DNA from: Alphaproteobacteria bacterium
GTDB taxonomy: Bacteria; Pseudomonadota; Alphaproteobacteria; UBA2966
NCBI GenBank assembly: GCA_030740435.1
Contig: JASLXG010000066.1
Location: 24,603 to 88,602, forward strand
Length of the DNA: 64,000 nt
Reading direction: 5' to 3'
The notes under the pieces are model-generated. The model worked only from the letters and a program-made list of their open reading frames with translations, had not been told where the DNA came from and ran no database searches. The translations under genes and the position numbers were made by a program. Below are positions 1 through 64,000 of the stretch, in pieces; within the stretch, counting starts at the first letter, position 1, and each line of letters opens with the position of its first letter.

Positions 1-2
1 TG

Positions 3-230
3 CACAACGGCAACTTCTTCGAACTCAGCGAAGTGGTCGAGTTCTACAACGAAGGCGGTGACCAGAACGAGTTCTCGGCCAACAAGACCAAGTTGCTCAA
101 GCCCCTCAACCTCTCGGACGAGGAGCAGGAGGACCTGGTGGCCTTCCTGGATTCCCTGAGCGGCGACGAAATCAAGATCACGTCGCCCAAGCTGCCGCCC
201 TATGCGCCGCTGCCGGCGTCGACGAATTGA
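3..230 (+). CDS. Cytochrome c peroxidase (CCP/MauG family) C-terminal fragment; the 5' end lies outside the window
   Basis: The frame starting at nt 3 translates to HNGNFFELSEVVEFYNEGGDQNEF...LNLSDEEQEDLVAFLDSL, the conserved C-terminal region of bacterial di-haem cytochrome c peroxidases. The stop is at 228-230. Confidence 0.55.
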   Translation, partial: HNGNFFELSEVVEFYNEGGDQNEFSANKTKLLKPLNLSDEEQEDLVAFLDSLSGDEIKITSPKLPPYAPLPASTN

Positions 231-244
231 GCGGGGATGCAATC

Positions 245-835
245 ATGAAAATCGAAACGCAAACTGTGATTTCCGCCCACCAGGCCCACGACATGGTGGC
301 TTCTGGGGCGGTCCACGAAGGCCACGGCAAGTGCCTGATGAGCCGGCGCCAGTTCCTGCTGACCTCGGGTGCCACCAGCGTCGTGATGGTCAGTGCCGGT
401 CCCGGCCTGGCTGCCGCGCCGGCCGTGGTGTCGGGTTATAAGCGCCAGAAGATCGCCAAGCTGAGCCAGCTCAAGACCGACCAGCCGGTCGATTTCAAAT
501 ACCCTGACCAGGGAGCCTTCTCGGAATCGATGGTGGTCAAGTTGGGCACGGAAGCCGGCGGCGGCGTCGGTCCGGGCCGCGACGTGGTGGCCTTCAACTA
601 TGCCTGCACCCATCAGGGCGGGACTTTGAGCGGCACCTACAAGGGCGACACCAAGTCGCTGGGCGCCTGCCCGCTGCACCTTTCGACCTATGACCTGACG
701 CGCCACGGCATTTTGATCTCGGGCCAGGCCTACCAGAGCCTGCCCCAGGTGCTGCTGGAGTTGAAGGGCGACGATGTTTTTGCCGTGGGCGTCTTCGGGC
801 TGATCTTCGGCCGCTACGACAATCTGTTGGGTTAG
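245..835 (+). CDS. aioB: Arsenite oxidase small subunit, Tat-exported Rieske [2Fe-2S] protein (AioB-like)
   Basis: Twin-arginine signal SRRQFLLTSGA. Rieske boxes CTH (box I) and CPLH (box II) are about 20 aa apart. It is immediately upstream of an AioA-like gene, the arrangement typical of aioBA. The start is ambiguous (TTG 227, ATG 245, 293 or 338). Confidence 0.65.
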   Translation: MKIETQTVISAHQAHDMVASGAVHEGHGKCLMSRRQFLLTSGATSVVMVSAGPGLAAAPAVVSGYKRQKIAKLSQLKTDQPVDFKYPDQGAFSESMVVKLGTEAGGGVGPGRDVVAFNYACTHQGGTLSGTYKGDTKSLGACPLHLSTYDLTRHGILISGQAYQSLPQVLLELKGDDVFAVGVFGLIFGRYDNLLG

Positions 836-848
836 GGAGCCAGGAACG

Positions 849-3521
849 ATGACAACACCCTATTACATTCCGGAAACCAACGTTCCGCTGCCGCCCAAGG
901 ACGCGGACGTCATCACCACCGCCTGCGACTACTGCATCGTGGCCTGCGGCTTCAAGGTCTACCGCTGGCCGGTGGCCGGCAACAACAAGGGTGGCCCCAA
1001 GGCCGGCCAGAACGCTTTCGGCGTCGACTTCCCGGTCTCCGCGCTGGGCGAGTGGGTGGCTCCCAACCAGCACAACATCGTGCTGCACAAGAACCAGCCC
1101 CACCACATCGTGATCATCCCCGACAAGGCCACCAAGCACGTCAACACGGATGGTGATTCGAGCCTGCGTGGCGGCTGCATCGCGCAAAAGGTCTACAATC
1201 CCCAGACGCCGACGCGCGACCGTCTGAAATCACCCTTTATGCGCATCTACGGCATCTTGCAGCCGGTGACCTGGGATTTCGCCCTCGACGTGGCGGCCGA
1301 GGTGGGGCGCCATGTCATCGCCAAGCACGGCGACAACGCCTATGGCGTCAAGACGTATTCCTACCAGTACATCGAGAACACCTACGCCATCACCAAGTTC
1401 GCGCTCCGCCACATCCGCACGGCCAACTTCACCTTCCATGATACGCCCTCGGACGTGTCGTCGACACCGGGCTTTCGCGACGCCGGCTTCGACAACTTCG
1501 GGCCGGCCTACGAAGACTGGATGAACGCCGAAACATTGTTCATGTGCGGCACCGATCCCTACGAGACCAAGACCATCCTCTTCACCCAGTGGATCATGAA
1601 GGGCATCCAGAACGGTCAGAAGGCCATCTTCATGCTGCCCCGCCGCACCGCCGGCGTTGCCTATGGCGAGAAGAACGGCGGCCTCTGGCTCGACGTAACC
1701 CCGGGCACCGACCTCCTGGTCATCAACGCCATCGCCCGCACCATCGTCGAGAACGGCTGGGAGGATTCGGAGTGGATCAAGAAGTGGGTCAACAACAAAT
1801 GGGAATCCTCCTCGGGCTTCGGCCAGGGCACGCGCAACACGCCCTGGCAGTGGCGCACCACCTGGGGCAAGTTCCAGACCAAGGGTTTCGCCGACTGGAA
1901 GAAGTGGCTCTTGAGCCGCGATGAGTTCAAGGTCGAAAACGCTTCCGCCGTCTCGGGCGTCGCCGCCAAGAAGATCCTGACCGCCGCCGAGTGGCTGGCC
2001 AAGCCCAAGAACGGCAAGCGGCCCAAGTCCTCGATCATGATCGAGAAGGGCCTTTACTGGTCCAACAACACCGGCAGCACCGAGGCCATCTCGGCGCTCG
2101 GCATTATCGTCGGGGCCGGCGGCCGGCCGGGCCAGGTCATCGGCCGGGCCGGCGGCCATCAGCGTGGCGGCCAGCGTGGCGGCAAATATCCGCGCAACAA
2201 GTCGCCCATGAAGGTGCCGGGCCGGCGCCGTCGGGCCCTGGATACCGATACCTGGACCATGGCCGGCCATACACACATGGCCCACGTCATCGGCACCACC
2301 TGGATCCAGTCCATGTGCGGCTCGCAGCAACTGGCCAAGCGCTTCCACGAACTGACGCTGGCCAACCCGCATCAGGTGCGTTCCTACGACAAGAGGGACA
2401 TCATCGAGAGTCTCAAGAAACGGGCCGATTCGGGCGGCATGGTGGTGATCAACCAGGAAATCTATCTGGTCGATCCCATCGGCAACCGTTATGCCGACAT
2501 CATCTTCCCGGCCGCCACCTGGGGCGAGGACAACTTCATGCGGGCCAACGGCGAACGCCGGCTCAGGCTCTACCAGAAGTTCTACGACGCCCCCGGCGAG
2601 GCCAAACCCGACTGGTGGATCATCGCCAACCTGGCCAAGCGCATGGGCTACGACGGCTTCGATTGGAAGAACTCCAACGACGTCGCCGAAGAGGCCTCGC
2701 GCTTCTCTCGCGGCAGCCGCAAGGACTTTCACATGGTCAAGGTGGCAGCCAAGCGCGAGGGCAAGACGCTGCACCGGAAGATGGCCGAATTCGGCACCAA
2801 CGGCATCCAGGGCCCGGTGTTCATGAACGACGACGGCTCGCTGATGGGCTGGAAGCGCTTGCATGACACCACCGCCAAACTGCCCGGTACGGGTCCGGCC
2901 GGGGCCAACGTCTTCAACAAGAAGTTGACCCACTTCAACAGCCAGACCGGCAAGTGCAACCTGCAGAAATCGCGCTGGTCGCTGTTTTCCGACTACTGGA
3001 ACTGGCTGAAGCCCAAGGGCGAGGAAATGTGGTGCACCTCGGGCCGCACCAACGAACGCTGGCAGTCGGGTTTCGACGACCGGCGCCGGCCCTACATCGT
3101 GCAGCGCTGGCCCGAGAACTATGTCGAGATGAGCCCCGAGGATGCCAAGGCCCGCGGCATCGAATCGGGAGATATGGTGATGGTCTACTCCGACCGGGTG
3201 CCCAGCCTGAAGGAAACCGTGCTCGGTGTCGAAGGCTCGGATTATTCCTTCGCCGGCCAGATGGCCAAGGGCAACGTCGAATTGACCCGGGCGGCGGTGA
3301 CCGGTGTGGCCATGGTGACGCGCCACATCAAGAAGGGCGTCCTCTATATGGACTTCCTGCACCCGGCCCAGCCGGCCAACGCGCTGGAGGGCCGCATCGT
3401 CGATTGGATCAGCGGCAATTATAATTACAAAATGGGCGTCGCCAAGGTGAAGAAGATCGGCGAATCCCCCTACAAGCGTTCCTTCCGCTCGATGTCGTTC
3501 GCGCCGCGCGATATCGTGTGA
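849..3521 (+). CDS. aioA: Arsenite oxidase large molybdopterin subunit (AioA-like, DMSO reductase superfamily), 890 aa
   Basis: The N-terminal C-X2-C-X3-C motif (TACDYCIVACGF) is typical of the AioA 3Fe-4S site rather than the 4-Cys motif of other Mo-bisPGD enzymes. Length and conserved blocks fit a molybdopterin oxidoreductase. It is paired with an upstream Rieske subunit. Confidence 0.7.
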   Translation: MTTPYYIPETNVPLPPKDADVITTACDYCIVACGFKVYRWPVAGNNKGGPKAGQNAFGVDFPVSALGEWVAPNQHNIVLHKNQPHHIVIIPDKATKHVNTDGDSSLRGGCIAQKVYNPQTPTRDRLKSPFMRIYGILQPVTWDFALDVAAEVGRHVIAKHGDNAYGVKTYSYQYIENTYAITKFALRHIRTANFTFHDTPSDVSSTPGFRDAGFDNFGPAYEDWMNAETLFMCGTDPYETKTILFTQWIMKGIQNGQKAIFMLPRRTAGVAYGEKNGGLWLDVTPGTDLLVINAIARTIVENGWEDSEWIKKWVNNKWESSSGFGQGTRNTPWQWRTTWGKFQTKGFADWKKWLLSRDEFKVENASAVSGVAAKKILTAAEWLAKPKNGKRPKSSIMIEKGLYWSNNTGSTEAISALGIIVGAGGRPGQVIGRAGGHQRGGQRGGKYPRNKSPMKVPGRRRRALDTDTWTMAGHTHMAHVIGTTWIQSMCGSQQLAKRFHELTLANPHQVRSYDKRDIIESLKKRADSGGMVVINQEIYLVDPIGNRYADIIFPAATWGEDNFMRANGERRLRLYQKFYDAPGEAKPDWWIIANLAKRMGYDGFDWKNSNDVAEEASRFSRGSRKDFHMVKVAAKREGKTLHRKMAEFGTNGIQGPVFMNDDGSLMGWKRLHDTTAKLPGTGPAGANVFNKKLTHFNSQTGKCNLQKSRWSLFSDYWNWLKPKGEEMWCTSGRTNERWQSGFDDRRRPYIVQRWPENYVEMSPEDAKARGIESGDMVMVYSDRVPSLKETVLGVEGSDYSFAGQMAKGNVELTRAAVTGVAMVTRHIKKGVLYMDFLHPAQPANALEGRIVDWISGNYNYKMGVAKVKKIGESPYKRSFRSMSFAPRDIV

Positions 3522-3530
3522 GTCGACTTG

Positions 3531-3573
3531 CGGGCGGGCTTGGCCGGGATTTTTTCTGGGTCAAGCCCGCCCG
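3531..3573 (+). terminator. GC-rich hairpin (12-bp perfect stem cgggcgggcttg/caagcccgcccg, 19-nt loop) between aioA and the HEAT-repeat gene; a possible partial terminator or attenuator
   Basis: The inverted repeat is read directly from the sequence and is followed by a moderately T-rich tract (atctttatgttcctttg). Downstream genes continue on the same strand, so full termination is unlikely. Confidence 0.3.
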
Positions 3574-3607
3574 ATCTTTATGTTCCTTTGGGATTAGAGT
3601 GCGATAA

Positions 3608-5803
3608 GTGATGAACCAGCATGACCCGCTTGCGCTCCAGCACAATGGAACGGCTGACGTCGTGGCCCTGAAGGCCAACGTCGTGGCCGCCCTGGCCGGC
3701 CTCCTGGGCCAAGGACCCGACGTGGTGCGCTGCGCCGCCGCCCGGGCCCTGGGGGTAATGGGATCCGAGGCTGCCGTCGAGCCACTGGTGGCGGCCTTGC
3801 TGGACGAGGACGAGGACGTGCGCACGGACGCCGCCGGGGCGCTGGCCCGTCTCGGCGCTGCGGCGGCCGACAAGCAGCTTCTGGAAAATTTGCTCGGCGA
3901 TCCCTGCGCCGACGTCAAGGCGGCCGCCATCCGGGCCCTGGCGGGCTCAAGGAATTCCGACGTCGTGCCTTGGCTGCGCCGCCTGGCGGCTGGCCGTGAC
4001 GAGGAGATCGCCTGGGACGAAGAGGCCTTTTTCGACCAGGACTGGGACGATTGGGTGGACTTGCAGGTGGCCGCCATCGAGGCCCTGGCCGAAATGGGCG
4101 GCACCGAGGCGGTGCCCGATATCGTCGCCGCCCTCGATGACGAATACGCCCAGGACATCACCGAGACCGCCTTCAAGGCCCTGGCGCGCCTGGGCGACGA
4201 GGGACTGACTGCGCTCTCGATCTATGCCGAGGGCGGCGACCAGCGCCTGCGCCGGCGCGCCGCGGCGGTCATGGCTACGGCCGGCGGCGAGGTGGCCGAG
4301 GCGGCGGTGGAGCGCGCGCTCGGCGATCCCGAGCCGGCCGTGCGCCTGGCCGTGGCCGAGGTGCTGGCCGCCAAGGCGGCCGCCGATCCCCGGCTCGAGG
4401 CTTTGCTCGGCGATGCCGATCCCGGGCTGCGCGCCATCGCGGCCGTGCGCTGGGGGGAGCACCACCCGGCCGGCCTGAGGCCGCTTTTCGAGGACCGCTC
4501 GGCCGCCGTGCGAACGGCTGCTTTCGCCGCCCTGGCGGCAGCCCCGGCCACTCCCGACGACGAAGGCCTGGCAGATCTCTTGCACCGTAACTTGGCGGCG
4601 ACGCCGGACCAGGTGCCGGCGGCCGCGGCCCAGGCCCTGGCGGCGCACTTCGGACAGGCGGCGCTCGATGACTTGGCGGCGCTGCTGGCGGACCGGTCCC
4701 GTGGACCGGAAGTGCGGCTGGGCGCGTTGCGTGGCCTTGGCCGTCTGGGCCTGGCGGCGGTGCCCGCGCTGAGCGGGCAATTGGCCGATGACGAACGCCA
4801 GATCCGCCTCGAAGCCATGACGGCGCTGGCCGGCGTCGCCAAGGCCGAGAGCTGGCCCAACGCCGCCGGCGAGAGCCTGCTGGCGGCCTTGCGCGGCGAG
4901 ATGGTGGCTGAGCCCGAGCCGGAACCAGAGGCCGAACCCGAGCCGGAACCAGAGCCCGAGCCCGAGCCCGACGAATCAGCCTTCCCGGAATCGACGCTGG
5001 CGGCCATCCTGGGCCCCGAATCGCCGCTGCTGGAAGCCCATGGCGAGGTCCGCGGTGGTGCCGAACTGGGTCCCGATGATTTGGAATTCCTCGGCTTGGC
5101 CCGCGAGGCCCGGCAGGCCGGCGGCAAGAAGCGGGTGCCGCTGGTGCCCGATGTGGCGACCCACCAGGACGTGCCGCGCTTTGCCGCCAACCTGCTCGGC
5201 GATATCGCCCGTGACGAAGTGGCGTTGGCGCTGACGCAAGCTCTGCCGGCCGCCGACCGCGAGTTGCGCATCGAGGCGGCGCGATCGTTGGGCCGCATCG
5301 GTGAGGTGCTGGGCGAGCTGCCCGAGGGGGCATTCGAGGCCCTGGCGGCGCTCAGCCAGGATCGTGAGCGCGATCTCAAGCTGGCCGCCGTGCGCAGCCT
5401 GGGCCTGGCTCCGCTGGCGCTGGCTGAGCCCTTGCTGCGGGCCGGACTCGAGGACGAGGACGGTTTCGTGCGCCGCGAGGCGGTCTCCGCCCTGGCCCGG
5501 CTGGGCCCCGTCGACGGTGCCGTCGACGCCCTTTTGCACGACAACGAGCCCGGCGTGCGCCTGGCCGTGGCGGAGGCGCTTTGCGCCTCGGGCCGCGAGG
5601 ACGCCCTGGCCCTGCTGATGGATTTCGCCTTTGCCTTCGGCGGCGCCCAGCGCCGCGAGGCCGGGCGGCTGCTGCGCCGCCTCGACGCCCCGGCCGCCAA
5701 TGCCCGGCTGTTGCAGGTGCTCGAAGACGAAAGCCGCGAGCCGGTCTGGCAGGTGGCCATCGAGATGCTGGAGGAAATCAATGCTTCCGTGGCGGGTGGA
5801 TAG
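3608..5803 (+). CDS. HEAT-repeat (PBS-lyase-like) protein, 731 aa, no signal peptide
   Basis: It contains many repeats of the form AAxALGxxG...AVxPLxxxLxDxDxxVRxxAAxAL, typical of HEAT/PBS-lyase repeats, and is Ala/Leu-rich. It also has an acidic (EP)n linker. Confidence 0.65.
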   Translation: MMNQHDPLALQHNGTADVVALKANVVAALAGLLGQGPDVVRCAAARALGVMGSEAAVEPLVAALLDEDEDVRTDAAGALARLGAAAADKQLLENLLGDPCADVKAAAIRALAGSRNSDVVPWLRRLAAGRDEEIAWDEEAFFDQDWDDWVDLQVAAIEALAEMGGTEAVPDIVAALDDEYAQDITETAFKALARLGDEGLTALSIYAEGGDQRLRRRAAAVMATAGGEVAEAAVERALGDPEPAVRLAVAEVLAAKAAADPRLEALLGDADPGLRAIAAVRWGEHHPAGLRPLFEDRSAAVRTAAFAALAAAPATPDDEGLADLLHRNLAATPDQVPAAAAQALAAHFGQAALDDLAALLADRSRGPEVRLGALRGLGRLGLAAVPALSGQLADDERQIRLEAMTALAGVAKAESWPNAAGESLLAALRGEMVAEPEPEPEAEPEPEPEPEPEPDESAFPESTLAAILGPESPLLEAHGEVRGGAELGPDDLEFLGLAREARQAGGKKRVPLVPDVATHQDVPRFAANLLGDIARDEVALALTQALPAADRELRIEAARSLGRIGEVLGELPEGAFEALAALSQDRERDLKLAAVRSLGLAPLALAEPLLRAGLEDEDGFVRREAVSALARLGPVDGAVDALLHDNEPGVRLAVAEALCASGREDALALLMDFAFAFGGAQRREAGRLLRRLDAPAANARLLQVLEDESREPVWQVAIEMLEEINASVAGG
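4908..4972 (+). repeat. Tandem DNA repeat of gagcccgagccggaaccagag-like units encoding an (EP)n low-complexity linker (AEPEPEPEAEPEPEPEPEPEPDE) inside the HEAT-repeat protein
   Basis: The direct repeat is visible in the sequence at about 4908-4972. Confidence 0.6.
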
Positions 5804-5841
5804 GGAGGCAAACGAACGATGCCAATGAGGAGAGGATGACA

Positions 5842-6618
5842 ATGAAAGCGCAGACGAAATTAGGCTCTTTGGCGATTGCCGTGGCGGTCGCGGTGGCCTT
5901 GGCGGCACCCGCCCAGGCGGCTAAGAAGTACAAGGAAATCGACGTCCAGAACGGCGCCACCATCAGCGGGCGTGTGAGCTTCGAAGGCGCGCTCCCGGCC
6001 GACGCGGTGGAGAAGATCCTGATCACCAAGGATCCCAAGATCTGCGGCGAGGGTGAACGCGAAGTGGTCTGGATCGACGTCAAGGACGGCGCGCTGCGCG
6101 GCAGCTTCGTCTTCATCAACAAAATAAAAGAGGGCAAGAAGTGGGGCGCCCCGACCGGCGGCAAGTACATCATCGACCAGAAGGGTTGCCGCTTCAATCC
6201 CTGGGCCCAGGTGGTGCAGCCCGGCCCCATCACCATCCGCCACTCGGACCCGGGGGCGCTGCATAACATCAACACGCGCGAGATCATCGGCGTGGGCAAG
6301 AAGAAGTCGGTCAAGCGCACCATGTTCAACTTCGGCCAGCCCGAGCCCGGCGATATCGAACAGGCGCTGAAGCCCAGGCGCTCAGCCTTCATCGGCATCA
6401 ACTGCGAGGCCCACAACTTCATGTTCGGCTACATGATGGCACCCAAACACCCCTATGCCGTGGTGGTCGCGGACGACGGCTCGTTCAGCCTTGGCGACGT
6501 GCCGCCAGGCAAGTATTCGGTGCGTGCCTGGCATCCCCGGCTCGGCCTCAAGAAGACCAAGATCACGGTGGCGGCCGGAGCCAAGGCGGAAGCCAATTTC
6601 GCTTTCAAGGCCAAGTAG
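5842..6618 (+). CDS. Secreted hypothetical protein (258 aa) with a signal peptide and carboxypeptidase-regulatory-like beta-sandwich motifs
   Basis: Signal peptide MKAQTKLGSLAIAVAVAVALAAPAQA with an AxA cleavage site. The C-terminal motif DDGSFSLGDVPPGKYSVRAWH resembles a CarbopepD_reg domain. A His/Met/Cys-rich patch INCEAHNFMFGYMMAPKH is present. The RBS aggagagg precedes the ATG at 5842. Confidence 0.45.
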   Translation: MKAQTKLGSLAIAVAVAVALAAPAQAAKKYKEIDVQNGATISGRVSFEGALPADAVEKILITKDPKICGEGEREVVWIDVKDGALRGSFVFINKIKEGKKWGAPTGGKYIIDQKGCRFNPWAQVVQPGPITIRHSDPGALHNINTREIIGVGKKKSVKRTMFNFGQPEPGDIEQALKPRRSAFIGINCEAHNFMFGYMMAPKHPYAVVVADDGSFSLGDVPPGKYSVRAWHPRLGLKKTKITVAAGAKAEANFAFKAK

Positions 6619-6649
6619 CGGCGCCGGACGGGTGCGAGCGGAGAGGACC

Positions 6650-8764
6650 GTGACGAAGGCGGGGCAGGGGCGAAGCAGGCAGGCGCTGCTGGCGCTGGCG
6701 GCGCTGACCCTGGCCGTTCTGGCTGCCTCGCCGGCCTGGGCCCTGGAGGCCAACGAATACCGCCAGGTCCTGGGCCTCGATTCGCGCAAAGTCGTTTGGT
6801 TCCTGGCCCAGATGCACCTTTTCTTCGGCGCCTTCGTGCTCGGCGTGCCGCTGTTCGCCGTGATCATCGAAATCGTCGGCTGGAAGAACGGCGACGAACG
6901 CTTCGACAAGCTGGCCTACGAATTCACCAGCCTGCTCAGCGTCGCCTATGCCACCACGGCGGCACTCGGCGGCATGCTGGCCTTCGCGCTGTTTACGCTT
7001 TACCCGACCTTCATGGGCTTCATGGCCGGAGCCTTCAAGGACGTCTTTTTCGTCTACGCCATCCTGTTTTTTGCCGAGACCTTCTGCCTCTATCTCTACT
7101 ACTACGGCTGGAAGGCGATGCAGGGGCGGGAGCCTTTCGGAAAAACCCTGCAACTGCTCTTCAAGACGGCCGGCGTGGTCATCGCAGGCCTTGGCCTGCT
7201 TTTCCTGTTCGGTCTTATCGGACCCGAGATGCGGGGCGATACCCGGGCCTTCATGGCGCTCTTGTACGTGCTGCCGCTGGGGGCCGGGATATATCTGCTG
7301 AAAGACGGCAAGTCGGGCCACATCCTGATCGGCATCCTGCTCAACCTGGCCGGCACCGGCATCATGCAGGCGGCCAACTCGATGGCCGGCTTCATGATGA
7401 GCCCGGCCGGCGTCAGCGAGGCCGGCGAGATCATCGGCAGCACCTGGCAGGTCTTCGAGAACGTGCTGGCCACGCCGGTGGCTATCCACCGCATGCTGGG
7501 CAATCTCGCCTTCGGCGGCCTGGTGGCGGGATCGTATGCCGCCGTCAAGTTCATCGGCGCCAAAACGGCCGAGGAAAAGGCGCACTACGACTGGATGGGC
7601 TACATCGCCAATTTCGTCGCCATCGCCGCCCTGATCCCGCTGCCCTTCGCCGGCTACTACCTGGGCCGCGAGGTCTATTCGACCTCGGCCGTCATGGGCA
7701 ACAACATGATGGGCGGCGATTTCTCCTGGACCTTCATCATCCAGGCCGTGCTGGTGGGCTCGCTGTTCTTGATCTCGAACTATTACCTCTGGTCCGGCAT
7801 GACCCGCATCCCGGGGTCCGAGCGCTATTACAAGTTCATCAAGTTCATCCTCTTTGCCCTGATCGTCTCCTTCGCCATCTGGCTGACGCCGCACAACCTG
7901 CCGCTGACGGGCTCGGAGGTGGGCGATATGGGCGGCAGCCAATACCACCCGACGCTCAAGTTCCTGGGCCTGATGCCGGCCAAGAACGCGGTGGTCAACC
8001 TGATCATCATCTCGACCTTCGTCAGCTTTCTTTTGTATCGCCGCGGCAACAAGGCCGATGCCGTGTCGATCCGGGCCCAGGGGCGGACGCCGATGATCGT
8101 CATCGGCCTGGCCGGCGCGGCGGCGCTCTTGATCGTTGGCCAATTCGCCTGGTCGCTGATGACCATGAGCCCGGCCGAGCTCGACCTGCCGGCCGACACG
8201 GCGCAGTACTTCCGCACCGTCGGTTGGCTCTTGATCGGCGAATGCGCCATGGTGGTGGTGGCCGTCGGCCTGGCGCTCACGGACCGCGGCAAGTGGGCCC
8301 AGGCGCTCTATCTCGCCTACACCGTCTTCAGCGTCGTGCTGTTCCTCGGCGTCTACGGCTTCGTGGTCATGGAGAAGGCCTCGCCCTTCCTGCGCGACGT
8401 TGCCGTGGCCCAGTTCCTGCAGCTCATCAGTGCCCTCATTCTGGTCTCCGCCATCGACCTATTCCTGTTCAAGGGCGCTCAGGAGATCGGCCCCCTGCAG
8501 TGGGGCAAGATGACCAACCGCAGCCAGTACGCGCTGCTGGCGCTGACCTTCGTCATCACCATGAACATGGGCCTGATGGGCTTCATCCGCTCAGGTTTGC
8601 GCGGCGACTGGCACATCTTCGGGGTCATGCGCGACACCTCGGAATGGTCCTACACGCCGACCAACGCCACCATGACCGAGATGGTCAGCCTGGCCGTGCT
8701 GGTCTTCATGGTGGGCGTCGCCTTCATGTTCTGGCTGGGCAGCATCGCTGCCAAGAAGGACTAG
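6650..8764 (+). CDS. Cytochrome bd oxidase subunit I (CydA)-like membrane protein, module 1, about 704 aa with a predicted cleavable signal peptide; no cydB partner
   Basis: The N-terminal region AQMHLFFGAFVLGVPLFAVIIEIVGW aligns with E. coli CydA [26 protein letters not shown], conserving the His19-equivalent. FFAETFCLYLYYYGW aligns with FFLESTFVGLFFFGW. VAIHRMLGNLAFGGLVAGSYAA matches the His186 helix. It is polytopic with extra C-terminal TM helices. The GTG start at 6650 follows the RBS ggagagg. The upstream ORF-track extension (from 6455) is Arg-rich nonsense. Confidence 0.7.
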   Translation: MTKAGQGRSRQALLALAALTLAVLAASPAWALEANEYRQVLGLDSRKVVWFLAQMHLFFGAFVLGVPLFAVIIEIVGWKNGDERFDKLAYEFTSLLSVAYATTAALGGMLAFALFTLYPTFMGFMAGAFKDVFFVYAILFFAETFCLYLYYYGWKAMQGREPFGKTLQLLFKTAGVVIAGLGLLFLFGLIGPEMRGDTRAFMALLYVLPLGAGIYLLKDGKSGHILIGILLNLAGTGIMQAANSMAGFMMSPAGVSEAGEIIGSTWQVFENVLATPVAIHRMLGNLAFGGLVAGSYAAVKFIGAKTAEEKAHYDWMGYIANFVAIAALIPLPFAGYYLGREVYSTSAVMGNNMMGGDFSWTFIIQAVLVGSLFLISNYYLWSGMTRIPGSERYYKFIKFILFALIVSFAIWLTPHNLPLTGSEVGDMGGSQYHPTLKFLGLMPAKNAVVNLIIISTFVSFLLYRRGNKADAVSIRAQGRTPMIVIGLAGAAALLIVGQFAWSLMTMSPAELDLPADTAQYFRTVGWLLIGECAMVVVAVGLALTDRGKWAQALYLAYTVFSVVLFLGVYGFVVMEKASPFLRDVAVAQFLQLISALILVSAIDLFLFKGAQEIGPLQWGKMTNRSQYALLALTFVITMNMGLMGFIRSGLRGDWHIFGVMRDTSEWSYTPTNATMTEMVSLAVLVFMVGVAFMFWLGSIAAKKD

Positions 8765-8768
8765 CCGC

Positions 8769-9746
8769 ATGACCGCCACCATGGCCAGGGTTGCGCTGTT
8801 CATGTTTCTGCTGCTGGGCCTTTTCCTGTGGGTCGGCAGCACCATCACGGCCATGACCGGCGGCGACAAGCGGCCCAAGGGCGGCGCCGTCGAGGTCAGC
8901 CCCGAGGGCGGCGAGGCCATCTTCTGGGGCAAGGGGCGCTGCTTCACCTGCCACAGCCTGGGCGGCCAAGGGAGCGCCGTGCGCTGCCCCAACCTGGGCC
9001 AATTCGGCGACAAGTTCGCGCTGCCCATCGGCGCCCGAGCGGCGGAGCGGGCCAAGGAACGCAGCGCCAAGACCGGCCAGACCTACACGACCACCGATTA
9101 CCTGGTGGAAAGCCTGGCCGAGCCTGGGGCCTACGTCGTCGAGGGCTACAAGAACGAGATGGCCATCGTCTACGCGCCGCCGATCTCGCTCAATCTTACC
9201 GAGATCAAGGCCGTGATCGCCTACTTGCAGAGCCAGGGCGGCGACGTCGACATGGAGGCGCTGAACAAGCCAAGCCCGATCAGCCAGAAGTTCTTCGCCC
9301 GCATCAATGCGGCCTCGGCCGCCGGTGGTGGCGATCCCGGTGCCGGCGAGGTGGTCTTCGAGGACAACTGCGCCGAATGCCATGACCTCGGTGGTGAAGA
9401 CGAGGAGCTGCCGGGTCCGGCGCTTTCGGGCGTCGGCAAGAAGGGCCTCAAGTTCCTGGCCGATGCCATCCTCAGGCCGGCCAAGGAGATCACCAAGGGT
9501 TTCGAGACGTATCAAGCGGTGATGAAGGACGGCCGCAAGCACGTTGGCCTGAAAAGCCGTGACGAGGGCGGCGAGGTCGACATCACCAAGGCCAACGGCG
9601 ACGTCGAGACGCTGGCCAAGGCCGAGATCAAGGAGCTCAAGGAAGACAAGGGCAAATCGATCATGCCCGAAGACCTGATCGAGGCCCTGACGGTCAAGGA
9701 CTATCAGGACGTCCTCTCGTTCCTGCTGTTGCAAAAGGGCGAGTAA
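8769..9746 (+). CDS. Membrane-anchored di-haem cytochrome c (module 1)
   Basis: N-terminal TM helix (VALFMFLLLGLFLWVG). Two CxxCH motifs (CFTCH, CAECH). The second domain carries GPALSGVGKKG...ILRP, a class I cytochrome c-like motif. Confidence 0.75.
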   Translation: MTATMARVALFMFLLLGLFLWVGSTITAMTGGDKRPKGGAVEVSPEGGEAIFWGKGRCFTCHSLGGQGSAVRCPNLGQFGDKFALPIGARAAERAKERSAKTGQTYTTTDYLVESLAEPGAYVVEGYKNEMAIVYAPPISLNLTEIKAVIAYLQSQGGDVDMEALNKPSPISQKFFARINAASAAGGGDPGAGEVVFEDNCAECHDLGGEDEELPGPALSGVGKKGLKFLADAILRPAKEITKGFETYQAVMKDGRKHVGLKSRDEGGEVDITKANGDVETLAKAEIKELKEDKGKSIMPEDLIEALTVKDYQDVLSFLLLQKGE

Positions 9747-9752
9747 GGCACC

Positions 9753-10718
9753 ATGGCAAAGCTCAGAATCAGTCGCTTCTGGTGGGTCGTGATCACCATT
9801 GTGGCGGTCTATGCCTTCGTCAAATGGGGCATTCCGGCGCTCTCGCGGGAAATCACGGCGCTGCCCTTCCCGCTTTCGGTGCCGGGCACCTTGATGTTCA
9901 TCTACATCGTGCTGACGCTGGTGGCGCTGTTTCTCTTCATCACCTTTTCGGACGACTACCTGGAAGAATTCAGCCGCCCCATCAAGCGTCTGCTGCGCGG
10001 CGAATTCGGCGCCATCCCGCGCCTCGTGGTGCTGCTGGCGGTGCCGTTGATCGTCGGCTGGCAGGTTTACGACGTGACCGTGCCCAAGGTCGAGCTGCCC
10101 TCGACGCTGCGCATCCAGCACCCCTCGTCGAACTTCCCCAAGAAGTTCGAGAGCATGAACAATCCCTTCGCCAATCCCGATGAAGCCACGGTCGCGGCCT
10201 TCATCGAGCAGGCCAAGGACGAGGAGATCGAGTTCATCGCCCAAGTCCAGGGCGACATCGAGGCCTGGCGCGAAGAGATCGATCCAGACAACCCCTACGA
10301 TTTCATCCCCACCAAGCCCTGGCGTGCCTTTCTCGCCCAGCTCGAAGAGGGCGAGGTCGAGCCGGCCGTGGCCAAGGCGGCGCTGGTGGAGAAGAACCTC
10401 TTCGAGGGGCGCGCCCTATATGCCATGAACTGCCGGCCCTGCCACGGCGACAGCGTCGCCGGCGACGGCCCGCTGGCCGACGGCTTCAAGCTCAGGCCGA
10501 TCAACTTCACCGACAACGGCACCATCGAGACCATCGTCGAGGGCTACACCTTCTGGCGCGTGAGCAACGGCGGCCCCGGCCTGCCCACCGAGGCCACACC
10601 CTGGGATTCGGCCATGCCCGAGTGGAAGGTCAGCCTGACCGAGGCCGAGCGCTGGAAGATCATCCTGGCCGAATACGACCTGGCCCAGAAGACGCCGCGC
10701 ATCCCGGAGAGCCATTGA
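9753..10718 (+). CDS. Membrane-bound mono-haem cytochrome c (module 1)
   Basis: Two to three N-terminal TM helices. A single CRPCHGD haem motif sits in a C-terminal soluble domain carrying the G[YF]xFWR...GGPGLP motif. It is a paralog of the gene at 16716-17483. Confidence 0.7.
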   Translation: MAKLRISRFWWVVITIVAVYAFVKWGIPALSREITALPFPLSVPGTLMFIYIVLTLVALFLFITFSDDYLEEFSRPIKRLLRGEFGAIPRLVVLLAVPLIVGWQVYDVTVPKVELPSTLRIQHPSSNFPKKFESMNNPFANPDEATVAAFIEQAKDEEIEFIAQVQGDIEAWREEIDPDNPYDFIPTKPWRAFLAQLEEGEVEPAVAKAALVEKNLFEGRALYAMNCRPCHGDSVAGDGPLADGFKLRPINFTDNGTIETIVEGYTFWRVSNGGPGLPTEATPWDSAMPEWKVSLTEAERWKIILAEYDLAQKTPRIPESH

Positions 10719-12337
10719 TGGTTTCGCGCATCACCATGGCGCTGGGCTTGGGCCTTCTCGCTTTCGCGGTCTCGCCGGCCGAGGCCGCCGACGTCTCGCA
10801 GGATCCCCAGCCCGAGTTCACGGACGAGCTGCGGGCTGAAGGCCGGCAGATCTACTTCCAGCGCTGCAGCTTCTGCCACGGCCTGCTGGGCGACGGCGAG
10901 GGACCGGCGGCGCCCTTCATGGACCCCCGGCCGCGCGACTTCACGCTGGGCACCTTCAAGTTCCGCACCACCCAGTCGGGCGAGCTGCCGCAAGATTCAG
11001 ACATCTTCCGCACCGTCAGCCGCGGCCTCAGCGGCACCGCCATGCAGGCCTTCGACGACGAGCGCATCAAGAACGGCCTCAGCGAGCACCAGCGCTGGGC
11101 CGTGATCGCCTACATCCAGACCTTCGCCCAGGAGTTCGACGATGAGGAACTGGACCCGGTCAAGACCGGCAAGGTGGTGGCGCTGCCCAAGGACCGCCCG
11201 GCCTATGGCGCCGAAATCGTGGCCAAAGGCAAAGAAATCTTTCTCAAGGCCAAGTGCTGGGAATGCCACGGCAAGTCGGGCCGCGGCGACGGCCAAAAAT
11301 CCTTCGACCGCAAGGACGACTGGGGCTTTCCCATCCGCATCCGCAACGTCACCCATCCCTGGAAGATCAAGGCCGGCGACCGCGTCGAGGACATCTACAT
11401 GCGTTTCTCGACCGGCATCAGCGGCACGCCCATGCCGTCTTTCGTCAAGGCCCTGAGCGAGAGCGAACGCTGGCAGCTGGCCAACTTCATCAAGTCTTTG
11501 CAGATCCAGCGCACCAGCCACCAGGTGCTGAAGGCGCTGCGCCTGGAGGGCGAGCTGCCCGAGAGCCCGGATGATCCGCGCTGGAAGCAAGCCGAGCCCA
11601 TGGACGTGATTCTTACCGGGCAGGCCGTGGCGCCGCCGCGCTGGCAAAGCCCGTCGGTCGAGATGGTGACGCTGAGGGCCGTCTTCAATGACAACGAAAT
11701 CGCTTTCCGGCTGACTTGGGACGACCCCTTCAAGGACACCAAGCACGACGCCGGGCAGGAACTCGACGTCAAGGAGATCAGCGCCAGCGGCATCTACAGT
11801 TCATACGTCGACGTCAACGAGTTGGCGGTGCGCAAGCTGGAGACCTATCGCGACGCCGTGGCGCTGCAGTTTCCCGTGAAGCCCACCGAGGGCACCAGGC
11901 GGCCGCACTTCCTGCGCGGCTCGGCCTCGGATCCGGTGCATCTCTGGCTTTGGAAAGCCGATGAGGGCGCTGTCGAGGAAGCCGTCGGCCGGGGTTGGCG
12001 CCAAGGCCTGAGGCCGCAGCCCGAGGAGCAGCAGCAGGTCGCCGCCAAGGCCGCCTGGGACCAGGGGCGCTGGCAACTGGTGATGAAACGGCCCTTGCGC
12101 ACCGAGGACAAGAACGACGTCCAGTTCGAGGCCGGCCGCTTCATTCCGCTGTCGCTCAATGCCTGGGACGGCTCCAACGGCGAACACGGTTTGATCATGA
12201 GCCTCTCTAGTTGGTATTACGTCTTCCTCGAAGCGCCGACGCCGATCAGCGTTTACCTCTATACCATCCTGGCGATCTTGATCACGGGCGGTCTGGGTTT
12301 CTGGTTGATGAGAAAAGCTGAAGCGGAAGACGCCTAG
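10718..12337 (+). CDS. Di-haem cytochrome c fused to an EB_dh/DOMON-like haem-binding domain, with a C-terminal TM anchor (module 1)
   Basis: The ATG at 10718 overlaps the upstream stop (tgATG). Signal peptide MVSRITMALGLGLLAFAVSPAEA. Haem motifs CSFCHG and CWECHG. The C-terminal half (WDDPFKDTKHD...ALQFPVK...DPVHLWLWKAD...WQLVMKRPL) resembles the ethylbenzene-dehydrogenase gamma / DOMON haem b domain. Terminal helix YLYTILAILITGGLGFWLM. Confidence 0.65.
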   Translation: MVSRITMALGLGLLAFAVSPAEAADVSQDPQPEFTDELRAEGRQIYFQRCSFCHGLLGDGEGPAAPFMDPRPRDFTLGTFKFRTTQSGELPQDSDIFRTVSRGLSGTAMQAFDDERIKNGLSEHQRWAVIAYIQTFAQEFDDEELDPVKTGKVVALPKDRPAYGAEIVAKGKEIFLKAKCWECHGKSGRGDGQKSFDRKDDWGFPIRIRNVTHPWKIKAGDRVEDIYMRFSTGISGTPMPSFVKALSESERWQLANFIKSLQIQRTSHQVLKALRLEGELPESPDDPRWKQAEPMDVILTGQAVAPPRWQSPSVEMVTLRAVFNDNEIAFRLTWDDPFKDTKHDAGQELDVKEISASGIYSSYVDVNELAVRKLETYRDAVALQFPVKPTEGTRRPHFLRGSASDPVHLWLWKADEGAVEEAVGRGWRQGLRPQPEEQQQVAAKAAWDQGRWQLVMKRPLRTEDKNDVQFEAGRFIPLSLNAWDGSNGEHGLIMSLSSWYYVFLEAPTPISVYLYTILAILITGGLGFWLMRKAEAEDA

Positions 12338-12391
12338 GACGCGCTAGAGTGCGGTCCATCCGTATGGGGAGAGAAGTTTGGGAGAGCGAGT

Positions 12392-13054
12392 ATGAGAATA
12401 ATTTTTGCCTCATCTTTGGCGCTGGCGCTGAGCCTGGCCGCAAGTGGTCCGGCCCGGGCTGATGCGGCGGCCGGCAAGGCCGCCTTCGCGGCCCAGAAAT
12501 GCGAGGGCTGCCATTACACCGAAGGGCCGGCCAGGGAGAAGTCGATCGACGATCAGTTGGCCAAGAAGGGGCCTGAGCTGTGGTACGCCGGTTCCAAGTT
12601 CCAGGCGCCCTGGCTCGAGGCCTGGCTGCAAAAACCCGATGCCATCCGGCCGCTGAAGTACAACACGCTCGAACAAGAGAACCCCGGCGACCATCCCAAG
12701 CTTTCGGGCGGCGATGCCAAGAACGTCGCCGCTTTCCTCATGAGCCTGACCTCGGACGCTGTCAAGGCGGGCAAGGTCAAGGCCAAGAGGAACGCCAAGG
12801 GGCGCCTGATTTTCTCCAAGAAAATGCCCTGTTCCGGTTGCCACTCCTCCATCGGCCGCAAGAAGAAAGTCGGCGGCGGGCGTTCCGGCCCGACCCTGGT
12901 CGGGGCCGGCCAGCGCCTCAACCCGGACTGGATCCTGGCCTATCTCAAGACGCCCGACGTCTTCAAGCCGATCAAGGCCATGCCCGTGTTCGCCGGTATC
13001 CTGGGCGACAAGGACATGCTCAACCTGGCCCGCCACGTGGCCAGCTTCAAGTAG
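12392..13054 (+). CDS. Di-haem cytochrome c with two CcoO/NorC-like haem domains (module 1 only)
   Basis: Signal peptide. Haem motifs CEGCH and CSGCH. Each is followed by a GPxL...G....W...LxxP......MP block resembling the cbb3 CcoO / NorC haem domain. Confidence 0.7.
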   Translation: MRIIFASSLALALSLAASGPARADAAAGKAAFAAQKCEGCHYTEGPAREKSIDDQLAKKGPELWYAGSKFQAPWLEAWLQKPDAIRPLKYNTLEQENPGDHPKLSGGDAKNVAAFLMSLTSDAVKAGKVKAKRNAKGRLIFSKKMPCSGCHSSIGRKKKVGGGRSGPTLVGAGQRLNPDWILAYLKTPDVFKPIKAMPVFAGILGDKDMLNLARHVASFK

Positions 13055-13074
13055 CCCGGCGGGAGGATAGAACC

Positions 13075-13443
13075 ATGAAAAGATTGACCACCGCCGCTGC
13101 CTTCTGCACCCTGGCGTTTGCCCTGGCCGTTCCTTCGGCCCAGGCCGCCGATGCCAAGAAGGTCTACAACTTCTATTGCGCCCAGTGCCACGGCACCGCC
13201 GGCAAAGGCAAGGGACCCAACGTCACCAAGGACTTTCCCGTCAGCCCGCGCGACTTCACCAATGCCGCCGAGATGGACAAGCTCTCGGACGCCGACATGA
13301 AGAACGTGATTCTGGATGGCGGTCCGGCGGCCTCCAAGTCGCCCATGATGCCGCCCTGGTCCAAGACCCTGAAGGGCGACGAGGTTGACGCTCTGGTCGG
13401 CTACCTGCGCAAGTTCTGCGGCTGCAAGGGCAAGCAAGGCTAG
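13075..13443 (+). CDS. Periplasmic mono-haem cytochrome c, 122 aa (module 1 only)
   Basis: The RBS gggagga precedes the ATG at 13075. Signal peptide MKRLTTAAAFCTLAFALAVPSAQA. CAQCHG motif. Confidence 0.7.
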   Translation: MKRLTTAAAFCTLAFALAVPSAQAADAKKVYNFYCAQCHGTAGKGKGPNVTKDFPVSPRDFTNAAEMDKLSDADMKNVILDGGPAASKSPMMPPWSKTLKGDEVDALVGYLRKFCGCKGKQG

Positions 13444-13531
13444 TAAGGCGCCCGGTGCCGCCGGGGAGGCGGCGCCGCTTCGTTTCAATTTTGGGAGAAG
13501 GGAGCCGCCGCGGTCTTGGACACTGCGGCCT

Positions 13532-13633
13532 TCAGAAAACGAAAAACCACAGAATCAGCACGATCACCACGGCGTTGATCAGCATGCCGGTGAGAATGAA
13601 GGTGTCGGCCAGACGTTTCTTGGGGATTTTCAT
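13532..13633 (-). CDS. Candidate 33-aa single-TM membrane peptide (MKIPKKRLADTFILTGMLINAVVIVLILWFFVF), antisense to the cluster
   Basis: Hand-translated ORF, too short for the ORF track. It has the classic small-membrane-protein architecture: a basic N-terminus followed by a 21-aa hydrophobic helix. It lies in the AT-rich spacer. Confidence 0.3.
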   Translation of the reverse strand: MKIPKKRLADTFILTGMLINAVVIVLILWFFVF

Positions 13634-13723
13634 TGAGGTAATGCAGTCTGTGGTTGCTTAATCTATGTGAAGGATATGGTTTCGGAGGCAGGTTAGGTTT
13701 CGGGCGCGCAACGATGGCTGGAC

Positions 13724-13846
13724 ATGACGATGACTGAAAACAACGGTGCAACAGGCAGTGGATCAGCCAACGCCTGGGCCGGTCCGGCCCTCTTTACGGT
13801 CGTTGCCGTGGTCATGCTGGTCTTCTTCTATTGGTTCCTGTCCTAG
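13724..13846 (+). CDS. Candidate 40-aa single-TM peptide (MTMTENNGATGSGSANAWAGPALFTVVAVVMLVFFYWFLS)
   Basis: Hand-translated ORF on the cluster strand upstream of cydA-like 2. The RBS is weak. Confidence 0.25.
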   Translation: MTMTENNGATGSGSANAWAGPALFTVVAVVMLVFFYWFLS

Positions 13847-13897
13847 AGTCAAGGCAGCCTGCAGGGGGGCACAAATGAATAATCCGAGGGATTGCTC

Positions 13898-14014
13898 ATG
13901 AAGGACTACGTGGTGCCCTTTGTGGCGGCGTTCGTGGTGTGGGGTCTCCTCTTTCTCGGTCTCGACGTGGTGATCATGAACGCCCAGGGACTGAACCTGA
14001 TCTATCAGCCGTAG
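13898..14014 (+). CDS. Candidate 38-aa single-TM peptide (MKDYVVPFVAAFVVWGLLFLGLDVVIMNAQGLNLIYQP), 10 nt upstream of cydA-like 2
   Basis: Hand-translated ORF. The RBS gaggg lies 7 nt upstream of the ATG. In size and position it looks like a CydX-like small subunit. Confidence 0.3.
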   Translation: MKDYVVPFVAAFVVWGLLFLGLDVVIMNAQGLNLIYQP

Positions 14015-14023
14015 GGGGGACTG

Positions 14024-15880
14024 GTGACGCACAGCAAGGTTTTGACCGCCTGGCGCCCCTGGGTGCTGGCGGCTCTGGTGGCGACGCTGTTGCTGGCCCT
14101 GGTGCCGCTGCTGGGCAGCGCCCTGGATATCGCGTCGCCGGCCCTGGCGGCCGAAGGCGAGGCGGCGGCGGCGGCAAGCGGCGAGCAGGCGGCGGCCCCG
14201 GCCGGCCCGACCATCGCGCCGCCCAAACTGAAGAGCACCGACTATCCGGTTGTGGCCGGCGTCAACGGACGCATCTTCGTCTGGCTGGCGGCGCAATTGC
14301 ACCTCTGGTTCGCGGCCTTCGTGCTGGCCGTGCCGATCTTCGTCTTCATCATCGAAGCCATCGGCATGTACAGCCGCGACCAACGCTACGACAACATGGC
14401 CTACGAGTTCATCAAGGTCAGCATCACCGCCTATTCCCTGACCGCCATCCTGGGTGGCCTGTTGGCCATCGGCCTGATCGTTTTCTACCCGCACCTCTTC
14501 CAGTACATGTCCGGCGTCTTCAAGGAATCGATGGTCTGGTATGCGGTGCTGTTCTTCGCCGAAAGCGCCTGCCTTTACATCTATTACTACGGCTGGCACT
14601 GGCTGCAGGGCGGCTTCCGCAAGTGGGTTCATCTGACGCTGGGGCTGGTGCTGAATGGCGTCGGCACGACGCTGATGTTCCTGGCCAACGCCTGGCTCAC
14701 CTTCCAGATGAGCCCGGCCGGCGTCGATGCCGCCGGCCTCTATTCCGGCGACGTCTGGGCCGCCATCCACAATCCCTTGTGGAACCCCATCAACCTGCAC
14801 CGCATGATCGCCAACGTCGCCTACGGCGGCTCGGTGGTCGGCGCCTATGCCGCCTTCCGGTTTCTCTCGTCGCGCACGGCCGAGCTCAGGGCGCATTACG
14901 ACTGGATGGGCTACACCGCCAACTTCATCGCCATCAGCGCGCTCTTGCCGCTGCCCTTCGCCGGCTACTACCTGACGGCCGAGATCTACGCCTACAGCCA
15001 GCAGATGGGCATCACCCTGATGGGCGGCGTCTTCGCCTGGCTCTTCATCATCCAGGCGGTGCTGATCGGCACGCTGTTCCTCTCGGCCAACTATTATCTC
15101 TGGTGCGGCATGGGGCGCAGCGACGGGGCGCCGCGTTACAACCCCTATATCAAGTACATAGCCTTCGGTCTGGTGGCCTCGTTCCTGGTCTGGTTCACGC
15201 CCCACACCCTGGTGCTGACGAACGAGGAACTGAAGGCTCTGGGCGGGCCCTACCACAAGTACCTGGGGCCGCTGGGCATCATGCCGGCCAAGAACACGGC
15301 CGTGAACTACATGATCATCCTGACGGCGCTGAGTTTCCTGATTTACCGCCGCGCCAACAAGATCCCGACGGTAAGCTGGGTCAAGATCGGCAATGCCGTG
15401 CAGGTGGCCATGTTCACGGCCGCCGTCGTCAACATCCTTATCCTGGGCGTCTACCACGGCTACTTCACCAACACCGTCTACAAGGTGGCGAGCTCGATCC
15501 CCCAGGTGTTGACGACGCTGGTGGTGATCTTCGTCAGTACGCTCATCGACGTCTTCATGTACCGCGGCGCCAAGGACGTGGCGCCGCTGCATTGGGGCCG
15601 ATTGCCCGAACGCGCCCAGTACGCGCTCTTCCTGCTGGCCGTCTCGTTCACCTGGCTGATGGGCCTGATGGGCTACATCCGCTCGGGCATCCGCCAGCAC
15701 TGGCACGTGGTCGGCATCTTCCGCGACAACTCGGCCGACGCCTTCACGCCGACCCTGGCGGGCGGTGCCAATATCGTCTCTGTGGGGGTCATCATCTTCC
15801 TGGTGATGGTCATCTTCGTCTTCTGGGTCAGCCAGATCAGCGGCCGCAAGACCGAAGTGGCCGGATACTGGAGGACCTAG
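14024..15880 (+). CDS. Cytochrome bd subunit I (CydA)-like membrane protein, module 2, 618 aa with a signal peptide and an Ala-rich periplasmic N-terminal extension; no cydB
   Basis: AAQLHLWFAAFVLAVPIFVFIIEAIGM (His19-equivalent). FFAESACLYIYYYGW. PINLHRMIANVAYGGSVVGAYAA (His186-equivalent). About 55% identical to the module 1 paralog over conserved blocks. GTG start per the ORF track. Confidence 0.7.
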   Translation: MTHSKVLTAWRPWVLAALVATLLLALVPLLGSALDIASPALAAEGEAAAAASGEQAAAPAGPTIAPPKLKSTDYPVVAGVNGRIFVWLAAQLHLWFAAFVLAVPIFVFIIEAIGMYSRDQRYDNMAYEFIKVSITAYSLTAILGGLLAIGLIVFYPHLFQYMSGVFKESMVWYAVLFFAESACLYIYYYGWHWLQGGFRKWVHLTLGLVLNGVGTTLMFLANAWLTFQMSPAGVDAAGLYSGDVWAAIHNPLWNPINLHRMIANVAYGGSVVGAYAAFRFLSSRTAELRAHYDWMGYTANFIAISALLPLPFAGYYLTAEIYAYSQQMGITLMGGVFAWLFIIQAVLIGTLFLSANYYLWCGMGRSDGAPRYNPYIKYIAFGLVASFLVWFTPHTLVLTNEELKALGGPYHKYLGPLGIMPAKNTAVNYMIILTALSFLIYRRANKIPTVSWVKIGNAVQVAMFTAAVVNILILGVYHGYFTNTVYKVASSIPQVLTTLVVIFVSTLIDVFMYRGAKDVAPLHWGRLPERAQYALFLLAVSFTWLMGLMGYIRSGIRQHWHVVGIFRDNSADAFTPTLAGGANIVSVGVIIFLVMVIFVFWVSQISGRKTEVAGYWRT

Positions 15881-15883
15881 GCG

Positions 15884-16702
15884 ATGATGAACTTCCTCAA
15901 GGTGGCCCTCTTCTCGCTGGTCGTCATCGGCTTTTTCGCGGGCTATTCCAACTGGGGCATCCCGCAGATCGAGCCGGCGGCGCCGCCGGTGGAAGAAGTG
16001 CTCGATCTGGGCGCCATGACCATGGACGACTTCATCGCGCTGGGCGGCAAGATCTACAACGGCAAGGGCACCTGCACGCTCTGCCACAATGCCGTCGGCG
16101 GCCGGGCGCCCATGCTCGATACCGCCGCCGGCCTGGTTGCCGAACGCCTCAAGGACGCCCGCTACAAGGGCGAGGCCAGCGACGCCGAGGGCTATCTGCT
16201 GGAATCGCTGGTCAATCCCTCGGCCTTCGTGGTGGCGGGCTTCGGCAAGAAGGGGACAGCCGATGCCGAAAGCCCGATGCCCGACGTCTCGGGCGGCTCG
16301 GTGGGCTTGAGCGAGGTCGAACTGGCGGCCGTGGTGGCCTTCCTGCAGGATCTCGGCGGCACCGATGTGACGGTGGAGATCCCCTCGGGCGCCCAGGCCT
16401 CCGACGAAAGCGGCGACGAGGAGGGCGAGCCCCGGGCGGCCTACGCCTCGATCGAGGAACTGATCGCCGAGCAGTCCTGCGGCGCCTGCCACAAGGTGGC
16501 CGGCGAGGAAGGCGACGTTGGTCCGGACCTCAACGGCATCGGCGCCAAGTACGATCGCGACTACCTGCGCCGTTCCATCCTCGATCCCAATGCCGACATC
16601 GGCCAGGGCTTCGAGGCCGACACCATGCCGGCGGAATACGGCACCACCCTCTATGCCCAGGAACTCGAAATGCTGATCGACTACCTGGCCAAACTGAAAT
16701 GA
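15884..16702 (+). CDS. Membrane-anchored di-haem cytochrome c (module 2)
   Basis: N-terminal TM helix. Haem motifs CTLCH and CGACH. GPDLNGIGAKYDRDYLRRSILDP motif. It is a paralog of the gene at 8769-9746. Confidence 0.75.
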   Translation: MMNFLKVALFSLVVIGFFAGYSNWGIPQIEPAAPPVEEVLDLGAMTMDDFIALGGKIYNGKGTCTLCHNAVGGRAPMLDTAAGLVAERLKDARYKGEASDAEGYLLESLVNPSAFVVAGFGKKGTADAESPMPDVSGGSVGLSEVELAAVVAFLQDLGGTDVTVEIPSGAQASDESGDEEGEPRAAYASIEELIAEQSCGACHKVAGEEGDVGPDLNGIGAKYDRDYLRRSILDPNADIGQGFEADTMPAEYGTTLYAQELEMLIDYLAKLK

Positions 16703-16715
16703 GCAGGGGCGCGGC

Positions 16716-17483
16716 ATGAAAATTCCCAGGCTCCTGCTGTCGGTCATCACCGTCCTGGTCTTCTACGCCGCCTTCGAGGTGGTCTTCGGGCTGATCCTCG
16801 GGCAGCCCATCCCGGCCAGCCTGATGACCATGTACATGTTCTTCGTGGTTGCCGGCGTCTTCATGACGTTTACCTTCACCGAGGAAGGCGGCCGCGAGAT
16901 GGTGGCGCCGATCAAGGCGCTGGTCGAGGATCCCTCCAAACGCATGGTGCGCAACGTCGTCTTCGTCATCGTGCCGCTGCTGGCCGGTGGCCTGACGTAT
17001 TGGCAGATGCAGCCCTCCTTCGAGGCGCCGCTGGAGCTGCGTTCGATCCATCCGGCACCGCCCTCGAGCGCCAAGATCTACGGCAAGCGCTACGATCTGC
17101 TGACGCTGGAGAACCCGTTGCGCAAGTTCGAGAAGGAGGATCCCGAGAAGTTCCGCGAATTGGTGGCGGCGGGCGCCACGGTCTACATCGAGAACTGCCA
17201 GTACTGCCACGGCGACAAGCTCGATGGCCAGGGGCCCTACGCCCAGGGCCTCAATCCGGTGCCGCTCAACTTCCAGGACATCGGCACCATCGCCCAGCTT
17301 CAGGAATCCTACCTCTTTTGGCGCATTGCCACGGGCGGGCCGGGCCTGCCCAGCGAAGCCTCGCCCTGGCTCTCGTCGATGCCGGTGTGGCAGAGCTTCC
17401 TCAAGGAAGAAGAAATCTGGCAGGTCATCCTTTTCCTTTACGACTACACCGGCCACCGGCCGCGCTCATGGGAGCATGAATGA
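16716..17483 (+). CDS. Membrane-bound mono-haem cytochrome c (module 2)
   Basis: Three N-terminal TM helices. CQYCHGD motif. ...YLFWRIATGGPGLPSEASPW... It is a paralog of the gene at 9753-10718. Confidence 0.7.
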   Translation: MKIPRLLLSVITVLVFYAAFEVVFGLILGQPIPASLMTMYMFFVVAGVFMTFTFTEEGGREMVAPIKALVEDPSKRMVRNVVFVIVPLLAGGLTYWQMQPSFEAPLELRSIHPAPPSSAKIYGKRYDLLTLENPLRKFEKEDPEKFRELVAAGATVYIENCQYCHGDKLDGQGPYAQGLNPVPLNFQDIGTIAQLQESYLFWRIATGGPGLPSEASPWLSSMPVWQSFLKEEEIWQVILFLYDYTGHRPRSWEHE

Positions 17484-19024
17484 TGGCTGCGGTGACGATG
17501 GATAAAGTGCTGCGGGCGCTGGGCGCCGGTATCGTGCTGGCCGCTCTTTCGGCGGGTGCCGCCCTGGCCGTGCCGGGCAATGCCGAGAAGGGCGAAAAGG
17601 TCTACCAGTTCCGCTGCCTGGCCTGCCACGGCGACGAAGGCGACGGCCTGGGCCCGGCTGCCGAGCGCCTCAACCCGCCGCCTCGGGACTTTACGCTGGG
17701 GATTTATAAGATCAAGACCAGCGCCTTTGACGAAGACGCGCCCAACGACGACGACATCTTCCGCATGATCAAGGACGGCATGCCCGGAACCGCCATGCCG
17801 GGCTGGTCGGACGTGCTCAGCGAGCAGGACATGTGGGACCTGGTGGCCTATCTCAAGGTCTTCGCCGAGATCGAGGAGGCGCCGGAGGGCCAGATCGACT
17901 ACGGCAAGCAGATCGAAAGCTCGGCCGACAGCATCGCCCGTGGGCGTGAAATTTTCCTCGATGGCGAGCGCTGCTCCGAATGCCACGGCCGTGAAGGCCG
18001 CGGTGACGGCATCAAGAAGCTCAAGGACGACAACGGCGCCCGCACCTGGCCCAGGAACCTCACCAAGGCCTGGACCTATCGCGCCGACAACAGCGCCAAG
18101 GAGATCTTCCGCCGCGTCACGGTGGGTATTCCCGGCACCCAGATGCCGGCCTTCGCCGATCCCAAGTCGAAAAAGAAACTGAGCATCGAGGAACGCTGGC
18201 ACGTGGCCAACTATGTGGCCTCGCTGGCCAAGACGGTGGAGGTCGTCAATCCCTCCAAGACGGTGATCGTGGCGGCCAAGCTCGAGGGCGCGCTGCCGGC
18301 CAAGGTCGACGACCCGAAATGGGCCGAGGCGGCGCCCGTGACCTTCATGCTGGTGCCCCAGATCATCGCCGAGGACAGGTTCTTCACGCCGGCCCACGAC
18401 AGCATCACCGCCCGCGCCTTCTATAACGACGAAGCGATCGCCATGCTGCTGGAATGGGACGACCGCACCAAGTCCTTGCCCGGGGACGACAAGGCGGCCC
18501 AGATCGCGGACGAGGAGCTGAGCTCCGACATGGTGGCCGTGCAACTGCCGGTGACGATTCCCATAAGCCAGGAGAAGCCCTATTTCCTGATGGGCGACAA
18601 ATCCCATCCCGTGAACTTCTGGCGCTGGTCCAGCGGCGGCAAGGAGGCGTCCCAGGGCGTCGAGTTGATGAACGCCACCGGGCCCTACGAGTTCGCCGAA
18701 CGCGACGCCGCCAAGACTGGTCTCACGGCCAGCGGCAGCTACAAGGACGGCACCTGGCGGGTAGTCATGACCCGGCCCTTGCGCACCGATGATGCCGAGG
18801 GCGACCTGCAGTTCGAGGAGGGCCGCTTCATCCCCGTGGCCTTCGCCAACTGGGACGGCTCCAACAGCGAAAGCGAAACCAGCCACACCCTGACGACCTG
18901 GTACTGGCTGCTGCTCGAGCCGCCGACGGGGACGCGGCCCCTGATCACGGCCCTGATCGTAGTGCTGCTGCTGGCGGCGGCCGAGATCTGGTGGGCGCGT
19001 AGCGCCCGTGGGTCCGATGCATGA
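17480..19024 (+). CDS. Di-haem cytochrome c fused to an EB_dh/DOMON-like domain with a C-terminal TM anchor (module 2)
   Basis: Signal peptide. Haem motifs CLACHG and CSECHG. EB_dh-like block (WDDRTKSLPGDD...AVQLPV...HPVNFWRWSSGG...WRVVMTRPLRTDD). Terminal helix LITALIVVLLLAAAEIWW. It overlaps the upstream gene by 4 nt. Confidence 0.65.
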   Translation: MMAAVTMDKVLRALGAGIVLAALSAGAALAVPGNAEKGEKVYQFRCLACHGDEGDGLGPAAERLNPPPRDFTLGIYKIKTSAFDEDAPNDDDIFRMIKDGMPGTAMPGWSDVLSEQDMWDLVAYLKVFAEIEEAPEGQIDYGKQIESSADSIARGREIFLDGERCSECHGREGRGDGIKKLKDDNGARTWPRNLTKAWTYRADNSAKEIFRRVTVGIPGTQMPAFADPKSKKKLSIEERWHVANYVASLAKTVEVVNPSKTVIVAAKLEGALPAKVDDPKWAEAAPVTFMLVPQIIAEDRFFTPAHDSITARAFYNDEAIAMLLEWDDRTKSLPGDDKAAQIADEELSSDMVAVQLPVTIPISQEKPYFLMGDKSHPVNFWRWSSGGKEASQGVELMNATGPYEFAERDAAKTGLTASGSYKDGTWRVVMTRPLRTDDAEGDLQFEEGRFIPVAFANWDGSNSESETSHTLTTWYWLLLEPPTGTRPLITALIVVLLLAAAEIWWARSARGSDA

Positions 19025-19260
19025 CGCCGAACCCGGCGGCTGACGACGAGGAGTTACGGGACGAGGAACCGGTCCGCGGCGTCAAGACGCGTATGATCGG
19101 CGCCGGCTTGATCTTTCTCGGCGTTCTCGACAGTCTGCTCAGTTGGCGGGGCGGTTTCGAGCCCAGCCTGTTTCATTGGTTTCTGATTGCCGCCGGCATA
19201 CTGGTTTTTGCCATCGGCGCGATCCGGCAGAGGCGGGACGCCGGGTCTCCGTCACCCTAG
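19021..19260 (+). CDS. Small two-TM membrane protein (79 aa), translationally coupled to the preceding cytochrome
   Basis: Its ATG overlaps the cytochrome stop (gcATGA). Two hydrophobic helices (MIGAGLIFLGVLDSLL and WFLIAAGILVFAIGAI). Confidence 0.4.
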   Translation: MTPNPAADDEELRDEEPVRGVKTRMIGAGLIFLGVLDSLLSWRGGFEPSLFHWFLIAAGILVFAIGAIRQRRDAGSPSP

Positions 19261-19270
19261 GAGAGTGTCC

Positions 19271-20944
19271 ATGACTGCACCCGCGTCCAGCCAGCCAGCG
19301 CTGCAGGACGGTGCCCAGGCGTCGCCGCCCGACACGGCGCCGGTTTCCTTCAAGCGCTTCATCGTCGCCCTCGATGCTTCCGACCATGCCAACCGGGCGC
19401 TGGCCGAAGCGCTACGCCTCTCGGCCACGGCCGAGGGTGAGATCACCGGCATCCACGCCTATGCCGCGGCGCTGCATGACCGGCGCTTTCGCCAGATGGA
19501 AGGCGGCCTGCCCGAGCGCTACCTCGACGAAGAGGAAATGTCCTACCAGCGCGACGTCCACGACGACCTGATTACGCGCGGTCTCGACATCATCTCCGAC
19601 AGCTACCACGACCAGGCCGAGGCCGCCTGCGAGACGGCCGGGCTGCCTTATGCCCGCCTCAGCCCCGAAGGCAAGAACGCGAGCCGCATCGTCGAAGCCC
19701 TCGAGGCCGGGGGCCACGACGTGCTGGCCATGGGTGCGCTGGGCCTGGGAGCGGTGCCGGGCAGCCTGATCGGCACCGTCTGCGAGCGCGTGGTGCGGCG
19801 CTCGCCGATCGATGTGCTCGTCGTTCGCGATGTCGAACGGGCCATCGGCGAGGGGCCGGTGGTGGTCGGCCTGGATGGCTCGCCACAGTCCTTCGGGGCG
19901 CTGCTCACGGGCTTCGAGATGGCCCGCCGGCTCGGCGTCGAGCTGCATGCCGTGGCGGCCTACGACCCCTACTACCACTACGTCGCCTTCAACCGCATCG
20001 CCGGCGTGCTCAGCGACGAAGCCGGCAAGGTCTTTCGCTTCAAGGAACAAGAACAGCTGCACGAGGAACTGATCGACGAGGGCATCGCCAAGATCTATCA
20101 GTCCCACCTCGAGGTGGCGTCGCGCACGGCCAAGGATGCCGGCGTCGAGCTCGTCACCAAGCTCCTGGACGGCAAGCCCTTCAAGGCCATCGAGGCCTAT
20201 GTCCGTGAGGTCGGCGCCAGCCTGCTGATGCTGGGCAAGACCGGCATCCACGGCGACGCCATGATCGATATCGGCGGCAACACCGAAAACCTCTTGCGTC
20301 TCGCGCCCTGCCACGTCTGGATCGGCCAGGCCAGCCACGTGCCGGCGCTGGATATCGTCGCCGCCGAAAGCATCAGCTGGAGCCATGAGGCCGAGGCGCT
20401 GCTCAACCGCGCCCCCGAATTCGCCCGTGGCATGGCCCGCCAGGCGGTGATCCGCTTTGCCCATGCCCGGGGCAACACCTACATCACGTCGGATCTGGTC
20501 GAGCAGGTGGCGGCCAAGATGATGCCCGGCCGGGGCCAGGCGGAGGCGGCCGCGGCCAGCCCGGAAACGGTCTGGAGCGCCGCCGCCGAAGCCGAGCTGG
20601 CCAAGCTCGATGATGCCAACCAGGCCGCCGGTGTTCGCCTGCGGGCGGAAAAGCGGGCTCGCCGCGAGGGCGCGGCCGAGGTTGGCGCCGAGCACGTGCG
20701 GGCCTTTGTCGAGGCGCCGGCCGCGGCCACGCTGCCTTGGGCCGCGGCGGCGCTGGCCCGGCTGACCAGGGTGCCCGAGGCCATGCGCGATCGCACCCGG
20801 GCGCGCATCGAAGAGGTGGCGCGCGAGCAGGGCGCCACCGAGGTCACGCTGGCGATCTGCGAGCTGGGCCTCGAAGAGGCCCGCAAGGCCATGCACGAGG
20901 CCATGGTCAAAGGCGGTCACACCAAGACGGTCGAAGACGATTGA
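19271..20944 (+). CDS. Tandem universal stress protein (UspA) domains with C-terminal PCP_red-like repeats
   Basis: The RBS ggagag precedes the ATG at 19271. Two UspA-like blocks (FKRFIVALDASDHANRAL...; PVVVGLDGSPQSFGALL...IDVLVV). The C-terminus has two P-[EA]-x-[MA]-R-x-x-x-R-x-[RI]-x-E-x-x-A-R-x-x-G repeats resembling the BchB C-terminal PCP_red domain. Confidence 0.6.
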   Translation: MTAPASSQPALQDGAQASPPDTAPVSFKRFIVALDASDHANRALAEALRLSATAEGEITGIHAYAAALHDRRFRQMEGGLPERYLDEEEMSYQRDVHDDLITRGLDIISDSYHDQAEAACETAGLPYARLSPEGKNASRIVEALEAGGHDVLAMGALGLGAVPGSLIGTVCERVVRRSPIDVLVVRDVERAIGEGPVVVGLDGSPQSFGALLTGFEMARRLGVELHAVAAYDPYYHYVAFNRIAGVLSDEAGKVFRFKEQEQLHEELIDEGIAKIYQSHLEVASRTAKDAGVELVTKLLDGKPFKAIEAYVREVGASLLMLGKTGIHGDAMIDIGGNTENLLRLAPCHVWIGQASHVPALDIVAAESISWSHEAEALLNRAPEFARGMARQAVIRFAHARGNTYITSDLVEQVAAKMMPGRGQAEAAAASPETVWSAAAEAELAKLDDANQAAGVRLRAEKRARREGAAEVGAEHVRAFVEAPAAATLPWAAAALARLTRVPEAMRDRTRARIEEVAREQGATEVTLAICELGLEEARKAMHEAMVKGGHTKTVEDD

Positions 20945-20957
20945 GCATGGGAGGCTC

Positions 20958-22250
20958 ATGAACGCCCAGGCCCATATCGCCGAACCTCCCTTCCTGGTTG
21001 CCCTCAACCTGACGCGGCGGTGCAACCTGGCCTGCGCGCACTGCTACCTCGATGCCGGTACCCGGAGTGACGGGACGGCCGGCGAGATGGGCACGGCCGA
21101 GGTAACGGCGCTGCTCGTCGACATCGCGGCGCTGGACGACGAGACCATGGTGGTACTGACCGGCGGCGAGCCGCTGCTGCGCCGCGATATCGAGGATATC
21201 GCCCGCCATGGCGCCGATCTCGGCCTGATGGTGGTGCTGGGCTCCAATGGCACGCTGCTCGATGGTCCTCGCGTGGCATCGTTGGCGGCGGCCGGCGTGC
21301 GCGGCGTTGGCATCAGCCTCGATTCCCTCGACCCGGCCTACCACGACGGCTTCCGCGGCCGGCCCGGAGCCTGGGAGCAGGCCATGAACGGCATCGACGC
21401 CTGCCGCCGGAGCGGGCTCGGATTCCAGATCCACTTCTCGGCCACCGAGGAGAACGCGGCCGAGCTCGACGACATGATCGCCTTCGCCAAAAGTTCCGGG
21501 GCGCTGGTGCTGAACGTTTTTTTTCTCGTCTGCACCGGTCGCGGCGAGCGTTTCTCGGGCATCTCGGTGAAAACCTACGACCGGGTGCTGGAACGCCTGA
21601 CGGAGGCCGCCCACGACGATACGGGACCCCTGGTGCGGGCCAAGTGCGCGCCCCATTTCCGCCGCCTGGCGATCGAGCTCGATCCGGCCTGGGCGATCAC
21701 GCCGATGCACGGCTACGAGGCCGGTGGCTGTTTGGCCGGCAGCCGTTATTGCCGAGTCACCCCCGAGGGCGAGGTGACGCCGTGCCCCTACATCGAAGAG
21801 CCGGCGGGATCGCTCAGCCAGACAAGTTTCGCCGAGATTTGGCAGGGTGCCGAGCTCTTCGCCCGGCTGCGCCAGCCTGAGCTCGGCGGGCGTTGCGGCG
21901 TTTGCGAATACCGCCGTGTCTGTGGCGGCTGCCGGGCCCGGCCGGCGGCCCGCGACGGCGACCTGATGGGCGAGGATTTCCTTTGCGGCTACCAGCCCCG
22001 GGGCGGTGCCGTGATCGAGCCCCTGGTGCTGGCCGAGAGCGCTCTCGACTGGTCGCGCGAGGCGGAGCAGCGCTTGCGGCGCGTGCCCGCCTTCCTGCGC
22101 CGCATGGTGCGCCGCCGGGCCGAGGTTTTCGTGCGCGGCGAAGGCCGACAGCAAGTCGAGGCCGATGACCTCCAGACCCTGGCGCGGCGGCGCTTTGGCG
22201 AGGCCGGCCCGCCGCGGCCCGAATTTGACGGAGAGCGCCGTGAGCTTTGA
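20958..22250 (+). CDS. Radical SAM enzyme with a SPASM-type auxiliary Cys cluster and a C-terminal PCP_red-like domain (NirJ/AhbD-like)
   Basis: CNLACAHCY (CxxxCxxC) radical-SAM motif. C-terminal Cys cluster CPYIEE...CGVCEYRRVCGGCRAR, typical of SPASM. The tail RRVPAFLRRMVRRRAEVFVRGEGRQQVEADDL matches the PCP_red-like repeats of the upstream USP. Confidence 0.65.
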   Translation: MNAQAHIAEPPFLVALNLTRRCNLACAHCYLDAGTRSDGTAGEMGTAEVTALLVDIAALDDETMVVLTGGEPLLRRDIEDIARHGADLGLMVVLGSNGTLLDGPRVASLAAAGVRGVGISLDSLDPAYHDGFRGRPGAWEQAMNGIDACRRSGLGFQIHFSATEENAAELDDMIAFAKSSGALVLNVFFLVCTGRGERFSGISVKTYDRVLERLTEAAHDDTGPLVRAKCAPHFRRLAIELDPAWAITPMHGYEAGGCLAGSRYCRVTPEGEVTPCPYIEEPAGSLSQTSFAEIWQGAELFARLRQPELGGRCGVCEYRRVCGGCRARPAARDGDLMGEDFLCGYQPRGGAVIEPLVLAESALDWSREAEQRLRRVPAFLRRMVRRRAEVFVRGEGRQQVEADDLQTLARRRFGEAGPPRPEFDGERREL

Positions 22251-23637
22251 CGCAGCCATCATCGGCGGCGGCATCTCGGGCCTGGCCACGGCCGAGGAAC
22301 TGCGCCGGCGGGGCCGCTCGGTGGTGCTGTTGGAGCGCCAGGTGGCGGCTGGCGGCAAGGCCTTTTCGGAACGCCTGGGCGGCTTTCTCATGGAGCACGG
22401 ACCCAGCACCGTCGGTGCTCACGTCGCGGCGGCCACCGACTGGTCGCAGCGCCTGGAGTTGGAGACCGAGCGCTGCGAGCTGGGCCCCGCCGTGCGCCGG
22501 CGCTATCTGGTGGCCGGGGGGCGTCTCGAAGGTATGGCCAGCCATCCCTTCAGCCTGCTCAGCTCGGGTTATCTCTCGCTGCCGGCCAGGCTTCGGCTGC
22601 TGGCCGAGGTGGTGCTGCCCCGCGGCCGGGAGGGCGACGACGAATCGGTGGCCCAGTTCGCCCGCCGCCGCTTCGGCCGCGAGGTCGCCGAGCGCCTGGT
22701 CGATCCCCTGGTCGGTGGTATCTACGCCGGGCGGGCCGACGAGATTTCGCTGCGTGCCGCCTTTCCGGCGCTGCATGAGCTGGAGCGCCAGTACCGTTCC
22801 GTGGTGCTGGGCGTGGCGGCGCGGCGCTGGCGCGGCGGCCGCATGCCGGGCGGCCGGCTGTTTTCCTGGCGCCACGGCGTGGCCAGCCTGCCCCGGGCGC
22901 TGCAGCGGAACCTGGGCCAAGCCTTGCGTACCGGCATCGCCGTGCAGGGCCTGGAACGCGGGCGCCGGGGCTTTAGGCTGCTGACGCCAGAGGGTGAGCT
23001 TGAAGCCCGGGCCGTGGTCATTGCCACCCAGCCCCACATGACGGCGGCCCTGATCGAGAAGCTGGACCCGACCGCGGCCGAGGCCGCCGCCGGCGTGGCG
23101 GCGCCGTCGCTGGCCGTGGTTTATCTCGGCTACCGGCGCCAGCAGGTCGAACACGCGCTCGACGGGCTGGGCTTCCTGGCGGCGGCCGACGAAGGCCGGG
23201 CCCTCAACGGCGCCCAATTTTGCTCGACCATGTTCAGCCACCGGGCGCCGGCCGGCCACGTCGCCCTGGCCGCCTATTTCGGCGGTGCCCGCAATCCTGA
23301 TCTGGGCTTGCTGCCGGCCGACGATCTGGTGGCCTTGGCGCGGCGCGAGTTTGGCGATCTGGTCGGCGCCCGCGGCGAGCCGGTGCTGGCGCGGGTGCGC
23401 CACTGGCCGCGCGGTTTGCCGCAATACGCTGCCGGTCACGTCGAGCGGGTGCGGGATTTGGCGGCGCTGCCGCAGCGCCTGCCCGGCCTTTTCCTCACCG
23501 GCAACTATTTTCGCGGACCCTCCGTGGCGGCCTGTCTGGAACTTGCCGATGAGACCGCGGCCCGGCTCGACGGCTTCCTCGCCGGGCTAGGCGAGAGCAG
23601 CGACCGGGCCCCTATCAAGGCTGCCGCAAGCCGCTGA
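22240..23637 (+). CDS. FAD-dependent protoporphyrinogen/coproporphyrinogen oxidase-family protein (HemY/CgoX-like)
   Basis: GTG at 22240 overlaps the radical-SAM stop by 11 nt. The N-terminal dinucleotide fold AIIGGGISGLATAEELRRRGRSVVLLERQVAAGGKA and the overall length fit HemY-type amine-oxidase-fold enzymes. Confidence 0.6.
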   Translation: MSFDAAIIGGGISGLATAEELRRRGRSVVLLERQVAAGGKAFSERLGGFLMEHGPSTVGAHVAAATDWSQRLELETERCELGPAVRRRYLVAGGRLEGMASHPFSLLSSGYLSLPARLRLLAEVVLPRGREGDDESVAQFARRRFGREVAERLVDPLVGGIYAGRADEISLRAAFPALHELERQYRSVVLGVAARRWRGGRMPGGRLFSWRHGVASLPRALQRNLGQALRTGIAVQGLERGRRGFRLLTPEGELEARAVVIATQPHMTAALIEKLDPTAAEAAAGVAAPSLAVVYLGYRRQQVEHALDGLGFLAAADEGRALNGAQFCSTMFSHRAPAGHVALAAYFGGARNPDLGLLPADDLVALARREFGDLVGARGEPVLARVRHWPRGLPQYAAGHVERVRDLAALPQRLPGLFLTGNYFRGPSVAACLELADETAARLDGFLAGLGESSDRAPIKAAASR

Positions 23638-23661
23638 TCGGCGTCTTCGAAGGCCGGAAAG

Positions 23662-23689
23662 TGACGCCCTTTTTGGGCGTTATTTTTTT
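23662..23689 (+). terminator. Rho-independent terminator (stem acgccc / loop ttttt / stem gggcgt, then tattttttt) ending the 23.6-kb cluster
   Basis: Read directly from the sequence 25 nt after the HemY-like stop. An AT-rich region follows. Confidence 0.6.
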
Positions 23690-23790
23690 GTCTGTGCATA
23701 AATATTCCATCTTTACCTACCTTTAGACACAATATATGGTATGCCACATGAAGAATCTTGCGTAGCCCATTGTGAAGGGGGAGAGTTCGG

Positions 23791-24501
23791 ATGTCGCTCT
23801 TGGAAGAAGCTCCGGCGCCGCTCGGCCACAACAGTATTCCCTGCAGCGAAGAGCTGGTGAGCGACCGTGGGGGACGCAACAAAAAGCTGATTTTTCTTTA
23901 CGAAATTCGGTCGGAGGCTTTGCAAACCGTCGAGCGCGGCGAGATCGAAGCCGAGCACGAGGAGGACGCCTGGCGGCGCTTGCGCCTGCAACGCCTGGCG
24001 CCCAGGCTGCGCTCCAACACACGCATCTGGAGCAAGGTCGATGGCGAAAATGGCGAGCAGCGGAGGCGTTCGAACAAACTGCGGCGCCTGCTGCGCGCCC
24101 TGGCCAGCCACCACCGTTGGCTGACCGGCGGCGAGGGCGAACGCGCCGATCTCAGCGGTCTCGACCTGTCACGGGTATCGCTGCGCAATCGCGACCTGAG
24201 CCACGCCAACCTGGCCAGCAGCGATCTCAGCGAGGCCGATCTCAGCGGCATCCGCCTGGCCGGTGCCAACCTGGCCGGGGCAAATCTCTCGCGGGCCGAC
24301 CTTTCGGGGGCCAACTTGCGCGACGTCGATCTCAGCCATGTCAATTTCTGCCAGGCGGTGCTGATCGGCGCCGATCTCAAAGGCGCCGACCTGTGGCGCG
24401 CCAACCTCAGCGGCTGCGTCATCGCGCCGGCCAACCTGCACAGCGCGCTGGGCTGCCGCAAGGCGGTGGGGATGCACGAGGTGGAAGCCCCGGTTTCCTG
24501 A
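23791..24501 (+). CDS. Pentapeptide-repeat protein
   Basis: The C-terminal half is made of A(D/N)LSG/A(N/D)L(S/R)xA(N/D)L pentapeptide repeats. It is preceded by an AT-rich promoter-like region at 23690-23790. Confidence 0.7.
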   Translation: MSLLEEAPAPLGHNSIPCSEELVSDRGGRNKKLIFLYEIRSEALQTVERGEIEAEHEEDAWRRLRLQRLAPRLRSNTRIWSKVDGENGEQRRRSNKLRRLLRALASHHRWLTGGEGERADLSGLDLSRVSLRNRDLSHANLASSDLSEADLSGIRLAGANLAGANLSRADLSGANLRDVDLSHVNFCQAVLIGADLKGADLWRANLSGCVIAPANLHSALGCRKAVGMHEVEAPVS

Positions 24502-24531
24502 ATTTTCTCTCCATTGTGATATCGTCCTGGC

Positions 24532-26739
24532 ATGAACAGGACAGATCGTCGGCGCCGGAAAAAGCTGGCAACCAAGGGCCGTTTCAAGCCCGGCGACGAT
24601 CTGACGCCGGCGCTCAAGCAGGCGGCCGAGTGGCACCGCGCCGGGCGGCTGGTCCAGGCGGCGGGGATCTACCAACGTGTTCTCGCCGCCGATCCCGATC
24701 AGGCCGACGTGCTGCACCTGTTGGCCACCATCGTCTATGAGCAGGGCGATGCAAAACGGGCGGTCGAGCTTTCCCGTCGTGCCGTGGCGCAGGCGGCGGC
24801 GAACCCCGACTACCTCAATATGCTGGGTACGGCGCTGCTCGCCCTGGGCCGGCTGCCGGAGGCCGAGACGAGTTTTCGCCAGGCCATCGCGGCGGCGCCG
24901 GGCGGAGCCGAATCGCACAGCAATTTTTTGGCTGGTGCTGCGCCGGCAGGGGCGTTTGTCCGAGGCCGAGGAATCGCTCGGGCGGGCCCTGGAACTGGCT
25001 CCGGAGTCGACCAAGATCCGCAACAACCTGGGCGTTACGCTCCTCGACCAGGGCAAGCCCGTGGCCGCTGCGGCGATCTTCGCCCAGGTGCTGGAGCGCG
25101 ATCCGGGCTATGCCGCGGCCCACAACAATCTGGGGCTGGCCCTGCTCGAGCGTGGTGACAGCGCCGCCGCCATCAGCCAGATGCGTCAGGCCATCGCTCT
25201 CGATCCCGGACTTGCCGACGCCCATTGCAACCTGGCTTCGACGCTGCTCGGCGAGGGCCGGCTGGATGGCGCAACGGAGCATATCGAGAAGGCGCTGGCC
25301 TTGGTGCCGGGCGATACCCGGGCCGAGGAGGTGGCGCTCAGGCACGCTTTGTTTAGCTGTCAGTGGAACCGCGCCCGGCAGCTGACGGCATCGATCGGGG
25401 CCGCCACCGATGCCTCCCTGGCGGCCCGGCGCCGGCCCGCCGAAAGCCCCTTTCTCAGCGTCATCCATGATCCCGACCCGCGGCGCAACCTGGCCATCGC
25501 CCAAGCCTGGTCGGCCGACCTCAACCAGCGCAGCGCCGCCGTCCTCGCGGGCAAAAAGGATCCGGCCGGATCTGCCCGCTCCGGATCCGAGCGCCTCGTC
25601 GTCGGCTACCTCTCCAACGATTTCTTCGAGCACGCCACGGCGCGCCTGATCTCCGGCTTGTTGGAGGCCCACGATGGCCGCCAGTTCGATATTAGGGCCT
25701 ACTCCTACGGCCCCGATGACGGCTCCGAGCTGCGCCGCCGCATCACTGCCGCCGCCACCGACTTCGTCGACCTCAGGGATTTCGACGACGCCGATGCGGC
25801 GCGCCGCATTGCCGACGACGGCGTCGACATCCTGGTCGATCTCAAGGGTTACACCCGGGGCGGACGCCTGGGCATTTGCGCCTGGCGGCCGGCGCCGCTG
25901 CAGCTCACGTGGTTGGGCTTTCCCGGCAGCACAGGCGGCGATTTCTTCGATTACCTGATTGCCGACAGCATCGTGGCGCCGCCGGCCGAGGCCGAAATGT
26001 TCAGCGAGACCCTGGCTTATCTGCCGGATTGCTATCAGCCCTGTGATGGCGGGCGAGAGCCACCGGGCGCGCCGGACGCGCCGGGTGTGCGGCGGGGCCA
26101 GCGCTCAGGGCCGATCTTGGCTTGCCCGAAGAGGGTCTGGTTTTCTGCTGCTTCAACCAGACTTACAAGATCGAGGCGGCGATGTTTTCCCGCTGGATGG
26201 CGGTGCTGGAGGCGCTGCCCGGATCGTCGCTCTGGCTGCTCGACGGCGGTCCCGGCTGCCGCGACAGTCTCGGCGCCGCGGCCCGGGCCGCCGGCATCGA
26301 TCCCGGGCGCCTGCTGTTTGCCCCCAGGATCGCCCAGGCGGCCCACCTCAGCCGCCTGGCCGTCGCCGACCTGGCCTTCGATACCTTCCCCTGCAACGGC
26401 CACACCACGACCTCGGACGCGCTCTGGGCCGGTGTGCCGGTGCTGACGCTGGCCGGCCGTCACTTCGCCTCGCGGGTCTCCGAAAGCCTGCTGCGGGCGC
26501 TGGAAATGCCCGAGCTGGTGGCTGCCGACCTGGACGCCTATGGCAAGCTGGCCATCAGCCTGGCGGAGGACGGCGAACGGCTGGCCGCCGTGCGCGCCAA
26601 GCTGGCGGCCAAGCGAAGGACGGCGCCGCTTTTCGACACGCCGCGCTTTGCCCGCAACCTGGAGGCGCTTTATCGCCAGGCCTGGCAGCGCCAGCTCGAC
26701 GGCCAGCCGCCGGCGCCGCTCAACCTTGCAGCACCCTGA
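24532..26739 (+). pseudogene. TPR-repeat / GT41 O-GlcNAc-transferase-like glycosyltransferase, disrupted by two frameshifts (or sequencing errors)
   Basis: The N-terminal TPR repeats (frame A, 24532-) continue into frame B after a T6 homopolymer at 24924-24929. Removing one T restores ...ESHSNFWLVLRRQGRLSEAEE.... The OGT catalytic region then shifts again near 26050-26100 into the frame holding ...ADLGLPEEGLVFCCFNQTYKI...NGHTTTSDALWAGVPVLTLAG... (frame C, 26122-). Confidence 0.55.
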
Positions 26740-27667
26740 TCGGCTTGCCGGCCATGAAAGCGGCGATGTCTTCCACCATCTCCGGGTAGAAAGTCTCATA
26801 GGTCGCTTCGGTGACGTAGCCCAGGTGCGGCGTCAGTACCACGTCGGACAGGCTGCGCAGCGGATGGTCCGGCGCCAGTGGCTCCTCGTCGTAGACGTCG
26901 AGCGCGGCGCCGGCGATGAGGTTTTCCTTGAGCGCCGAGACCAGCGCCCATTGCTCGATGATAGGGCCGCGCGAGGTGTTGATCAGCACCGCCGTCGGCT
27001 TCATCAGGGCCAACTCCCTGGGTCCGATGGTGCCGCGCGAGCGCTCGCTCAGCACCAGGTGCAGCGTGATGATGTCGGCCGTTGAGACCAGCGCTTCCTT
27101 TTCCAGCAACGTGGCGCCGCACTCGGCCGCCCGCTCGGCCGTCAGGTTCTCGCTCCAGGCCACCACGTTCATGCCGAAGGCGTTGCCCACCTTCGCCACC
27201 TGGCTGCCCAGCCGCCCGAGCCCGATGACGCCCAGCGTGCGCCCCTTGAGATCGAGGCCCAGCGTGGTCTGCCAACCGCCCTGGCGCATGGCTTCGTGCT
27301 CCACCGGAATGGAGCGGCAAAGCGCCAGGATCAGGCCCCAGGTGAGTTCGGCCGTGGGGTGGGCGACGCCGCCGGTGCCCGAGACGGTGATGCCCAATTC
27401 GGCCGCCGCCTCGAGGTCGATGGAGGCGTTGCGCATGCCCGTGGTAACCAGCAATTTGAGATTGGGCAAGCTCTCCAGCAGCGAGCGCGGGAAGGGCGTG
27501 CGCTCGCGCATGGCGGCGATGGCGGCAAAGGGCTTAAGCCTGGCCACCAGGGCGCTCTCGTCGCTGATGGTGTCGTTGAAGACGGTGATCTCGGCGCCCT
27601 CGAGCACGCTCCAGTCGGCGATCCTGAGCGCCAGGTCCTGGTAATCGTCGAGGATCGCTATCTTCAT
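26720..27667 (-). CDS. D-isomer-specific 2-hydroxyacid dehydrogenase family (NAD-binding)
   Basis: GVIGLGRLGSQVAKVGNAFGMNV NAD-binding motif. RGPIIEQWALVSAL...AALDVYDEEP catalytic region. Confidence 0.75.
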   Translation of the reverse strand: MKIAILDDYQDLALRIADWSVLEGAEITVFNDTISDESALVARLKPFAAIAAMRERTPFPRSLLESLPNLKLLVTTGMRNASIDLEAAAELGITVSGTGGVAHPTAELTWGLILALCRSIPVEHEAMRQGGWQTTLGLDLKGRTLGVIGLGRLGSQVAKVGNAFGMNVVAWSENLTAERAAECGATLLEKEALVSTADIITLHLVLSERSRGTIGPRELALMKPTAVLINTSRGPIIEQWALVSALKENLIAGAALDVYDEEPLAPDHPLRSLSDVVLTPHLGYVTEATYETFYPEMVEDIAAFMAGKPIRVLQG

Positions 27668-27688
27668 GGCGGGGCCGGGCTCGCTGTC

Positions 27689-29242
27689 TCAGACAACTTG
27701 TTTGTCGCGGCCGGCCCAATAGGGTTCGCGCAACTCTCGCTTGAGAATCTTTCCCGAGGGATTGCGCGGCAACTCGGCCGTGAAGTCGACCGATTTGGGG
27801 GCCTTGAAATGGGCGATGCGCTCGCGGCTGAAGGCGATCAGCTCCTCGCTGGTGAGTTCCGCCTCGGGCGCCTTGACGATGATTGCCTTGACCGCCTCGC
27901 CCCAGCGCTCGTCGGGTACGCCGATGACGGCGGCGTCGGCCACCTCGGGATGCTGGTGCAGCACGTTCTCGACCTCGGCCGGATAGACGTTCTCGCCGCC
28001 CGAGATGATCATGTCCTTGACCCGGTCGTGGATATAAAGATAGCCCTCGTCGTCGACATAGCCGGCGTCGCCGGTGTGGAACCAATCGCCGCGTACCGCC
28101 CGGGCTGTATCCTCGGGCAGGTTCCAGTAGCCCTTCATGTTGAGCACGCTTCGCGTCGCCACCTCGCCGATCTCGCCAATGGGCAGCTCCTGGCCGTCCG
28201 GGCCGACGATGCGCAGCTCGACGCAGGAATAGGGCTTGCCGCAGGATTTGAGCCGCGGGCTCTGGCTGACGTGCTCGGCCGGCGGCAGGAAGGTGACGGC
28301 ACCGGTGGTCTCGGTCAGGCCGTAGACCTGGGCGAAGTCGCAGCCGAACACCGGCATGGCCTTTTCCAAAAGCTCCAGCGGCATCGGCGCGGCGCCGTAG
28401 ACGATCAGCTCGAGGCTCGAGAAATCGGTCTTTTCGACGCCGGGAACCTGCAACAGGAATAGCACCACGGCGGGCACGTAGAGCACCTTGGTGATACCGT
28501 CGCGGGGGATCGAGGCCAGGATCTCCGGGGGATCGACCTCGCCTATGATGATGGCCCGGGCGCCGGAAAAGAAGGCCATCAGGCCCCAGGCCGTGCCGCC
28601 GATGTGAAAGAGCGGCAGGACCACTTGCGTCACGTCGTCGTCGGACCAGGTACCGAGCTCCTTGGCGCCTTCGTGGACCTGCCAGAAAAGGTTCTCGTGG
28701 GTGGTCTCGGTGCCCTTGGGATGGCCGGTGGTGCCCGAGGTGTACATCTGCACGGCGGTGTCGCCGGGCTCGGGCGCGCTGTTGGGCTCGCCTGAACTCT
28801 GGCCGGCCAGCCAGTCCTTGTAGCTCGGCCATTCGGTGTGGCCGCCATCCAGCGCGATGATCTCGCGGATCGTCGTGAGCTCGCCCTGGATGCCCTCGAC
28901 GACCTCGTAGAAGTCCTGGTCCACGAACAACACCTCGGCCTGGGCGTCGTTGATGATGAAGCTGATCTCAGGGGGCGCCAGGCGCCAGTTGACCGGCACC
29001 AGGGCGCCCCGGGTCTTGCTGGCGCCGAAGAAGATCTCGAAAAAGAGATCGCTGTTCTTGCCGATCTGGGCCACCCGCTGGCCCGGCCCGATGCCGGCTG
29101 CGGCGAGACCGTTGGCGACTTGGTTGGAGCGCTCGTGGAATTGGCCGAAGCTGGTCTCGCGGCCGGCGAACTCCCAGGCCACGCGGTCGGGCCGCAGCTG
29201 CGCCTGGCGCCGCGTCATGTCGGCCAGGGTCTCGATCTCCAT
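27689..29242 (-). CDS. AMP-dependent synthetase/ligase (acyl-CoA synthetase family)
   Basis: YTSGTTGHPKG AMP-binding motif. Strong RBS aaggggaggga before the ATG at 29242. The ORF-track N-terminal extension is rejected. Confidence 0.75.
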   Translation of the reverse strand: MEIETLADMTRRQAQLRPDRVAWEFAGRETSFGQFHERSNQVANGLAAAGIGPGQRVAQIGKNSDLFFEIFFGASKTRGALVPVNWRLAPPEISFIINDAQAEVLFVDQDFYEVVEGIQGELTTIREIIALDGGHTEWPSYKDWLAGQSSGEPNSAPEPGDTAVQMYTSGTTGHPKGTETTHENLFWQVHEGAKELGTWSDDDVTQVVLPLFHIGGTAWGLMAFFSGARAIIIGEVDPPEILASIPRDGITKVLYVPAVVLFLLQVPGVEKTDFSSLELIVYGAAPMPLELLEKAMPVFGCDFAQVYGLTETTGAVTFLPPAEHVSQSPRLKSCGKPYSCVELRIVGPDGQELPIGEIGEVATRSVLNMKGYWNLPEDTARAVRGDWFHTGDAGYVDDEGYLYIHDRVKDMIISGGENVYPAEVENVLHQHPEVADAAVIGVPDERWGEAVKAIIVKAPEAELTSEELIAFSRERIAHFKAPKSVDFTAELPRNPSGKILKRELREPYWAGRDKQVV

Positions 29243-29291
29243 ACCACCGTCCCTCCCCTTGGCGTCTCCAACGGCTGCCGAGTGTACCTCT

Positions 29292-30212
29292 TCAATCGCC
29301 GCTTGCCAGCCCCTCGAACAGCGTCGTGATGCGCTGACGCTGGTTCTCGTCCAGGGTCCCCAGCAAGACCAGCCGACTGCCCGCCGCGGCGTTCGCGGCC
29401 TCGCCGATCTGCAAACGCCGCCCGACCAGTTGCACCAGACGCGGCCGCTCGGGGGCCGGGGCAAAACGCACGATGCCTTTGCCCCGCAGCACGCCCGCCG
29501 GCAGCTCGGCCAGGGCGGTACGGAATCGGGTCTCGTCGAGGCCGCCGGGCCAGGTCAATTCGACGCTGGCAAAGGGATGTTCGGGCTCGTGATGGTGACC
29601 GCCCTGGGGCACCTTTTCGAGGCCGCGGCCGAGCAGCAGCGCCAGCGGCGCCGCCGCGTACTCGGTCTCGACGAGCGCCGCCTCGGGCGCCAACTCGGCC
29701 AGCCAGGCCCGAAGCTCGGCCCGCGCGGCGGCATCCACCAGATCGCACTTGTTGAGCAGCACCACGTCGGCTGCCTTGAACTGGCGCTCGACGGTGTCGC
29801 TGAGGCGGGGATCGGCGGCGCGTTCGCGGATCTCGGCGGCGTCGGCCAGCACGATGGTGGCGTCGGGGGTGAGTTCGGGATGCAGGATCGCGACCTCGGC
29901 GATGGGCCTGGGATCGGCCACGCCGCTGGCCTCCACCAGCAGGTGCTCGGGTTTGTCGGCGCCTTGCATCAGGCGCATGACGGTGATCAAGAGGTCGTCG
30001 CCCAACGAGCAGCAGATGCAGCCGTTGGCCAGCGTGATGGTGTCGCCGCCATGCTCGACGATCAAATCCCCGTCGATGGCCAGGTCGCCGAAATCGTTGA
30101 CCAGCACGGCATAGCGCACGCCGCCGGCCTGGCGCAGCAGGTTGTTCAGCAGCGTCGTCTTGCCGGCCCCGAGAAAGCCGCCGATGACCGAAAGCGGAAC
30201 CAGGGGTGCCAT
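29292..30212 (-). CDS. CobW/COG0523 family GTPase (putative metal chaperone)
   Basis: GFLGAGKTT P-loop, GCICC metal-binding motif, and a His-rich stretch GGHHHEPEH. Confidence 0.75.
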   Translation of the reverse strand: MAPLVPLSVIGGFLGAGKTTLLNNLLRQAGGVRYAVLVNDFGDLAIDGDLIVEHGGDTITLANGCICCSLGDDLLITVMRLMQGADKPEHLLVEASGVADPRPIAEVAILHPELTPDATIVLADAAEIRERAADPRLSDTVERQFKAADVVLLNKCDLVDAAARAELRAWLAELAPEAALVETEYAAAPLALLLGRGLEKVPQGGHHHEPEHPFASVELTWPGGLDETRFRTALAELPAGVLRGKGIVRFAPAPERPRLVQLVGRRLQIGEAANAAAGSRLVLLGTLDENQRQRITTLFEGLASGD

Positions 30213-30224
30213 GACCGGCGGCGG

Positions 30225-31865
30225 CTAATCGGCGGCGGCGAAGACCCGGCCGCCCAGCACCGTGCCCCAGACCGGTACGTCACGTAGTGTTTCGGGCGCC
30301 ACCAGCAGTGGGTCGTCTTCGAGCACCGCGAAATCGGCCCGCTTGCCGACCTCGATGGAGCCGATCTCGTGGTCCAGCTTCAAGGTATAGGCGGCGCCCT
30401 GGGTGATGGCGTAAAGGGCGTCGGCCGTGCTGATGCGCTCCTCGGGCCCCAGCACCTGGCCCGAAGCCGTCAGGCGATTTACGGCGCACCAGGCGGTAAA
30501 AAGCGGCCCCAAGGGCGTCACCGGGGCGTCGGAATGGATGGCAAAGGGCACGCCCCAGCGCTTGGCCGTGTTGGCCGCATCCATGCGCTTGGCCCGATCG
30601 GGTCCCAAGGTGGTGGCCAGGTGCTCGTCGCCCCAATAGTAGATGTGGTTGGCAAAGAGATTGACGCAGATGCCGAGGCGCGCCATGCGGCGGAACTGGG
30701 CCTCGTCGGCCATCTGGCAGTGCTGCAGGGTGTGGCGGTGGTCGGGCCGGGGCGAACGCGCCAGCACCGCCTCGACGGCCTCGATGGCGAGTTCCGAGGC
30801 CTCATCGGCGTTGGCGTGGATGAAGACCTGCAGGCCGCCGTCATGATAGCCGCCGAGCACCTCCTCGAGCTCGTCCGGCGTCACGTTCCAGACGCCGTTG
30901 GCGGCGCCGTTGTAGTAACCCGGCCACTTGAGCCGCCCCGTGAAGCCCTGGATCGAGCCGTCGGTGACCAGCTTGACGATGCCGAAGTGGAGTTTTTCGT
31001 GGTTGAGCTTCTTGAGCTCGTGCACCCTGGCCACGCCATCACGAGCCGGCATCGAGGAGCCGCCGAAAGCCGGCACGATACGAAAACGAAAATCCTCGCG
31101 CCGGGTGCATTCGAGCATGCTGGCGACGGCCTCGTCGGGGGCTGCGTTGTAGAGATCGGTGGCGGTGGTGACGCCGGTCTGGCAGGCGATGCGGCCGAAG
31201 TTCTCCAGCGACTGGGGCTCGCCCACCTCGGAGAAATAATCCACCCCCATGGTGCTCAGCGCCATGAACTTGGCGGCCATCTCCTGCAATTCGCCGTTGG
31301 GCTCGCCGGCCGCGTCCTTGACGATGCCCTCGACGTTGGTGGCGGCCGTGATGTTGGCTCCCTCCAGGACCGCCGAGTTGACGTTCATGATGTGGAAGTT
31401 GGAATGCACCACGGCCACCTGGCGGCGCTGGGAGACGGCGTCGAGATCCTGGCGGTTCATGCGCCGGCCCTCGAAATAGATGGGATCGAAGCCCCAGGCC
31501 ACCAACGGCGCGTCTGCGTCCGGCATTTCGCTTTCCACCTGGCAGAGCCGCTCGACCACCGCCTCGATGCTGGTCAGGCCTTCGTGTAGCTGGCCGTCGG
31601 GTCCCGTGCGGGCATGGGAACCGGCGTACTGGTAGCGCCAGATGCTGCCCTCCATGAGGTGGCAGTGGCCTTCCACGAACCCCGGCAGCAGCACCTTGTC
31701 GGCAAAGCGCTCATCGAGCGTGTAGTCGCCCCAGCCGGCCAGCTCGTCGAGCCGGCCCACGCCCAGGATACAGCCCTGGCGCACGGCCACATGGCTGGCC
31801 TCGGGCTGGTAGCGGTTCATGGTGATTATTTTGCGCGCGCTGAAGACGGTGGTCTCGCCGGACAT
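30225..31865 (-). CDS. Amidohydrolase-family metal-dependent hydrolase (Amidohydro_3-like)
   Basis: HxH metal motif (GFVEGHCHLMEG) and overall length. The RBS ggagaag precedes the ATG at 31865. Confidence 0.6.
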   Translation of the reverse strand: MSGETTVFSARKIITMNRYQPEASHVAVRQGCILGVGRLDELAGWGDYTLDERFADKVLLPGFVEGHCHLMEGSIWRYQYAGSHARTGPDGQLHEGLTSIEAVVERLCQVESEMPDADAPLVAWGFDPIYFEGRRMNRQDLDAVSQRRQVAVVHSNFHIMNVNSAVLEGANITAATNVEGIVKDAAGEPNGELQEMAAKFMALSTMGVDYFSEVGEPQSLENFGRIACQTGVTTATDLYNAAPDEAVASMLECTRREDFRFRIVPAFGGSSMPARDGVARVHELKKLNHEKLHFGIVKLVTDGSIQGFTGRLKWPGYYNGAANGVWNVTPDELEEVLGGYHDGGLQVFIHANADEASELAIEAVEAVLARSPRPDHRHTLQHCQMADEAQFRRMARLGICVNLFANHIYYWGDEHLATTLGPDRAKRMDAANTAKRWGVPFAIHSDAPVTPLGPLFTAWCAVNRLTASGQVLGPEERISTADALYAITQGAAYTLKLDHEIGSIEVGKRADFAVLEDDPLLVAPETLRDVPVWGTVLGGRVFAAAD

Positions 31866-32009
31866 TCTTCTTCTCCGCAAACTGGGGATCGGGCAGTGTG
31901 TGCCGCCGCCGATCATGAACCTAGGACCAAGCCGCCTCAAGCGTCTGGTCCAGGGGCTTGGGCGCGGCTATATTTGGCGCCCCGTGAACCAGCATGCCGG
32001 AGAATCCCT

Positions 32010-33152
32010 GTGAAGTTCGATACCAAAGTCGTGCGCGCCGGAATCACCCCCGACCCCACCACCGGCTCGATCGTGCCGCCGATCTACGAGACCGCCACCT
32101 ACGTTCTGCCCGAAGTCGGCCGCGACAAGGGTTTCGACTACACGCGCTCCTCCAACCCCACGCGCCAGGTGCTGGAAGCCAACCTGGCGGCCATCGAGGG
32201 CGGTGCCCATGGCATCTGCTTTTCCTCGGGCATGTCGGCCGTCGACACCTGCCTCAAGCTCTTGAGCGCCGGCGACCACGTGGTTTGCTCCGACGACGTC
32301 TACGGCGGCGTCTCGCGCCACTTCAACAAGGTGCTGGCGCGCTACGGCCTGACCTTTACTTACGTCGATTCATCGAGCCCCGACCTGGTGCGACAGGCCG
32401 TGCGGCCCGAGACCAAGATGCTCTGGGTCGAAACGCCGACCAATCCGCTGCTCAAGGTCACCGACCTGGACGCCATGTCGGCCATCGCCAAGGAACATGA
32501 CCTCTACTTCGGCGTCGATTCGACCTTCGCCACGCCGGTTTTCCTCAGGCCGCTGGAGTTCGGCGCCGACATCGTCATGCACTCGACCACCAAGTACCTG
32601 GCCGGCCACAACCAGATCATCGGCGGCACCCTGATCACCAACCGCGACGACCTGCGCGACGAGTTCAAGTTCATCCAAAAAACCATCGGCGCCGTGCCCA
32701 GCCCCTTCGACTGCTGGCTGACGCTGGCCGGCATCAAGACGTTGCATTTGCGCATGGAGCGCCACGCCGCGAACGCCCAGAAGGTGGCCGAATACCTGGA
32801 AGCCCACGCCAAGGTGGCCTCCGTCAGCTACCCCGGCCTCCCCTCCCACCCCCAGCACGCCGTGGCCAAGGCCCAGATGTCGGGCTTTTCCGGCATGATC
32901 TCGTTCGAGCTCAAGGGTGGTATTCCGGCCGGCACGACGCTGATGAACACGGTCGAGCTTTGCGCCCTGGCCGAAAGCCTGGGCGCCGTCGAGACCATGA
33001 TCACGCATCCGGCGACCATGACCCACGCCGAGGTGCCGGCCGAGGACCGTCACGCGCGTGGGCTAAGCGACGGCCTGGTGCGCTTGAGCGTCGGCATCGA
33101 AGACGCCGACGACATCATCGCCGATCTCGATCAGGCCCTGGCGGTGGCTTAA
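32010..33152 (+). CDS. PLP-dependent Cys/Met-metabolism enzyme (O-succinylhomoserine sulfhydrylase / cystathionine gamma-synthase family)
   Basis: SSGMSA, DNTFATP-like (DSTFATP) and STTKYLAGH PLP-lysine motifs. GTG start at 32010. Confidence 0.75.
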   Translation: MKFDTKVVRAGITPDPTTGSIVPPIYETATYVLPEVGRDKGFDYTRSSNPTRQVLEANLAAIEGGAHGICFSSGMSAVDTCLKLLSAGDHVVCSDDVYGGVSRHFNKVLARYGLTFTYVDSSSPDLVRQAVRPETKMLWVETPTNPLLKVTDLDAMSAIAKEHDLYFGVDSTFATPVFLRPLEFGADIVMHSTTKYLAGHNQIIGGTLITNRDDLRDEFKFIQKTIGAVPSPFDCWLTLAGIKTLHLRMERHAANAQKVAEYLEAHAKVASVSYPGLPSHPQHAVAKAQMSGFSGMISFELKGGIPAGTTLMNTVELCALAESLGAVETMITHPATMTHAEVPAEDRHARGLSDGLVRLSVGIEDADDIIADLDQALAVA

Positions 33153-33171
33153 GCCGCGGGGGCGGCGCCCC

Positions 33172-33699
33172 TTATTCGCCCTCGAATTCGCACAGCGTCA
33201 TCACCTTGACGTCGAGCGCTTCGAGCCGTTGGCGGCCGCCGATGTCGGGCAGGTCGACGACGAAGCAACACCCCACCACCTCGCCGCCGGCCTGGCGGAT
33301 CAGCTTGACGGCGGCCTCGGCGGTGCCGCCGGTGGCGATCAGGTCGTCGACCAGCAGCACCTGATCGCCGCGGCGCACCGCGTCCTGGTGCATCTCGACC
33401 TCGTCGGTGCCGTACTCCAGCTCGTACTCCTCGGAGAAGGTCTTGTGCGGCAGCTTGCCTTTCTTGCGCACCGGCACGAAGCCGACGCTCAATTGATGGG
33501 CCACGGCGCCGCCCAGGATGAAGCCCCGGGCCTCGATGCCGGCGACCACGTCGATGCGCTGGCCGGCATAGGGCTGGACCAGCTCGTCGACCACCTTGCG
33601 GAAGCCGAAGGGGTCCTGGAGCAGCGTCGTGATGTCGCGGAACATGATCCCGTCCTGGGGGTAGTTCGGGATGGTGCGGATACGGGATTTGATCGGCAT
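33172..33699 (-). CDS. apt: Adenine phosphoribosyltransferase
   Basis: [21 protein letters not shown]-binding motif. 175 aa. RBS ggagg. Confidence 0.85.
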
Positions 33700-33719
33700 G
33701 GTCGCCTCCGGGCCGGCCT

Positions 33720-34607
<888 letters not shown>

Positions 34608-34681
34608 TCTGCCGCCCTATTGATTGCCGATTGCCAAACCCGGGCGGCAGATTAGCGGGGAAAACCCAGCCCGACTATGCC

Positions 34682-35455
34682 CTAATGCACGTCGGCCCAG
34701 ACCCGGCGCTTGGTCAGGTAGAAGAGCCCGGTCAGGATGATGAGAAAGATCATCACCTTGAAGCCCAGCCGCTTGCGCGCCTCGAGGGTGGGCTCGGCCG
34801 CCCACATCAGGAAGTGGACCACGTCGTGGGACTGCTGCGCCACGGTCGCCTTGGTGCCGTCGGCGTATTCCACGCCCTCGTCGAAGATGGGCTCGGGCAT
34901 GGCGATCTGGTGCCCCGGGAAATAGGGGTTGTAGGCCATGCCCTCGGCCAATTCCACGCCCTCCGGGGCTTCGCGGTAGCCCGAGAGCAGCGAATAGATG
35001 TAGTCGTGAAAGCCCGGTCGGGCCTTGACGATGAGCGAAAGGTCCGGCGGCAGGGCGCCGTTGTTGGCCGACCGGGCGGCGTTGGCGTTGGGGTAGGGAT
35101 CGAGGAAATAGTCCGAAAGCCGGGCCGGCCGGTCGAACATCTCGCCCTCGTCGTTGGGCCCGTCCTGGACCTCGAACTCGGCGGCAAAGGCCTTGGCCTG
35201 GTCCTGGCTCAGCCCGATCTCGGTGAGATTCCGAAAGGCGATGTATTCCAGGCCGTGGCAGCCGGCGCAGACCTCCTGGTAGACCTGCAGCCCGCGCTGC
35301 AGCGCCGCCCGGTCGAAAGTGCCGAAGAAGCCTTCGAAGGTCCAGCCCGGCGATTTGGGTTTTTCGACCACGCCCGAGGCCTGGGCCGGGGCGGCGGAAA
35401 GCGCCAGGGCGGCCAGAGCCGCCAGCAGCGTGGCCTTCATGCCGAGCGCCTTCAT
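34682..35455 (-). CDS. petC: Cytochrome c1 of the bc1 complex
   Basis: Signal peptide. CAGCHG haem motif. C-terminal TM anchor. It is the last gene of the petABC operon. Confidence 0.85.
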
Positions 35456-36705
35456 GGCCCCGCCTCCGCTTTGGCGGCGTCCGGTTTTCGCGCCTTGTCG
35501 AGCACCGCCTGGGCGATCGAATCGGGCAACGGCTTGGGCGTTTCGAGCCAGCCCACCAGCGGCATGACGAGGAGGAAATGGGCGAAATAGTAGGCCGTGG
35601 CGATGCGTCCGATGAGCACGTAGTAGCCCTCGGCCGGGTTGGCGCCGATCCAGCCCAGCACGATGCAGTCGATCACCAGGATCCAGAAAAACTGCTTGTA
35701 GATGGGCCTGAAGGTGGACGAGCGCACGCGCGAGGTGTCGAGCCAGGGAATGACGAACAGCACCGCCACCGCGGCAAACATCAAGATCACGCCGCCCAGC
35801 TTGTCAGGCAAAGCGCGCAAAATGGCGTAGAAGGGCAGGAAATACCATTCCGGCACGATATGCGCCGGCGTGGCCATGGGATTGGCCGGAATGTAGTTGT
35901 CGGGATGGCCCATGTAGTTGGGCCGGTAGAAGACGAAATAGGCCAGCACCAGCAGGAAGACGCCCAGCCCCACCAGATCCTTGGTGGTGTAGTAGGGATG
36001 GAAGGGCAGGGTGTCCTGTGGGCCCTTGATCTCGATGCCGAGCGGATTGTTCGACTTGTGTACGTGCAGCGCCCAGATGTGCACGATGACCACGGCGGCG
36101 ATGACGAAGGGCAGCAGGTAATGCAGGCTGTAGAAGCGTTTGAGCGTCGAGTTGTCGACGGCGAAGGCGCCCCACAGCCAGATCACGATGTCCTCGCCGA
36201 CCAGCGGCACGGCGGAAAACAGGTTGGTGATGACGGTGGCGGCCCAGAAGCTCATCTGGCCCCAGGGCAGCACGTAGCCCATGAAGGCCGTAGTCATCAT
36301 CAGCAGCAGCAGGATGACGCCCAGCCCCCAAAGCAGCTCACGGGGATACTTGTAGGAGCCGTAATAGAGGCCGCGGAAGATGTGCACGTACATGCAGAAG
36401 AAAAACAGCGCACTGGCGTTGGCGTGGATGTAGCGGATCAGCCAGCCATAGTTGACGTTGCGCATGATGTGCTCGACGCTGCCGAAGGCGAGGTCGGAGT
36501 GCGGCACGTAGTGCATGGCCAGCACGACGCCGCTGACGATCTGGATGACCAGGGCGATGCCGGCCAATGATCCGAAATTCCACCAGTAGCTCATGTTCTT
36601 CGGCGAGGGATAGTTGGTGCCGACCGAATCGTTGATGAAGGTGAAGATCGGCAGCCGGTACTCGATCCAGTTGACGACCGCTTGTGTGATACCGCGGGAT
36701 GCCAT
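35452..36705 (-). CDS. petB: Cytochrome b of the bc1 complex
   Basis: Canonical cytochrome b sequence ([20 protein letters not shown]). Confidence 0.9.
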
Positions 36706-36714
36706 GATCCGCCC

Positions 36715-37266
36715 CTAACCCAGCTTGACGGTGGTGTCGTCGAGGAACTCATATTTCGGCACCTCGAGGTTGGTCGGTGCCGGCCCCAGGCGGATGCGGC
36801 CCGAGGTGTCGTAGTGCGAGCCGTGGCAGGGACAGAACCAGCCCCCGAATTTGCCCTTGGGCTCGGTGTCCTTCTGGCCCAGCGGCACGCAGCCGAGATG
36901 GGTGCAGACGCCGACCATGACCAGCCACTGGGGTTTCTGCACGCGCTCGGCATCGCTTTCGGGATGCGGCAGCTCGGCGCCGTCGTCGGCCCGGGCCTGG
37001 GCGATTTCCTTCTCCGTGCGGTAGCGCACGAAAGCCGGCTTGCCGCGCCACTTGACGGTGATGGCCTGGCCCGGCTCGAGGGGCGAGAGATCGACCTCGA
37101 TCGAGGCCAGCGCCAAGACGTCGGCGGTGGGATTCATCTGGTCGATGAAGGGCCAGGTGGCCAGGGCGGTGCCGACGGCGGTGAAGGCGCCGGTCGCTAT
37201 ATAGAGGAAATCACGCCGGGTGGTGCCCTCGGCGGGATCGGAATCGGGTGTTGTGGTCGACATCAA
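36715..37266 (-). CDS. petA: Ubiquinol-cytochrome c reductase Rieske iron-sulfur subunit
   Basis: Tat-like N-terminus RRDFLY. Rieske boxes CTHLGC and CPCHGS. Confidence 0.9.
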
Positions 37267-37806
37267 CTAACCATCCAATGGCGGGCCATTCAGCCCCGGG
37301 GCTGGAGTTGGGCGCCCTTTTTTCATGAATCCGGCGCCATGTCCAGAGTCCCAGGCCGTGGCGGGTGGCGGCCTTTGAAGCCTGTCCCCACTCGGCGATT
37401 GTTCTAAAGTGCAGGTCCTGCCCGAGGAGATGCCATGGCCACGGCAAAAGGCGACAAACAACGCCTCCAGGCTCGGACCCGGTTCTAGAGCATGTCGAGG
37501 ACGAATTCAGCGCTTGCCCCCTGCCGCCCGGCGCAAAATGGCCCTGAGGCCGCGCCGATATGTCCCTGTGGCGCCCCTCCCCGTCCCGGGCACGGCGGAA
37601 CATATTTCCGGGCGTCTGGGCAAGGCTTGGCCGAAGGGTCGGTTCTTGCCCTCGGCAGAATTTTCAAGACGTTGATTTTAAATGATTTTTTGCTGGCACG
37701 GGGCTTGCTAAATAGGTAGCGGGCAGTGGGCTTATTCGAGCCGCAAACGGTCCACGGCCCAGGGAAGACCCATCAGAGGTCATCGCACCAAGATAGGGAA
37801 AGACCC

Positions 37807-38250
37807 ATGACATCCACCCCAGCCAACGCCGAATGGGCGTATCAGGCGTCAGCGCGCAGGATCCCGACCGACTATGTCGCGACGGTCCAGCCGATGGCGT
37901 CAGCGGCTCCCGAACCTGAACCGGGCAACCGGTATCAGGGCATCGTCTCGCGCTACAATGTGGGCACGATGACCGGGACCGAAGCAGTGCGGTTCGCCAA
38001 CGACCTCATTGCGACGGGCGTGGAAGAAACCGATGCCCTTGCCGTCACGCTGCCCATCACCAGCCGCAACCTGTTGCTGTCGGTGGGTAAGGCCAGCACG
38101 GCTCCCAAGACCGAGAACTGGAACGACGTGGTGCGCCATCATCAGGCCCAGCACGAACTGGCGCAACGACGCGCCAGCAAGAATTACGCGTATCAGCTCG
38201 AGCGGCTGATCACGCTGGCTCAGGACCTGCAGGAGGCTGAAGCAGCCTGA
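37807..38250 (+). CDS. Hypothetical protein (147 aa)
   Basis: ORF with an ATG at 37807. No recognisable motif. It sits in the large intergenic region upstream of petA. Confidence 0.35.
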   Translation: MTSTPANAEWAYQASARRIPTDYVATVQPMASAAPEPEPGNRYQGIVSRYNVGTMTGTEAVRFANDLIATGVEETDALAVTLPITSRNLLLSVGKASTAPKTENWNDVVRHHQAQHELAQRRASKNYAYQLERLITLAQDLQEAEAA

Positions 38251-38289
38251 GCCACCTTGCCGCCTCCCCAGACGGATACCAAGGGCCGG

Positions 38290-39531
38290 CTAAACGCCGG
38301 CCTTTCCTTTTGCGGCTGCCAGCTGCACCAGCTTCTCCAGGCAGGCTTCCCGCCCGGCCTGAAAGTCACCGTCGAGCCACCAGTCCTCGGCGGCGGCCAA
38401 CAGGCAACCGACCTGGGGGCCAGGGCTGATGCCAAGCGCCAGCACATCGTCACCGTCGACGGGCAGAACCGGCACCGTCCAGTCGTTGGCCAGGGCCAGA
38501 TGCGCCGCCCAGCGCCCGTCTTCGGGACGTTCGGCCCAGCGCAGGTAGGCGGCATCGGCAAAACCCTCGGCCCCCAGACCATAGACGGCCCGGCGCGCAC
38601 CTGCCGGGTCGAGGTCGGTCTCCAGCGTGGCCTCGGCCAGGGCCCGGAGCCGCTCGCCCTGGGCCCGCGAGAGCTTGAGGCGGCGGGCCAGGCTTTGCGC
38701 TCCAGCGCCGTCGACGGCCAACAGCGCGCCCAGGCGGCGCAGCGGGTCGGGATCGTCGCCATCCAGCCCTACCAGCCCGGCCAGGCGCCGCAGCCTGCGC
38801 GCCTCGGGCACTATCTCGGCCAGGATGTCGCAGTCCGCCATGACATTCAGCGCCGGCCCCGGATCCCGGGCCGCCAGCAGCTTCAAAAGCTCGGCCGCCA
38901 CCCGTTCCGCCGACAGCCTCGACAAGCCAGCCCGGGCCTGACGGCAGGCGGCCAGGGCCGCGGCATCGATGGGCGGCCGGCCGAAATGGGCGTAGAAGCG
39001 GAAAAAGCGCAGGATGCGCAGATAATCCTCCTTGATGCGCTGTTCGGCCTGGCCGACAAAGCGCACCCGGCCGGCCTCGAGGTCGGCGCGGCCCTGGCAA
39101 GGGTCGTAGAGCGTGCCGTCGGCATCGAGGTATAGCGCGTTCATGGTGAAGTCGCGGCGCCCGGCGTCGGTCAGCCAGTCGCCCTCGAAGGCCACCTGGG
39201 CGTGGCGTCCGTCGCTTTCGACGTCGCGCCTGAGCGTCGTGATCTCGAAGTGGCGCCGGCCGCTGACGGCGGTGACGGTGCCGTGCTCGAGACCGCTGGG
39301 CAGGGCCTTGAGGCCGGCCGCCGTCAGCCGTTCCATGACGCGCTCGGGCGGCTCCGGGGTGGCCAGGTCGATATCGCCGTCAGCCGGCACCGGCCTTCCC
39401 AGCACGGTGTCGCGCACGGCGCCGCCGACGTAGCGCACCGGGGCGCCGCCGGCCGTCAGCGCCGCCATCACTGCCGTGCTCTCGGCCGCCAGCATCCAGG
39501 GCGCGGGCGCCAGGCGGTCGACCGGCTGCAT
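38290..39531 (-). CDS. cca: CCA-adding tRNA nucleotidyltransferase
   Basis: GGAVRD...DIDLAT and RRDFTMNAL head-domain motifs. The 190-aa upstream extension in the ORF track is rejected. Confidence 0.75.
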   Translation of the reverse strand: MQPVDRLAPAPWMLAAESTAVMAALTAGGAPVRYVGGAVRDTVLGRPVPADGDIDLATPEPPERVMERLTAAGLKALPSGLEHGTVTAVSGRRHFEITTLRRDVESDGRHAQVAFEGDWLTDAGRRDFTMNALYLDADGTLYDPCQGRADLEAGRVRFVGQAEQRIKEDYLRILRFFRFYAHFGRPPIDAAALAACRQARAGLSRLSAERVAAELLKLLAARDPGPALNVMADCDILAEIVPEARRLRRLAGLVGLDGDDPDPLRRLGALLAVDGAGAQSLARRLKLSRAQGERLRALAEATLETDLDPAGARRAVYGLGAEGFADAAYLRWAERPEDGRWAAHLALANDWTVPVLPVDGDDVLALGISPGPQVGCLLAAAEDWWLDGDFQAGREACLEKLVQLAAAKGKAGV

Positions 39532-39539
39532 GGGGCTCA

Positions 39540-39806
39540 CTACTTCCTGCTGCCCGGGACGATGCGGCCATCCTCGAGCCGGGCCGGCGTGTAGTCGCCC
39601 TCGATACTGTCGACGGTGGTGAAGCGGACGATGAAAAGCGAGGCGATCAACAACACCACGCCGACGATGGTCAGCCACATCCAGGGTGCTTCGCGCCAGC
39701 CCTGTTGCTGGCCGTGGCGGCGCAGCCGGCCCAGCCCTATCCACAGCCCGTAGGCCAGGAAGGGCAGCAGGAAGGGAATGGCGTACTTGAGGATTTTCCA
39801 GATCAT
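39540..39806 (-). CDS. Small two-TM membrane protein (88 aa)
   Basis: Two hydrophobic helices. It lies in an operon between the NUDIX and cca genes. Confidence 0.4.
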   Translation of the reverse strand: MIWKILKYAIPFLLPFLAYGLWIGLGRLRRHGQQQGWREAPWMWLTIVGVVLLIASLFIVRFTTVDSIEGDYTPARLEDGRIVPGSRK

Positions 39807-40456
39807 GGCGCCGCCACTTTGCCGTGGAGTTTGCCGTAGAGGTTGACCAGCATGCCCGCCGTGGCCCCCCAGATGAAGCGTTTTTGGTAGTTGATGACAT
39901 AAAACTGCCGGCGCTGGCCCTGCCAGATCTGGCTGCGGCGTTCGTGGTTGGCCGGGTCGAAGACGAAAGCCAGCGGCACCTCGAAAACCTCCGCCACTTC
40001 GAAATCGTCGAGCTCGAGGGTATAGCCGGAATCGACGAAGCCCACCACCGGCGTGATGCGAAAGCCGGTGCCGGTTTCGTAGGTGTCAAGGAACCCCAGA
40101 ATTTCCACCAGATCGGGCTGGATACCGATCTCCTCGTCGGTCTCGCGCAATGCCGCGGCCACGGCGTCGGCGTCGACGCTCTCGATGCTGCCGCCGGGGA
40201 AGCTGATTTGGCCGGCGTGGTCGTTGAGATGTTCGGTGCGCTGGGTCAGCAGGACCGAGGTGCCGTCCCGGCGCTCGACCAGCGGCACCAGCACGGCGGC
40301 CGGCTTCATGGCGCGGCCGTCGAGGCTTGAGCGATAATCGGGATTGAGATCGAAATCGCCGCGCAGATCGCCGCTGCCGCTGCCGCTGTCCGCGTCGTCG
40401 AGGGGATGGAGGCTGCTCTCCAGGCGCACACGTAGATCCCGCATAGGGCTAGTCAT
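39803..40456 (-). CDS. NUDIX hydrolase (CoA pyrophosphatase-like)
   Basis: Nudix box GGSIESVDADAVAAALRETDEEIG. Confidence 0.65.
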   Translation of the reverse strand: MTSPMRDLRVRLESSLHPLDDADSGSGSGDLRGDFDLNPDYRSSLDGRAMKPAAVLVPLVERRDGTSVLLTQRTEHLNDHAGQISFPGGSIESVDADAVAAALRETDEEIGIQPDLVEILGFLDTYETGTGFRITPVVGFVDSGYTLELDDFEVAEVFEVPLAFVFDPANHERRSQIWQGQRRQFYVINYQKRFIWGATAGMLVNLYGKLHGKVAAP

Positions 40457-41040
40457 CGAGCCGGCCCAGGTCGAACCAGGTGCCGGCGCTCCGCACCGCC
40501 AGCACCGGTCCCTGGGCGCCCGGGCGCTCGATGCCATGGTCGACCAGTTGGTAATAGACCGCCCGCCCGATCAGGGCCTCGAGGCCGTCGCGCACCAGCA
40601 CGTAGGGTGCCGGCCCGCCGCTCACGGCTTCGTGATCGACGCGGATGGGATGGCGGGCATCGGCCGTGACCTCGTCGTCCAGGTTGGTGCGGAAGGTCAG
40701 GCGCTGGCCCTGGCCCTGGCCCGTGACATTGAGTTCCACCGCCACGAAGGGCGCGTCGTCGACCTGGATGCGGCCCTTCTCATAGGGCGTCTCTAGGTAG
40801 TAGTGACCGTCGTTTTCACGCTTCAGCACGCTGGCGAACAGCTTGACCAGTGGTTTGCGGCGGATCGGCGAAGCGTGATAAAACCAAGTTCCATCGCGGC
40901 CGATGCGAATGTCGATGTCAGCCCACATTGGCTCCCCGGGGGGAGCGGCAGTAGGCCGACGTCCACCGCTTGCTGCGGGGCCCATTTGATCCCCGTGCAA
41001 AAAAGCCGCCCAGGCGGCGGCATCGCTGGGTGTTTTCGAC

Positions 41041-41042
<2 letters not shown>
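40449..41042 (-). CDS. DUF1285-like conserved protein
   Basis: This is the conserved alphaproteobacterial neighbour of the CoA pyrophosphatase and cca genes. Its start codon shares a CATG with the divergent moxR start. Confidence 0.4.
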
Positions 41043-42132
<1,090 letters not shown>

Positions 42133-42136
42133 GCGG

Positions 42137-43018
42137 GTGGGGGGCAGCGCCATGCCAACGGGCATGCGCCAGCAAGCCGAGCAGCTTGCCGCCACCTTGC
42201 CGCCGCTGCTGGTGGCGGCCGAACGCGTTGCCGCCACCGTGGCCCAGGGCGTCCATGGGCGCCGCCGCGTCGGCCAGGGCGAAAGCTTTTGGCAGTTCCG
42301 CCAGTACCAGCCCGGCGACGAGGTGCGGGCCATCGATTGGCGCGCCACGGCCAAGTCGGAACGCGTCTTCGTGCGCGAACACGAATGGGAGGCGGCCCAG
42401 AGCGTCTGGCTGTGGCCCGACGCCTCGCCCTCGATGCACTATGCCTCGGCCGGCGCCCCCGTCGCCAAGGTCGAGCGGGCGACGCTGCTCACGCTGGCGC
42501 TGGCGGCGCTGCTGCTGCGGAGCGGCGAGTTCGTCGGACTGTTGGGCGTCGACCGGGTGCCGACCTCGGGCCGGGCGGCGCTGGCCCGCCTGGCCGCCAG
42601 CCTGCACGCCCGGGCCGGCGCAGGCCCCAGCCTGCCGCCCGCCGAGCCCCTGCCGCGCTATGCCCGGGTGGTGCTGATCGGTGATTTCCTGTCACCGGTC
42701 GCGGACATCGAAGAGTGCGTGCGCCACTTTGCCGCCAACGCCGTCGACGGCCACCTGCTGCAGCTGCTGGACCCGGCCGAGGAGGATCTGCCGTTCACCG
42801 GCCGCACCCGCTTCGAGGGACTGGAGGGCGAGCCGAGCTACCTGGTCAGCCGGGCCGAGACGCTGCGCCAGGCCTACGGTGCCCGCCTGGCGGCGCACCA
42901 CGAGGACCTGCTGACGCTGAGCCGGGGCGTCGGCTGGACGCTGGCCCGCCACCGCACCGATCGGGCGCCGGAAACGGCGCTGCTGGCGCTCTACCAGGCG
43001 CTGGCCGGCAAGGAATAG
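42137..43018 (+). CDS. DUF58-domain protein (MoxR partner)
   Basis: The GESFWQFRQYQPGDEVRAIDWRATAKSERVFVRE block is typical of DUF58. Confidence 0.7.
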   Translation: MGGSAMPTGMRQQAEQLAATLPPLLVAAERVAATVAQGVHGRRRVGQGESFWQFRQYQPGDEVRAIDWRATAKSERVFVREHEWEAAQSVWLWPDASPSMHYASAGAPVAKVERATLLTLALAALLLRSGEFVGLLGVDRVPTSGRAALARLAASLHARAGAGPSLPPAEPLPRYARVVLIGDFLSPVADIEECVRHFAANAVDGHLLQLLDPAEEDLPFTGRTRFEGLEGEPSYLVSRAETLRQAYGARLAAHHEDLLTLSRGVGWTLARHRTDRAPETALLALYQALAGKE

Positions 43019-43024
43019 GTAGCC

Positions 43025-45796
43025 GTGCTCAGCCTCGGAACCCTGGCCTTCGCCACGCCCTGGATGCTGCTGGCCCTGACGGCGCTGCCGCTGCTTTGGT
43101 GGCTTTTGCGCCTGACGCCGCCGGCGCCGCGCCGCGTTGTCTTTCCCGCCATCCAACTGCTGCGCGGGCTGGTGGCGCCGCAGGAGACGCCGCATAGCAC
43201 GCCCTGGTGGCTGTTGCTGCTGAGGTTGCTCATCGCCGTGCTGATCATCGCCGCCCTGGCCCAGCCCCTGCTCAACCCCGGCAGCCGCCTGGGCCCGCGG
43301 GGTGCCGTGCTGCTGGTGGTCGACGACGGCTGGGCGGCGGCGGCGGACTGGCCGCGCCGCCGTGCCAGCCTCGACAAGCTGTTGGCCGAGGCCGAGCGCA
43401 AGGGCCGCCCGGTGCTGTTGCTGACCACGGCGCCGCCGGCCGGCGGCGGCGCCTTACAGGTCTCCGAGGTGATGCCGGCGGGCGCCGCCCGCGAGCTGGT
43501 GGCGGCGCTCGAGCCCAAGCCCTGGCCGGTCGACCGTGCCGCCGCCCGCCGGGCCATCGCCGAGCTTGACCTGGGCGGCCCGGCCGACGTGGTTTGGCTC
43601 AGCGACGGCTTGCAGGCCATGCCCGGTGGCGACGCCGCCATTCTGCTGGCCGAGCGCCTGCAGCGCTTGGGACCGGTGCAACTGGTGGCACCACGGCCGG
43701 CAGCCCTGGCCAAGGTGCTGCTGCCGCCAGAGGCCGTCGGCACGCTGCTCTCGCTGCGAGCCTGGCGGGCGCCGACGGCGGCGGCCGAAACGGTCTGGCT
43801 GCGGGCGCTGGGCCAACGTGGCCAAGTGCTGGCGCGCCAGCGCCTCGAGTTCGCCGCCGCTTCCCAACATGCCGAACAGGTGCTGGAGTTGCCGGCCGAG
43901 ATGCGCAACCGGCTGGCCCGGCTGGAGCTCGAGAACGCCGGCACGGCGGCCGGCGTGGTGCTGCTCGACGAGCGCTGGCGGCGCCGCCCGGTGGGTCTTG
44001 TTTCGGGCAGCGCGAGCGGCCCCGACCAGCCGCTCTTGTCGAGCCTCTATTACCTCGAGCGCGCGCTGGCGCCTTTCGCCGAGATCCGCCAGGGCAAGGT
44101 GGCCAAACTGCTGGCCCGGCGGCTGGCCTTGCTGGTGCTGGCCGATGTCGGCCAGGTCGTCGGCCCCGACCGGGCCCGCATCGAGGATTGGCTTGACCGG
44201 GGCGGCGTGCTGGTGCGTTTCGCCGGTCCGCGCCTGGCCGAGCAGGCCGACGATCTGGTGCCGGTACCGCTGCGCGTCGGTGGGCGCAACCTGGGCGGCG
44301 CGCTGACCTGGACCCAGCCGGTGCGGCTGGCGCCCTTCGCCGCCACCAGCCCCTTCGGCGGCCTGGTGCCGCCGGACGACGTGCTGGTATGGCGCCAGGT
44401 GTTGGCTCAGCCCTCGCTGCAACTGGGCTCGCGCACCTGGGCTCGCCTGGCCGACGGCACGCCGCTGATCACCGCCGAGCGCCGCGGCCGGGGCTGGATC
44501 GTGCTCTTTCACACCAGTGCCGACACCAGTTGGTCCAACCTCTCGCTCAGCGGCCTCTTTGTCGCCATGCTGCAGCGCATCGTGGCCCTGGCCGAGGGCG
44601 TGCCGGGTGCCGCCACGACGGCCTTGCCGGCGCTCAGCGTGCTCGATGGCTTCGGCCGGGCAGAGGCCCCGCCGGCCACCGCCCGTCCCATCGCCGTCAG
44701 CGAATTGCAGGAAGCCGGGCTCGACGGCGTGGCGGTCGGGCCGGTTCATCCGCCGGGTCTTTACGGCAGCGCCCAGGCCCGCCATGCCCTTAACCTGGGC
44801 CCCTCGGTGGGCCATCCGGCGGCCCTGGCCGGTCTGCCCCAGGGCATCACGGTGTCGGGCTTCGCGGCCAGTCGCGAGGTTGATCTCAAGCCCTGGCTGT
44901 TGGCCGCGGCGGTGCTGCTGACGCTGATCGAATTTCTCCTCAGCCTGGGGCTGAGGGGCCTGTTGCAGAGCCCGCTCGGCCGCCGCGCCACGATACTGGG
45001 CGCCATCACGCTGGTGCTCCTGGCCCAGCCCCAGGCGGCCCGCGCCCAGGCCACCGACGACGAGTTCGCCCTGGCCGCCACGCTCGAGACCCGGCTGGCC
45101 TACGTCATCACCGATTTCGCCGAGATCGACGAAATGAGCCGGGCCGGCCTGAGCGGGCTGACGCGTCTTCTCGATCGGCGCACGGCGGTCGAGGGCGGCG
45201 AGCCGCTGGGCGTCGACCTGGAGCTCGACGAGTTGGTCTTCTTCCCGCTGCTCTATTGGCCCGTGCTGCCCGAACAGCGCCAACTCAGCCCGGCCGCCCT
45301 GGCCAAGGTCGACGCCTTCATGAAGAACGGCGGCACCATCCTCTTCGATACCCGCGACGAGCAGATGCTGGTGTCCCAGCCCGGTTTTGGCCGCCTGGGG
45401 GCCGGCAGCCCGGCCCGGCAGCGCCTCAGGCAACTTCTCAACCGGCTCGACGTGCCGCCGCTGGTGCCGGTGCCGCAGCAGCATATCCTGACCAAGGCCT
45501 TCTACCTGCTGCAACAGTTCCCGGGACGCTGGAGCGGCGGCCCGGTGTGGGTCGAGCGCCATGCCGGCGGTGTCAACGACGGTGTTTCGGCGCTGGTCAT
45601 CGGCAGCCACGATTGGGCCGCGGCCTGGGCCGTGGACGACCAGGGCCGGCCTCTGGCGGCGGTGGTGCCGGGCGGCGAACGCCAGCGCGAAACGGCCTTT
45701 CGCTTCGGCATCAACCTGGTGATGTACACGCTGACCGGCAACTACAAAAGCGACCAGGTGCACGTGCCGGCCATCCTGGAAAGGCTGGGGCAATGA
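43025..45796 (+). CDS. BatA-like membrane protein with an N-terminal double-TM domain (TIGR02226-like) and a C-terminal DUF4159-like domain
   Basis: The N-terminus PWMLLALTALPLLWWLLRLTPP...WWLLLLRLLIAVLIIAALAQPLLNP is the signature two-anchor domain. The C-terminus carries GGTILFDTRDE...INLVMYTLTGNY. Confidence 0.55.
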   Translation: MLSLGTLAFATPWMLLALTALPLLWWLLRLTPPAPRRVVFPAIQLLRGLVAPQETPHSTPWWLLLLRLLIAVLIIAALAQPLLNPGSRLGPRGAVLLVVDDGWAAAADWPRRRASLDKLLAEAERKGRPVLLLTTAPPAGGGALQVSEVMPAGAARELVAALEPKPWPVDRAAARRAIAELDLGGPADVVWLSDGLQAMPGGDAAILLAERLQRLGPVQLVAPRPAALAKVLLPPEAVGTLLSLRAWRAPTAAAETVWLRALGQRGQVLARQRLEFAAASQHAEQVLELPAEMRNRLARLELENAGTAAGVVLLDERWRRRPVGLVSGSASGPDQPLLSSLYYLERALAPFAEIRQGKVAKLLARRLALLVLADVGQVVGPDRARIEDWLDRGGVLVRFAGPRLAEQADDLVPVPLRVGGRNLGGALTWTQPVRLAPFAATSPFGGLVPPDDVLVWRQVLAQPSLQLGSRTWARLADGTPLITAERRGRGWIVLFHTSADTSWSNLSLSGLFVAMLQRIVALAEGVPGAATTALPALSVLDGFGRAEAPPATARPIAVSELQEAGLDGVAVGPVHPPGLYGSAQARHALNLGPSVGHPAALAGLPQGITVSGFAASREVDLKPWLLAAAVLLTLIEFLLSLGLRGLLQSPLGRRATILGAITLVLLAQPQAARAQATDDEFALAATLETRLAYVITDFAEIDEMSRAGLSGLTRLLDRRTAVEGGEPLGVDLELDELVFFPLLYWPVLPEQRQLSPAALAKVDAFMKNGGTILFDTRDEQMLVSQPGFGRLGAGSPARQRLRQLLNRLDVPPLVPVPQQHILTKAFYLLQQFPGRWSGGPVWVERHAGGVNDGVSALVIGSHDWAAAWAVDDQGRPLAAVVPGGERQRETAFRFGINLVMYTLTGNYKSDQVHVPAILERLGQ

Positions 45797-47901
45797 ACGG
45801 CGCCGTGGATGGCTCTGTAGCCTCTGTGGTCACCGGCTTCAGCGGCTTGATCTGGGCGCCGTTGCTGCCCTGGTCGTTGCTCGCCGGCCTCGGCGCCGGG
45901 GCGCTGATCATCGTCGGATATGCCGCGCTGCGGCGCGCCGGCGGCACGCTGTGGCGCCTGCTGGCCCTGTTTGTGGCCTTGTTGGCGCTGGTCAATCCCA
46001 AGCTGATCGAGGAACAGCGCCAGCCGTTGAGCGACGTCGTGGCCCTGGTGGTCGACCGCTCGGATAGCCAGGACATCGGCCAACGCCGGCAGGCGACGCA
46101 CCAGGCCACCGCGGCCTTGCGTGCGAAACTAGAGGGCTTCAAAGGCCTCGAGATACGCGAGGTGGCCGCCGGCGGCCGCCACAGCCGGCTTTTCGCGGCC
46201 CGCGACGAGGCCCTTTCCGATGTTCCCCCCAACCGCCGGGCCGGCACCATCATGATCAGCGACGGCCAGGTCGACGACGTACCCCAGGCGGCCGCCGGCG
46301 AGGCCCCGGGTGGGCCGCTGCACGTGCTGTTGTCGGGCCGGCGCGATGAACGCGACCGGCGCCTGGTGGTGGTCGAGGTGCCGAGCTACGGCATGGTCGG
46401 CGATCCGCTGGCCATGACGCTGCGCATCGAGGATCGGGGTGGGCCGGCGGCGGCAGGGCGAGCTTCCGCTCGTGCCCTGGTGACGATCCGCCGCGACGGC
46501 GGAGCGGCGCTGAAGAGAAGCCTGGGGATCGGCCAGGACGTTCGCCTGCCCTTCGTGCTCGAGCACGCCGGGCGCTCCATCATCGAGATCGAGGTCGAGG
46601 CCGGCCCGGACGAGCTCAGCTTGCGCAACAACCGCGCGGCGCTGCTGCTTAACGGCGTGCGCGACCGCCTGCGGGTGCTGCTGGTCTCGGGCGAGCCGCA
46701 CGCCGGCGAACGCACCTGGCGCAACCTCTTGAAGGCCGATCCTTCGGTCGATCTGGTGCATTTCACCATCCTGCGTCCGCCCGAGAAACAGGACGGTACG
46801 CCGGTCAACGAGCTCTCGCTGATCGCCTTTCCCATCCGCGAGCTGTTTGAGATCAAGCTGGCCGAGTTCGACCTCATCATCCTCGACCGCTACCGCCGCC
46901 GCGGCGTGCTGCCGCACGGCTATTTCCTCAACATCGCCAATTATGTCGAGGCCGGCGGGGCGCTGCTGGAGGCGGTCGGCCCCTCGTTCGCCGGCGCCAT
47001 GTCGCTGTTTCGCACACCGCTGGCCAACGTCCTGCCGGGCCGGCCGACGGGCCAGATCCACCGCCAGGGCTTCAAGCCCCGGTTGGCCGCCAGCGGCTTG
47101 CGCCATCCCGTCATCGCCGACCTGACGCCCGGCGGCGACGGCGGCGACGGCGGCGAGCCGGATTGGGGCCGCTGGTTCCGCATGATCGACGCCGATGCCG
47201 AGAGCGGCGAGGTGCTGATGCGCGGCGTCGCCGAGCGGCCCTTGCTCATCCTCGACCGCGTCGGTGAGGGCCGGGTGGCACTGCTGCTCTCCGACCACGG
47301 CTGGCTCTGGGCCCGGGGCTTCGAGGGCGGCGGCCCCCAGGCCGAGTTGCTGCGCCGGCTGGCGCACTGGCTGATGAAGGAGCCCGAGCTGGAAGAAGAG
47401 GACCTGCGTGCGACGGCGGCAGGAAACAAGATCGACATCGTGCGGCGCAGCCTGAAGCCCGGCGCTGCTCCGGTGACGGTGACACCACCCGGCGGCGAGG
47501 CTTTCGAGGTGGATCTCGACGAGGGTCCCGGTGGTCGCGCCAGCGCCCGCATCGAGGTGACGCGTGACGGCATCTATGCCGTGACCGACGGTCGCCACAA
47601 GACGGTGGTGCCGGTGGGCGATCCCAATGCCCGTGAACTGATCGACGTGCGCGCCACGTCAGAGCTGTTGCGGCCGGCCACCCGGGCGCAGGGCAGCATC
47701 CGCTGGCTCGAGGACGGCCTGCCGCGCTTGCGCCGCGTGCGGCCCGGGCGCGACGTTGCCGGCAGCGACTGGATCGCCATCCACGACAACCAGGCCTACA
47801 CCGTCGGCGGCGTCGAAGAGATGCCGCTGCTGCCGCCGCTGGCCGTGCTGATTCTGCTGCTGGGCGGCCTGATGGCGGCCTGGTATCGTGAGGGTCGGTA
47901 G
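45793..47901 (+). CDS. Membrane protein of the Bat/aerotolerance-like operon (N-terminal TM helices plus a GATase1-like region)
   Basis: Its ATG overlaps the upstream stop (cATGA). It has N-terminal TM helices and a C-terminal TM. Confidence 0.5.
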   Translation: MNGAVDGSVASVVTGFSGLIWAPLLPWSLLAGLGAGALIIVGYAALRRAGGTLWRLLALFVALLALVNPKLIEEQRQPLSDVVALVVDRSDSQDIGQRRQATHQATAALRAKLEGFKGLEIREVAAGGRHSRLFAARDEALSDVPPNRRAGTIMISDGQVDDVPQAAAGEAPGGPLHVLLSGRRDERDRRLVVVEVPSYGMVGDPLAMTLRIEDRGGPAAAGRASARALVTIRRDGGAALKRSLGIGQDVRLPFVLEHAGRSIIEIEVEAGPDELSLRNNRAALLLNGVRDRLRVLLVSGEPHAGERTWRNLLKADPSVDLVHFTILRPPEKQDGTPVNELSLIAFPIRELFEIKLAEFDLIILDRYRRRGVLPHGYFLNIANYVEAGGALLEAVGPSFAGAMSLFRTPLANVLPGRPTGQIHRQGFKPRLAASGLRHPVIADLTPGGDGGDGGEPDWGRWFRMIDADAESGEVLMRGVAERPLLILDRVGEGRVALLLSDHGWLWARGFEGGGPQAELLRRLAHWLMKEPELEEEDLRATAAGNKIDIVRRSLKPGAAPVTVTPPGGEAFEVDLDEGPGGRASARIEVTRDGIYAVTDGRHKTVVPVGDPNARELIDVRATSELLRPATRAQGSIRWLEDGLPRLRRVRPGRDVAGSDWIAIHDNQAYTVGGVEEMPLLPPLAVLILLLGGLMAAWYREGR

Positions 47902-47913
47902 CAGGAGATCGCC

Positions 47914-48819
47914 ATGTCATTTTCCCTCGTCACCCTCGACCTCGATGGCGCCACCGGCTGTCTCGAATTGGACGGCCGTTGCTGGCCGCTGCGTGCCACC
48001 GCCGAGCGGCTGGGCTTCGAGCTGCCCAACGCCCTGATCGAGCTTTTCGCCGACTGGCCGGGTAGCCAGATCCGCTTGCAGAACCTAGCCGACCGGGCAC
48101 CTCAAGACGCTCCCGAGCTGGCCCTGGAGACGGCCGGGGCGCAGCTGTTGGCGCCGCTCAGATACCCCGGCAAGGTGCTGTGCGCTGGGGCCAACTATTA
48201 CGACCATCTGGCCGAGATGGGCAGCGAGGACACGCGCAAGGAAGCCCAGCGGCTCTTTTTCTTCTTCAAGCCGGCCCGGACCGCCGTGGTCGGACCCGGC
48301 GCCACGGTGAAAAAGCCCGGGCGGACCGAGATGTTCGATTGGGAGATCGAACTGGCGGCGGTGATCGGCAAGACAGTGAAAGACGTGGCCGAGGAAGATG
48401 CCATGGCGGCCGTGGCGGCCTATACCGTGGCCATCGATTTCTCCGCCCGCGACCTCAATTTCGCCCCCGAGACCTTCTACAAGCTGGATTGGGTGGCGGG
48501 TAAGGGCCAGGACACCTGCTGCCCCACCGGCCCGCGCCTGGTGCCGGCCGAGGCCATAAAGGATCCCCAGGACTTAGGGCTCAGGCTGGCCGTCAACGGC
48601 CAGACCAAGCAGGATTCGCGAACCTCGCAGATGATCTTCTCGATCGCCGAGCAGATCGCCGAGCTCTCGTCGATCATGACGCTGGAGCCCGGCGACCTCT
48701 TGCTCACCGGCACCCCGGCCGGCGTCGGATTCCCCCAGAAAACCTTCTTGGAGGTGGGCGACCGGGTGACCGCCGAGATCGAGGGCATCGGGGCATTGGA
48801 AGTCGAGATCACGGCGTAG
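47914..48819 (+). CDS. Fumarylacetoacetate hydrolase (FAH) family protein
   Basis: FAH-domain motifs: FFKP...WEIELAAVIGK...GTPAGVG.... Confidence 0.8.
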   Translation: MSFSLVTLDLDGATGCLELDGRCWPLRATAERLGFELPNALIELFADWPGSQIRLQNLADRAPQDAPELALETAGAQLLAPLRYPGKVLCAGANYYDHLAEMGSEDTRKEAQRLFFFFKPARTAVVGPGATVKKPGRTEMFDWEIELAAVIGKTVKDVAEEDAMAAVAAYTVAIDFSARDLNFAPETFYKLDWVAGKGQDTCCPTGPRLVPAEAIKDPQDLGLRLAVNGQTKQDSRTSQMIFSIAEQIAELSSIMTLEPGDLLLTGTPAGVGFPQKTFLEVGDRVTAEIEGIGALEVEITA

Positions 48820-49328
48820 CGGCGAAGACACCTCCCGGGCACCACGGTGCCGGTAAGGCGAGCCAGGGCGCCGGGCACCAGTTCACGGGCCAGTAGGCGG
48901 TCGGCCGCTTCGCCCGGCAACGCGATGTCGCCCGCCAGGCGGTGCGAGAATCCGAAACGCCGGTAGTAGCCCAAGTCACCGGTCAGCAGCACGGCGGCGT
49001 GGCCGGCGGCCTGGGCCGCCGCCAGGCCGCTGCGCACCAGGGCGCTGCCGAGACCGGCACCGGCGAATTCCGGGGCCACGGCCAGAGGGCCCAGGATCAG
49101 CACCTCGATCAGCTGGCCCGAGCGGTATTCGCGCACCGCGGCGGGCCAGAAGCGCAGACTGCCAGTGACCGTGTCACCGGCCAGCGCCACGCGGCCGAGC
49201 TCGGTCAGCGCTGCCCGGCCGGCGCGCAGCCGTTCGATGGGTTTCAAATCGGGCGAGGGAAAGGCCTGGGCCAGCAGGCGGGCGATGGCGGCGGCGTGCT
49301 CGGGCCGCTCGGGGGATATGCTGAACAT
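48477..49328 (-). CDS. GNAT-family N-acetyltransferase; the ORF lacks a stop until 343 nt into the convergent FAH gene
   Basis: An acetyl-CoA-binding-like block (LGPLAVAPEFAGAGLGSALVRSGLAAAQAAGHAAVLL) fills the first ~170 aa. The remaining ~110 aa are antisense to FAH, which suggests a lost stop or an indel. Confidence 0.45.
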   Translation of the reverse strand: MFSISPERPEHAAAIARLLAQAFPSPDLKPIERLRAGRAALTELGRVALAGDTVTGSLRFWPAAVREYRSGQLIEVLILGPLAVAPEFAGAGLGSALVRSGLAAAQAAGHAAVLLTGDLGYYRRFGFSHRLAGDIALPGEAADRLLARELVPGALARLTGTVVPGRCLRRYAVISTSNAPMPSISAVTRSPTSKKVFWGNPTPAGVPVSKRSPGSSVMIDESSAICSAIEKIICEVRESCLVWPLTASLSPKSWGSFMASAGTRRGPVGQQVSWPLPATQSSL

Positions 49329-49550
49329 GACGGGCTCCGACAAAAAAGGGTGCAAACGCACCCCTGTCGCGAAAGCCGGGTGCGCGCTAGGAGGCTGGAC
49401 CGCCTCGTCGTCGCAGTGTGGTGCGCCGGATCGTCATGGCGGCGCATGTAGCATGGACGGGTCGCCGCCGCCAACCCCTTTTTGCCGCTCTGGACCGGCC
49501 GAACGAATCCCGCTAGCGTCCGGCAGCCCGCAAACCAACGCAGATAAGAA

Positions 49551-50165
49551 ATGTTCTATGAACCCAAGGACGGCCACGGCCTGCCCCACAATCCCTTCAA
49601 GAGCCTGATCGTGCCGCGGCCCATCGGCTGGATTTCGACCATCAGCGCCGACGGCATCGCCAATCTGGCGCCTTTCAGCTTCTTCAACGGCGTTTCCGAG
49701 GCGCCGCCGGCGGTGATGTTCGCGGCCAACGGCAAGCTCGACCGGGGCCGCCTCAAGGACACCCTGACCAACGTCGAGGAGACCGGGGAATTCGTCGTCA
49801 ACCTGGTCACCGAGGTGCTGACGGACGAGATGAACGCCACTTCGGCCCACGTCGATCCCGAGGTCGACGAGTTCGCCCTGGCCGGCCTGACGGCGACGCC
49901 TTCGCAACTCGTCAAGCCGCCCCGGGTGGCCCAGTCGCCGGCCCAGATGGAATGCCGCTACCTGCAGACCGTGGCGCTCGCCAGCTCCGATGCCGAGTGG
50001 CAGAACGCCGTGGTGCTGGGCGAGGTGATCGGCATCCACATCGCCGACGAGGCGCTGACGGCCGAGGGCAAGGTCGACGTCGCCCTGCTCAGACCGCTGG
50101 CGCGCCTGGGTTACATGGAATACACCGTCGTCGAGAAGGTCTTCAGCCTCGACCGGCCGGCCTGA
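49551..50165 (+). CDS. Flavin reductase-like FMN-binding domain protein
   Basis: LIVPRPIGWISTISADGIANLAPFSFFN is typical of the flavin reductase family. Confidence 0.7.
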   Translation: MFYEPKDGHGLPHNPFKSLIVPRPIGWISTISADGIANLAPFSFFNGVSEAPPAVMFAANGKLDRGRLKDTLTNVEETGEFVVNLVTEVLTDEMNATSAHVDPEVDEFALAGLTATPSQLVKPPRVAQSPAQMECRYLQTVALASSDAEWQNAVVLGEVIGIHIADEALTAEGKVDVALLRPLARLGYMEYTVVEKVFSLDRPA

Positions 50166-50175
50166 TCGAGGCGAT

Positions 50176-51369
50176 ATGACGGCTGAAGCGCCGCCCCAAC
50201 GCGAGGGCGAGACACGTTTTTTACTGGCCAGCTTTTCGCTCGGCCACATGGCCAACGACTGGGCCCCGGGCGCGGTCTGGCTGATCGCCCCGGCCATCGC
50301 TTTCGACCTCGGCCTCTCGCCTTCCGAGCTTGGCTTGCTCATCACCATTTCGGCCATCGGCGCCTCGCTGGCCTACTTCCCGGCCGGCCTGCTGGCCGAT
50401 CACGTGGCCCATCGTGGGCGCCTGCTGGCGCTCACCTTCTGGTGGGTGGCCATCGGCTTCTTCGCGGCCTCGTTCGCCACCTCGTTCTGGTCCATCGCCA
50501 TCCTGCTGGCCCTGGCCGGGCTGGGCGACGCGGCCTGGCACCCCATCGCCACCGGCGTCTTGGCCAAGCGCTGGCCCGCCCGCCGCGGCGAGGCGCTGGG
50601 CGTGCATGCCATCGGCGGCAGCCTGGCGGTGGTGCTGGCACCGCTGGCGGTGGGGTATCTGTTGGCCGTGCTCGACTGGCGCGAGGCGCTGAGGATCTCG
50701 GTGCTGCCGGCCCTGATCATGGCCCTGGTCTTTACCGTCTTCATCGCCCGCCGGGTGCCGCCGTCCGACGACAGCGGCACCACGCGCGGCGACGTGGGCG
50801 CCTTCTTTGCCGTCTGGTTGCGACCGCTCGGCCTGGCCTTCCTGACCATGGTCGTCGCCTATCACATGTCCTTCACGGCGGTGATGAGCATGACGCCGCT
50901 CTATTTGCAGACCACGCACGGCTACAGCCCGGCCCAGGCCGGCACGCTGTTTGCCGTCGGCCTGCTGGCCGGCACCGTCGTGCTGCCCTGGCTGGGGCGG
51001 GTCTCGGACCGCATCGGCCGCAAGCGGGTGGTCGTGGTGATGACGTTTTTTGGCGGCCTGCTGGCCGCCGGTATCGCCTTCGCCGGCCCCGGCCCCGCCC
51101 TGCTGCTCACGGTGGTGGGCGCCATCGGCATGCTGGTCGGCGTGCGCGCCGTGATCCTCGCCCTGGCCGTCGATTTCGCGGCCAAGCGCGAAGGCACGAC
51201 GCTGGGATTCGTTTTCGGCCTGATGGATGGGGTGGGAGCATTGGGGGCGGTTCTGGCCGGGCTGGTGGGCGAGGTCGATCTCAGCCGAGCCTTCCTGCTG
51301 GGCGGCGGCCTGGCGCTGGCCTCGGCGCTGCTGGCCTTGCTGTTGCCGCTACGCCGGGCGAGCGGTTGA
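50176..51369 (+). CDS. MFS transporter
   Basis: Twelve predicted TM helices. MFS loop motif GRVSDRIGRKR. Confidence 0.7.
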   Translation: MTAEAPPQREGETRFLLASFSLGHMANDWAPGAVWLIAPAIAFDLGLSPSELGLLITISAIGASLAYFPAGLLADHVAHRGRLLALTFWWVAIGFFAASFATSFWSIAILLALAGLGDAAWHPIATGVLAKRWPARRGEALGVHAIGGSLAVVLAPLAVGYLLAVLDWREALRISVLPALIMALVFTVFIARRVPPSDDSGTTRGDVGAFFAVWLRPLGLAFLTMVVAYHMSFTAVMSMTPLYLQTTHGYSPAQAGTLFAVGLLAGTVVLPWLGRVSDRIGRKRVVVVMTFFGGLLAAGIAFAGPGPALLLTVVGAIGMLVGVRAVILALAVDFAAKREGTTLGFVFGLMDGVGALGAVLAGLVGEVDLSRAFLLGGGLALASALLALLLPLRRASG

Positions 51370-51420
51370 ACCTACGTCCGCAGGGCGCCAGAATGTTGCT
51401 GTCGGATCCAGGAGGAAAGA

Positions 51421-52398
51421 ATGGGCCTATTGGTCGAAGGTCGTTGGCAGGCCGGCGGCAGGGACGCGCGCCAGACCGGGGGCCGATTCGTGCGCCAGGA
51501 TGCGCAGTTCCGCGACTGGATCTCGGCCGATGGGTCGAGTGGCTTCGCGGCCCAGCCCGGGCGCTATCACCTTTATGTCTCTTTTGCCTGTCCCTGGGCC
51601 CACCGCACCCTGATCTTCCGCACCCTCAAAGGCCTGAAGGCCGCCATCGAGGTCTCGGTGGTGCATCCCTTCATGGGCGACGATGGCTGGAGTTTCGCGG
51701 CCGGCCAGGGCGTCGTGCCCGACCCCCTCAACGGCGCCGAGTTCATGCGCGACGTTTACCTGGCGGCGGCGCCTCGTTACAGCGGCCGTTGTTCGGTGCC
51801 GGTGCTCTGGGACAAAGAGCGGCAAACCATCGTCAGCAATGAATCTTCCGAGATCATCCGCATGTTCAACAGCGCCTTCGATGCCCTGATCCCGGCGGCT
51901 GAGGCGGCACTCGATTTCTATCCCGAGGAAATGCGGGGCGAAATCGATAGGATCAACACCGAGGTCTACGACAACCTCAACAACGGCGTCTACAAGTGCG
52001 GCTTCGCCACCACCCAGGAAGCCTATGAGGAGGCCCTTACGGCGCTATTCGGCACCCTGGAGAGGCTGGAAGAAGTCCTCGGCCGCCAGCGTTATTTGGC
52101 TGGCGGGCGAATAACGGAAGCCGACTGGCGGCTCTTTGCTACGCTCGTGCGCTTCGACGCCGTCTACGTCGGCCACTTCAAATGCAACCTCAAGCGTATC
52201 GAGGACTACCCCAACCTGAGCCACTATCTGCGTGAACTCTACCAGCTGCCCGGTGTGGCGCCGACCGTCAACCTCGACCACATCAAGCGCCACTATTACC
52301 AGAGCCACGCCACCGTCAATCCCACCGGCATCGTGCCGGCGGGGCCCGAGCTCGACTTCAGCCGCCCCCACGACCGCGGCCGTTTGGCGGCAGCCTGA
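51421..52398 (+). CDS. Glutathionyl-hydroquinone reductase (Xi-class GST, YqjG/ECM4-like)
   Basis: CPWAHR active-site motif and a length of about 325 aa. Confidence 0.75.
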   Translation: MGLLVEGRWQAGGRDARQTGGRFVRQDAQFRDWISADGSSGFAAQPGRYHLYVSFACPWAHRTLIFRTLKGLKAAIEVSVVHPFMGDDGWSFAAGQGVVPDPLNGAEFMRDVYLAAAPRYSGRCSVPVLWDKERQTIVSNESSEIIRMFNSAFDALIPAAEAALDFYPEEMRGEIDRINTEVYDNLNNGVYKCGFATTQEAYEEALTALFGTLERLEEVLGRQRYLAGGRITEADWRLFATLVRFDAVYVGHFKCNLKRIEDYPNLSHYLRELYQLPGVAPTVNLDHIKRHYYQSHATVNPTGIVPAGPELDFSRPHDRGRLAAA

Positions 52399-52439
52399 GG
52401 CCCCACGAGGTTTCGTTACGTTCGGTGATGAAATGCGGG

Positions 52440-52634
52440 TTAAGCCGCGTCGCGTCCGGATTCGCTGTCCGCGGCTTCGTTGGCGGCTGTCGCCAACGCT
52501 GCCGGAGCCTCGCCTTGCTGTTCCGGCGTAGGCTGGTGCAGCTTCCCCGAATTAAGCGCCCAAAGAAAAAACACGACGCCAATGCCGCCAATCACCAGGA
52601 TCAAAGACAGAATGATAAGCGCACTCGATGCCAC
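52440..52634 (-). CDS. ccoS: CcoS/FixS-like cbb3 oxidase maturation peptide (64 aa), orphan
   Basis: LILVIGGIGVVFFLWALNSGKLHQ fits the FixS/CcoS consensus (L.L.GG.G...F.W.L.SGQ). No ccoNOQP or fixGHI genes are in the window. Confidence 0.5.
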   Translation of the reverse strand: MASSALIILSLILVIGGIGVVFFLWALNSGKLHQPTPEQQGEAPAALATAANEAADSESGRDAA

Positions 52635-52805
52635 GGTCCCAACCCCTCGTTGCTGCCGCCAATGTTACTTTTGGCGGCGGCGGATTTGTAGGTGAATCGT
52701 GTCCAAAATGAACAAGACCACGGAGCGCCGTCATTGCTCTGGCAAAATCGCGCGGCATCGTTCATGACTGGTTCAGCATCTCGAGTCTCTAGGAGTACCC
52801 CAAGA

Positions 52806-53504
52806 ATGATCGACGCCCACTATTGGCCGACGCCGAACGGCTGGAAGCTGTCCATCGCCCTCGAGGAAATGGAGCTCGAATACCGCGTCGTGCCGGTGAA
52901 CATCGGTGCCGGCGACCAGTTCGAGGCCGAATTCCTGGTCATCAGCCCCAACAACCGCATGCCGGCCATCGTCGACCACGACCCGCCCGGCGGCGGCGAG
53001 CCGGTCTCGGTGTTCGAAAGCGGCGCCATCCTGATCTATCTGGCCGAGAAGTGTGGCCGCTTCCTGCCCAGCGACCTGCGCGGCCGCACGCAAGTGCTGC
53101 AATGGCTGATGTGGCAGATGGGCGGTGTCGGCCCGATGTTCGGCCAGGCCGGGCATTTCCGCTTCTATGCCCCGGTGGCAGAGCCCTATGCCCAGGAACG
53201 CTACCGCAACGAAATGCTCAGGCTATACGGCGTGCTCGACCGGCGCCTGGAAGGGCGCGAGTTCGTCGCCGGCGATTATTCCATCGCCGACATGGCGATC
53301 TGGCCTTGGGTCATCACCTACAAGCGCCAGGAAGTGGATCTCGAGCAATTCGCCAACGTGCGGCGCTGGTACAAGGCCCTGCAAACCCGCCCGGCGCTAC
53401 GCCGCGGCTACGACGTGGGCAAGGAATTCGGCAAGCCCGACGGCAATTGGGACGACGAGGCGCGCAAGCACCTGATGGCCCAGGCCAATCCCGGCAAGCA
53501 GTAA
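52806..53504 (+). CDS. Glutathione S-transferase (Nu-class, YfcG/YghU-like)
   Basis: GST N- and C-terminal domain motifs (PNGWKLSIALEE...SPNNRMPAIVD...ESGAILIYLAEK). Confidence 0.75.
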   Translation: MIDAHYWPTPNGWKLSIALEEMELEYRVVPVNIGAGDQFEAEFLVISPNNRMPAIVDHDPPGGGEPVSVFESGAILIYLAEKCGRFLPSDLRGRTQVLQWLMWQMGGVGPMFGQAGHFRFYAPVAEPYAQERYRNEMLRLYGVLDRRLEGREFVAGDYSIADMAIWPWVITYKRQEVDLEQFANVRRWYKALQTRPALRRGYDVGKEFGKPDGNWDDEARKHLMAQANPGKQ

Positions 53505-53516
53505 AGGGAGAGTGCG

Positions 53517-53984
53517 ATGATCGAAGTCAACGGCATGGCCCACGTCATTCTCACCGTCAGCCAGTTCGAGGCGTCACGTGAGTTCTATTGCGAACTGCTG
53601 CCCTACCTGGGCATGCAGAAGGTCTTCGACGGCGACAACTTCGTCTATCACGTGGGCGGCCGCACGGCGCTGGGCATCCAGCGCTGTGCCGAAGAACACG
53701 AAGGCGAGCGCTTCGTCCAGAACCGCGTCGGTCTGCACCACGTCTGCCTGCGCGCACGTTCGCGCGATGATGTCGACAAGGCGGCGGAAAAGCTGCGCCA
53801 GATGGGTGCCTACATCGACCGCGGGCCGATGCAGCGCCAATGGGCGGAGGGGTACTACTTTTTCGTTTTCGAGGACCCGGACGGGATTCGTCTGGAGATC
53901 AACCACATCCCCGGCAAGGGGTTGTTGGAGGGCGACCGGCCGGCCAGCCCCAGCCAGGACCCGAACTGGGACCAGAACGCCTGA
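53517..53984 (+). CDS. VOC-family (glyoxalase/bleomycin-resistance/dioxygenase fold) protein
   Basis: Its size and the HV...HHVCL...FEDPDGIRLEI pattern fit the VOC family. Confidence 0.6.
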   Translation: MIEVNGMAHVILTVSQFEASREFYCELLPYLGMQKVFDGDNFVYHVGGRTALGIQRCAEEHEGERFVQNRVGLHHVCLRARSRDDVDKAAEKLRQMGAYIDRGPMQRQWAEGYYFFVFEDPDGIRLEINHIPGKGLLEGDRPASPSQDPNWDQNA

Positions 53985-53996
53985 AGCGAGTCGGGA

Positions 53997-54521
53997 TCAA
54001 GCGCTCGCTGCCGCACCCTCCGGGTCGTGGCGCCGCTCGTCGCCGGCGTAGGGGTCATAGAACTGCGCCGGCAGGCGGCGGCGACAGGGGCCGACATAGC
54101 TGCCGATTTCGATTTTCTCGGGCGGCTGGGCGATCAGGTTGCGGATCGTTGCCTCCAATTCGGCGGGAGATATGGGCTTGACCAGGATGTGGTCGGCGCC
54201 GGCCTTGATGGCTGCCGTGATGTGATTTCTGTGATGATCGTCGGTGGTCATGATGACCGGCAGGTGCGCTACCGGCGTGGTTTTGGGATCGCGCAGGTAG
54301 CGCAACACAACGAATCCCTTGCCGTCTTCGAGGGTGCGGTCGAGCAGCACGTAGTCGAGCGGCGCTTCATCTATCTCGGCCCGCGCCTCGACGGCATCGC
54401 CGGCCAGACGGACCTGGGAGATGCCGATGCGGCGCAACATGCTGGTCATCAGACGGCGGTAGCTCTGATCGTCATCGACGACGAGAAAGCGGAGCTCTTG
54501 CAGGTCAATTCGCTCGTCCAT
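53997..54521 (-). CDS. Response regulator with a receiver domain plus a short C-terminal tail
   Basis: FLVVDDD...D (phospho-acceptor)...LVKP receiver motifs. Confidence 0.7.
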   Translation of the reverse strand: MDERIDLQELRFLVVDDDQSYRRLMTSMLRRIGISQVRLAGDAVEARAEIDEAPLDYVLLDRTLEDGKGFVVLRYLRDPKTTPVAHLPVIMTTDDHHRNHITAAIKAGADHILVKPISPAELEATIRNLIAQPPEKIEIGSYVGPCRRRLPAQFYDPYAGDERRHDPEGAAASA

Positions 54522-54685
54522 GTTCGGCGGCCTCGGCAAAGCGGTTTACCCAACCATTCACCTATCGTGAGAATCACTAAACCACGGAAATCGTTGATAA
54601 TTCCTCAAGATTGTGCGGTCGACCCTGGTGGAAAGAAAAGGGCGCGCCGCGGCGCACCCCTTCCCCGGTAGCAAATTTCCCGGCG

Positions 54686-55648
54686 CTACCACATGGCGAC
54701 GGGGTTGATGATCATCTGCACCGTGCCCTTGATGCGGGCCTGGCCCAGCACGAACATGAACTCGTGCACGCCTTCACGGGCCAGGCGGCCGGTGTTCATG
54801 GTCTCGAGGATGTAAATGCCGCCATTCTTGAGCATATGGACATGGCCGTAGAAGACCTTGTCGCCCTTTGGCGGGGGCACCACGTCGACGCCCCAGGTAT
54901 CGGCACCGACGGCCATCGGGTTGAGCGAGGCCACGTAGGCCATGGCCTCGTTGTTGAGGCCGGGCTCGGACGAGACCCAGGCCTTAGGATCCGAGGCCAG
55001 CTTGCCGTCGGTCCAGCCGGTGTGGAACAGCACCACGTCGCCCTGGCGGATGCTGACGCCCTGGGCCTTGGCGGCGGCCTTGATGTCGGCCGAGCCGATG
55101 GCCTGGCCGCCCTTCATGGTGGCGACGCCGAAATGCTTGGCCATATCGATCATGACGCCGCGTCCCACCAGCGGCGGGATGTTATGGACGGCGAGCTTCT
55201 TCAGGCCGGTGATGTGGACGAAATCGGCGGCGGCGTTGCAGTTGTAATAGAGGTTGTCCTCGCCCAGGTGCCCCAGCCCGTCGATCTGCGGTCCGGTGCC
55301 GAACCAGAGCTGTGCCAGGTCGTCGTTGTAGACGATGGGCCAGCCGAAGTCCTGGGCCAGGCTGCGGCCGTTGTGCTGTCCCGGCGACACTATCTGCAAC
55401 GAGGTCGAGCGTGGCGGAAAGGCCGGCATCTTGGGATCGACGACGATGCCCAGAGGATGGCTCTCGCCCTTCTTGACCAGCTTGACGGCGGCCAGAACCT
55501 GGGCCGGTGTGACGTAGTTGGCGGCGCCGATCTCGTCCTTGGCACCCCATTTCGAGGTCTTGCAGGCGGCGGCCTGGGCGGTGCCGGCGGCCATTGCCAG
55601 GGCCCCCGCGGCCACGGCGGTAAGGCATAAGGTACGCAAGTTTCGCAT
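54686..55648 (-). CDS. Secreted cyclase-family protein (kynurenine formamidase-like fold)
   Basis: A signal peptide and the HxGTHxD-like block LFHTGW of the putative cyclase family. The RBS agggagagaaag precedes the ATG. Confidence 0.6.
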   Translation of the reverse strand: MRNLRTLCLTAVAAGALAMAAGTAQAAACKTSKWGAKDEIGAANYVTPAQVLAAVKLVKKGESHPLGIVVDPKMPAFPPRSTSLQIVSPGQHNGRSLAQDFGWPIVYNDDLAQLWFGTGPQIDGLGHLGEDNLYYNCNAAADFVHITGLKKLAVHNIPPLVGRGVMIDMAKHFGVATMKGGQAIGSADIKAAAKAQGVSIRQGDVVLFHTGWTDGKLASDPKAWVSSEPGLNNEAMAYVASLNPMAVGADTWGVDVVPPPKGDKVFYGHVHMLKNGGIYILETMNTGRLAREGVHEFMFVLGQARIKGTVQMIINPVAMW

Positions 55649-55828
55649 CTTTCTCTCCCTGCTATGATGTCTTTTTTTGTAAGCGTTCAACATTCACTAC
55701 TACGGCGTGAATGATCCCCAATTCGTCACCCAGATCAAATCTTATCGCTGGGCCCCGAGGCGACAGCGGGCCGAGTCGGGGCTACACTCGGCGCCGAAAA
55801 TTCCAGGCAGCGCAGGCGGGAGTGCGAT

Positions 55829-56611
55829 ATGACGGATGGTGGCAGACTGGCGGGAAAGGTGGCGCTGATCAGCGGCGCGGCTTCGGGCATCGGGGCCGAA
55901 ACGGCGCGCCTGTTTGCCCGCGAAGGCGCCGCCGTGGCGCTCTCCGACGTCAACGACAACCTGGGCCGCCAGGTGGCCGACGAGATCACCGCCGAGGGCG
56001 GCCGGGCGCATTATTTGCACCTCGATACCTCCGACGAAGGCGAATGGCGGGACGCCGTGGCCGCCACGCTGGAGGAATTCTCCGCGCTCCACATACTGGC
56101 CAACGTGGCCGGGGTTTCCGGCCGCCGCCCGGGCGGCAAGGCCACGAATAAGATCGACGCCACCGAGCTCGACGACTGGAACGCCGTGATGGCCGTCAAC
56201 GCCACCGGCGTCTTCCTCGGCACCAAGCACGTCATTGCCGCCATGCGCCAGGCCGGCGGCGGCTCGATCATCAATATCTCGTCGATCTACGGCATTGCCG
56301 GCTCGCCCCAGAGCGCGCCCTACCACGCCTCCAAGGGCGCCGTGCGCACACTCTCGAAGTCAGCCGCCATCCAGTTTGCCCCCGACAACATCCGGGTCAA
56401 TTCGATCCACCCCGGCTTCGTCGACACGGCCATGACCGAGTTCATCCACGACGATCCCAAGATCGCCAAGTGGCGCCTCGACCAGACGCCGCTACGCCGC
56501 TTCGGCCAGCCCCGCGACATCGCCATGGGCTGTCTCTACCTGGCCTCCGACGAGGCCGAATGGGTGACCGGAACCGAGTTGATCATCGACGGCGGCTATC
56601 TGGCCCAGTAG
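55829..56611 (+). CDS. SDR-family oxidoreductase
   Basis: GAASGIG cofactor motif. SSIYG...YHASKGAV catalytic tetrad region. Confidence 0.8.
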   Translation: MTDGGRLAGKVALISGAASGIGAETARLFAREGAAVALSDVNDNLGRQVADEITAEGGRAHYLHLDTSDEGEWRDAVAATLEEFSALHILANVAGVSGRRPGGKATNKIDATELDDWNAVMAVNATGVFLGTKHVIAAMRQAGGGSIINISSIYGIAGSPQSAPYHASKGAVRTLSKSAAIQFAPDNIRVNSIHPGFVDTAMTEFIHDDPKIAKWRLDQTPLRRFGQPRDIAMGCLYLASDEAEWVTGTELIIDGGYLAQ

Positions 56612-56631
56612 GGCGCCGGGCACCGTCTGCC

Positions 56632-58146
56632 ATGCCCGATTTTTCTACCATGGTCGAGATGTTCGACCATGTCGCCGGGCGCTGGCCCGAACGCACGGCC
56701 ATGATCTCGGGCGAGGCGCGCCTGAGCTACCGCGCCTACCGCCATGGCGCCGGGGTGCTGGCGGAACGCTTGTGGAGCCTGGGGGTGGAACGCGGCGGCC
56801 GGGTCGCGGTCTTCAAGGGGAACTCGATCGAGCTCTCCATCGCGGCCCAGGCCATCTGGGCCGCCGGGGCCCAATTGGTCCTGCTCAACCCGCTCTATAC
56901 GGCCCGGGAACTCGGTCCCCTTTTGCTTGACGCGGCACCGGCGGTGCTGCTCTGCGACGACGATCTGATGGCGCTGGCGGCGCCGCTGGCGGCCGAGGCC
57001 GGGATCGCGGTTCTGGCCTTCCAGGCAGACGGGTTGACTGACGAACGCGGCGACGAATCGGCCGACCGGCCCTTGCCCGGCCCGCCGCCGGGCCCCGGCG
57101 AACCCGCCTCGCTGGTCTATACCGGCGGCACCACCGGCCTGCCGAAAGCCGCCTTCCACAGCCACGCCACCACCATGGCCCACATCCGCATGCACGATGC
57201 CACCTGGCGGCTCGGCGAGTCCGGCCAGACGGTGCTCAACGTGGCTCCGCAAAGCCACGTCTGGGGCCTGGCCATGACCTTGCAGTCGCCCCTGCTGGGC
57301 GGCGCCACCATCGTCAACGTGCCGCGCTTTCAGCCCGCCGAGGTGCTTGAGGCCCTGGTGCGCCACCGTGTCACCGTCTTCACCGGCGGCCCTTCAACGG
57401 TCTACAATGCCCTGATGGGCCTGCCCGAGATCGCCACGGCCGATCTCGGTGCGCTGGAGCGCTGCTTCGGCGGCGGCGCGCCCTTCGCCGAGGAAACCGT
57501 TCGCGCCTGGCAGGGCCTCACCGGCAACCCCATCCTCGAGGGCTATGGCATGAGCGAGGCCGGGCCGATCTGCGGCAATCCCCTGGACCGGCCCCGCCCC
57601 GGCAGCGTCGGCCTGGCCATGCCCGGCATGGAGCTCGAAGTGGTGGATGTCGAAAGCGCCACCCAGGTGCTGGCGCCGGACGAGGCCGGCGAGATCCGGG
57701 TGCGCGGTCCCAACGTCTGCTCGCACTACTGGCAGCGCCCCGAGGAAAGCGCCCAGGCCATCCGCGGGGGCTGGCTCTATACCGGCGACATCGGCCTGGT
57801 TGATGCCGAGGGTTACGTCTGCATCGTCGAGCGCAAGAAGGACATGGCCATCACCGGCGGCTACAACGTCTACCCGCGCGAGATCGACGAGGTGCTGTTC
57901 GCCCATCCGGCCGTGCAAGAGGCCGCCGCCGTGGCCGTGCCCGATGCCCACTGGGGCGAGGTGCTGTGGGCCTACGCGGTGTTGTCGCCGGGCCAGACGG
58001 CGGACGCGGACGAGCTCATGGACTGGTGCCGCGAGCGCCTGGCCAAATACAAGATCCCGGCGCGGATCGAGCTGGCCGAGGGGCTTCCCAAGACGCCGGC
58101 CAACAAGATCGACAAGCGGGCCTTGCGCGAGTTGGCGCGAAAATAG
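56632..58146 (+). CDS. AMP-dependent synthetase/ligase (acyl-CoA synthetase)
   Basis: YTGGTTGLPKA AMP-binding motif and a C-terminal GEI...KIPARIELAEGLPKTPANKIDK motif. Confidence 0.8.
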   Translation: MPDFSTMVEMFDHVAGRWPERTAMISGEARLSYRAYRHGAGVLAERLWSLGVERGGRVAVFKGNSIELSIAAQAIWAAGAQLVLLNPLYTARELGPLLLDAAPAVLLCDDDLMALAAPLAAEAGIAVLAFQADGLTDERGDESADRPLPGPPPGPGEPASLVYTGGTTGLPKAAFHSHATTMAHIRMHDATWRLGESGQTVLNVAPQSHVWGLAMTLQSPLLGGATIVNVPRFQPAEVLEALVRHRVTVFTGGPSTVYNALMGLPEIATADLGALERCFGGGAPFAEETVRAWQGLTGNPILEGYGMSEAGPICGNPLDRPRPGSVGLAMPGMELEVVDVESATQVLAPDEAGEIRVRGPNVCSHYWQRPEESAQAIRGGWLYTGDIGLVDAEGYVCIVERKKDMAITGGYNVYPREIDEVLFAHPAVQEAAAVAVPDAHWGEVLWAYAVLSPGQTADADELMDWCRERLAKYKIPARIELAEGLPKTPANKIDKRALRELARK

Positions 58147-58348
58147 AGGTTTGAGGCGAAGATTCTGGACACAACTTATTTTCCCGCGCTTCCTCAGACG
58201 GATCATGCCAATACGCAAACCGCCAGACGGAACCTGGGGGGCTGCCGGGGTGAGCTGGTTCAGCAGCCGGCGTGCGTTCTATTGCGCTCGGCCGGAAGAG
58301 TCCTTATTTTTGAGCTACGTTGTAGCCCAGACGTGGGAGATTGATATC

Positions 58349-58606
58349 GTGAGTACCGTCGTTCGTGCGCGCATCGACGAAAGGGTCAAGGACGAAGCGG
58401 CCGCCGTACTGGCGTCGATCGGCCTGACCGTATCCGATGCCTTCCGTCTCATGTTGGTGCGCGTCGCCGCCGAGAAGAAACTGCCCTTTGAGCCGCTGGT
58501 GCCGAACGAAGAGACCGTCGAGGTCATGCGCGCGGCCCGCAGGGGCGACATTGTCGAGGTCGGCAAACTGGACGATCTGCTGGCGGATCTGAATGCGGAC
58601 GATTAG
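58349..58606 (+). CDS. dinJ: RelB/DinJ-family antitoxin (85 aa)
   Basis: The ribbon-helix-helix N-terminus (VRARIDERVKDEAAAVLASIGLTVSDAFRL) matches DinJ. Its stop overlaps the toxin ATG. Confidence 0.65.
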   Translation: MSTVVRARIDERVKDEAAAVLASIGLTVSDAFRLMLVRVAAEKKLPFEPLVPNEETVEVMRAARRGDIVEVGKLDDLLADLNADD

Positions 58607-58874
58607 CCGCACCACAGCCTTCAAACGCGATTACAGACGGGAAAAAAGGGGCCGGCATCGCGACGTCCTCGACAACGAGTTGCTGTCGGCTCTGCGCCTG
58701 CTGGTCGCCGACTAGCCGCTGCCGCCGCGTTATCACGACCATTCCCTGGTCGGGGAATGGAAGGACCATCGTGATTGCCACATCAAGCCGGATCTGGTGC
58801 TGATTTACCGCAAACCCGACGACGGAACCCTCGATCTCGTGCGCCTGGGCTCGCATAATGAGCTTGGGCTGTGA
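58593..58874 (+). pseudogene. yafQ: YafQ/RelE-family toxin gene interrupted by an in-frame amber codon (TAG at 58713-58715)
   Basis: The 5' part (M..FKRDYRREKRGRHRDVLDNELLSALRLLVAD*) and the 3' part (PLPPRYHDHSLVGEWKDHRDCHIKPDLVLIYRK...) are in the same frame and together match E. coli YafQ (..LLINNTLPLPAVYKDHPLQGSWKGYRDAHVEPDWILIYKL..). Confidence 0.65.
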
Positions 58875-59005
58875 TCTTTGCCTGAATCCGCTTGCCAGAA
58901 GGCGCTACGCTTGAAAACATAGCGCTCAAAGCACAACACAAACAGCGCCGCCGCGCGGCCCCGGTGGGAGGGGCCCGAACGAGGCGGCATTTCGGGGCAT
59001 TGATC

Positions 59006-61027
59006 ATGAACTCAGGCAGAGAAACCGGGCCTCACAACGTGGCACTTGTGGGGCCGTACCTATCGGGCAAGACGACGCTCTTGGAAAACCTTCTGTTCGT
59101 CTCCGGCGGCGTCCACCGCAAGGGCAACATGCGCGACGGCAACACGGTCGGCGATTCCTCGGCCGAGGCGCGCGATCGCGGCATGAGCGTCGAGGTCAAC
59201 GTCGCCACCACCAGCTTCATGGACGACCAGTTCACCTTCCTCGACTGCCCCGGCTCGATCGAGTTCAGCCAGGAGATGGCCTTCGCCCTCAAGGGCGCCG
59301 ACTGCGCCGTGGTGGTTTGCGAGCCCGAGGCCGACAAGGCCCTGGCGCTGGCGCCCATTCTCAAGCAGCTCGACGACCTGGATCTGCCGCGCTTCATCTT
59401 CGTCAACAAGATGGACCGGGCGGTGACGCCGGTGGCCGATCTGGTGGCGGCACTCGACGATATCTCCTCCAAGCCCGTGGTGCTGCGCCACGTGCCCATC
59501 CGCCAGGACGAGGAGGTCACGGGCTACGTCGACCTGGCCAGCGAAAAAACCTACCACTGGGAGGAGGGCGCCGCTTCATCGGCCTCGGAGCCGCCGGCCG
59601 AGATGGCCGACGAGCTGGCCGACGCCCGTTTCGCCATGCTGGAGAAGCTCTCCGACTTCAACGACGAGCTGATGGAGAAGCTGCTGGAAGACGAGATGCC
59701 GCCGATGGCCGACGTCTACGGCCATCTCACCGAATGCACGCGCTCGGGCGACATCGTGCCGGTGCTGCTCGGTGCCGCCGAGCACGAACACGGCGTGCGC
59801 CGGCTGTTGAAGGCTTTGCGCCACGAAACCCCGGCGGCCGCCGTCACGGCCGAGCGCCTGGGCGTCAACGGCAGCGACACCGTGGCCCAGGTGCTCAAGA
59901 CCTACCATACGGCGCATGGCGGCAAGCTCTCGGTGGCCCGGATCTGGTCGGGGGCGCTGAAGGACGGCATGACGATGAACGGCGAGCGTGTCTCGGGCAT
60001 TTTTCACCTCAGCGGCCTGGCCACCGAAAAGGCCGCCGAGGCCAAGGCCGGCGAGATCGTGGCGCTGGGCCGCATGGAAAGCGTGGCCACCAACGACACC
60101 CTGATCGAGGGCAAGGAGAGTGGCGATCTGGCCCGGGCCGAGGTGCCGCAGGCGGTCTATGCGATGAAATTGAAGGCCGCCGACCGCAACGACGAGGTCA
60201 AGCTCTCCGGTGCCATGAACAAGCTTTTGGAGGAGGACCCCTCGCTCACCTTCGAGCACGAACACGATACCAACGAGTGGATCCTGGCGGGCCAGGGCGA
60301 GATGCACCTGCGCGTCGCGGTGCAGCGCCTGGAAAACAAGTACGGCCTCAAGGTCGAAGGCACCCGCCCCAAGGTGCCCTACAAGGAAGCCATCCGCAAA
60401 TCGGTCGAACAGCACGCCCGCTTCAAGCGCCAGACCGGCGGCCACGGGCAGTTCGGCGACGTCCACGTCGAGATCAAGCCGCTGCCCCGCGGCACCGGCT
60501 TCCAGTTCGAGGACAAGATCGTCGGCGGCTCCATCCCGCGCCAGTTCATCCCCGCCGTCGAGGCCGGCATCGTCGAATACCTGAGCAAGGGGCCGCTGGG
60601 TTTTCCCGTGGTCGACCTGGCCGTCAGGCTTTACGATGGCCAGTTCCACGCCGTCGACTCATCGGAACTGGCCTTCAAGACGGCCGGCCGCATGGCCATG
60701 TCGGAGGGCCTGCCGAAGTGCGATCCGGTGTTGCTGGAGCCCATCTTGCAGGTCGATATCTATGTCCCCAACGAGGCCACGCCCAAGGCCAATGCCCTGG
60801 TCTCCAGCCGGCGCGGCCAGATCATGGGCTTCGATGCCCGCGAGGGCTGGTTGGGCTGGGACGTGGTGCAGGCGCAACTGCCGCAATCGGAAATCCACGA
60901 CCTGATCATCGAGCTGCGCTCGATCTCGTCGGGCGTTGGCAGCTACGGCTGGAAGTACCATCACCTGCAGGAGCTCAGCGGGTCGTTGGCCGACAAGGTC
61001 ATCGCGGCCTACGCCGAAGAGGAGTAG
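59006..61027 (+). CDS. Elongation factor G-like GTPase paralog with degenerate catalytic motifs
   Basis: EF-G domain order (G, II, III, IV, V) is conserved. The P-loop GPYLSGKTT and NKMD are intact. The switch II motif DCPGS replaces DxPGH, so the catalytic His is absent, and the switch I motif RGMSV replaces RGITI. Confidence 0.7.
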   Translation: MNSGRETGPHNVALVGPYLSGKTTLLENLLFVSGGVHRKGNMRDGNTVGDSSAEARDRGMSVEVNVATTSFMDDQFTFLDCPGSIEFSQEMAFALKGADCAVVVCEPEADKALALAPILKQLDDLDLPRFIFVNKMDRAVTPVADLVAALDDISSKPVVLRHVPIRQDEEVTGYVDLASEKTYHWEEGAASSASEPPAEMADELADARFAMLEKLSDFNDELMEKLLEDEMPPMADVYGHLTECTRSGDIVPVLLGAAEHEHGVRRLLKALRHETPAAAVTAERLGVNGSDTVAQVLKTYHTAHGGKLSVARIWSGALKDGMTMNGERVSGIFHLSGLATEKAAEAKAGEIVALGRMESVATNDTLIEGKESGDLARAEVPQAVYAMKLKAADRNDEVKLSGAMNKLLEEDPSLTFEHEHDTNEWILAGQGEMHLRVAVQRLENKYGLKVEGTRPKVPYKEAIRKSVEQHARFKRQTGGHGQFGDVHVEIKPLPRGTGFQFEDKIVGGSIPRQFIPAVEAGIVEYLSKGPLGFPVVDLAVRLYDGQFHAVDSSELAFKTAGRMAMSEGLPKCDPVLLEPILQVDIYVPNEATPKANALVSSRRGQIMGFDAREGWLGWDVVQAQLPQSEIHDLIIELRSISSGVGSYGWKYHHLQELSGSLADKVIAAYAEEE

Positions 61028-61825
61028 ATGGATCCAGCCTTGGACCCCGCCATCGCCAAGGCCGCGGCGGCCCTGGCGGCGGCGCGCCGGCGCCGGCGGC
61101 GGCTGCCCGGCCTGGGCGAATACATCGAGCTCGACAGCCTGCTCGATGCCTATGCCATCCAGCACAGGCTGGTGCAGTCCTGGGGCGGGCGCGTGGCGGG
61201 CTGGAAGGTGGGCTGCACCAACGCGATAGCGCAAAAGCAGCTCGGCGTGGACGAGCCCTTCCGCGGCCAGGTGCTGGCTTCGGCCATGCACGAAAGCCCG
61301 GCGACGGTGCCCGGTGGCGATTTTTCCATGCGCGTCATCGAGCCCGAGTTCGCCTTCCGCCTGGCCCGCGACCTGCCGGCCCGCGAGGCGCCCTATGACC
61401 AGGACGGCGTGGCGGCGGCGGTGGGCGAGCTGATCCCGGTCATCGAGATCGTCGATACCGCCTACCAGGATTGGCTCAGCGTCGGCGCGCCTTCGCTGAT
61501 CGCCGACAACGGCTGCTTCGCCGCCCTGGTGCTGGGCCGGGCGGTCGGCGACTGGCAGCGCTTGGACCTCGGCGGCCACAGCGTGCGCGGCTTTCTCAAC
61601 GGCCGGCAGGTGGTCGAAGGCAGCGGCGCCAACGTCTTGGGCCATCCCCTGAATTCGCTGGCCTGGCTGGCCAACGACCTGGCCAGCGTCGGGCTTTCCC
61701 TGACGGCCGGCGAGATCGTCAGCACAGGCGTTTGCAGCGGCTTCTTCACGGCCGAGCCGGGCGACAGCGCCAGCGCCGACTTCGGCGAGCTGGGCGAGGT
61801 CACGGTGGCCTTTTCGGCCGATTGA
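61028..61825 (+). CDS. 2-keto-4-pentenoate hydratase / 2-oxohept-3-enedioate hydratase family (MhpD/HpaH-like)
   Basis: Hydratase-family blocks (GWKVGCTN...PVIEIVDT...GEIVSTG). Confidence 0.65.
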   Translation: MDPALDPAIAKAAAALAAARRRRRRLPGLGEYIELDSLLDAYAIQHRLVQSWGGRVAGWKVGCTNAIAQKQLGVDEPFRGQVLASAMHESPATVPGGDFSMRVIEPEFAFRLARDLPAREAPYDQDGVAAAVGELIPVIEIVDTAYQDWLSVGAPSLIADNGCFAALVLGRAVGDWQRLDLGGHSVRGFLNGRQVVEGSGANVLGHPLNSLAWLANDLASVGLSLTAGEIVSTGVCSGFFTAEPGDSASADFGELGEVTVAFSAD

Positions 61826-61867
61826 GGTAGGCTCCGGCGGCCCCGTTCCTGCCCGGCGCCCTGAACC

Positions 61868-63091
61868 ATGGCCGGATATCTCGACTTCGTTCTGTCGCAC
61901 CGCCGGTTTCTCGCCTTCGGCTTCTTTTTGTCTTTCGCTTCGGCTTCCGGCCAGACCTTTGTCATCGCCCTTTTCGGCGGCGAAATCCGGGCCGAGTTCG
62001 GGCTCGGCCACGGCGCCTTCGGCACCGTCTATTCGTTGGCCACGCTGGCCAGCGGCGTGCTGCTGGTGTGGACCGGGCGACTCATAGACCGGCTCGATCT
62101 GAGGCTGATCACGGCGTTTTCCTTTCTCGGCTTCGCCGCGGCCTGCATGGGTTTGGCGCTGGTCCCGGGCGTGGTGCTGCTGGGCGTCGCCATTTTCGGC
62201 CTGCGCTTTTGCGGCCAGGGCCTGATCTCGCTGATCGCCACCACCAGCATGGCGCGCTACTTCGAAGCCGGCCGGGGCAAGGCCATGACCGTGGCGGCGC
62301 TGGGTTTCCAGGCCGCCCAGGCGGTCTACCCCGTCGGCCTGGTGGCCCTGACGGCGTTGCTGGGCTGGCGTCAGGTTTGGCTGGTGATGGCGGCGGGTTT
62401 GCTGGTGCTGGCTCTGCCGGCGGCGCTCTGGATGCTGCGCGGGCATGGCTTGCGCCATCGCCGCCTGTTGGCCCGCAGCAGCGATCCCGGCCCGGGCTCG
62501 CGCCAGTGGTCGCGCCGCGAGGCCCTTGGTGATCGCCGCTTCTGGCTGCTGGCCCCGGCGGTGATGGCGCCATCCTATGTTTACACGGGCCTCTTTTTCC
62601 ACCAGGTCCACTTGGTCACCGTCAAGGGCTGGTCGTTGGCCTGGTTCGCCAGCGGGTTCCTGGTCTTTTCCGCCGCCTCGGTGCTCACGGCGCTGGTCTG
62701 CGGCAGCCTGATCGACCGCTTCGGGGCACGCCGTCTGGCCGGCTGGTACATTCTGCCCATGTCGCTCTCGCTGGTGCTGCTGCTGGCCTTCGACCATGCC
62801 GCCGTGGTGCCCCTCTTCATGGTTAGCGCCGGCGTCACATCGGGCGCCGCCATGACGGTGGTCGGCGCGCTGTGGGCGGAGCTCTACGGTGTGCGCAACC
62901 TGGGCGCCATCCGCTCGCTGGTCTGGGCCATGATGGTGGTGGCCTCGGCGCTGGCGCCCTTTTCCATGGGGTTGTTGATCGATGCCGGCACGGGCATCAC
63001 CGCCATCATCGCCGGCTGCCTGGCCTTCACTCTCATCGGCGGCGCCTTGATGCCTGCCGCCTTGACTGAGGCGGCCGGCGCGCAACATTAG
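61868..63091 (+). CDS. MFS transporter
   Basis: Twelve predicted TM helices and an overall MFS topology. Confidence 0.7.
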   Translation: MAGYLDFVLSHRRFLAFGFFLSFASASGQTFVIALFGGEIRAEFGLGHGAFGTVYSLATLASGVLLVWTGRLIDRLDLRLITAFSFLGFAAACMGLALVPGVVLLGVAIFGLRFCGQGLISLIATTSMARYFEAGRGKAMTVAALGFQAAQAVYPVGLVALTALLGWRQVWLVMAAGLLVLALPAALWMLRGHGLRHRRLLARSSDPGPGSRQWSRREALGDRRFWLLAPAVMAPSYVYTGLFFHQVHLVTVKGWSLAWFASGFLVFSAASVLTALVCGSLIDRFGARRLAGWYILPMSLSLVLLLAFDHAAVVPLFMVSAGVTSGAAMTVVGALWAELYGVRNLGAIRSLVWAMMVVASALAPFSMGLLIDAGTGITAIIAGCLAFTLIGGALMPAALTEAAGAQH

Positions 63092-63125
63092 GTAAGTAGC
63101 GTCAAGCGCAGAGCGGGGGAGCGGC

Positions 63126-64000
63126 ATGCTGATCAAACGGCAAAAAGGCTGGGAGCTGCCCGAGGCGGCAGCCAGCGACGAGCGCCATTTCCTCGACCGG
63201 CGCCGCTTGATGCAGGGGCTGGCGGCGGGATCGATCCTGGCGGCGGCGTCGCCGCTGGTCTCGGCGGCACGGGCCGCGGGCGATCCTTCGGGCCAGCTTT
63301 ATCCCGCGGCCGGCAGTTCGAAATACCCGGCCGGCCGCGAGGTGACGGCCGAGAAGTTCGCCGCCACCTACAACAACTTCTACGAATTCGGCTCGCACAA
63401 GGAGATCGCCCGGGCGGCCCAGAACCTGAAGATCCGGCCCTGGCAAATCCGCATCGACGGCCTGGTGGAAAAGCCCTTCAGCATCGCCATCGACGAGCTG
63501 CTGGCCCGGGTGGCGCTGGAGGAACGCGTCTACCGCCAGCGCTGCGTCGAGGCCTGGTCGATGGTGGTGCCCTGGACCGGCTTTCCCCTGCGCGCTCTGT
63601 TGGACCTGGCGCGGCCGCTGGGCAGCGCCAAATACCTGGTCATGCAGACCTTCAAGGATGCGGGCCAGGCGCCCGGCCAGAAGCAGTTCTGGTATCCCTG
63701 GCCCTATACGGAGTGCCTTACCATGGCCGAGGCGGCCCACGATCTGGCCTTTCTGGTCAGCGGCGCCTATGGCAAGCCGGCGGCCAAGCAGTTCGGCGCG
63801 CCGCTGCGCCTGGCCGTGCCCTGGAAATACGGCTTCAAGTCGGTCAAGTCGATCAACCGCTTCAGTTTCGTCGAGCGCCGCCCCAAGACCTTCTGGGAGG
63901 AGATCCAGCCCCGCGAATACGGCTTCTGGGCCAACGTCAATCCCCAAGTCGACCACCCCCGCTGGAGCCAGGCCAGCGAACGCGTGCTGGGCGGCAGCCA
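63126..64000 (+). CDS. msrP: Protein-methionine-sulfoxide reductase catalytic subunit MsrP (YedY), Tat-exported, Mo-MPT; the 3' end lies outside the window
   Basis: Tat motif RRRLMQGLAAGS. The YNNFYEFG signature and the sulfite-oxidase-fold blocks fit MsrP. Confidence 0.8.
   Translation, partial: MLIKRQKGWELPEAAASDERHFLDRRRLMQGLAAGSILAAASPLVSAARAAGDPSGQLYPAAGSSKYPAGREVTAEKFAATYNNFYEFGSHKEIARAAQNLKIRPWQIRIDGLVEKPFSIAIDELLARVALEERVYRQRCVEAWSMVVPWTGFPLRALLDLARPLGSAKYLVMQTFKDAGQAPGQKQFWYPWPYTECLTMAEAAHDLAFLVSGAYGKPAAKQFGAPLRLAVPWKYGFKSVKSINRFSFVERRPKTFWEEIQPREYGFWANVNPQVDHPRWSQASERVLGGS

Follow-up and report, generated by a model that had tools for sequence, protein, structure and literature searches.

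The fusion of a two-haem cytochrome c domain to a membrane-anchored EB_dh domain has been described several times under different names. The protein alt_NxrC_2 of N. moscoviensis (NITMOv2_3640) is listed as "1 SP, 1 TMH, diheme cyt. c", and its gene lies in a cluster with those for a bd-like oxidase and for two cytochromes c of the membrane (PMC6606698). The same architecture is found in the "periplasmic cytochrome b" of the terminal-oxidase cluster TO_1 of Ca. Manganitrophus (10.1101/2021.11.15.468770) and in an ebdC homologue of OR-N2 operons (supplement of 10.1101/2021.01.16.426971), and the module is also discussed in PMC3578206. It has been proposed that nitrite- and manganese-oxidising bacteria rely chiefly on these bd-like (OR-N) proteins as terminal oxidases, and their EB_dh-type partner has so far been read mainly as an anchor of nitrite oxidoreductase (NXR); no member of the fusion family or of the OR-N bd-like oxidases is known to have been purified or characterised.

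The two halves of the fusion are also known from proteins of solved structure. EbdC (2IVF chain C) and Kuenenia NxrC (7B04 chain C) share the PF09459 match and the beta-sandwich haem-b fold; they are soluble subunits of roughly 210-320 aa that sit on an Fe-S beta subunit, ligate their haem through a Met/Lys pair, and have neither c-type haems nor a transmembrane (TM) helix. Kustc0457 (6H5L chain B), which represents the dihaem half, is a free-standing soluble partner of the octahaem HAO-like protein Kustc0458. A further system bears on the present locus through its neighbours: the idrABP1P2 set of Pseudomonas sp. SCT and Denitromonas sp. IR-12, in which an AioA-like Mo subunit, a Rieske subunit and two peroxidases occur together, with a marine low-oxygen distribution.

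We analysed a stretch of alphaproteobacterial DNA 64,000 nucleotides long (the window; positions are counted from its first letter) in which the gene order bd-like subunit, cytochrome c, cytochrome c, fusion occurs twice, and all genes placed by coordinates below lie on its plus strand. The fusion gene of the first module, T1, runs from 10718 to 12337 (539 aa) and its paralogue in the second module, T2, from 17480 to 19024 (514 aa); the two proteins are 36% identical over their full length. The T1 start codon, ATG 10718, overlaps the stop codon of the upstream cytochrome c gene (ATGA), and the alternative start GTG 10622 was rejected because reading from it would traverse the 3' end of that gene.

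Both proteins begin with a Sec signal peptide, which in T1 covers residues 1-23 (10718-10786, ending SPAEA before AD). The dihaem c domain of T1 (10817-11500) has its haem c sites at residue 50 (CSFCH, 10865) and residue 180 (CWECH, 11255), whose cysteines are the only four in the protein, together with two invariant haem c residues, Met109 at 11042 and Met239 at 11432. The EB_dh domain follows (11525-12229, PF09459 match at residues 287-491), and a single TM helix closes the chain (residues 508-531, 12239-12310). T2 is built in the same way, with a dihaem c domain at 17582-18232 (CLACH at residue 46, 17615; CSECH at residue 165, 17972), an EB_dh domain at 18263-18919 and a TM helix at 18929-19000 (approximately residues 484-507). 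Matches to PF09459 are well above the gathering threshold of 33.3 bits for T1 (E 1e-23, 85 bits) and T2 (E 1.7e-22, 81.1 bits) alike. The sequence-only reading from which we started had proposed this order of signal peptide, two-haem c domain, EB_dh/DOMON-type domain and terminal helix for both modules, with a bd-like membrane subunit next to each fusion, and it had quoted the motifs WDDP, ALQFP and WLWKAD; the order is correct for both proteins, the motifs are found in T1, and a bd-like gene does adjoin each fusion gene. It had also let the assignment hinge on a significant EB_dh match and a conserved pair of axial ligands: the match is strong in both proteins, and a conserved candidate set is present in each.

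Structure comparison gives the same picture. AF2 models of T1 and T2 have pLDDT values of 80.9 and 84.7. In Foldseek searches the dihaem half matches Kustc0457 (6h5l_B) with TM scores of 0.83 (T1) and 0.86 (T2), and the homology extends to sequence, since phmmer aligns Kustc0457 with the first 230 residues of either protein at 36-40% identity (E 1.5e-53 for T1 and 6.6e-40 for T2); unlike Kustc0457, the domain is here fused and membrane-anchored. The beta-sandwich half matches EbdC (2ivf_C) with TM scores of 0.78 and 0.81 (E 3.3e-14 and 5.5e-15 for T1 and T2) and NxrC (7b04_C) with E about 1e-12, although identity in the structural alignment with EbdC and NxrC is just 20-22%. Weaker matches are to CBM9, DOMON and cellobiose-dehydrogenase cytochrome domains (4qi3_A). 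In contrast to EbdC and NxrC, T1 and T2 are predicted to have both c-type haems and a TM helix.

One claim of the earlier reading has to be given up: such fusions are not rare. The architecture fills the best 120 of 1804 and the best 120 of 1147 significant matches; a search with the EB_dh+TM part gives 1699 clusters (50% identity), and among the best 150 most have two CxxCH motifs and a C-terminal helix; relatives are encoded in no fewer than 586 species-level genomes. When 10 diverse fusions that have Lys where EbdC has Lys201 are made into a family profile, it retrieves proteins of Nitrospinota, Brocadia, Jettenia, Loosdrechtia and Rokubacteria as well as T1-type alphaproteobacterial proteins (about 610-630 bits), all of identical Pfam content. 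By BLASTP, T1 is 41% identical to a Nitrospinota fusion of 602 aa, T2 36% to a Nitrospinota fusion of 506 aa, and identity to an anammox fusion is 35-36%; homology to the Nitrospinota and anammox members is full-length. T1 and T2 thus belong to the "alternative NxrC" family of Nitrospira, Nitrospina and anammox bacteria, and the fusion is a widespread subunit, on record though uncharacterised, that always adjoins a "cytochrome bd-like" membrane protein. Set beside the published description of alt_NxrC_2 (Table 2 of PMC6606698), rather than its sequence, T1 and T2 agree in domain order, in lying next to a bd-like CydA homologue and a pair of membrane cytochromes c, and in having a module that is duplicated nearby. 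The differences lie in the hosts, which here are uncultured marine Alphaproteobacteria and other Proteobacteria, and in the surroundings, where there is no NXR and the fixed neighbour is a Mo enzyme of Aio/Idr-like type, accompanied by two cytochrome c peroxidases.

The first module opens with a CydA homologue, bdl1 (6650-8764, about 704 aa, start codon uncertain; its product is called as 704 aa on contigs with identical neighbouring genes), followed by c1a (8769-9746), a membrane-anchored dihaem cytochrome c with two CxxCH motifs and one N-terminal hydrophobic helix, and c1b (9753-10718), a membrane monohaem cytochrome c with one CxxCH and three hydrophobic segments. Downstream of T1 lie two soluble cytochromes c, c1c (12392-13054; signal peptide, two CxxCH) and the monohaem c1d (13075-13443, 122 aa), and then two small single-TM ORFs of 40 aa (13724-13846) and 38 aa (13898-14014), for which tblastn finds matches in 62 and 64 of 83 related loci; ORFs of similar size are called at the position of the former in two of these loci (L001, L002). 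The second module consists of bdl2 (14024-15880, 618 aa), the membrane-anchored dihaem cytochrome c2a (15884-16702), the membrane monohaem cytochrome c2b (16716-17483) and T2. Long ORFs of 926 aa (plus strand) and 995 aa (minus strand) at 13.8-16.7 kb were set aside as high-GC artefacts, the real genes there being the bd-like gene and two cytochrome c genes.

Only the N-terminal part of each bd-like protein matches PF01654 (bdl1, E 2.6e-10, profile positions 3-117 of 418; bdl2, E 2.3e-14, positions 3-231 of 418). Alignment of the bd-like subunit to the solved CydA chains 9r2g_A and 5doq_A shows that the equivalents of His19, His186 and Glu107 are kept; the quinol-binding loop of CydA is absent from the bd-like subunits. 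Both bdl1 and bdl2 show the Tyr/Glu pattern listed for OR-N2 (Table S6), a comparison of patterns only. With a CydA-like protein without quinol loop, two membrane cytochromes c and the fusion, the modules are of the "OR-N"/"TO_1" type. The proteins bdl1 and bdl2 are 60% and 63% identical to Nitrospinota bd-like proteins of 713 and 626 aa, and Nitrospinota carry two tandem modules. Each module of the window is orthologous to one of the two Nitrospinota modules, and the two are ancient paralogues rather than recent copies. The arrangement is conserved: a bd-like gene lies upstream of T1 in 60/60 related loci and T2 downstream in 45/46, and distant members also adjoin a bd-like gene and cytochromes c.

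Upstream of the modules lies a molybdoenzyme. At the window edge, the 3' end of a dihaem cytochrome c peroxidase gene (CCP_MauG, idrP-like, 3-206) is cut off; tblastn with the CCP_MauG protein of a distant locus (L084) recovers it at 55% identity (E 4e-19), a CCP gene is found upstream in all seven of the related loci that have at least 270 nt of upstream sequence, and in contigs with an identical Mo subunit (L088, L089) a pair of CCP genes immediately precedes the gene for the Rieske protein. Next come a Tat-signal-bearing Rieske small subunit (AioB/IdrB-like, 227-835; Pfam Rieske and TAT_signal; TIGR02694 115 bits, cutoff 95.65) and the molybdopterin large subunit (AioA/IdrA-like, 849-3521, 890 aa; Pfam Rieske_3, Molybdopterin, Molydop_binding). 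The latter scores slightly above the cutoff of the arsenite-oxidase equivalog TIGR02693 (400.9 bits, cutoff 359) and is distant from solved AioA chains, at just about 270 bits. The adjacent enzyme is Aio/Idr-like, and with its cytochrome c peroxidases it has the gene content of idrABP1P2, whose marine low-oxygen distribution it matches as well. The set differs from idrABP1P2 in its order, P-P-B-A, and in its surroundings: in 48/51 loci the molybdoenzyme lies upstream of T1 and two bd-like modules come after the set, whereas the surroundings of the published idr island are poorly conserved (PMC8692401).

Other genes of the locus also recur. Between the molybdoenzyme and bdl1 are a HEAT/PBS-lyase-like repeat protein (3608-5803, HEAT_2 E 1.8e-54), which is also encoded beside the distant bd-like module of L084, and a periplasmic beta-sandwich protein with a signal peptide (CarboxypepD_reg-like by weak Pfam matches, 5836-6618), a homologue of which adjoins bd-like genes in loci of Alphaproteobacteria, anammox bacteria, Nitrospinota and others. 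Beyond T2, a small two-TM ORF of 79 aa (19021-19260) overlaps the T2 stop codon, is matched by tblastn in 50 of 83 loci, and coincides in position with ORFs of 67-69 aa called in L001 and L002. A Usp + PCP_red protein (19187-20944; E 2.2e-29 and 1.2e-22), whose true start is probably downstream of 19260, accompanies bd-like modules in distant loci too. It is followed by a radical SAM/SPASM protein with a C-terminal PCP_red domain by Pfam (20958-22250), AhbD/NirJ2-like at 293 bits for TIGR04545 and 289 bits for TIGR04055 and under the cutoff of 500 for both, and by a FAD amine-oxidase-like protein (22165-23637, Amino_oxidase E 1.2e-48), whose gene recurs in related and distant loci.

We consider it probable that T1 and T2 are periplasm-facing, membrane-anchored electron-wire subunits of the two paralogous bd-like modules, each predicted to be a tri-haem protein with two c-type haems and one b-type haem. 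Sec would export the fusion, and its C-terminal helix would hold it against the bd-like subunit. The Kustc0457-like domain could then exchange electrons with periplasmic partners, which may be the two soluble cytochromes c of module 1, cytochrome c reduced by bc1, and ultimately the Aio/Idr-like set. From there the haem b of the EB_dh domain would hand electrons on to the site in the bd-like subunit that corresponds to haem b558, standing in for the missing quinol site, with O2 as the presumed acceptor. A bridging of electrons from the molybdoenzyme to the bd-like subunit, as the sequence-only reading suggested, is plausible, and the position of the molybdoenzyme upstream in 48/51 loci favours it.

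Could the wiring run in reverse? Here the bd-like module would take electrons from the quinol pool and T1 and T2 would conduct them outwards to reductases of the periplasm, here the two cytochrome c peroxidases and the Idr-like enzyme, making the module alternative-complex-III-like and not an oxidase. Lücker et al. raised the possibility for the same bd-like proteins (PMC3578206), and for the alt_NxrC_2/bd-like_3 cluster a reversed flow of electrons was suggested by Mundinger et al. (PMC6606698). The idrABP1P2-type gene content next door fits the idea, in that the idrABP1P2 enzyme has been modelled as a cytochrome c-fed reductase (PMC8692401), as does the origin of many related loci in oxygen-deficient waters. 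We nevertheless regard it as unlikely: the bd-like proteins, which align with CydA in their N-terminal part only, are without the quinol-site region and retain the His19 and Glu107 equivalents on the haem d/b595 side of the oxygen-reducing site, and a normal bc1 complex, also encoded in the window, is already available for the reduction of cytochrome c.

A second alternative takes T1 and T2 as true gamma subunits or anchors that dock directly on the molybdoenzyme and so attach it to the membrane. Gamma subunits of type II DMSO reductases do have the EB_dh fold, but neither protein passes as a type II gamma subunit, because both fall below the cutoff of TIGR03477 (110.8 and 102.5 bits for T1 and T2, cutoff 169.85) and the Met/Lys pair is replaced; scores against the EbdC equivalog NF042980 are 41 and 50 bits (cutoff 400). 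The locus genes and the other scanned ORFs of the window include no type II alpha (Mo) or beta (4 Fe-S) subunit. A molybdoenzyme is indeed nearly always upstream, but it is of the Aio/Idr type, with a Rieske small subunit and without a beta subunit for EB_dh docking, and enzymes of this type pass electrons via the Rieske subunit to soluble cytochrome c (PMC10071563). The alternative NxrC proteins were earlier proposed as NXR anchors (PMC6606698), and in anammox bacteria a T1/T2-type module does abut nxrCBA; that locus, however, encodes a separate soluble NxrC of its own, and in distant members the bd-like partner is retained and the flanks, about 8 kb on either side, contain no Aio/Idr-like gene. 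Taken together, a docking role is distinctly improbable.

It remains to ask how the EB_dh domain would hold its haem. At the positions of EbdC Met108 and Lys201, T1 has Arg400 (11915) and Met494 (12197) and T2 has Met371 (18590) and His469 (18884), whereas anammox relatives keep the exact Met/Lys pair as candidate ligands. Of the ligands anticipated in the earlier reading, then, a conserved candidate set is found in each orthologue group, but it is not the canonical Met/Lys. Among 121 T1 orthologues, Arg400 and Met494 are invariant (121/121 each), and His397 (11906) and His490 (12185) are present in 118 and 119; the T2 columns hold Met in 106/121 and His in 114/121. The candidates in T1 are Met494 and, most likely, His397 as second ligand, and the presence of His397 is modestly associated with loss of Met at position 400 (Fisher p = 0.02). 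The putative haem b may accordingly be tuned differently in the two proteins. The candidate loops are lower-confidence parts of the AF2 models (pLDDT 65-70), and the columns vary widely across the family: that of EbdC-Lys201 holds Arg, Gly, Ser or Ala in many clusters, and just 59/144 cluster representatives have ligand-capable residues at both positions, so some members may bind no haem b or use other ligands. That the domain, at least in T1, is a structural or ligand-binding beta-sandwich without haem b, leaving the two c haems alone redox-active, would agree with this variability, with the invariant Arg at the Met108 position and with haem-free CBM9 modules as the next structural neighbours, but is very unlikely given that T1 orthologues keep Met494, His397 and His490 at 98-100%, T2 orthologues keep Met371 and His469 at 88-94%, the anammox members retain Met/Lys, and Met/His ligation of haem b is known in the fold superfamily from the weakly matching cellobiose dehydrogenase cytochrome domain. 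The conserved switch between Met/Lys, Met/His and, putatively, His/Met provides concrete residues for mutation.

Beyond the probable electron-wire role of T1 and T2, we can ask what the whole unit of about 23 kb might do. Possibly, though we consider this doubtful, it is a dedicated, undescribed respiratory island whose two bd-like subunits form one heteromeric oxidase wired, via T1 and T2, to iodine-oxyanion (or arsenite) chemistry. Its hosts would be abundant, uncultured proteobacteria, many from low-oxygen sea water, and its parts the two peroxidases, the Idr/Aio-like molybdoenzyme, a tetrapyrrole-maturation gene set and a pair of non-redundant bd-like modules whose individual tri-haem EB_dh subunits differ in their haem b ligands. 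In one version the oxidase would consume the O2 or H2O2 that iodate reduction is proposed to release; in the other the molybdoenzyme would work as a dehydrogenase and supply a high-potential oxidase with electrons, like NXR in nitrite-oxidising bacteria, and the locus would then be a candidate enzyme system for biological iodide oxidation.

In this locus the fusion stands beside an iodate-reductase/arsenite-oxidase-like molybdoenzyme instead of nitrite oxidoreductase. The two-module set is found in hundreds of proteobacterial genomes that lack NXR, which argues that the fusion is part of the bd-like module and not of NXR. That these modules are fixed beside an idrABP1P2-like set in bacteria of oxygen-deficient zones bears on the debate over the abundant marine "AioA-like" proteins: whether they oxidise arsenite or reduce iodate, and whether an oxygen intermediate is involved.

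Both fusion proteins have the architecture that the sequence-only reading proposed for them, a cytochrome c joined to an EB_dh/DOMON-type haem-binding domain and closed by a terminal transmembrane helix, and Pfam, CxxCH motifs, helix and Foldseek agree on it in both modules. For the 539-aa protein of module 1 (T1, 10718-12337), translation starts at the ATG at 10718, which overlaps the stop codon of the preceding gene; a GTG at 10622 was ruled out as the start because it overlaps the upstream gene. T1 and the 514-aa protein of module 2 (T2, 17480-19024) each carry a Sec-type signal peptide at the N-terminus and one hydrophobic helix at the C-terminus, and exactly two CxxCH motifs, which account for the only four cysteines of each protein and are each followed by an invariant Met (Met109 and Met239 in T1). 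The EB_dh matches are far over the Pfam threshold (E 1e-23 for T1, 1.7e-22 for T2). When AF2 models (pLDDT 80.9 for T1, 84.7 for T2) are compared with Foldseek, the N-terminal half resembles the dihaem cytochrome c Kustc0457 of Kuenenia (6h5l_B; TM 0.83 and 0.86, 36-40% identity), and the C-terminal half matches EbdC, the ethylbenzene dehydrogenase gamma subunit (2ivf_C; TM 0.78 and 0.81), as well as NxrC (7b04_C) and, more weakly, CBM9, DOMON and the cytochrome domain of cellobiose dehydrogenase.

The same reading took such fusions to be rare, a view that these searches overturn. There are 1804 significant homologues of T1 and 1147 of T2, with the Pfam content of the query in the best 120 of each set, and an exhaustive HMM search with the EB_dh and transmembrane part returns 1699 clusters at 50% identity (810 at E <= 1e-10, 179 at E <= 1e-30). 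Among the best 150 of these 1699 clusters, most are proteins of 480-640 aa that combine two CxxCH motifs with a helix at the C-terminus, and some have 700-810 aa and three CxxCH motifs. Scanning species-representative genomes gave at least 586 confirmed loci; those listed belong to Alpha-, Gamma- and Betaproteobacteria and to other phyla, nearly all in genomes labelled as MAGs, and isolate names place many of them in Saanich Inlet, the Arabian Sea and the eastern tropical North Pacific. GenBank has entries identical to the window proteins, from the MAG of an uncultured alphaproteobacterium, annotated as "ethylbenzene dehydrogenase-related protein" and "c-type cytochrome". The architecture is also already in print: alt_NxrC_2 of N. 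moscoviensis is described as "1 SP, 1 TMH, diheme cyt. c, 66.8 kDa", and its gene cluster, which also has bd-like_3 and two membrane-bound cytochromes c, occurs a second time downstream and is kept in both Nitrospina and anammox bacteria (PMC6606698; PMC3578206). T1 and T2 are real, further members of this known but uncharacterised family. A profile built from ten diverse fusions returns proteins of Nitrospinota, Ca. Brocadia, Jettenia, Loosdrechtia, Rokubacteria and Methylomirabilales, and T1-type alphaproteobacterial proteins score comparably to these.

The region of the window that holds the fusions is one gene array with all genes on the same strand. From the 3' end of a cytochrome c peroxidase (CCP_MauG) gene (3-206, +), it runs through a Rieske/Tat small subunit (227-835, +), an 890-aa AioA-like molybdopterin subunit (849-3521, +), a HEAT-repeat protein (HEAT/PBS-lyase-like, 3608-5803) and a periplasmic beta-sandwich protein (5836-6618, +) to module 1, where the bd-like CydA homologue bdl1 (about 6650-8764) is followed by a pair of membrane cytochromes c, then T1, then a pair of soluble cytochromes c. 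Two small transmembrane ORFs of 40 and 38 aa (13724-13846 and 13898-14014, +) lie between this module and module 2, made up of the 618-aa bd-like protein bdl2 (14024-15880), two membrane cytochromes c and T2. Beyond T2 are a 79-aa ORF with two transmembrane segments (19021-19260, +), a Usp-PCP_red protein (19187-20944), an AhbD/NirJ2-like radical SAM/SPASM protein with PCP_red at its C-terminus (20958-22250) and an FAD amine-oxidase-like protein (22165-23637). Two longer ORFs over module 2, of 926 aa (13939-16719, +) and 995 aa (13763-16750, -), were rejected as high-GC artefacts because their translations are rich in Arg, Gly and Ala and have no Pfam match; the real frame at 13.8-16.7 kb encodes the 618-aa bd-like protein and two cytochromes c, and gene calling by ORF length could be misled here. 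A MoxR AAA+ ATPase, a DUF58 protein and a BatA/DUF4159 protein (41041-45796, +) form an aerotolerance-operon-like set that appears unrelated to the fusions.

Some of the smaller genes in the array are themselves conserved. The three hydrophobic small ORFs have no Pfam annotation, recur at matching positions in 50-64 of the 83 related loci, and are possibly CydX-style small subunits of the bd-like complexes. The beta-sandwich protein, for which Pfam gives weak matches only (CarboxypepD_reg-like), is a conserved neighbour of bd-like genes across Proteobacteria, anammox bacteria and Nitrospinota. It carries a signal peptide, and its Cys-x2-His...Met motif, CEAHNFMFGYMM, is similar to a type 1 copper site.

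How old is the pairing of the two modules? A Nitrospinota contig carries two modules in tandem, and pairwise comparison gives 60% between bdl1 and a 713-aa bd-like protein of Nitrospinota, 63% between bdl2 and a 626-aa one, 41% between T1 and a 602-aa fusion and 36% between T2 and a 506-aa fusion, against 36% between T1 and T2 and 41% between bdl1 and bdl2 within the window. These values point to a clean, one-to-one orthology with the Nitrospinota tandem, so that modules 1 and 2 are ancient paralogues with a shared inheritance; of the 46 loci with enough sequence, 45 have T2 downstream of T1. This co-inheritance agrees with a published proposal in which two OR-N CydA paralogues, as these bd-like subunits have been named, make one CydAA'-like enzyme (PMC10839748, PMC12342949), and demonstrating the ancient, co-inherited paralogy is part of what the present analysis adds. 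At the distant locus L085 (4532-7724), two different cytochrome c-EB_dh fusions (539 and 495 aa) stand in tandem behind just one bd-like gene, a hint that one membrane subunit can be served by two fusion proteins.

The match to CydA is limited to the N-terminal part of each bd-like protein. Aligned to solved CydA chains, bdl2 keeps the equivalents of His19, His186 and Glu107 and has Tyr in place of Glu99, which is the residue pattern tabulated for OR-N2; OR-N1 and OR-N2 are both candidate subfamilies. The HEAT/PBS-lyase-like, Usp-PCP_red, radical SAM/SPASM-PCP_red and FAD amine-oxidase-like genes accompany bd-like modules also in three distant loci (L084, L085 and L086), and the four look as if they serve the bd-like oxidase by maturing a tetrapyrrole, perhaps a modified haem. 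In P0440, a database protein of 945 aa, a cytochrome c-EB_dh part is fused to Usp-PCP_red.

Whether T1 and T2 are gamma subunits of type II DMSO reductases, as their fold had suggested, was judged on score, context and ligands, and all three speak against it. Against TIGR03477, the model for these subunits, T1 and T2 score 110.8 and 102.5 bits, under the cutoff of 169.85. The axial ligands of the reference are EbdC Met108 and Lys201, and we counted the corresponding columns in 121 orthologues per group. In the T1 group they hold Arg400 (121/121) and Met494 (121/121), with His397 (118/121) and His490 (119/121) also conserved; in the T2 group they hold Met371 (106/121) and His469 (114/121), and the His397 position is Tyr (121/121). 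Anammox proteins have the canonical Met/Lys (PYFAMG...QKS), a long Nitrospinota paralogue reads PHFLNG...KS, the T2 type PYFLMG...SHT and a distant 805-aa form PLYRHG...KHT; the T1-type motif, PHF[LF]RG...EHGLxMS, also occurs in Nitrospinae and in Beta-, Delta- and Lambdaproteobacteria. From residue conservation, haem b of T2 might be ligated by Met/His, and that of T1 perhaps by Met494 and His397. Met/His ligation of haem b occurs in this fold superfamily, in cellobiose dehydrogenase. His397 stays a candidate only, because its covariation with loss of the ligand Met at position 400 is modest (p = 0.02 over 144 cluster representatives, just 59 of which have ligand-capable residues on both sides); the 152-sequence alignment was made with hmmalign to a domain HMM, and the ligand loops have pLDDT 65-70 in the AF2 models. 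A conserved candidate ligand set exists in each orthologue group, and it differs from the Met/Lys of EbdC; these non-canonical sets, conserved within the T1 and T2 groups, are a further addition to what was known of the family.

T1 and T2 are exported, membrane-anchored proteins of the alt_NxrC/TO_1 family, with two c-haem sites and an EbdC-fold domain, and genes of their type always adjoin those for a bd-like subunit and two membrane cytochromes c. An anammox contig has such a module too, in the order beta-sandwich, bd-like, c, c, fusion, c, c, Usp-PCP_red, and there it directly adjoins nxrC, nxrB, a NarJ-like gene and nxrA. Since nitrite oxidisers pair the module with NXR, and since distant members retain a bd-like partner and show no Aio/Idr-like gene in the flanks read (L084, L085 and L086), the fusion belongs to the bd-like module and not to any one molybdoenzyme. 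We infer that it is the periplasmic electron wire of that module: electrons would pass from the two c haems to haem b and on to the b558-type haem of the CydA-like subunit, a route that would replace the lost quinol site. The bridge between molybdoenzyme and bd-like subunit that had been suggested is reasonable in outline, but its premises are wrong. The module 1 soluble cytochromes c and a cytochrome bc1 complex are plausible donors; the complete bc1 operon (Tat-signal Rieske, cytochrome b and cytochrome c1; 34682-37266, -) lies 16 kb downstream of the bd-like modules. Published proposals for the flow include both O2 reduction and reverse flow to quinone.

On the molybdoenzyme side, TIGR cutoffs first led us to read the enzyme as an arsenite oxidase, its Mo subunit scoring 400.9 against an equivalog cutoff of 359, a small margin; the subunit is also far from solved AioA (about 270 bits). 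That reading is weakened because peroxidase genes were found upstream. In contigs with an identical Mo protein (L088/L089, 7114-12673), two dihaem cytochrome c peroxidase genes precede the Rieske gene, in the order sensor kinase, sigma-54 regulator, peroxidase, peroxidase, Rieske, Mo subunit, HEAT, beta-sandwich, bd-like, and a peroxidase gene lies upstream of the Rieske gene in 7/7 genome loci with at least 270 nt there. Two peroxidases, a Rieske protein and an AioA-like subunit make up the idrABP1P2 content that is used to tell iodate reductase from arsenite oxidase (PMC8692401), and the "AioA-like" proteins found in marine oxygen-deficient zones have been reinterpreted as IdrA (PMC8692401, PMC9477243). 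With this gene content, the public annotation "arsenate reductase (azurin)/arsenite oxidase" may be wrong. At the distant locus L084, two peroxidase genes, with a truncated gene after them, lie about 6 kb from the bd-like module. A literature search that most subscription-journal papers lay outside found no mention of idrA together with cytochrome bd. Whereas the surroundings of idrABP1P2 were poorly conserved in the genomes analysed before (PMC8692401), the set of the window type is fixed beside two bd-like modules: 48 of 51 related loci have the Mo subunit upstream of T1. These Mo subunits fall into two identity bands, near 84% and near 55%, and both bands include loci with the upstream peroxidase. 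Among the additions made here, this fixed association with an idrABP1P2-like set, in marine bacteria that are abundant at low oxygen, gives the most interesting lead.

What the first reader, a model, noticed from the sequence alone, without database searches (positions are those of the whole stretch)
19271..23637. USP / radical-SAM-SPASM / HemY-like trio sharing PCP_red-like domains, a putative cofactor-tailoring unit for the cytochrome system
These three genes follow the cytochrome modules directly, with only 8-13-nt gaps or overlaps.
- They are a tandem-USP protein with two PCP_red-like repeats.
- Next is a SPASM radical-SAM enzyme of NirJ/AhbD type with the same PCP_red-like tail.
- Last is an FAD protoporphyrinogen/coproporphyrinogen-oxidase-family enzyme.

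Alphaproteobacteria normally use HemJ or HemF/N rather than HemY/AhbD-type enzymes. This may be a dedicated tetrapyrrole-modification route (modified haem for the bd-like or EB_dh sites) or a redox-sensing unit. The shared small domain hints at a common interaction partner.
Basis: partly seen in the sequence, partly recalled or inferred. Interest (0 to 1): 0.6.

Follow-up and report, generated by a model that had tools for sequence, protein, structure and literature searches.

The report
Haem-handling gene cassette beside bd-like cytochromes
Three co-transcribed genes (a stress-protein scaffold, an AhbD-like radical-SAM enzyme and a protoporphyrinogen-oxidase-family flavoenzyme) form a haem-handling cassette that sits beside poorly understood bd-like respiratory cytochromes in at least two bacterial phyla, which suggests a dedicated, undescribed cofactor supply or maturation system for those cytochromes.

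Summary
Window 19271-23637 encodes three tightly packed genes:
- a tandem-USP protein with three PCP_red repeats (Pfam finds two);
- an AhbD-family radical-SAM/SPASM enzyme with one C-terminal PCP_red;
- a HemY-family oxidase closest to Myxococcus protoporphyrinogen oxidase.

They end an apparent operon that starts with a bd-like (probably OR-N-type) cytochrome, two cytochromes c and a cytochrome c/EB_dh protein.

In about 80 related loci that keep the PCP_red tail, down to 40% identity, the USP–PCP_red plus rSAM–PCP_red pair is the conserved core (43 of 54 informative loci). It lies next to the same bd-like module in 24 of 54, in Rhodospirillales and Gemmatimonadales. HemY is a lineage-specific addition, recruited in at least two divergent forms. 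Other lineages add an Mrp/NUBPL ATPase, a Zn-ribbon–PCP_red protein and a ferredoxin.

The rSAM scores with tetrapyrrole enzymes rather than peptide maturases, and it has AhbD's exact eight-cysteine SPASM spacing. It stays below the equivalog cut-offs.

Best reading: a dedicated, O2-independent late-haem synthesis and hand-over cassette for the adjacent cytochromes. Haem tailoring or a HemW-like chaperone role remain open. I found no literature on this association.

The parts
13898..14014 (+). 38-aa single-TM peptide directly upstream of bd-like gene B; probable first gene of the operon that ends with the trio (possible small oxidase subunit).
   Evidence: 58% identical to a called 38-aa gene at the same position in L001. 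One hydrophobic segment.
14024..15880 (+). Cytochrome bd subunit-I-like membrane protein (module B); only the N-terminal part matches canonical CydA.
   Evidence: Pfam Cyt_bd_oxida_I E=2.3e-14, profile positions 3-231 of 418. No NCBIfam family. Orthologues lie next to rSAM–PCP_red in 24 of 54 informative loci.
15884..16702 (+). Dihaem cytochrome c (cB1).
   Evidence: Pfam Cytochrom_C; 2 CXXCH motifs.
16716..17483 (+). Monohaem cytochrome c (cB2).
   Evidence: Pfam Cytochrome_CBB3 and Cytochrom_C; 1 CXXCH motif.
17480..19024 (+). Two cytochrome c domains fused to an EB_dh (periplasmic haem-b-binding) domain.
   Evidence: Pfam EB_dh E=1.7e-22 plus Cytochrom_C. NCBIfam DMSO_red_II_gam 102 bits.
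19021..19260 (+). 79-aa membrane protein, conserved in the Rhodospirillales loci.
   Evidence: tblastn hits at the same position in L001, L004, L007, L009, L010, L015, L016 and L077.
19271..20944 (+). Tandem-USP protein with three C-terminal PCP_red repeats (557 aa).
   Evidence: Pfam Usp x2 and PCP_red x2. Best PDB hit is the tandem USP Rv2623. Adjacent to rSAM–PCP_red in 43 of 54 loci.
19349..19828 (+). USP domain 1, with an ATP-binding-type motif G-x2-G-x9-G-T at residues 155-169.
   Evidence: Pfam best stretch 27-186; motif regex.
20372..20506 (+). PCP_red repeat 1 of the USP protein (residues 368-412).
   Evidence: Pfam stretch 370-412; custom HMM E=4.7e-19.
20573..20701 (+). PCP_red repeat 2, degenerate (residues 435-477); missed by Pfam.
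   Evidence: Custom PCP_red HMM E=2.5e-9. Most orthologous USP proteins carry 2 or 3 repeats and a minority carry 5.
20732..20863 (+). PCP_red repeat 3 of the USP protein (residues 488-531).
   Evidence: Custom HMM E=3.8e-18. Aligns to ChlB 2XDQ_B residues 455-502.
20958..22250 (+). AhbD-family radical-SAM/SPASM enzyme with a C-terminal PCP_red domain (430 aa).
   Evidence: Pfam. NCBIfam AhbD 293 and NirJ2 289 bits, both below the 500 cut-off. AF2 model pLDDT 88, pTM 0.85.
21006..21485 (+). Radical-SAM core with CX3CX2C (C22, C26, C29) and GGEP (residues 69-72).
   Evidence: Pfam 17-176. Residues are invariant or nearly invariant in 21 family representatives.
21645..21986 (+). Full SPASM region with eight cysteines: C230, C258, C276, C313, C316, C322, C325, C343.
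   Evidence: Spacing 27/17/36/2/5/2/17 fits the AhbD motif CX20-33CX17CX36-37CX2CX5CX2CX17-35C of PMC10452713. All eight are invariant in A1.
22044..22175 (+). PCP_red domain of the rSAM (residues 363-406); three helices in the model.
   Evidence: Pfam 365-406, 45.8 bits. PDB 2KRU, BchB C-terminal domain. Custom HMM E=1.2e-17. Helices 367-374, 378-394 and 402-413.
22240..23637 (+). HemY-family FAD oxidase (protoporphyrinogen/coproporphyrinogen oxidase family), 465 aa.
   Evidence: TIGR00562 220.7 bits against a cut-off of 97.85. PDB 2IVD 266 bits, 3I6D 177, 1SEZ 156.
23654..23676 (+). Weak terminator-like hairpin 17 nt after the HemY stop; probable operon end.
   Evidence: Consensus scan. The total number of sites is not above the shuffled expectation, so this is only suggestive.

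Best explanation
The three genes are the Rhodospirillales version of a conserved cytoplasmic haem-handling cassette. The cassette is co-transcribed and co-inherited with bd-like (probably OR-N-type) cytochrome / cytochrome c / EB_dh respiratory modules.

**Proposed mechanism**
- The rSAM is an active AhbD-type enzyme, with one radical-SAM cluster and two auxiliary [4Fe-4S] clusters. It performs O2-independent oxidative decarboxylation of propionate side chains to vinyl groups on a copro-type tetrapyrrole. The substrate is either Fe-coproporphyrin III, as in AhbD, or coproporphyrinogen III, as in the analogous CgdH reaction.
- The translationally coupled HemY oxidises the porphyrinogen macrocycle.
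- The PCP_red modules derive from the BchB C-terminal domain. In DPOR, a C-terminal helix of BchB is reported to cover the tetrapyrrole cavity. Here they are proposed to hold or pass on the tetrapyrrole, or to dock the USP protein to the rSAM.
- The USP protein acts as a nucleotide-gated scaffold or regulator.
- The product is delivered to the many haem sites of the adjacent complex under low O2.

**Shown:** the domain content, the cluster-binding motifs, the family placement, the operon structure, and the cross-phylum linkage to the cytochrome module.

**Inferred:** the substrate, the product, the role of PCP_red and USP, and delivery to the complex.
For: - **Family placement.** The best NCBIfam hits of the window protein and of four diverse rSAM–PCP_red representatives are always the two AhbD-type models, at 270-330 bits. 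Peptide maturases score far lower.
- **Motifs.** CX3CX2C, GGEP and all eight SPASM cysteines are invariant or nearly so across the family. Their spacing is exactly that of the full AhbD motif (PMC10452713).
- **HemY linkage.** HemY-family genes passing TIGR00562 sit immediately downstream in three lineages. They are mutually divergent: window-type; the L021-24 type at 28-35% identity (251.8 bits); and L091 at 224.9 bits. This argues for repeated recruitment of porphyrinogen oxidation next to this rSAM.
- **PCP_red origin.** PCP_red matches the BchB/ChlB C-terminal domain (2KRU, 2XDQ_B). PMC4071322 reports that a BchB C-terminal helix covers the protochlorophyllide cavity.
- **Operon structure.** Gaps from the bd-like gene through HemY are 13 nt or less, or overlaps.
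- **Linkage elsewhere.** USP–PCP_red is adjacent in 43 of 54 informative loci, the bd-like gene in 24 of 54 and the EB_dh cytochrome in 20 of 54. Gene order and orientation vary, and rSAM identity falls to 40%. A Gemmatimonadales MAG has Mrp/NUBPL, PCP_red protein, ferredoxin, USP–PCP_red, rSAM–PCP_red, bd-like, 2 cyt c, cyt c/EB_dh, COX2-1-3-4 and UbiA.
- **Fusions.** PCP_red copy number varies from 1 to 5 per protein. Some rSAMs carry 3-4 repeats, which ties the domain functionally to the rSAM.
- **Precedent.** AhbD is known to replace ChdC in some organisms that lack other Ahb enzymes, and its reaction is analogous to CgdH (PMC13564367; PMC7242693).
- **USP and low O2.** USP genes flanking electron-transport operons are induced at low O2 in Nitrospira marina (PMC8115632).
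Against: - The rSAM fails the curated AhbD and NirJ2 equivalog cut-offs (293 and 289 bits against 500). A PCP_red-less relative, P0167, passes at 533 bits. It is therefore a sister family, not an orthologue.
- No ferrochelatase, AhbA/B/C, ChdC, HemN or URO-D family was found anywhere in the 64-kb window. None was among the most frequent neighbours in 16 other loci.
- The adjacent HemY looks like a protoporphyrinogen oxidase rather than a coproporphyrinogen oxidase. A coproporphyrin-type route would therefore need enzymes not seen here.
- HemY needs O2 or another acceptor, whereas the rSAM is presumably O2-sensitive.
- HemY is absent from most distant loci.
- A subgroup (L025-L031) has the pair next to ODP, UbiE and a B12-rSAM, with no bd-like gene within 10 kb.
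- No structure or assay exists for any member. Whether PCP_red binds tetrapyrrole outside DPOR is unknown, and I could not confirm that the Pfam domain coincides with the cavity-covering helix.
Confidence: 0.5

Rival explanations
1. Haem tailoring. The rSAM, with HemY where present, converts haem b or a late precursor into a distinct, modified haem. That haem is used specifically in the bd-like subunit or the EB_dh site. The parallels are NirJ for haem d1 and CtaB/CtaA for haem o/a, whose genes sit beside their oxidases.
For: - Linkage is to one particular cytochrome module across phyla, not to general haem-synthesis genes.
- The family is a separate clade below the AhbD cut-offs and carries an extra tetrapyrrole-related domain.
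- In the Gemmatimonadales locus the same gene string ends with a UbiA-family gene after COX1-4. This placement is typical of haem O synthase, my inference from the gene's position.
- NirJ, AhbC and AhbD show that this rSAM clade has diversified in side-chain chemistry (PMC7242693).
Against: - No spectroscopic or chemical evidence for an unusual haem in bd-like enzymes was found in the papers read.
- All catalytic motifs are indistinguishable from AhbD.
- A subgroup lacks a nearby bd-like gene.
Confidence: 0.2
2. Haem chaperone or insertase. The rSAM–PCP_red and USP–PCP_red proteins bind finished haem b and insert it into the apo-cytochromes of the adjacent complex. The precedent is HemW, a CgdH-derived radical-SAM protein that inserts haem into NarI.
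For: - There is precedent for a tetrapyrrole rSAM turned haem chaperone that needs its [4Fe-4S] cluster (PMC10114771).
- The association is with a haem-b membrane complex rather than with biosynthetic genes.
- Repeated PCP_red modules would suit ligand holding or transfer.
- Co-occurring Mrp/NUBPL and ferredoxin genes would service the clusters.
Against: - All eight auxiliary-cluster cysteines and the SAM-binding GGEP motif are strictly conserved. This suggests real redox catalysis.
- Recurrent recruitment of HemY points to chemistry on a porphyrinogen, not only transport.
- The EB_dh haem site is periplasmic and out of reach of a cytoplasmic chaperone.
Confidence: 0.15
3. Ordinary housekeeping or hypoxia-regulon genes. 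The rSAM and HemY are simply this organism's late haem enzymes, or low-O2 isoenzymes. They are placed beside a low-O2 respiratory operon for co-regulation and have no specific relationship to that complex. The USP is a generic stress regulator.
For: - AhbD occurs in organisms lacking other Ahb genes (PMC13564367).
- USP genes flank low-O2-induced operons in N. marina.
- The rSAM-to-bd identity correlation (r=0.79, Mantel p about 5e-4) would also arise from shared organismal phylogeny.
Against: - Adjacency persists through rearrangements, inversions and at least two phyla.
- The USP shares the rare PCP_red domain with the rSAM, and the two are sometimes fused in copy number.
- No other haem-pathway genes cluster with them.
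Confidence: 0.1
4. Not a tetrapyrrole system. The SPASM rSAM would modify a peptide or protein, for example a subunit of the complex, or a quinone or other cofactor. PCP_red would be a protein-protein or peptide-recognition module, and the unit would serve redox sensing.
For: - Structural neighbours in the PDB are peptide-modifying SPASM enzymes (SkfB, PqqE, SuiB, anSME), because no AhbD or NirJ structure exists.
- One subgroup sits next to UbiE and a B12-rSAM.
- Small conserved membrane peptides lie nearby.
Against: - Sequence profiles clearly prefer tetrapyrrole rSAMs.
- The cysteine spacing is AhbD-specific.
- HemY is recruited repeatedly.
- PCP_red is otherwise known from a tetrapyrrole enzyme.
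Confidence: 0.05

Closest known systems
AhbD / NirJ2 haem b synthase (radical-SAM/SPASM; TIGR04545, TIGR04055)
   Same: - It is the best-scoring family.
- It has the CX3CX2C motif.
- It has the full eight-cysteine SPASM motif with identical spacing, at almost identical positions to M. barkeri AhbD: C223/256/274/312/315/321/324/342 there, C230/258/276/313/316/322/325/343 here.
- It shares about 40% identity with AhbD-length relatives.
   Different: - It scores 293 and 289 bits, below the 500-bit equivalog cut-offs.
- It carries an extra C-terminal PCP_red domain, 1-4 copies across the family.
- It has no AhbA/B/C neighbours.
- It is always partnered with a USP–PCP_red protein and usually with a bd-like cytochrome module.
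HemY family: protoporphyrinogen oxidase PgoX (M. xanthus, 2IVD) and coproporphyrinogen oxidase CgoX (B. subtilis, 3I6D)
   Same: - It gives a full-length match above the TIGR00562 cut-off.
- It has the N-terminal FAD motif.
- It scores 266 bits to 2IVD over residues 4-440.
   Different: - Substrate specificity is not determinable from sequence.
- It is translationally coupled to an AhbD-like rSAM rather than placed in a hem operon.
- It is present only in some lineages of the cassette.
BchB/ChlB C-terminal domain of dark-operative protochlorophyllide reductase (Pfam PCP_red; 2KRU, 2XDQ_B)
   Same: It is a roughly 45-residue helical module with the W-x-x-E-A-x-x-x-L-x-x-(I/V)-P-x-F-x-R signature. 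It scores above the Pfam gathering threshold.
   Different: - There is no nitrogenase-like Oxidored_nitro domain, so this is not DPOR.
- Here the module is fused to USP, to an rSAM, or to a Zn-ribbon, and it is repeated up to five times.
HemW, the radical-SAM haem chaperone derived from CgdH/HemN
   Same: It is a tetrapyrrole-type radical-SAM protein functionally tied to haem b acquisition by a respiratory membrane complex (PMC10114771). The parallel is by analogy of context only.
   Different: HemW belongs to a different rSAM lineage (HemN-like, no SPASM domain). No homology beyond the rSAM core is claimed, and the role here is untested.
OR-N cytochrome bd-like 'terminal oxidase' clusters (Murali et al. 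bioRxiv 2021.01.16.426971; TO_1 of Nitrospirota/Manganitrophus, PMC9040806)
   Same: The neighbouring module combines a bd-like CydA lacking the quinol site with c-type cytochromes and a periplasmic cytochrome b.
   Different: Those descriptions, in the text I could read, do not mention an associated radical-SAM, USP or PCP_red cassette. I did not place the window's CydA-like proteins in a named OR-N subfamily.

Membership tests
AhbD haem b synthase (TIGR04545 / TIGR04055 NirJ2) | N-terminal radical-SAM motif CX3CX2C | tested here: met
   C22-x3-C26-x2-C29; nearly invariant in 21 family representatives.
AhbD haem b synthase (TIGR04545 / TIGR04055 NirJ2) | Full SPASM motif CX20-33CX17CX36-37CX2CX5CX2CX17-35C, which ligates two auxiliary [4Fe-4S] clusters (PMC10452713) | tested here: met
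   C230, C258, C276, C313, C316, C322, C325 and C343, with spacings 27/17/36/2/5/2/17. All eight are invariant in alignment A1.
AhbD haem b synthase (TIGR04545 / TIGR04055 NirJ2) | Score at or above the curated equivalog cut-off (500 bits) | tested here: not met
   292.9 and 288.9 bits. Other rSAM–PCP_red members score 270-330. The PCP_red-less relative P0167 passes at 533.
AhbD haem b synthase (TIGR04545 / TIGR04055 NirJ2) | Pathway context: AhbA/B/C, or the coproporphyrin route (CgoX + CpfC) | tested here: not met
   No such Pfam families were found in the window or among the frequent neighbours. Only a HemY-family gene is adjacent. The rest of the genome was not available.
AhbD haem b synthase (TIGR04545 / TIGR04055 NirJ2) | Converts Fe-coproporphyrin III to haem b | not testable with these tools
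   This needs an anaerobic enzyme assay.
HemY family (protoporphyrinogen/coproporphyrinogen oxidase, TIGR00562) | Full-length profile match above the curated cut-off | tested here: met
   220.7 bits against 97.85, residues 4-447.
HemY family (protoporphyrinogen/coproporphyrinogen oxidase, TIGR00562) | N-terminal FAD dinucleotide-binding motif, and end-to-end similarity to solved PPOs | tested here: met
   - GGGISG at residues 9-14.
- 2IVD at 266 bits over residues 4-440, 3I6D at 177 bits, 1SEZ at 156 bits.
HemY family (protoporphyrinogen/coproporphyrinogen oxidase, TIGR00562) | Substrate: protoporphyrinogen IX (PgoX) or coproporphyrinogen III (CgoX) | tested here: inconclusive
   It is closer to PgoX-type structures than to CgoX-type. 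The same holds for the two other HemY types found beside the rSAM. Similarity ranking is not a specificity test.
Universal stress protein, tandem type (PF00582) | Two USP domains, with the ATP-binding motif G-2x-G-9x-G(S/T) | tested here: met
   Two Pfam stretches. The motif is present at residues 155-169 in domain 1 and is degenerate in domain 2. The best PDB hit is the tandem USP Rv2623.
PCP_red (PF08369) / DPOR subunit B | PCP_red domain above the gathering threshold | tested here: met
   80.4 bits (USP protein) and 45.8 bits (rSAM) against 32.5.
PCP_red (PF08369) / DPOR subunit B | Nitrogenase-like catalytic body of BchB/ChlB (equivalog TIGR01278) | tested here: not met
   Only positions 452-506 of 512 match, at 52.9 bits against a cut-off of 490. 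These are not DPOR subunits.
Peptide-modifying SPASM maturases (the alternative considered) | Best profile match to a RiPP or protein maturase family, with an adjacent precursor peptide | tested here: not met
   The best maturase models score 126 bits or less, against 293 for AhbD. No candidate precursor peptide was identified.

The most novel reading that the evidence does not exclude
The USP–PCP_red / AhbD-like rSAM–PCP_red cassette may be a previously unrecognised, phylum-spanning cofactor-biogenesis system for OR-N-type bd-like oxidases. Depending on lineage it also includes HemY, an Mrp/NUBPL ATPase, a Zn-ribbon–PCP_red protein or a ferredoxin. On this reading it makes and delivers a haem chemically distinct from haem b. 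PCP_red would be a portable tetrapyrrole-holding module borrowed from (or lent to) protochlorophyllide reductase. The parallels are NirJ for haem d1 and CtaA/CtaB for haem a.
Probability: 0.2. Interest if true: 0.85.

Novelty: new variant of a known kind. Interest (0 to 1): 0.62.

Why it matters
Cytochrome bd-like (OR-N) complexes are proposed terminal oxidases of nitrite oxidisers, manganese oxidisers and many uncultured bacteria. Their cofactors and biogenesis have not been characterised.

A conserved cassette of an AhbD-type radical-SAM enzyme and a partner protein, both carrying a domain otherwise known from a tetrapyrrole enzyme, gives a concrete and testable handle on how these complexes get their haems. 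It also bears on whether the haem is unusual.

It would further:
- extend AhbD-family chemistry into Alphaproteobacteria and Gemmatimonadota;
- give the orphan PCP_red domain a possible general role;
- name thousands of metagenomic proteins now labelled only 'radical SAM protein'.

Tried and rejected
**Approaches that gave little**
- Structure prediction plus Foldseek against the PDB returned only generic SPASM enzymes: SkfB, PqqE, SuiB and anSME. No AhbD or NirJ structure exists, so fold comparison cannot discriminate function. Coordinates are not returned, so I could not test whether PCP_red caps the active site.
- Sequence search of the PDB gave the same picture for the rSAM.
- Literature searches found nothing describing this architecture or association. 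I searched PCP_red/PF08369, bd-like with radical SAM or USP, and AhbD with bd-like or OR-N.
- The papers on DPOR structures (PMC2930732, PMC3568340) are not held. The claim that PCP_red itself is the cavity-covering element therefore rests on one secondary statement.
- The first genome scan with a single protein found only close relatives. The alignment-based metagenome scan was needed to reach distant ones.
- The identity-matrix correlation between the rSAM and the bd-like protein is significant but not diagnostic. Any two vertically inherited genes would correlate.

**Readings rejected**
- DPOR-related function: there is no nitrogenase-like domain.
- Peptide maturase: profile scores do not support it.
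- A complete Ahb pathway: no AhbA/B/C genes are present. By contrast, the PCP_red-less loci L085-L098 show tandem rSAMs that probably are AhbC/AhbD.

**Not done**
- The reverse census: what fraction of bd-like modules carry the cassette.

Full report
**1. What is there**

The + strand of window 19271-23637 carries three genes.
- Gene 1 (19271-20944, 557 aa) starts at an ATG preceded by AGGAG.
- Gene 2 (20958-22250, 430 aa) follows after 13 nt.
- Gene 3 (22240-23637, 465 aa) starts at a GTG that overlaps gene 2 by 11 nt. The same overlap is called in the orthologous locus L001.

Pfam and NCBIfam give the following.
- Gene 1 has two Usp domains and two PCP_red domains.
- Gene 2 has Radical_SAM, SPASM and one PCP_red.
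- Gene 3 has Amino_oxidase and passes TIGR00562 (protoporphyrinogen oxidase), 220.7 bits against a cut-off of 97.85.

An HMM built from the family's own PCP_red copies shows a third, degenerate repeat in gene 1, at residues 435-477.

**2. Operon context**

Upstream on the same strand, with gaps of 13 nt or less or overlaps, lie:
- a 38-aa membrane peptide (13898-14014);
- a bd-like CydA homologue (14024-15880);
- two cytochromes c;
- a cytochrome c/EB_dh fusion (17480-19024);
- a 79-aa membrane protein (19021-19260).

A hairpin with a T-tail lies at 13453-13477, before this block. A weak one lies at 23654-23676, after HemY. Such sites are no more frequent than in shuffled sequence, so they are only suggestive.

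Further upstream are a second bd-like module and then three more genes:
- a CarboxypepD_reg-like gene (5836-6618);
- a HEAT-repeat gene;
- an arsenite-oxidase/iodate-reductase-like Mo enzyme with its Rieske subunit.

The 3' end of a cytochrome c peroxidase gene lies at the window edge. No other haem-biosynthesis family was found anywhere in the 64 kb.

**3. The radical SAM**

- *Profile placement.* The best profiles are the two AhbD-type models: TIGR04545 at 293 bits and TIGR04055 (NirJ2) at 289. Next come TIGR04053, NirJ and AhbC. Peptide maturases score 126 bits or less. All scores are under the curated cut-offs.
- *Cluster-binding motifs.* The protein has CX3CX2C and GGEP. It has eight SPASM cysteines (C230, 258, 276, 313, 316, 322, 325, 343). 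Their spacing, 27/17/36/2/5/2/17, fits exactly the full AhbD motif defined for M. barkeri and sulfate reducers (PMC10452713). All eight are invariant in 21 representatives.
- *Breadth of the family.* A full-library search shows that the group at 50% identity or more collapses to one representative. About 25 further 50%-identity clusters, at 40-54% identity, keep the PCP_red tail. Some have two, three or four copies.
- *Relatives.* Diverse members all hit AhbD/NirJ2 best, at 270-330 bits. A PCP_red-less relative passes the NirJ2 cut-off at 533 bits.

The family is therefore a sister of AhbD, not AhbD itself. The AF2 model is confident (pLDDT 88, pTM 0.85) and shows PCP_red as three helices. Fold search returns only generic SPASM enzymes, because no AhbD or NirJ structure exists.

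**4. HemY and PCP_red**

The oxidase aligns end to end with solved structures:

| Structure | Enzyme | Bits |
|---|---|---|
| 2IVD | M. xanthus protoporphyrinogen oxidase | 266 |
| 3I6D | B. subtilis HemY (CgoX) | 177 |
| 1SEZ | tobacco PPO | 156 |

Two other, mutually divergent HemY-family genes sit in the same position next to rSAM–PCP_red in other lineages. One is the L021-24 type, only 28-35% identical to the window's. The other is in L091. The L022 and L091 genes both pass TIGR00562 and also rank PgoX-type structures first.

PCP_red matches the C-terminal domain of BchB/ChlB (2KRU, 2XDQ_B residues 455-502). A BchB C-terminal helix is reported to cover the protochlorophyllide cavity (PMC4071322). 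I could not verify that this helix is the Pfam domain.

**5. Conservation elsewhere**

Sixteen genome loci and two contigs of close relatives, all Rhodospirillales-like MAGs and mostly marine, show the same trio. It follows either the bd-like module or the Mo-enzyme/HEAT/CarboxypepD_reg block.

An alignment-based metagenome scan gave 80 more loci, down to 38% identity. I clustered neighbouring ORFs across the 82 loci that keep the PCP_red tail. In the 54 loci with at least 4 kb of flank, the counts are as follows.

| Neighbour | All informative loci (of 54) | Close set (of 17) | Distant set (of 37) |
|---|---|---|---|
| USP–PCP_red | 43 | 16 | 27 |
| bd-like gene | 24 | 8 | 16 |
| EB_dh cytochrome | 20 | 10 | 10 |
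| HemY family | 19 | 15 | 4 |
| Mrp/NUBPL P-loop ATPase | 15 | 0 | 15 |
| Zn-ribbon–PCP_red protein | 11 | 0 | 11 |

Gene order and orientation differ between lineages.

One distant clade is Gemmatimonadales. In MAG GCA_035538515.1 the gene string is:
- NUBPL-type ATPase;
- PCP_red protein;
- ferredoxin;
- USP–PCP_red;
- rSAM–PCP_red;
- bd-like gene;
- two cytochromes c;
- cytochrome c/EB_dh;
- CarboxypepD_reg;
- COX2, COX1, COX3, COX4;
- UbiA.

A subgroup (L025-L031) instead has ODP, UbiE, a B12-rSAM, USP, rSAM and DUF4149, with no bd-like gene within reach. Loci whose rSAM lacks PCP_red (L085-L098) often show tandem rSAMs, probably true AhbC/AhbD.

rSAM and bd-like identities correlate (r=0.79, Mantel p about 5e-4). 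That is compatible with co-inheritance but also with plain phylogeny.

**6. Interpretation**

*Shown:*
- an AhbD-family enzyme with all cluster ligands;
- a HemY-family oxidase;
- a nucleotide-binding-type USP;
- a shared, repeated BchB-derived module;
- tight operonic coupling;
- cross-phylum linkage to a specific cytochrome module.

*Inferred:* the cassette supplies or matures haem for that module.

The most economical mechanism is O2-independent propionate-to-vinyl decarboxylation by the rSAM plus macrocycle oxidation by HemY. AhbD and CgdH do the same chemistry on coprohaem and coproporphyrinogen respectively (PMC7242693). AhbD is known in organisms without other Ahb genes (PMC13564367). 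On this reading PCP_red and USP hold or gate the tetrapyrrole. I give this about 0.5.

Because the HemY looks PgoX-like and is translationally coupled downstream, a CgdH-like role on coproporphyrinogen is as plausible as a coprohaem role.

The rivals are:
- haem tailoring, 0.2;
- a HemW-like chaperone (PMC10114771), 0.15;
- mere co-regulation of housekeeping or hypoxia genes (see PMC8115632), 0.1;
- a non-tetrapyrrole function, 0.05.

**7. Relation to what is known, and novelty**

The components belong to known families. The architecture (AhbD-like + PCP_red, USP + PCP_red) and its association with bd-like modules have no curated NCBIfam model. Neither appears in the searchable literature.

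The cytochrome bd superfamily paper and the Manganitrophaceae paper describe OR-N and 'TO' clusters. In the text available they mention no such accessory genes.

I therefore class the finding as a new variant of a known kind. It is of moderately high interest because it offers an experimental entry into the cofactor biogenesis of bd-like oxidases.

Noticed in passing
window 3-3521 (and L002, L008, L013, L020): - The window opens with the 3' end of a di-haem cytochrome c peroxidase gene, 56% identical to CCP2 of L002.
- A Rieske subunit (62-835) and an arsenite-oxidase-like Mo subunit (804-3521) follow. The Mo subunit scores 401 bits on TIGR02693, against a cut-off of 359.
- Two CCP genes upstream of the Rieske and Mo genes in related loci recall the idrABP1P2 iodate-reductase signature.
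- Two bd-like putative O2-reducing modules lie directly downstream. That could fit a cryptic-oxygen or peroxide-handling respiration.
   Followed up: partly
window 3608-5803: A 731-aa HEAT-repeat protein with an acidic (E/P-rich) linker lies between the Mo enzyme and the cytochrome modules. It is conserved at 41-44% identity at the same position in L008, L013, L014, L020, L022 and L023. Its function is unknown.
   Followed up: partly
window 5836-6618: A secreted CarboxypepD_reg/fn3-like protein (260 aa) was missed by a simple ORF pick. It is conserved next to bd-like modules in 14 loci. In Gemmatimonadales (L099) it lies between the EB_dh cytochrome and COX2. Because of it, the true start of bd-like gene A is probably the GTG at 6650, not the ATG at 6455.
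   Followed up: partly
window 13075-13443, 13453-13477, 13898-14014: An unlisted 122-aa monohaem cytochrome c closes module A, 66% identical to a called gene in L001. It is followed by a GC-rich hairpin with a T-tail. A conserved 38-aa single-TM peptide sits immediately before bd-like gene B and may be a CydX-like small subunit.
   Followed up: partly
L036, L045, L062-L064, L071-L074, L082, L084, L099: In soil and Gemmatimonadales relatives the cassette gains three genes: an Mrp/NUBPL-type Fe-S carrier ATPase, a small Zn-ribbon (RUBY_RBDX-like) + PCP_red protein that is always next to it, and in L099 a small ferredoxin. In L099 the bd-like module is followed by COX2-COX1-COX3-COX4 and a UbiA-family gene.
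   Followed up: partly
L025-L031 (e.g. L031 4284-11792): A 50%-identity subgroup has the order ODP (di-iron O2-binding lactamase-fold), UbiE methyltransferase, B12-binding radical SAM, USP–PCP_red, rSAM–PCP_red, DUF4149/CopD-like membrane protein. No bd-like gene lies within 10 kb. This is a different context that the haem-for-bd-like model does not explain.
   Followed up: no
window 9753-10718 / 10622-12337: The listed ORFs of cytochrome cA2 and the cyt c/EB_dh protein of module A overlap by 97 nt. The start of the latter is probably downstream of the GTG at 10622.
   Followed up: no
window 34.6-37.3 kb (- strand) and 41.0-45.8 kb (+ strand): Cytochrome b of a bc1 complex lies at 35452-36714, with a Rieske/UCR_Fe-S gene beside it. 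A MoxR / DUF58 / BatA-DUF4159 (aerotolerance-type) cluster lies at 41.0-45.8 kb. This is ordinary chromosomal context with no further haem-synthesis genes.
   Followed up: no
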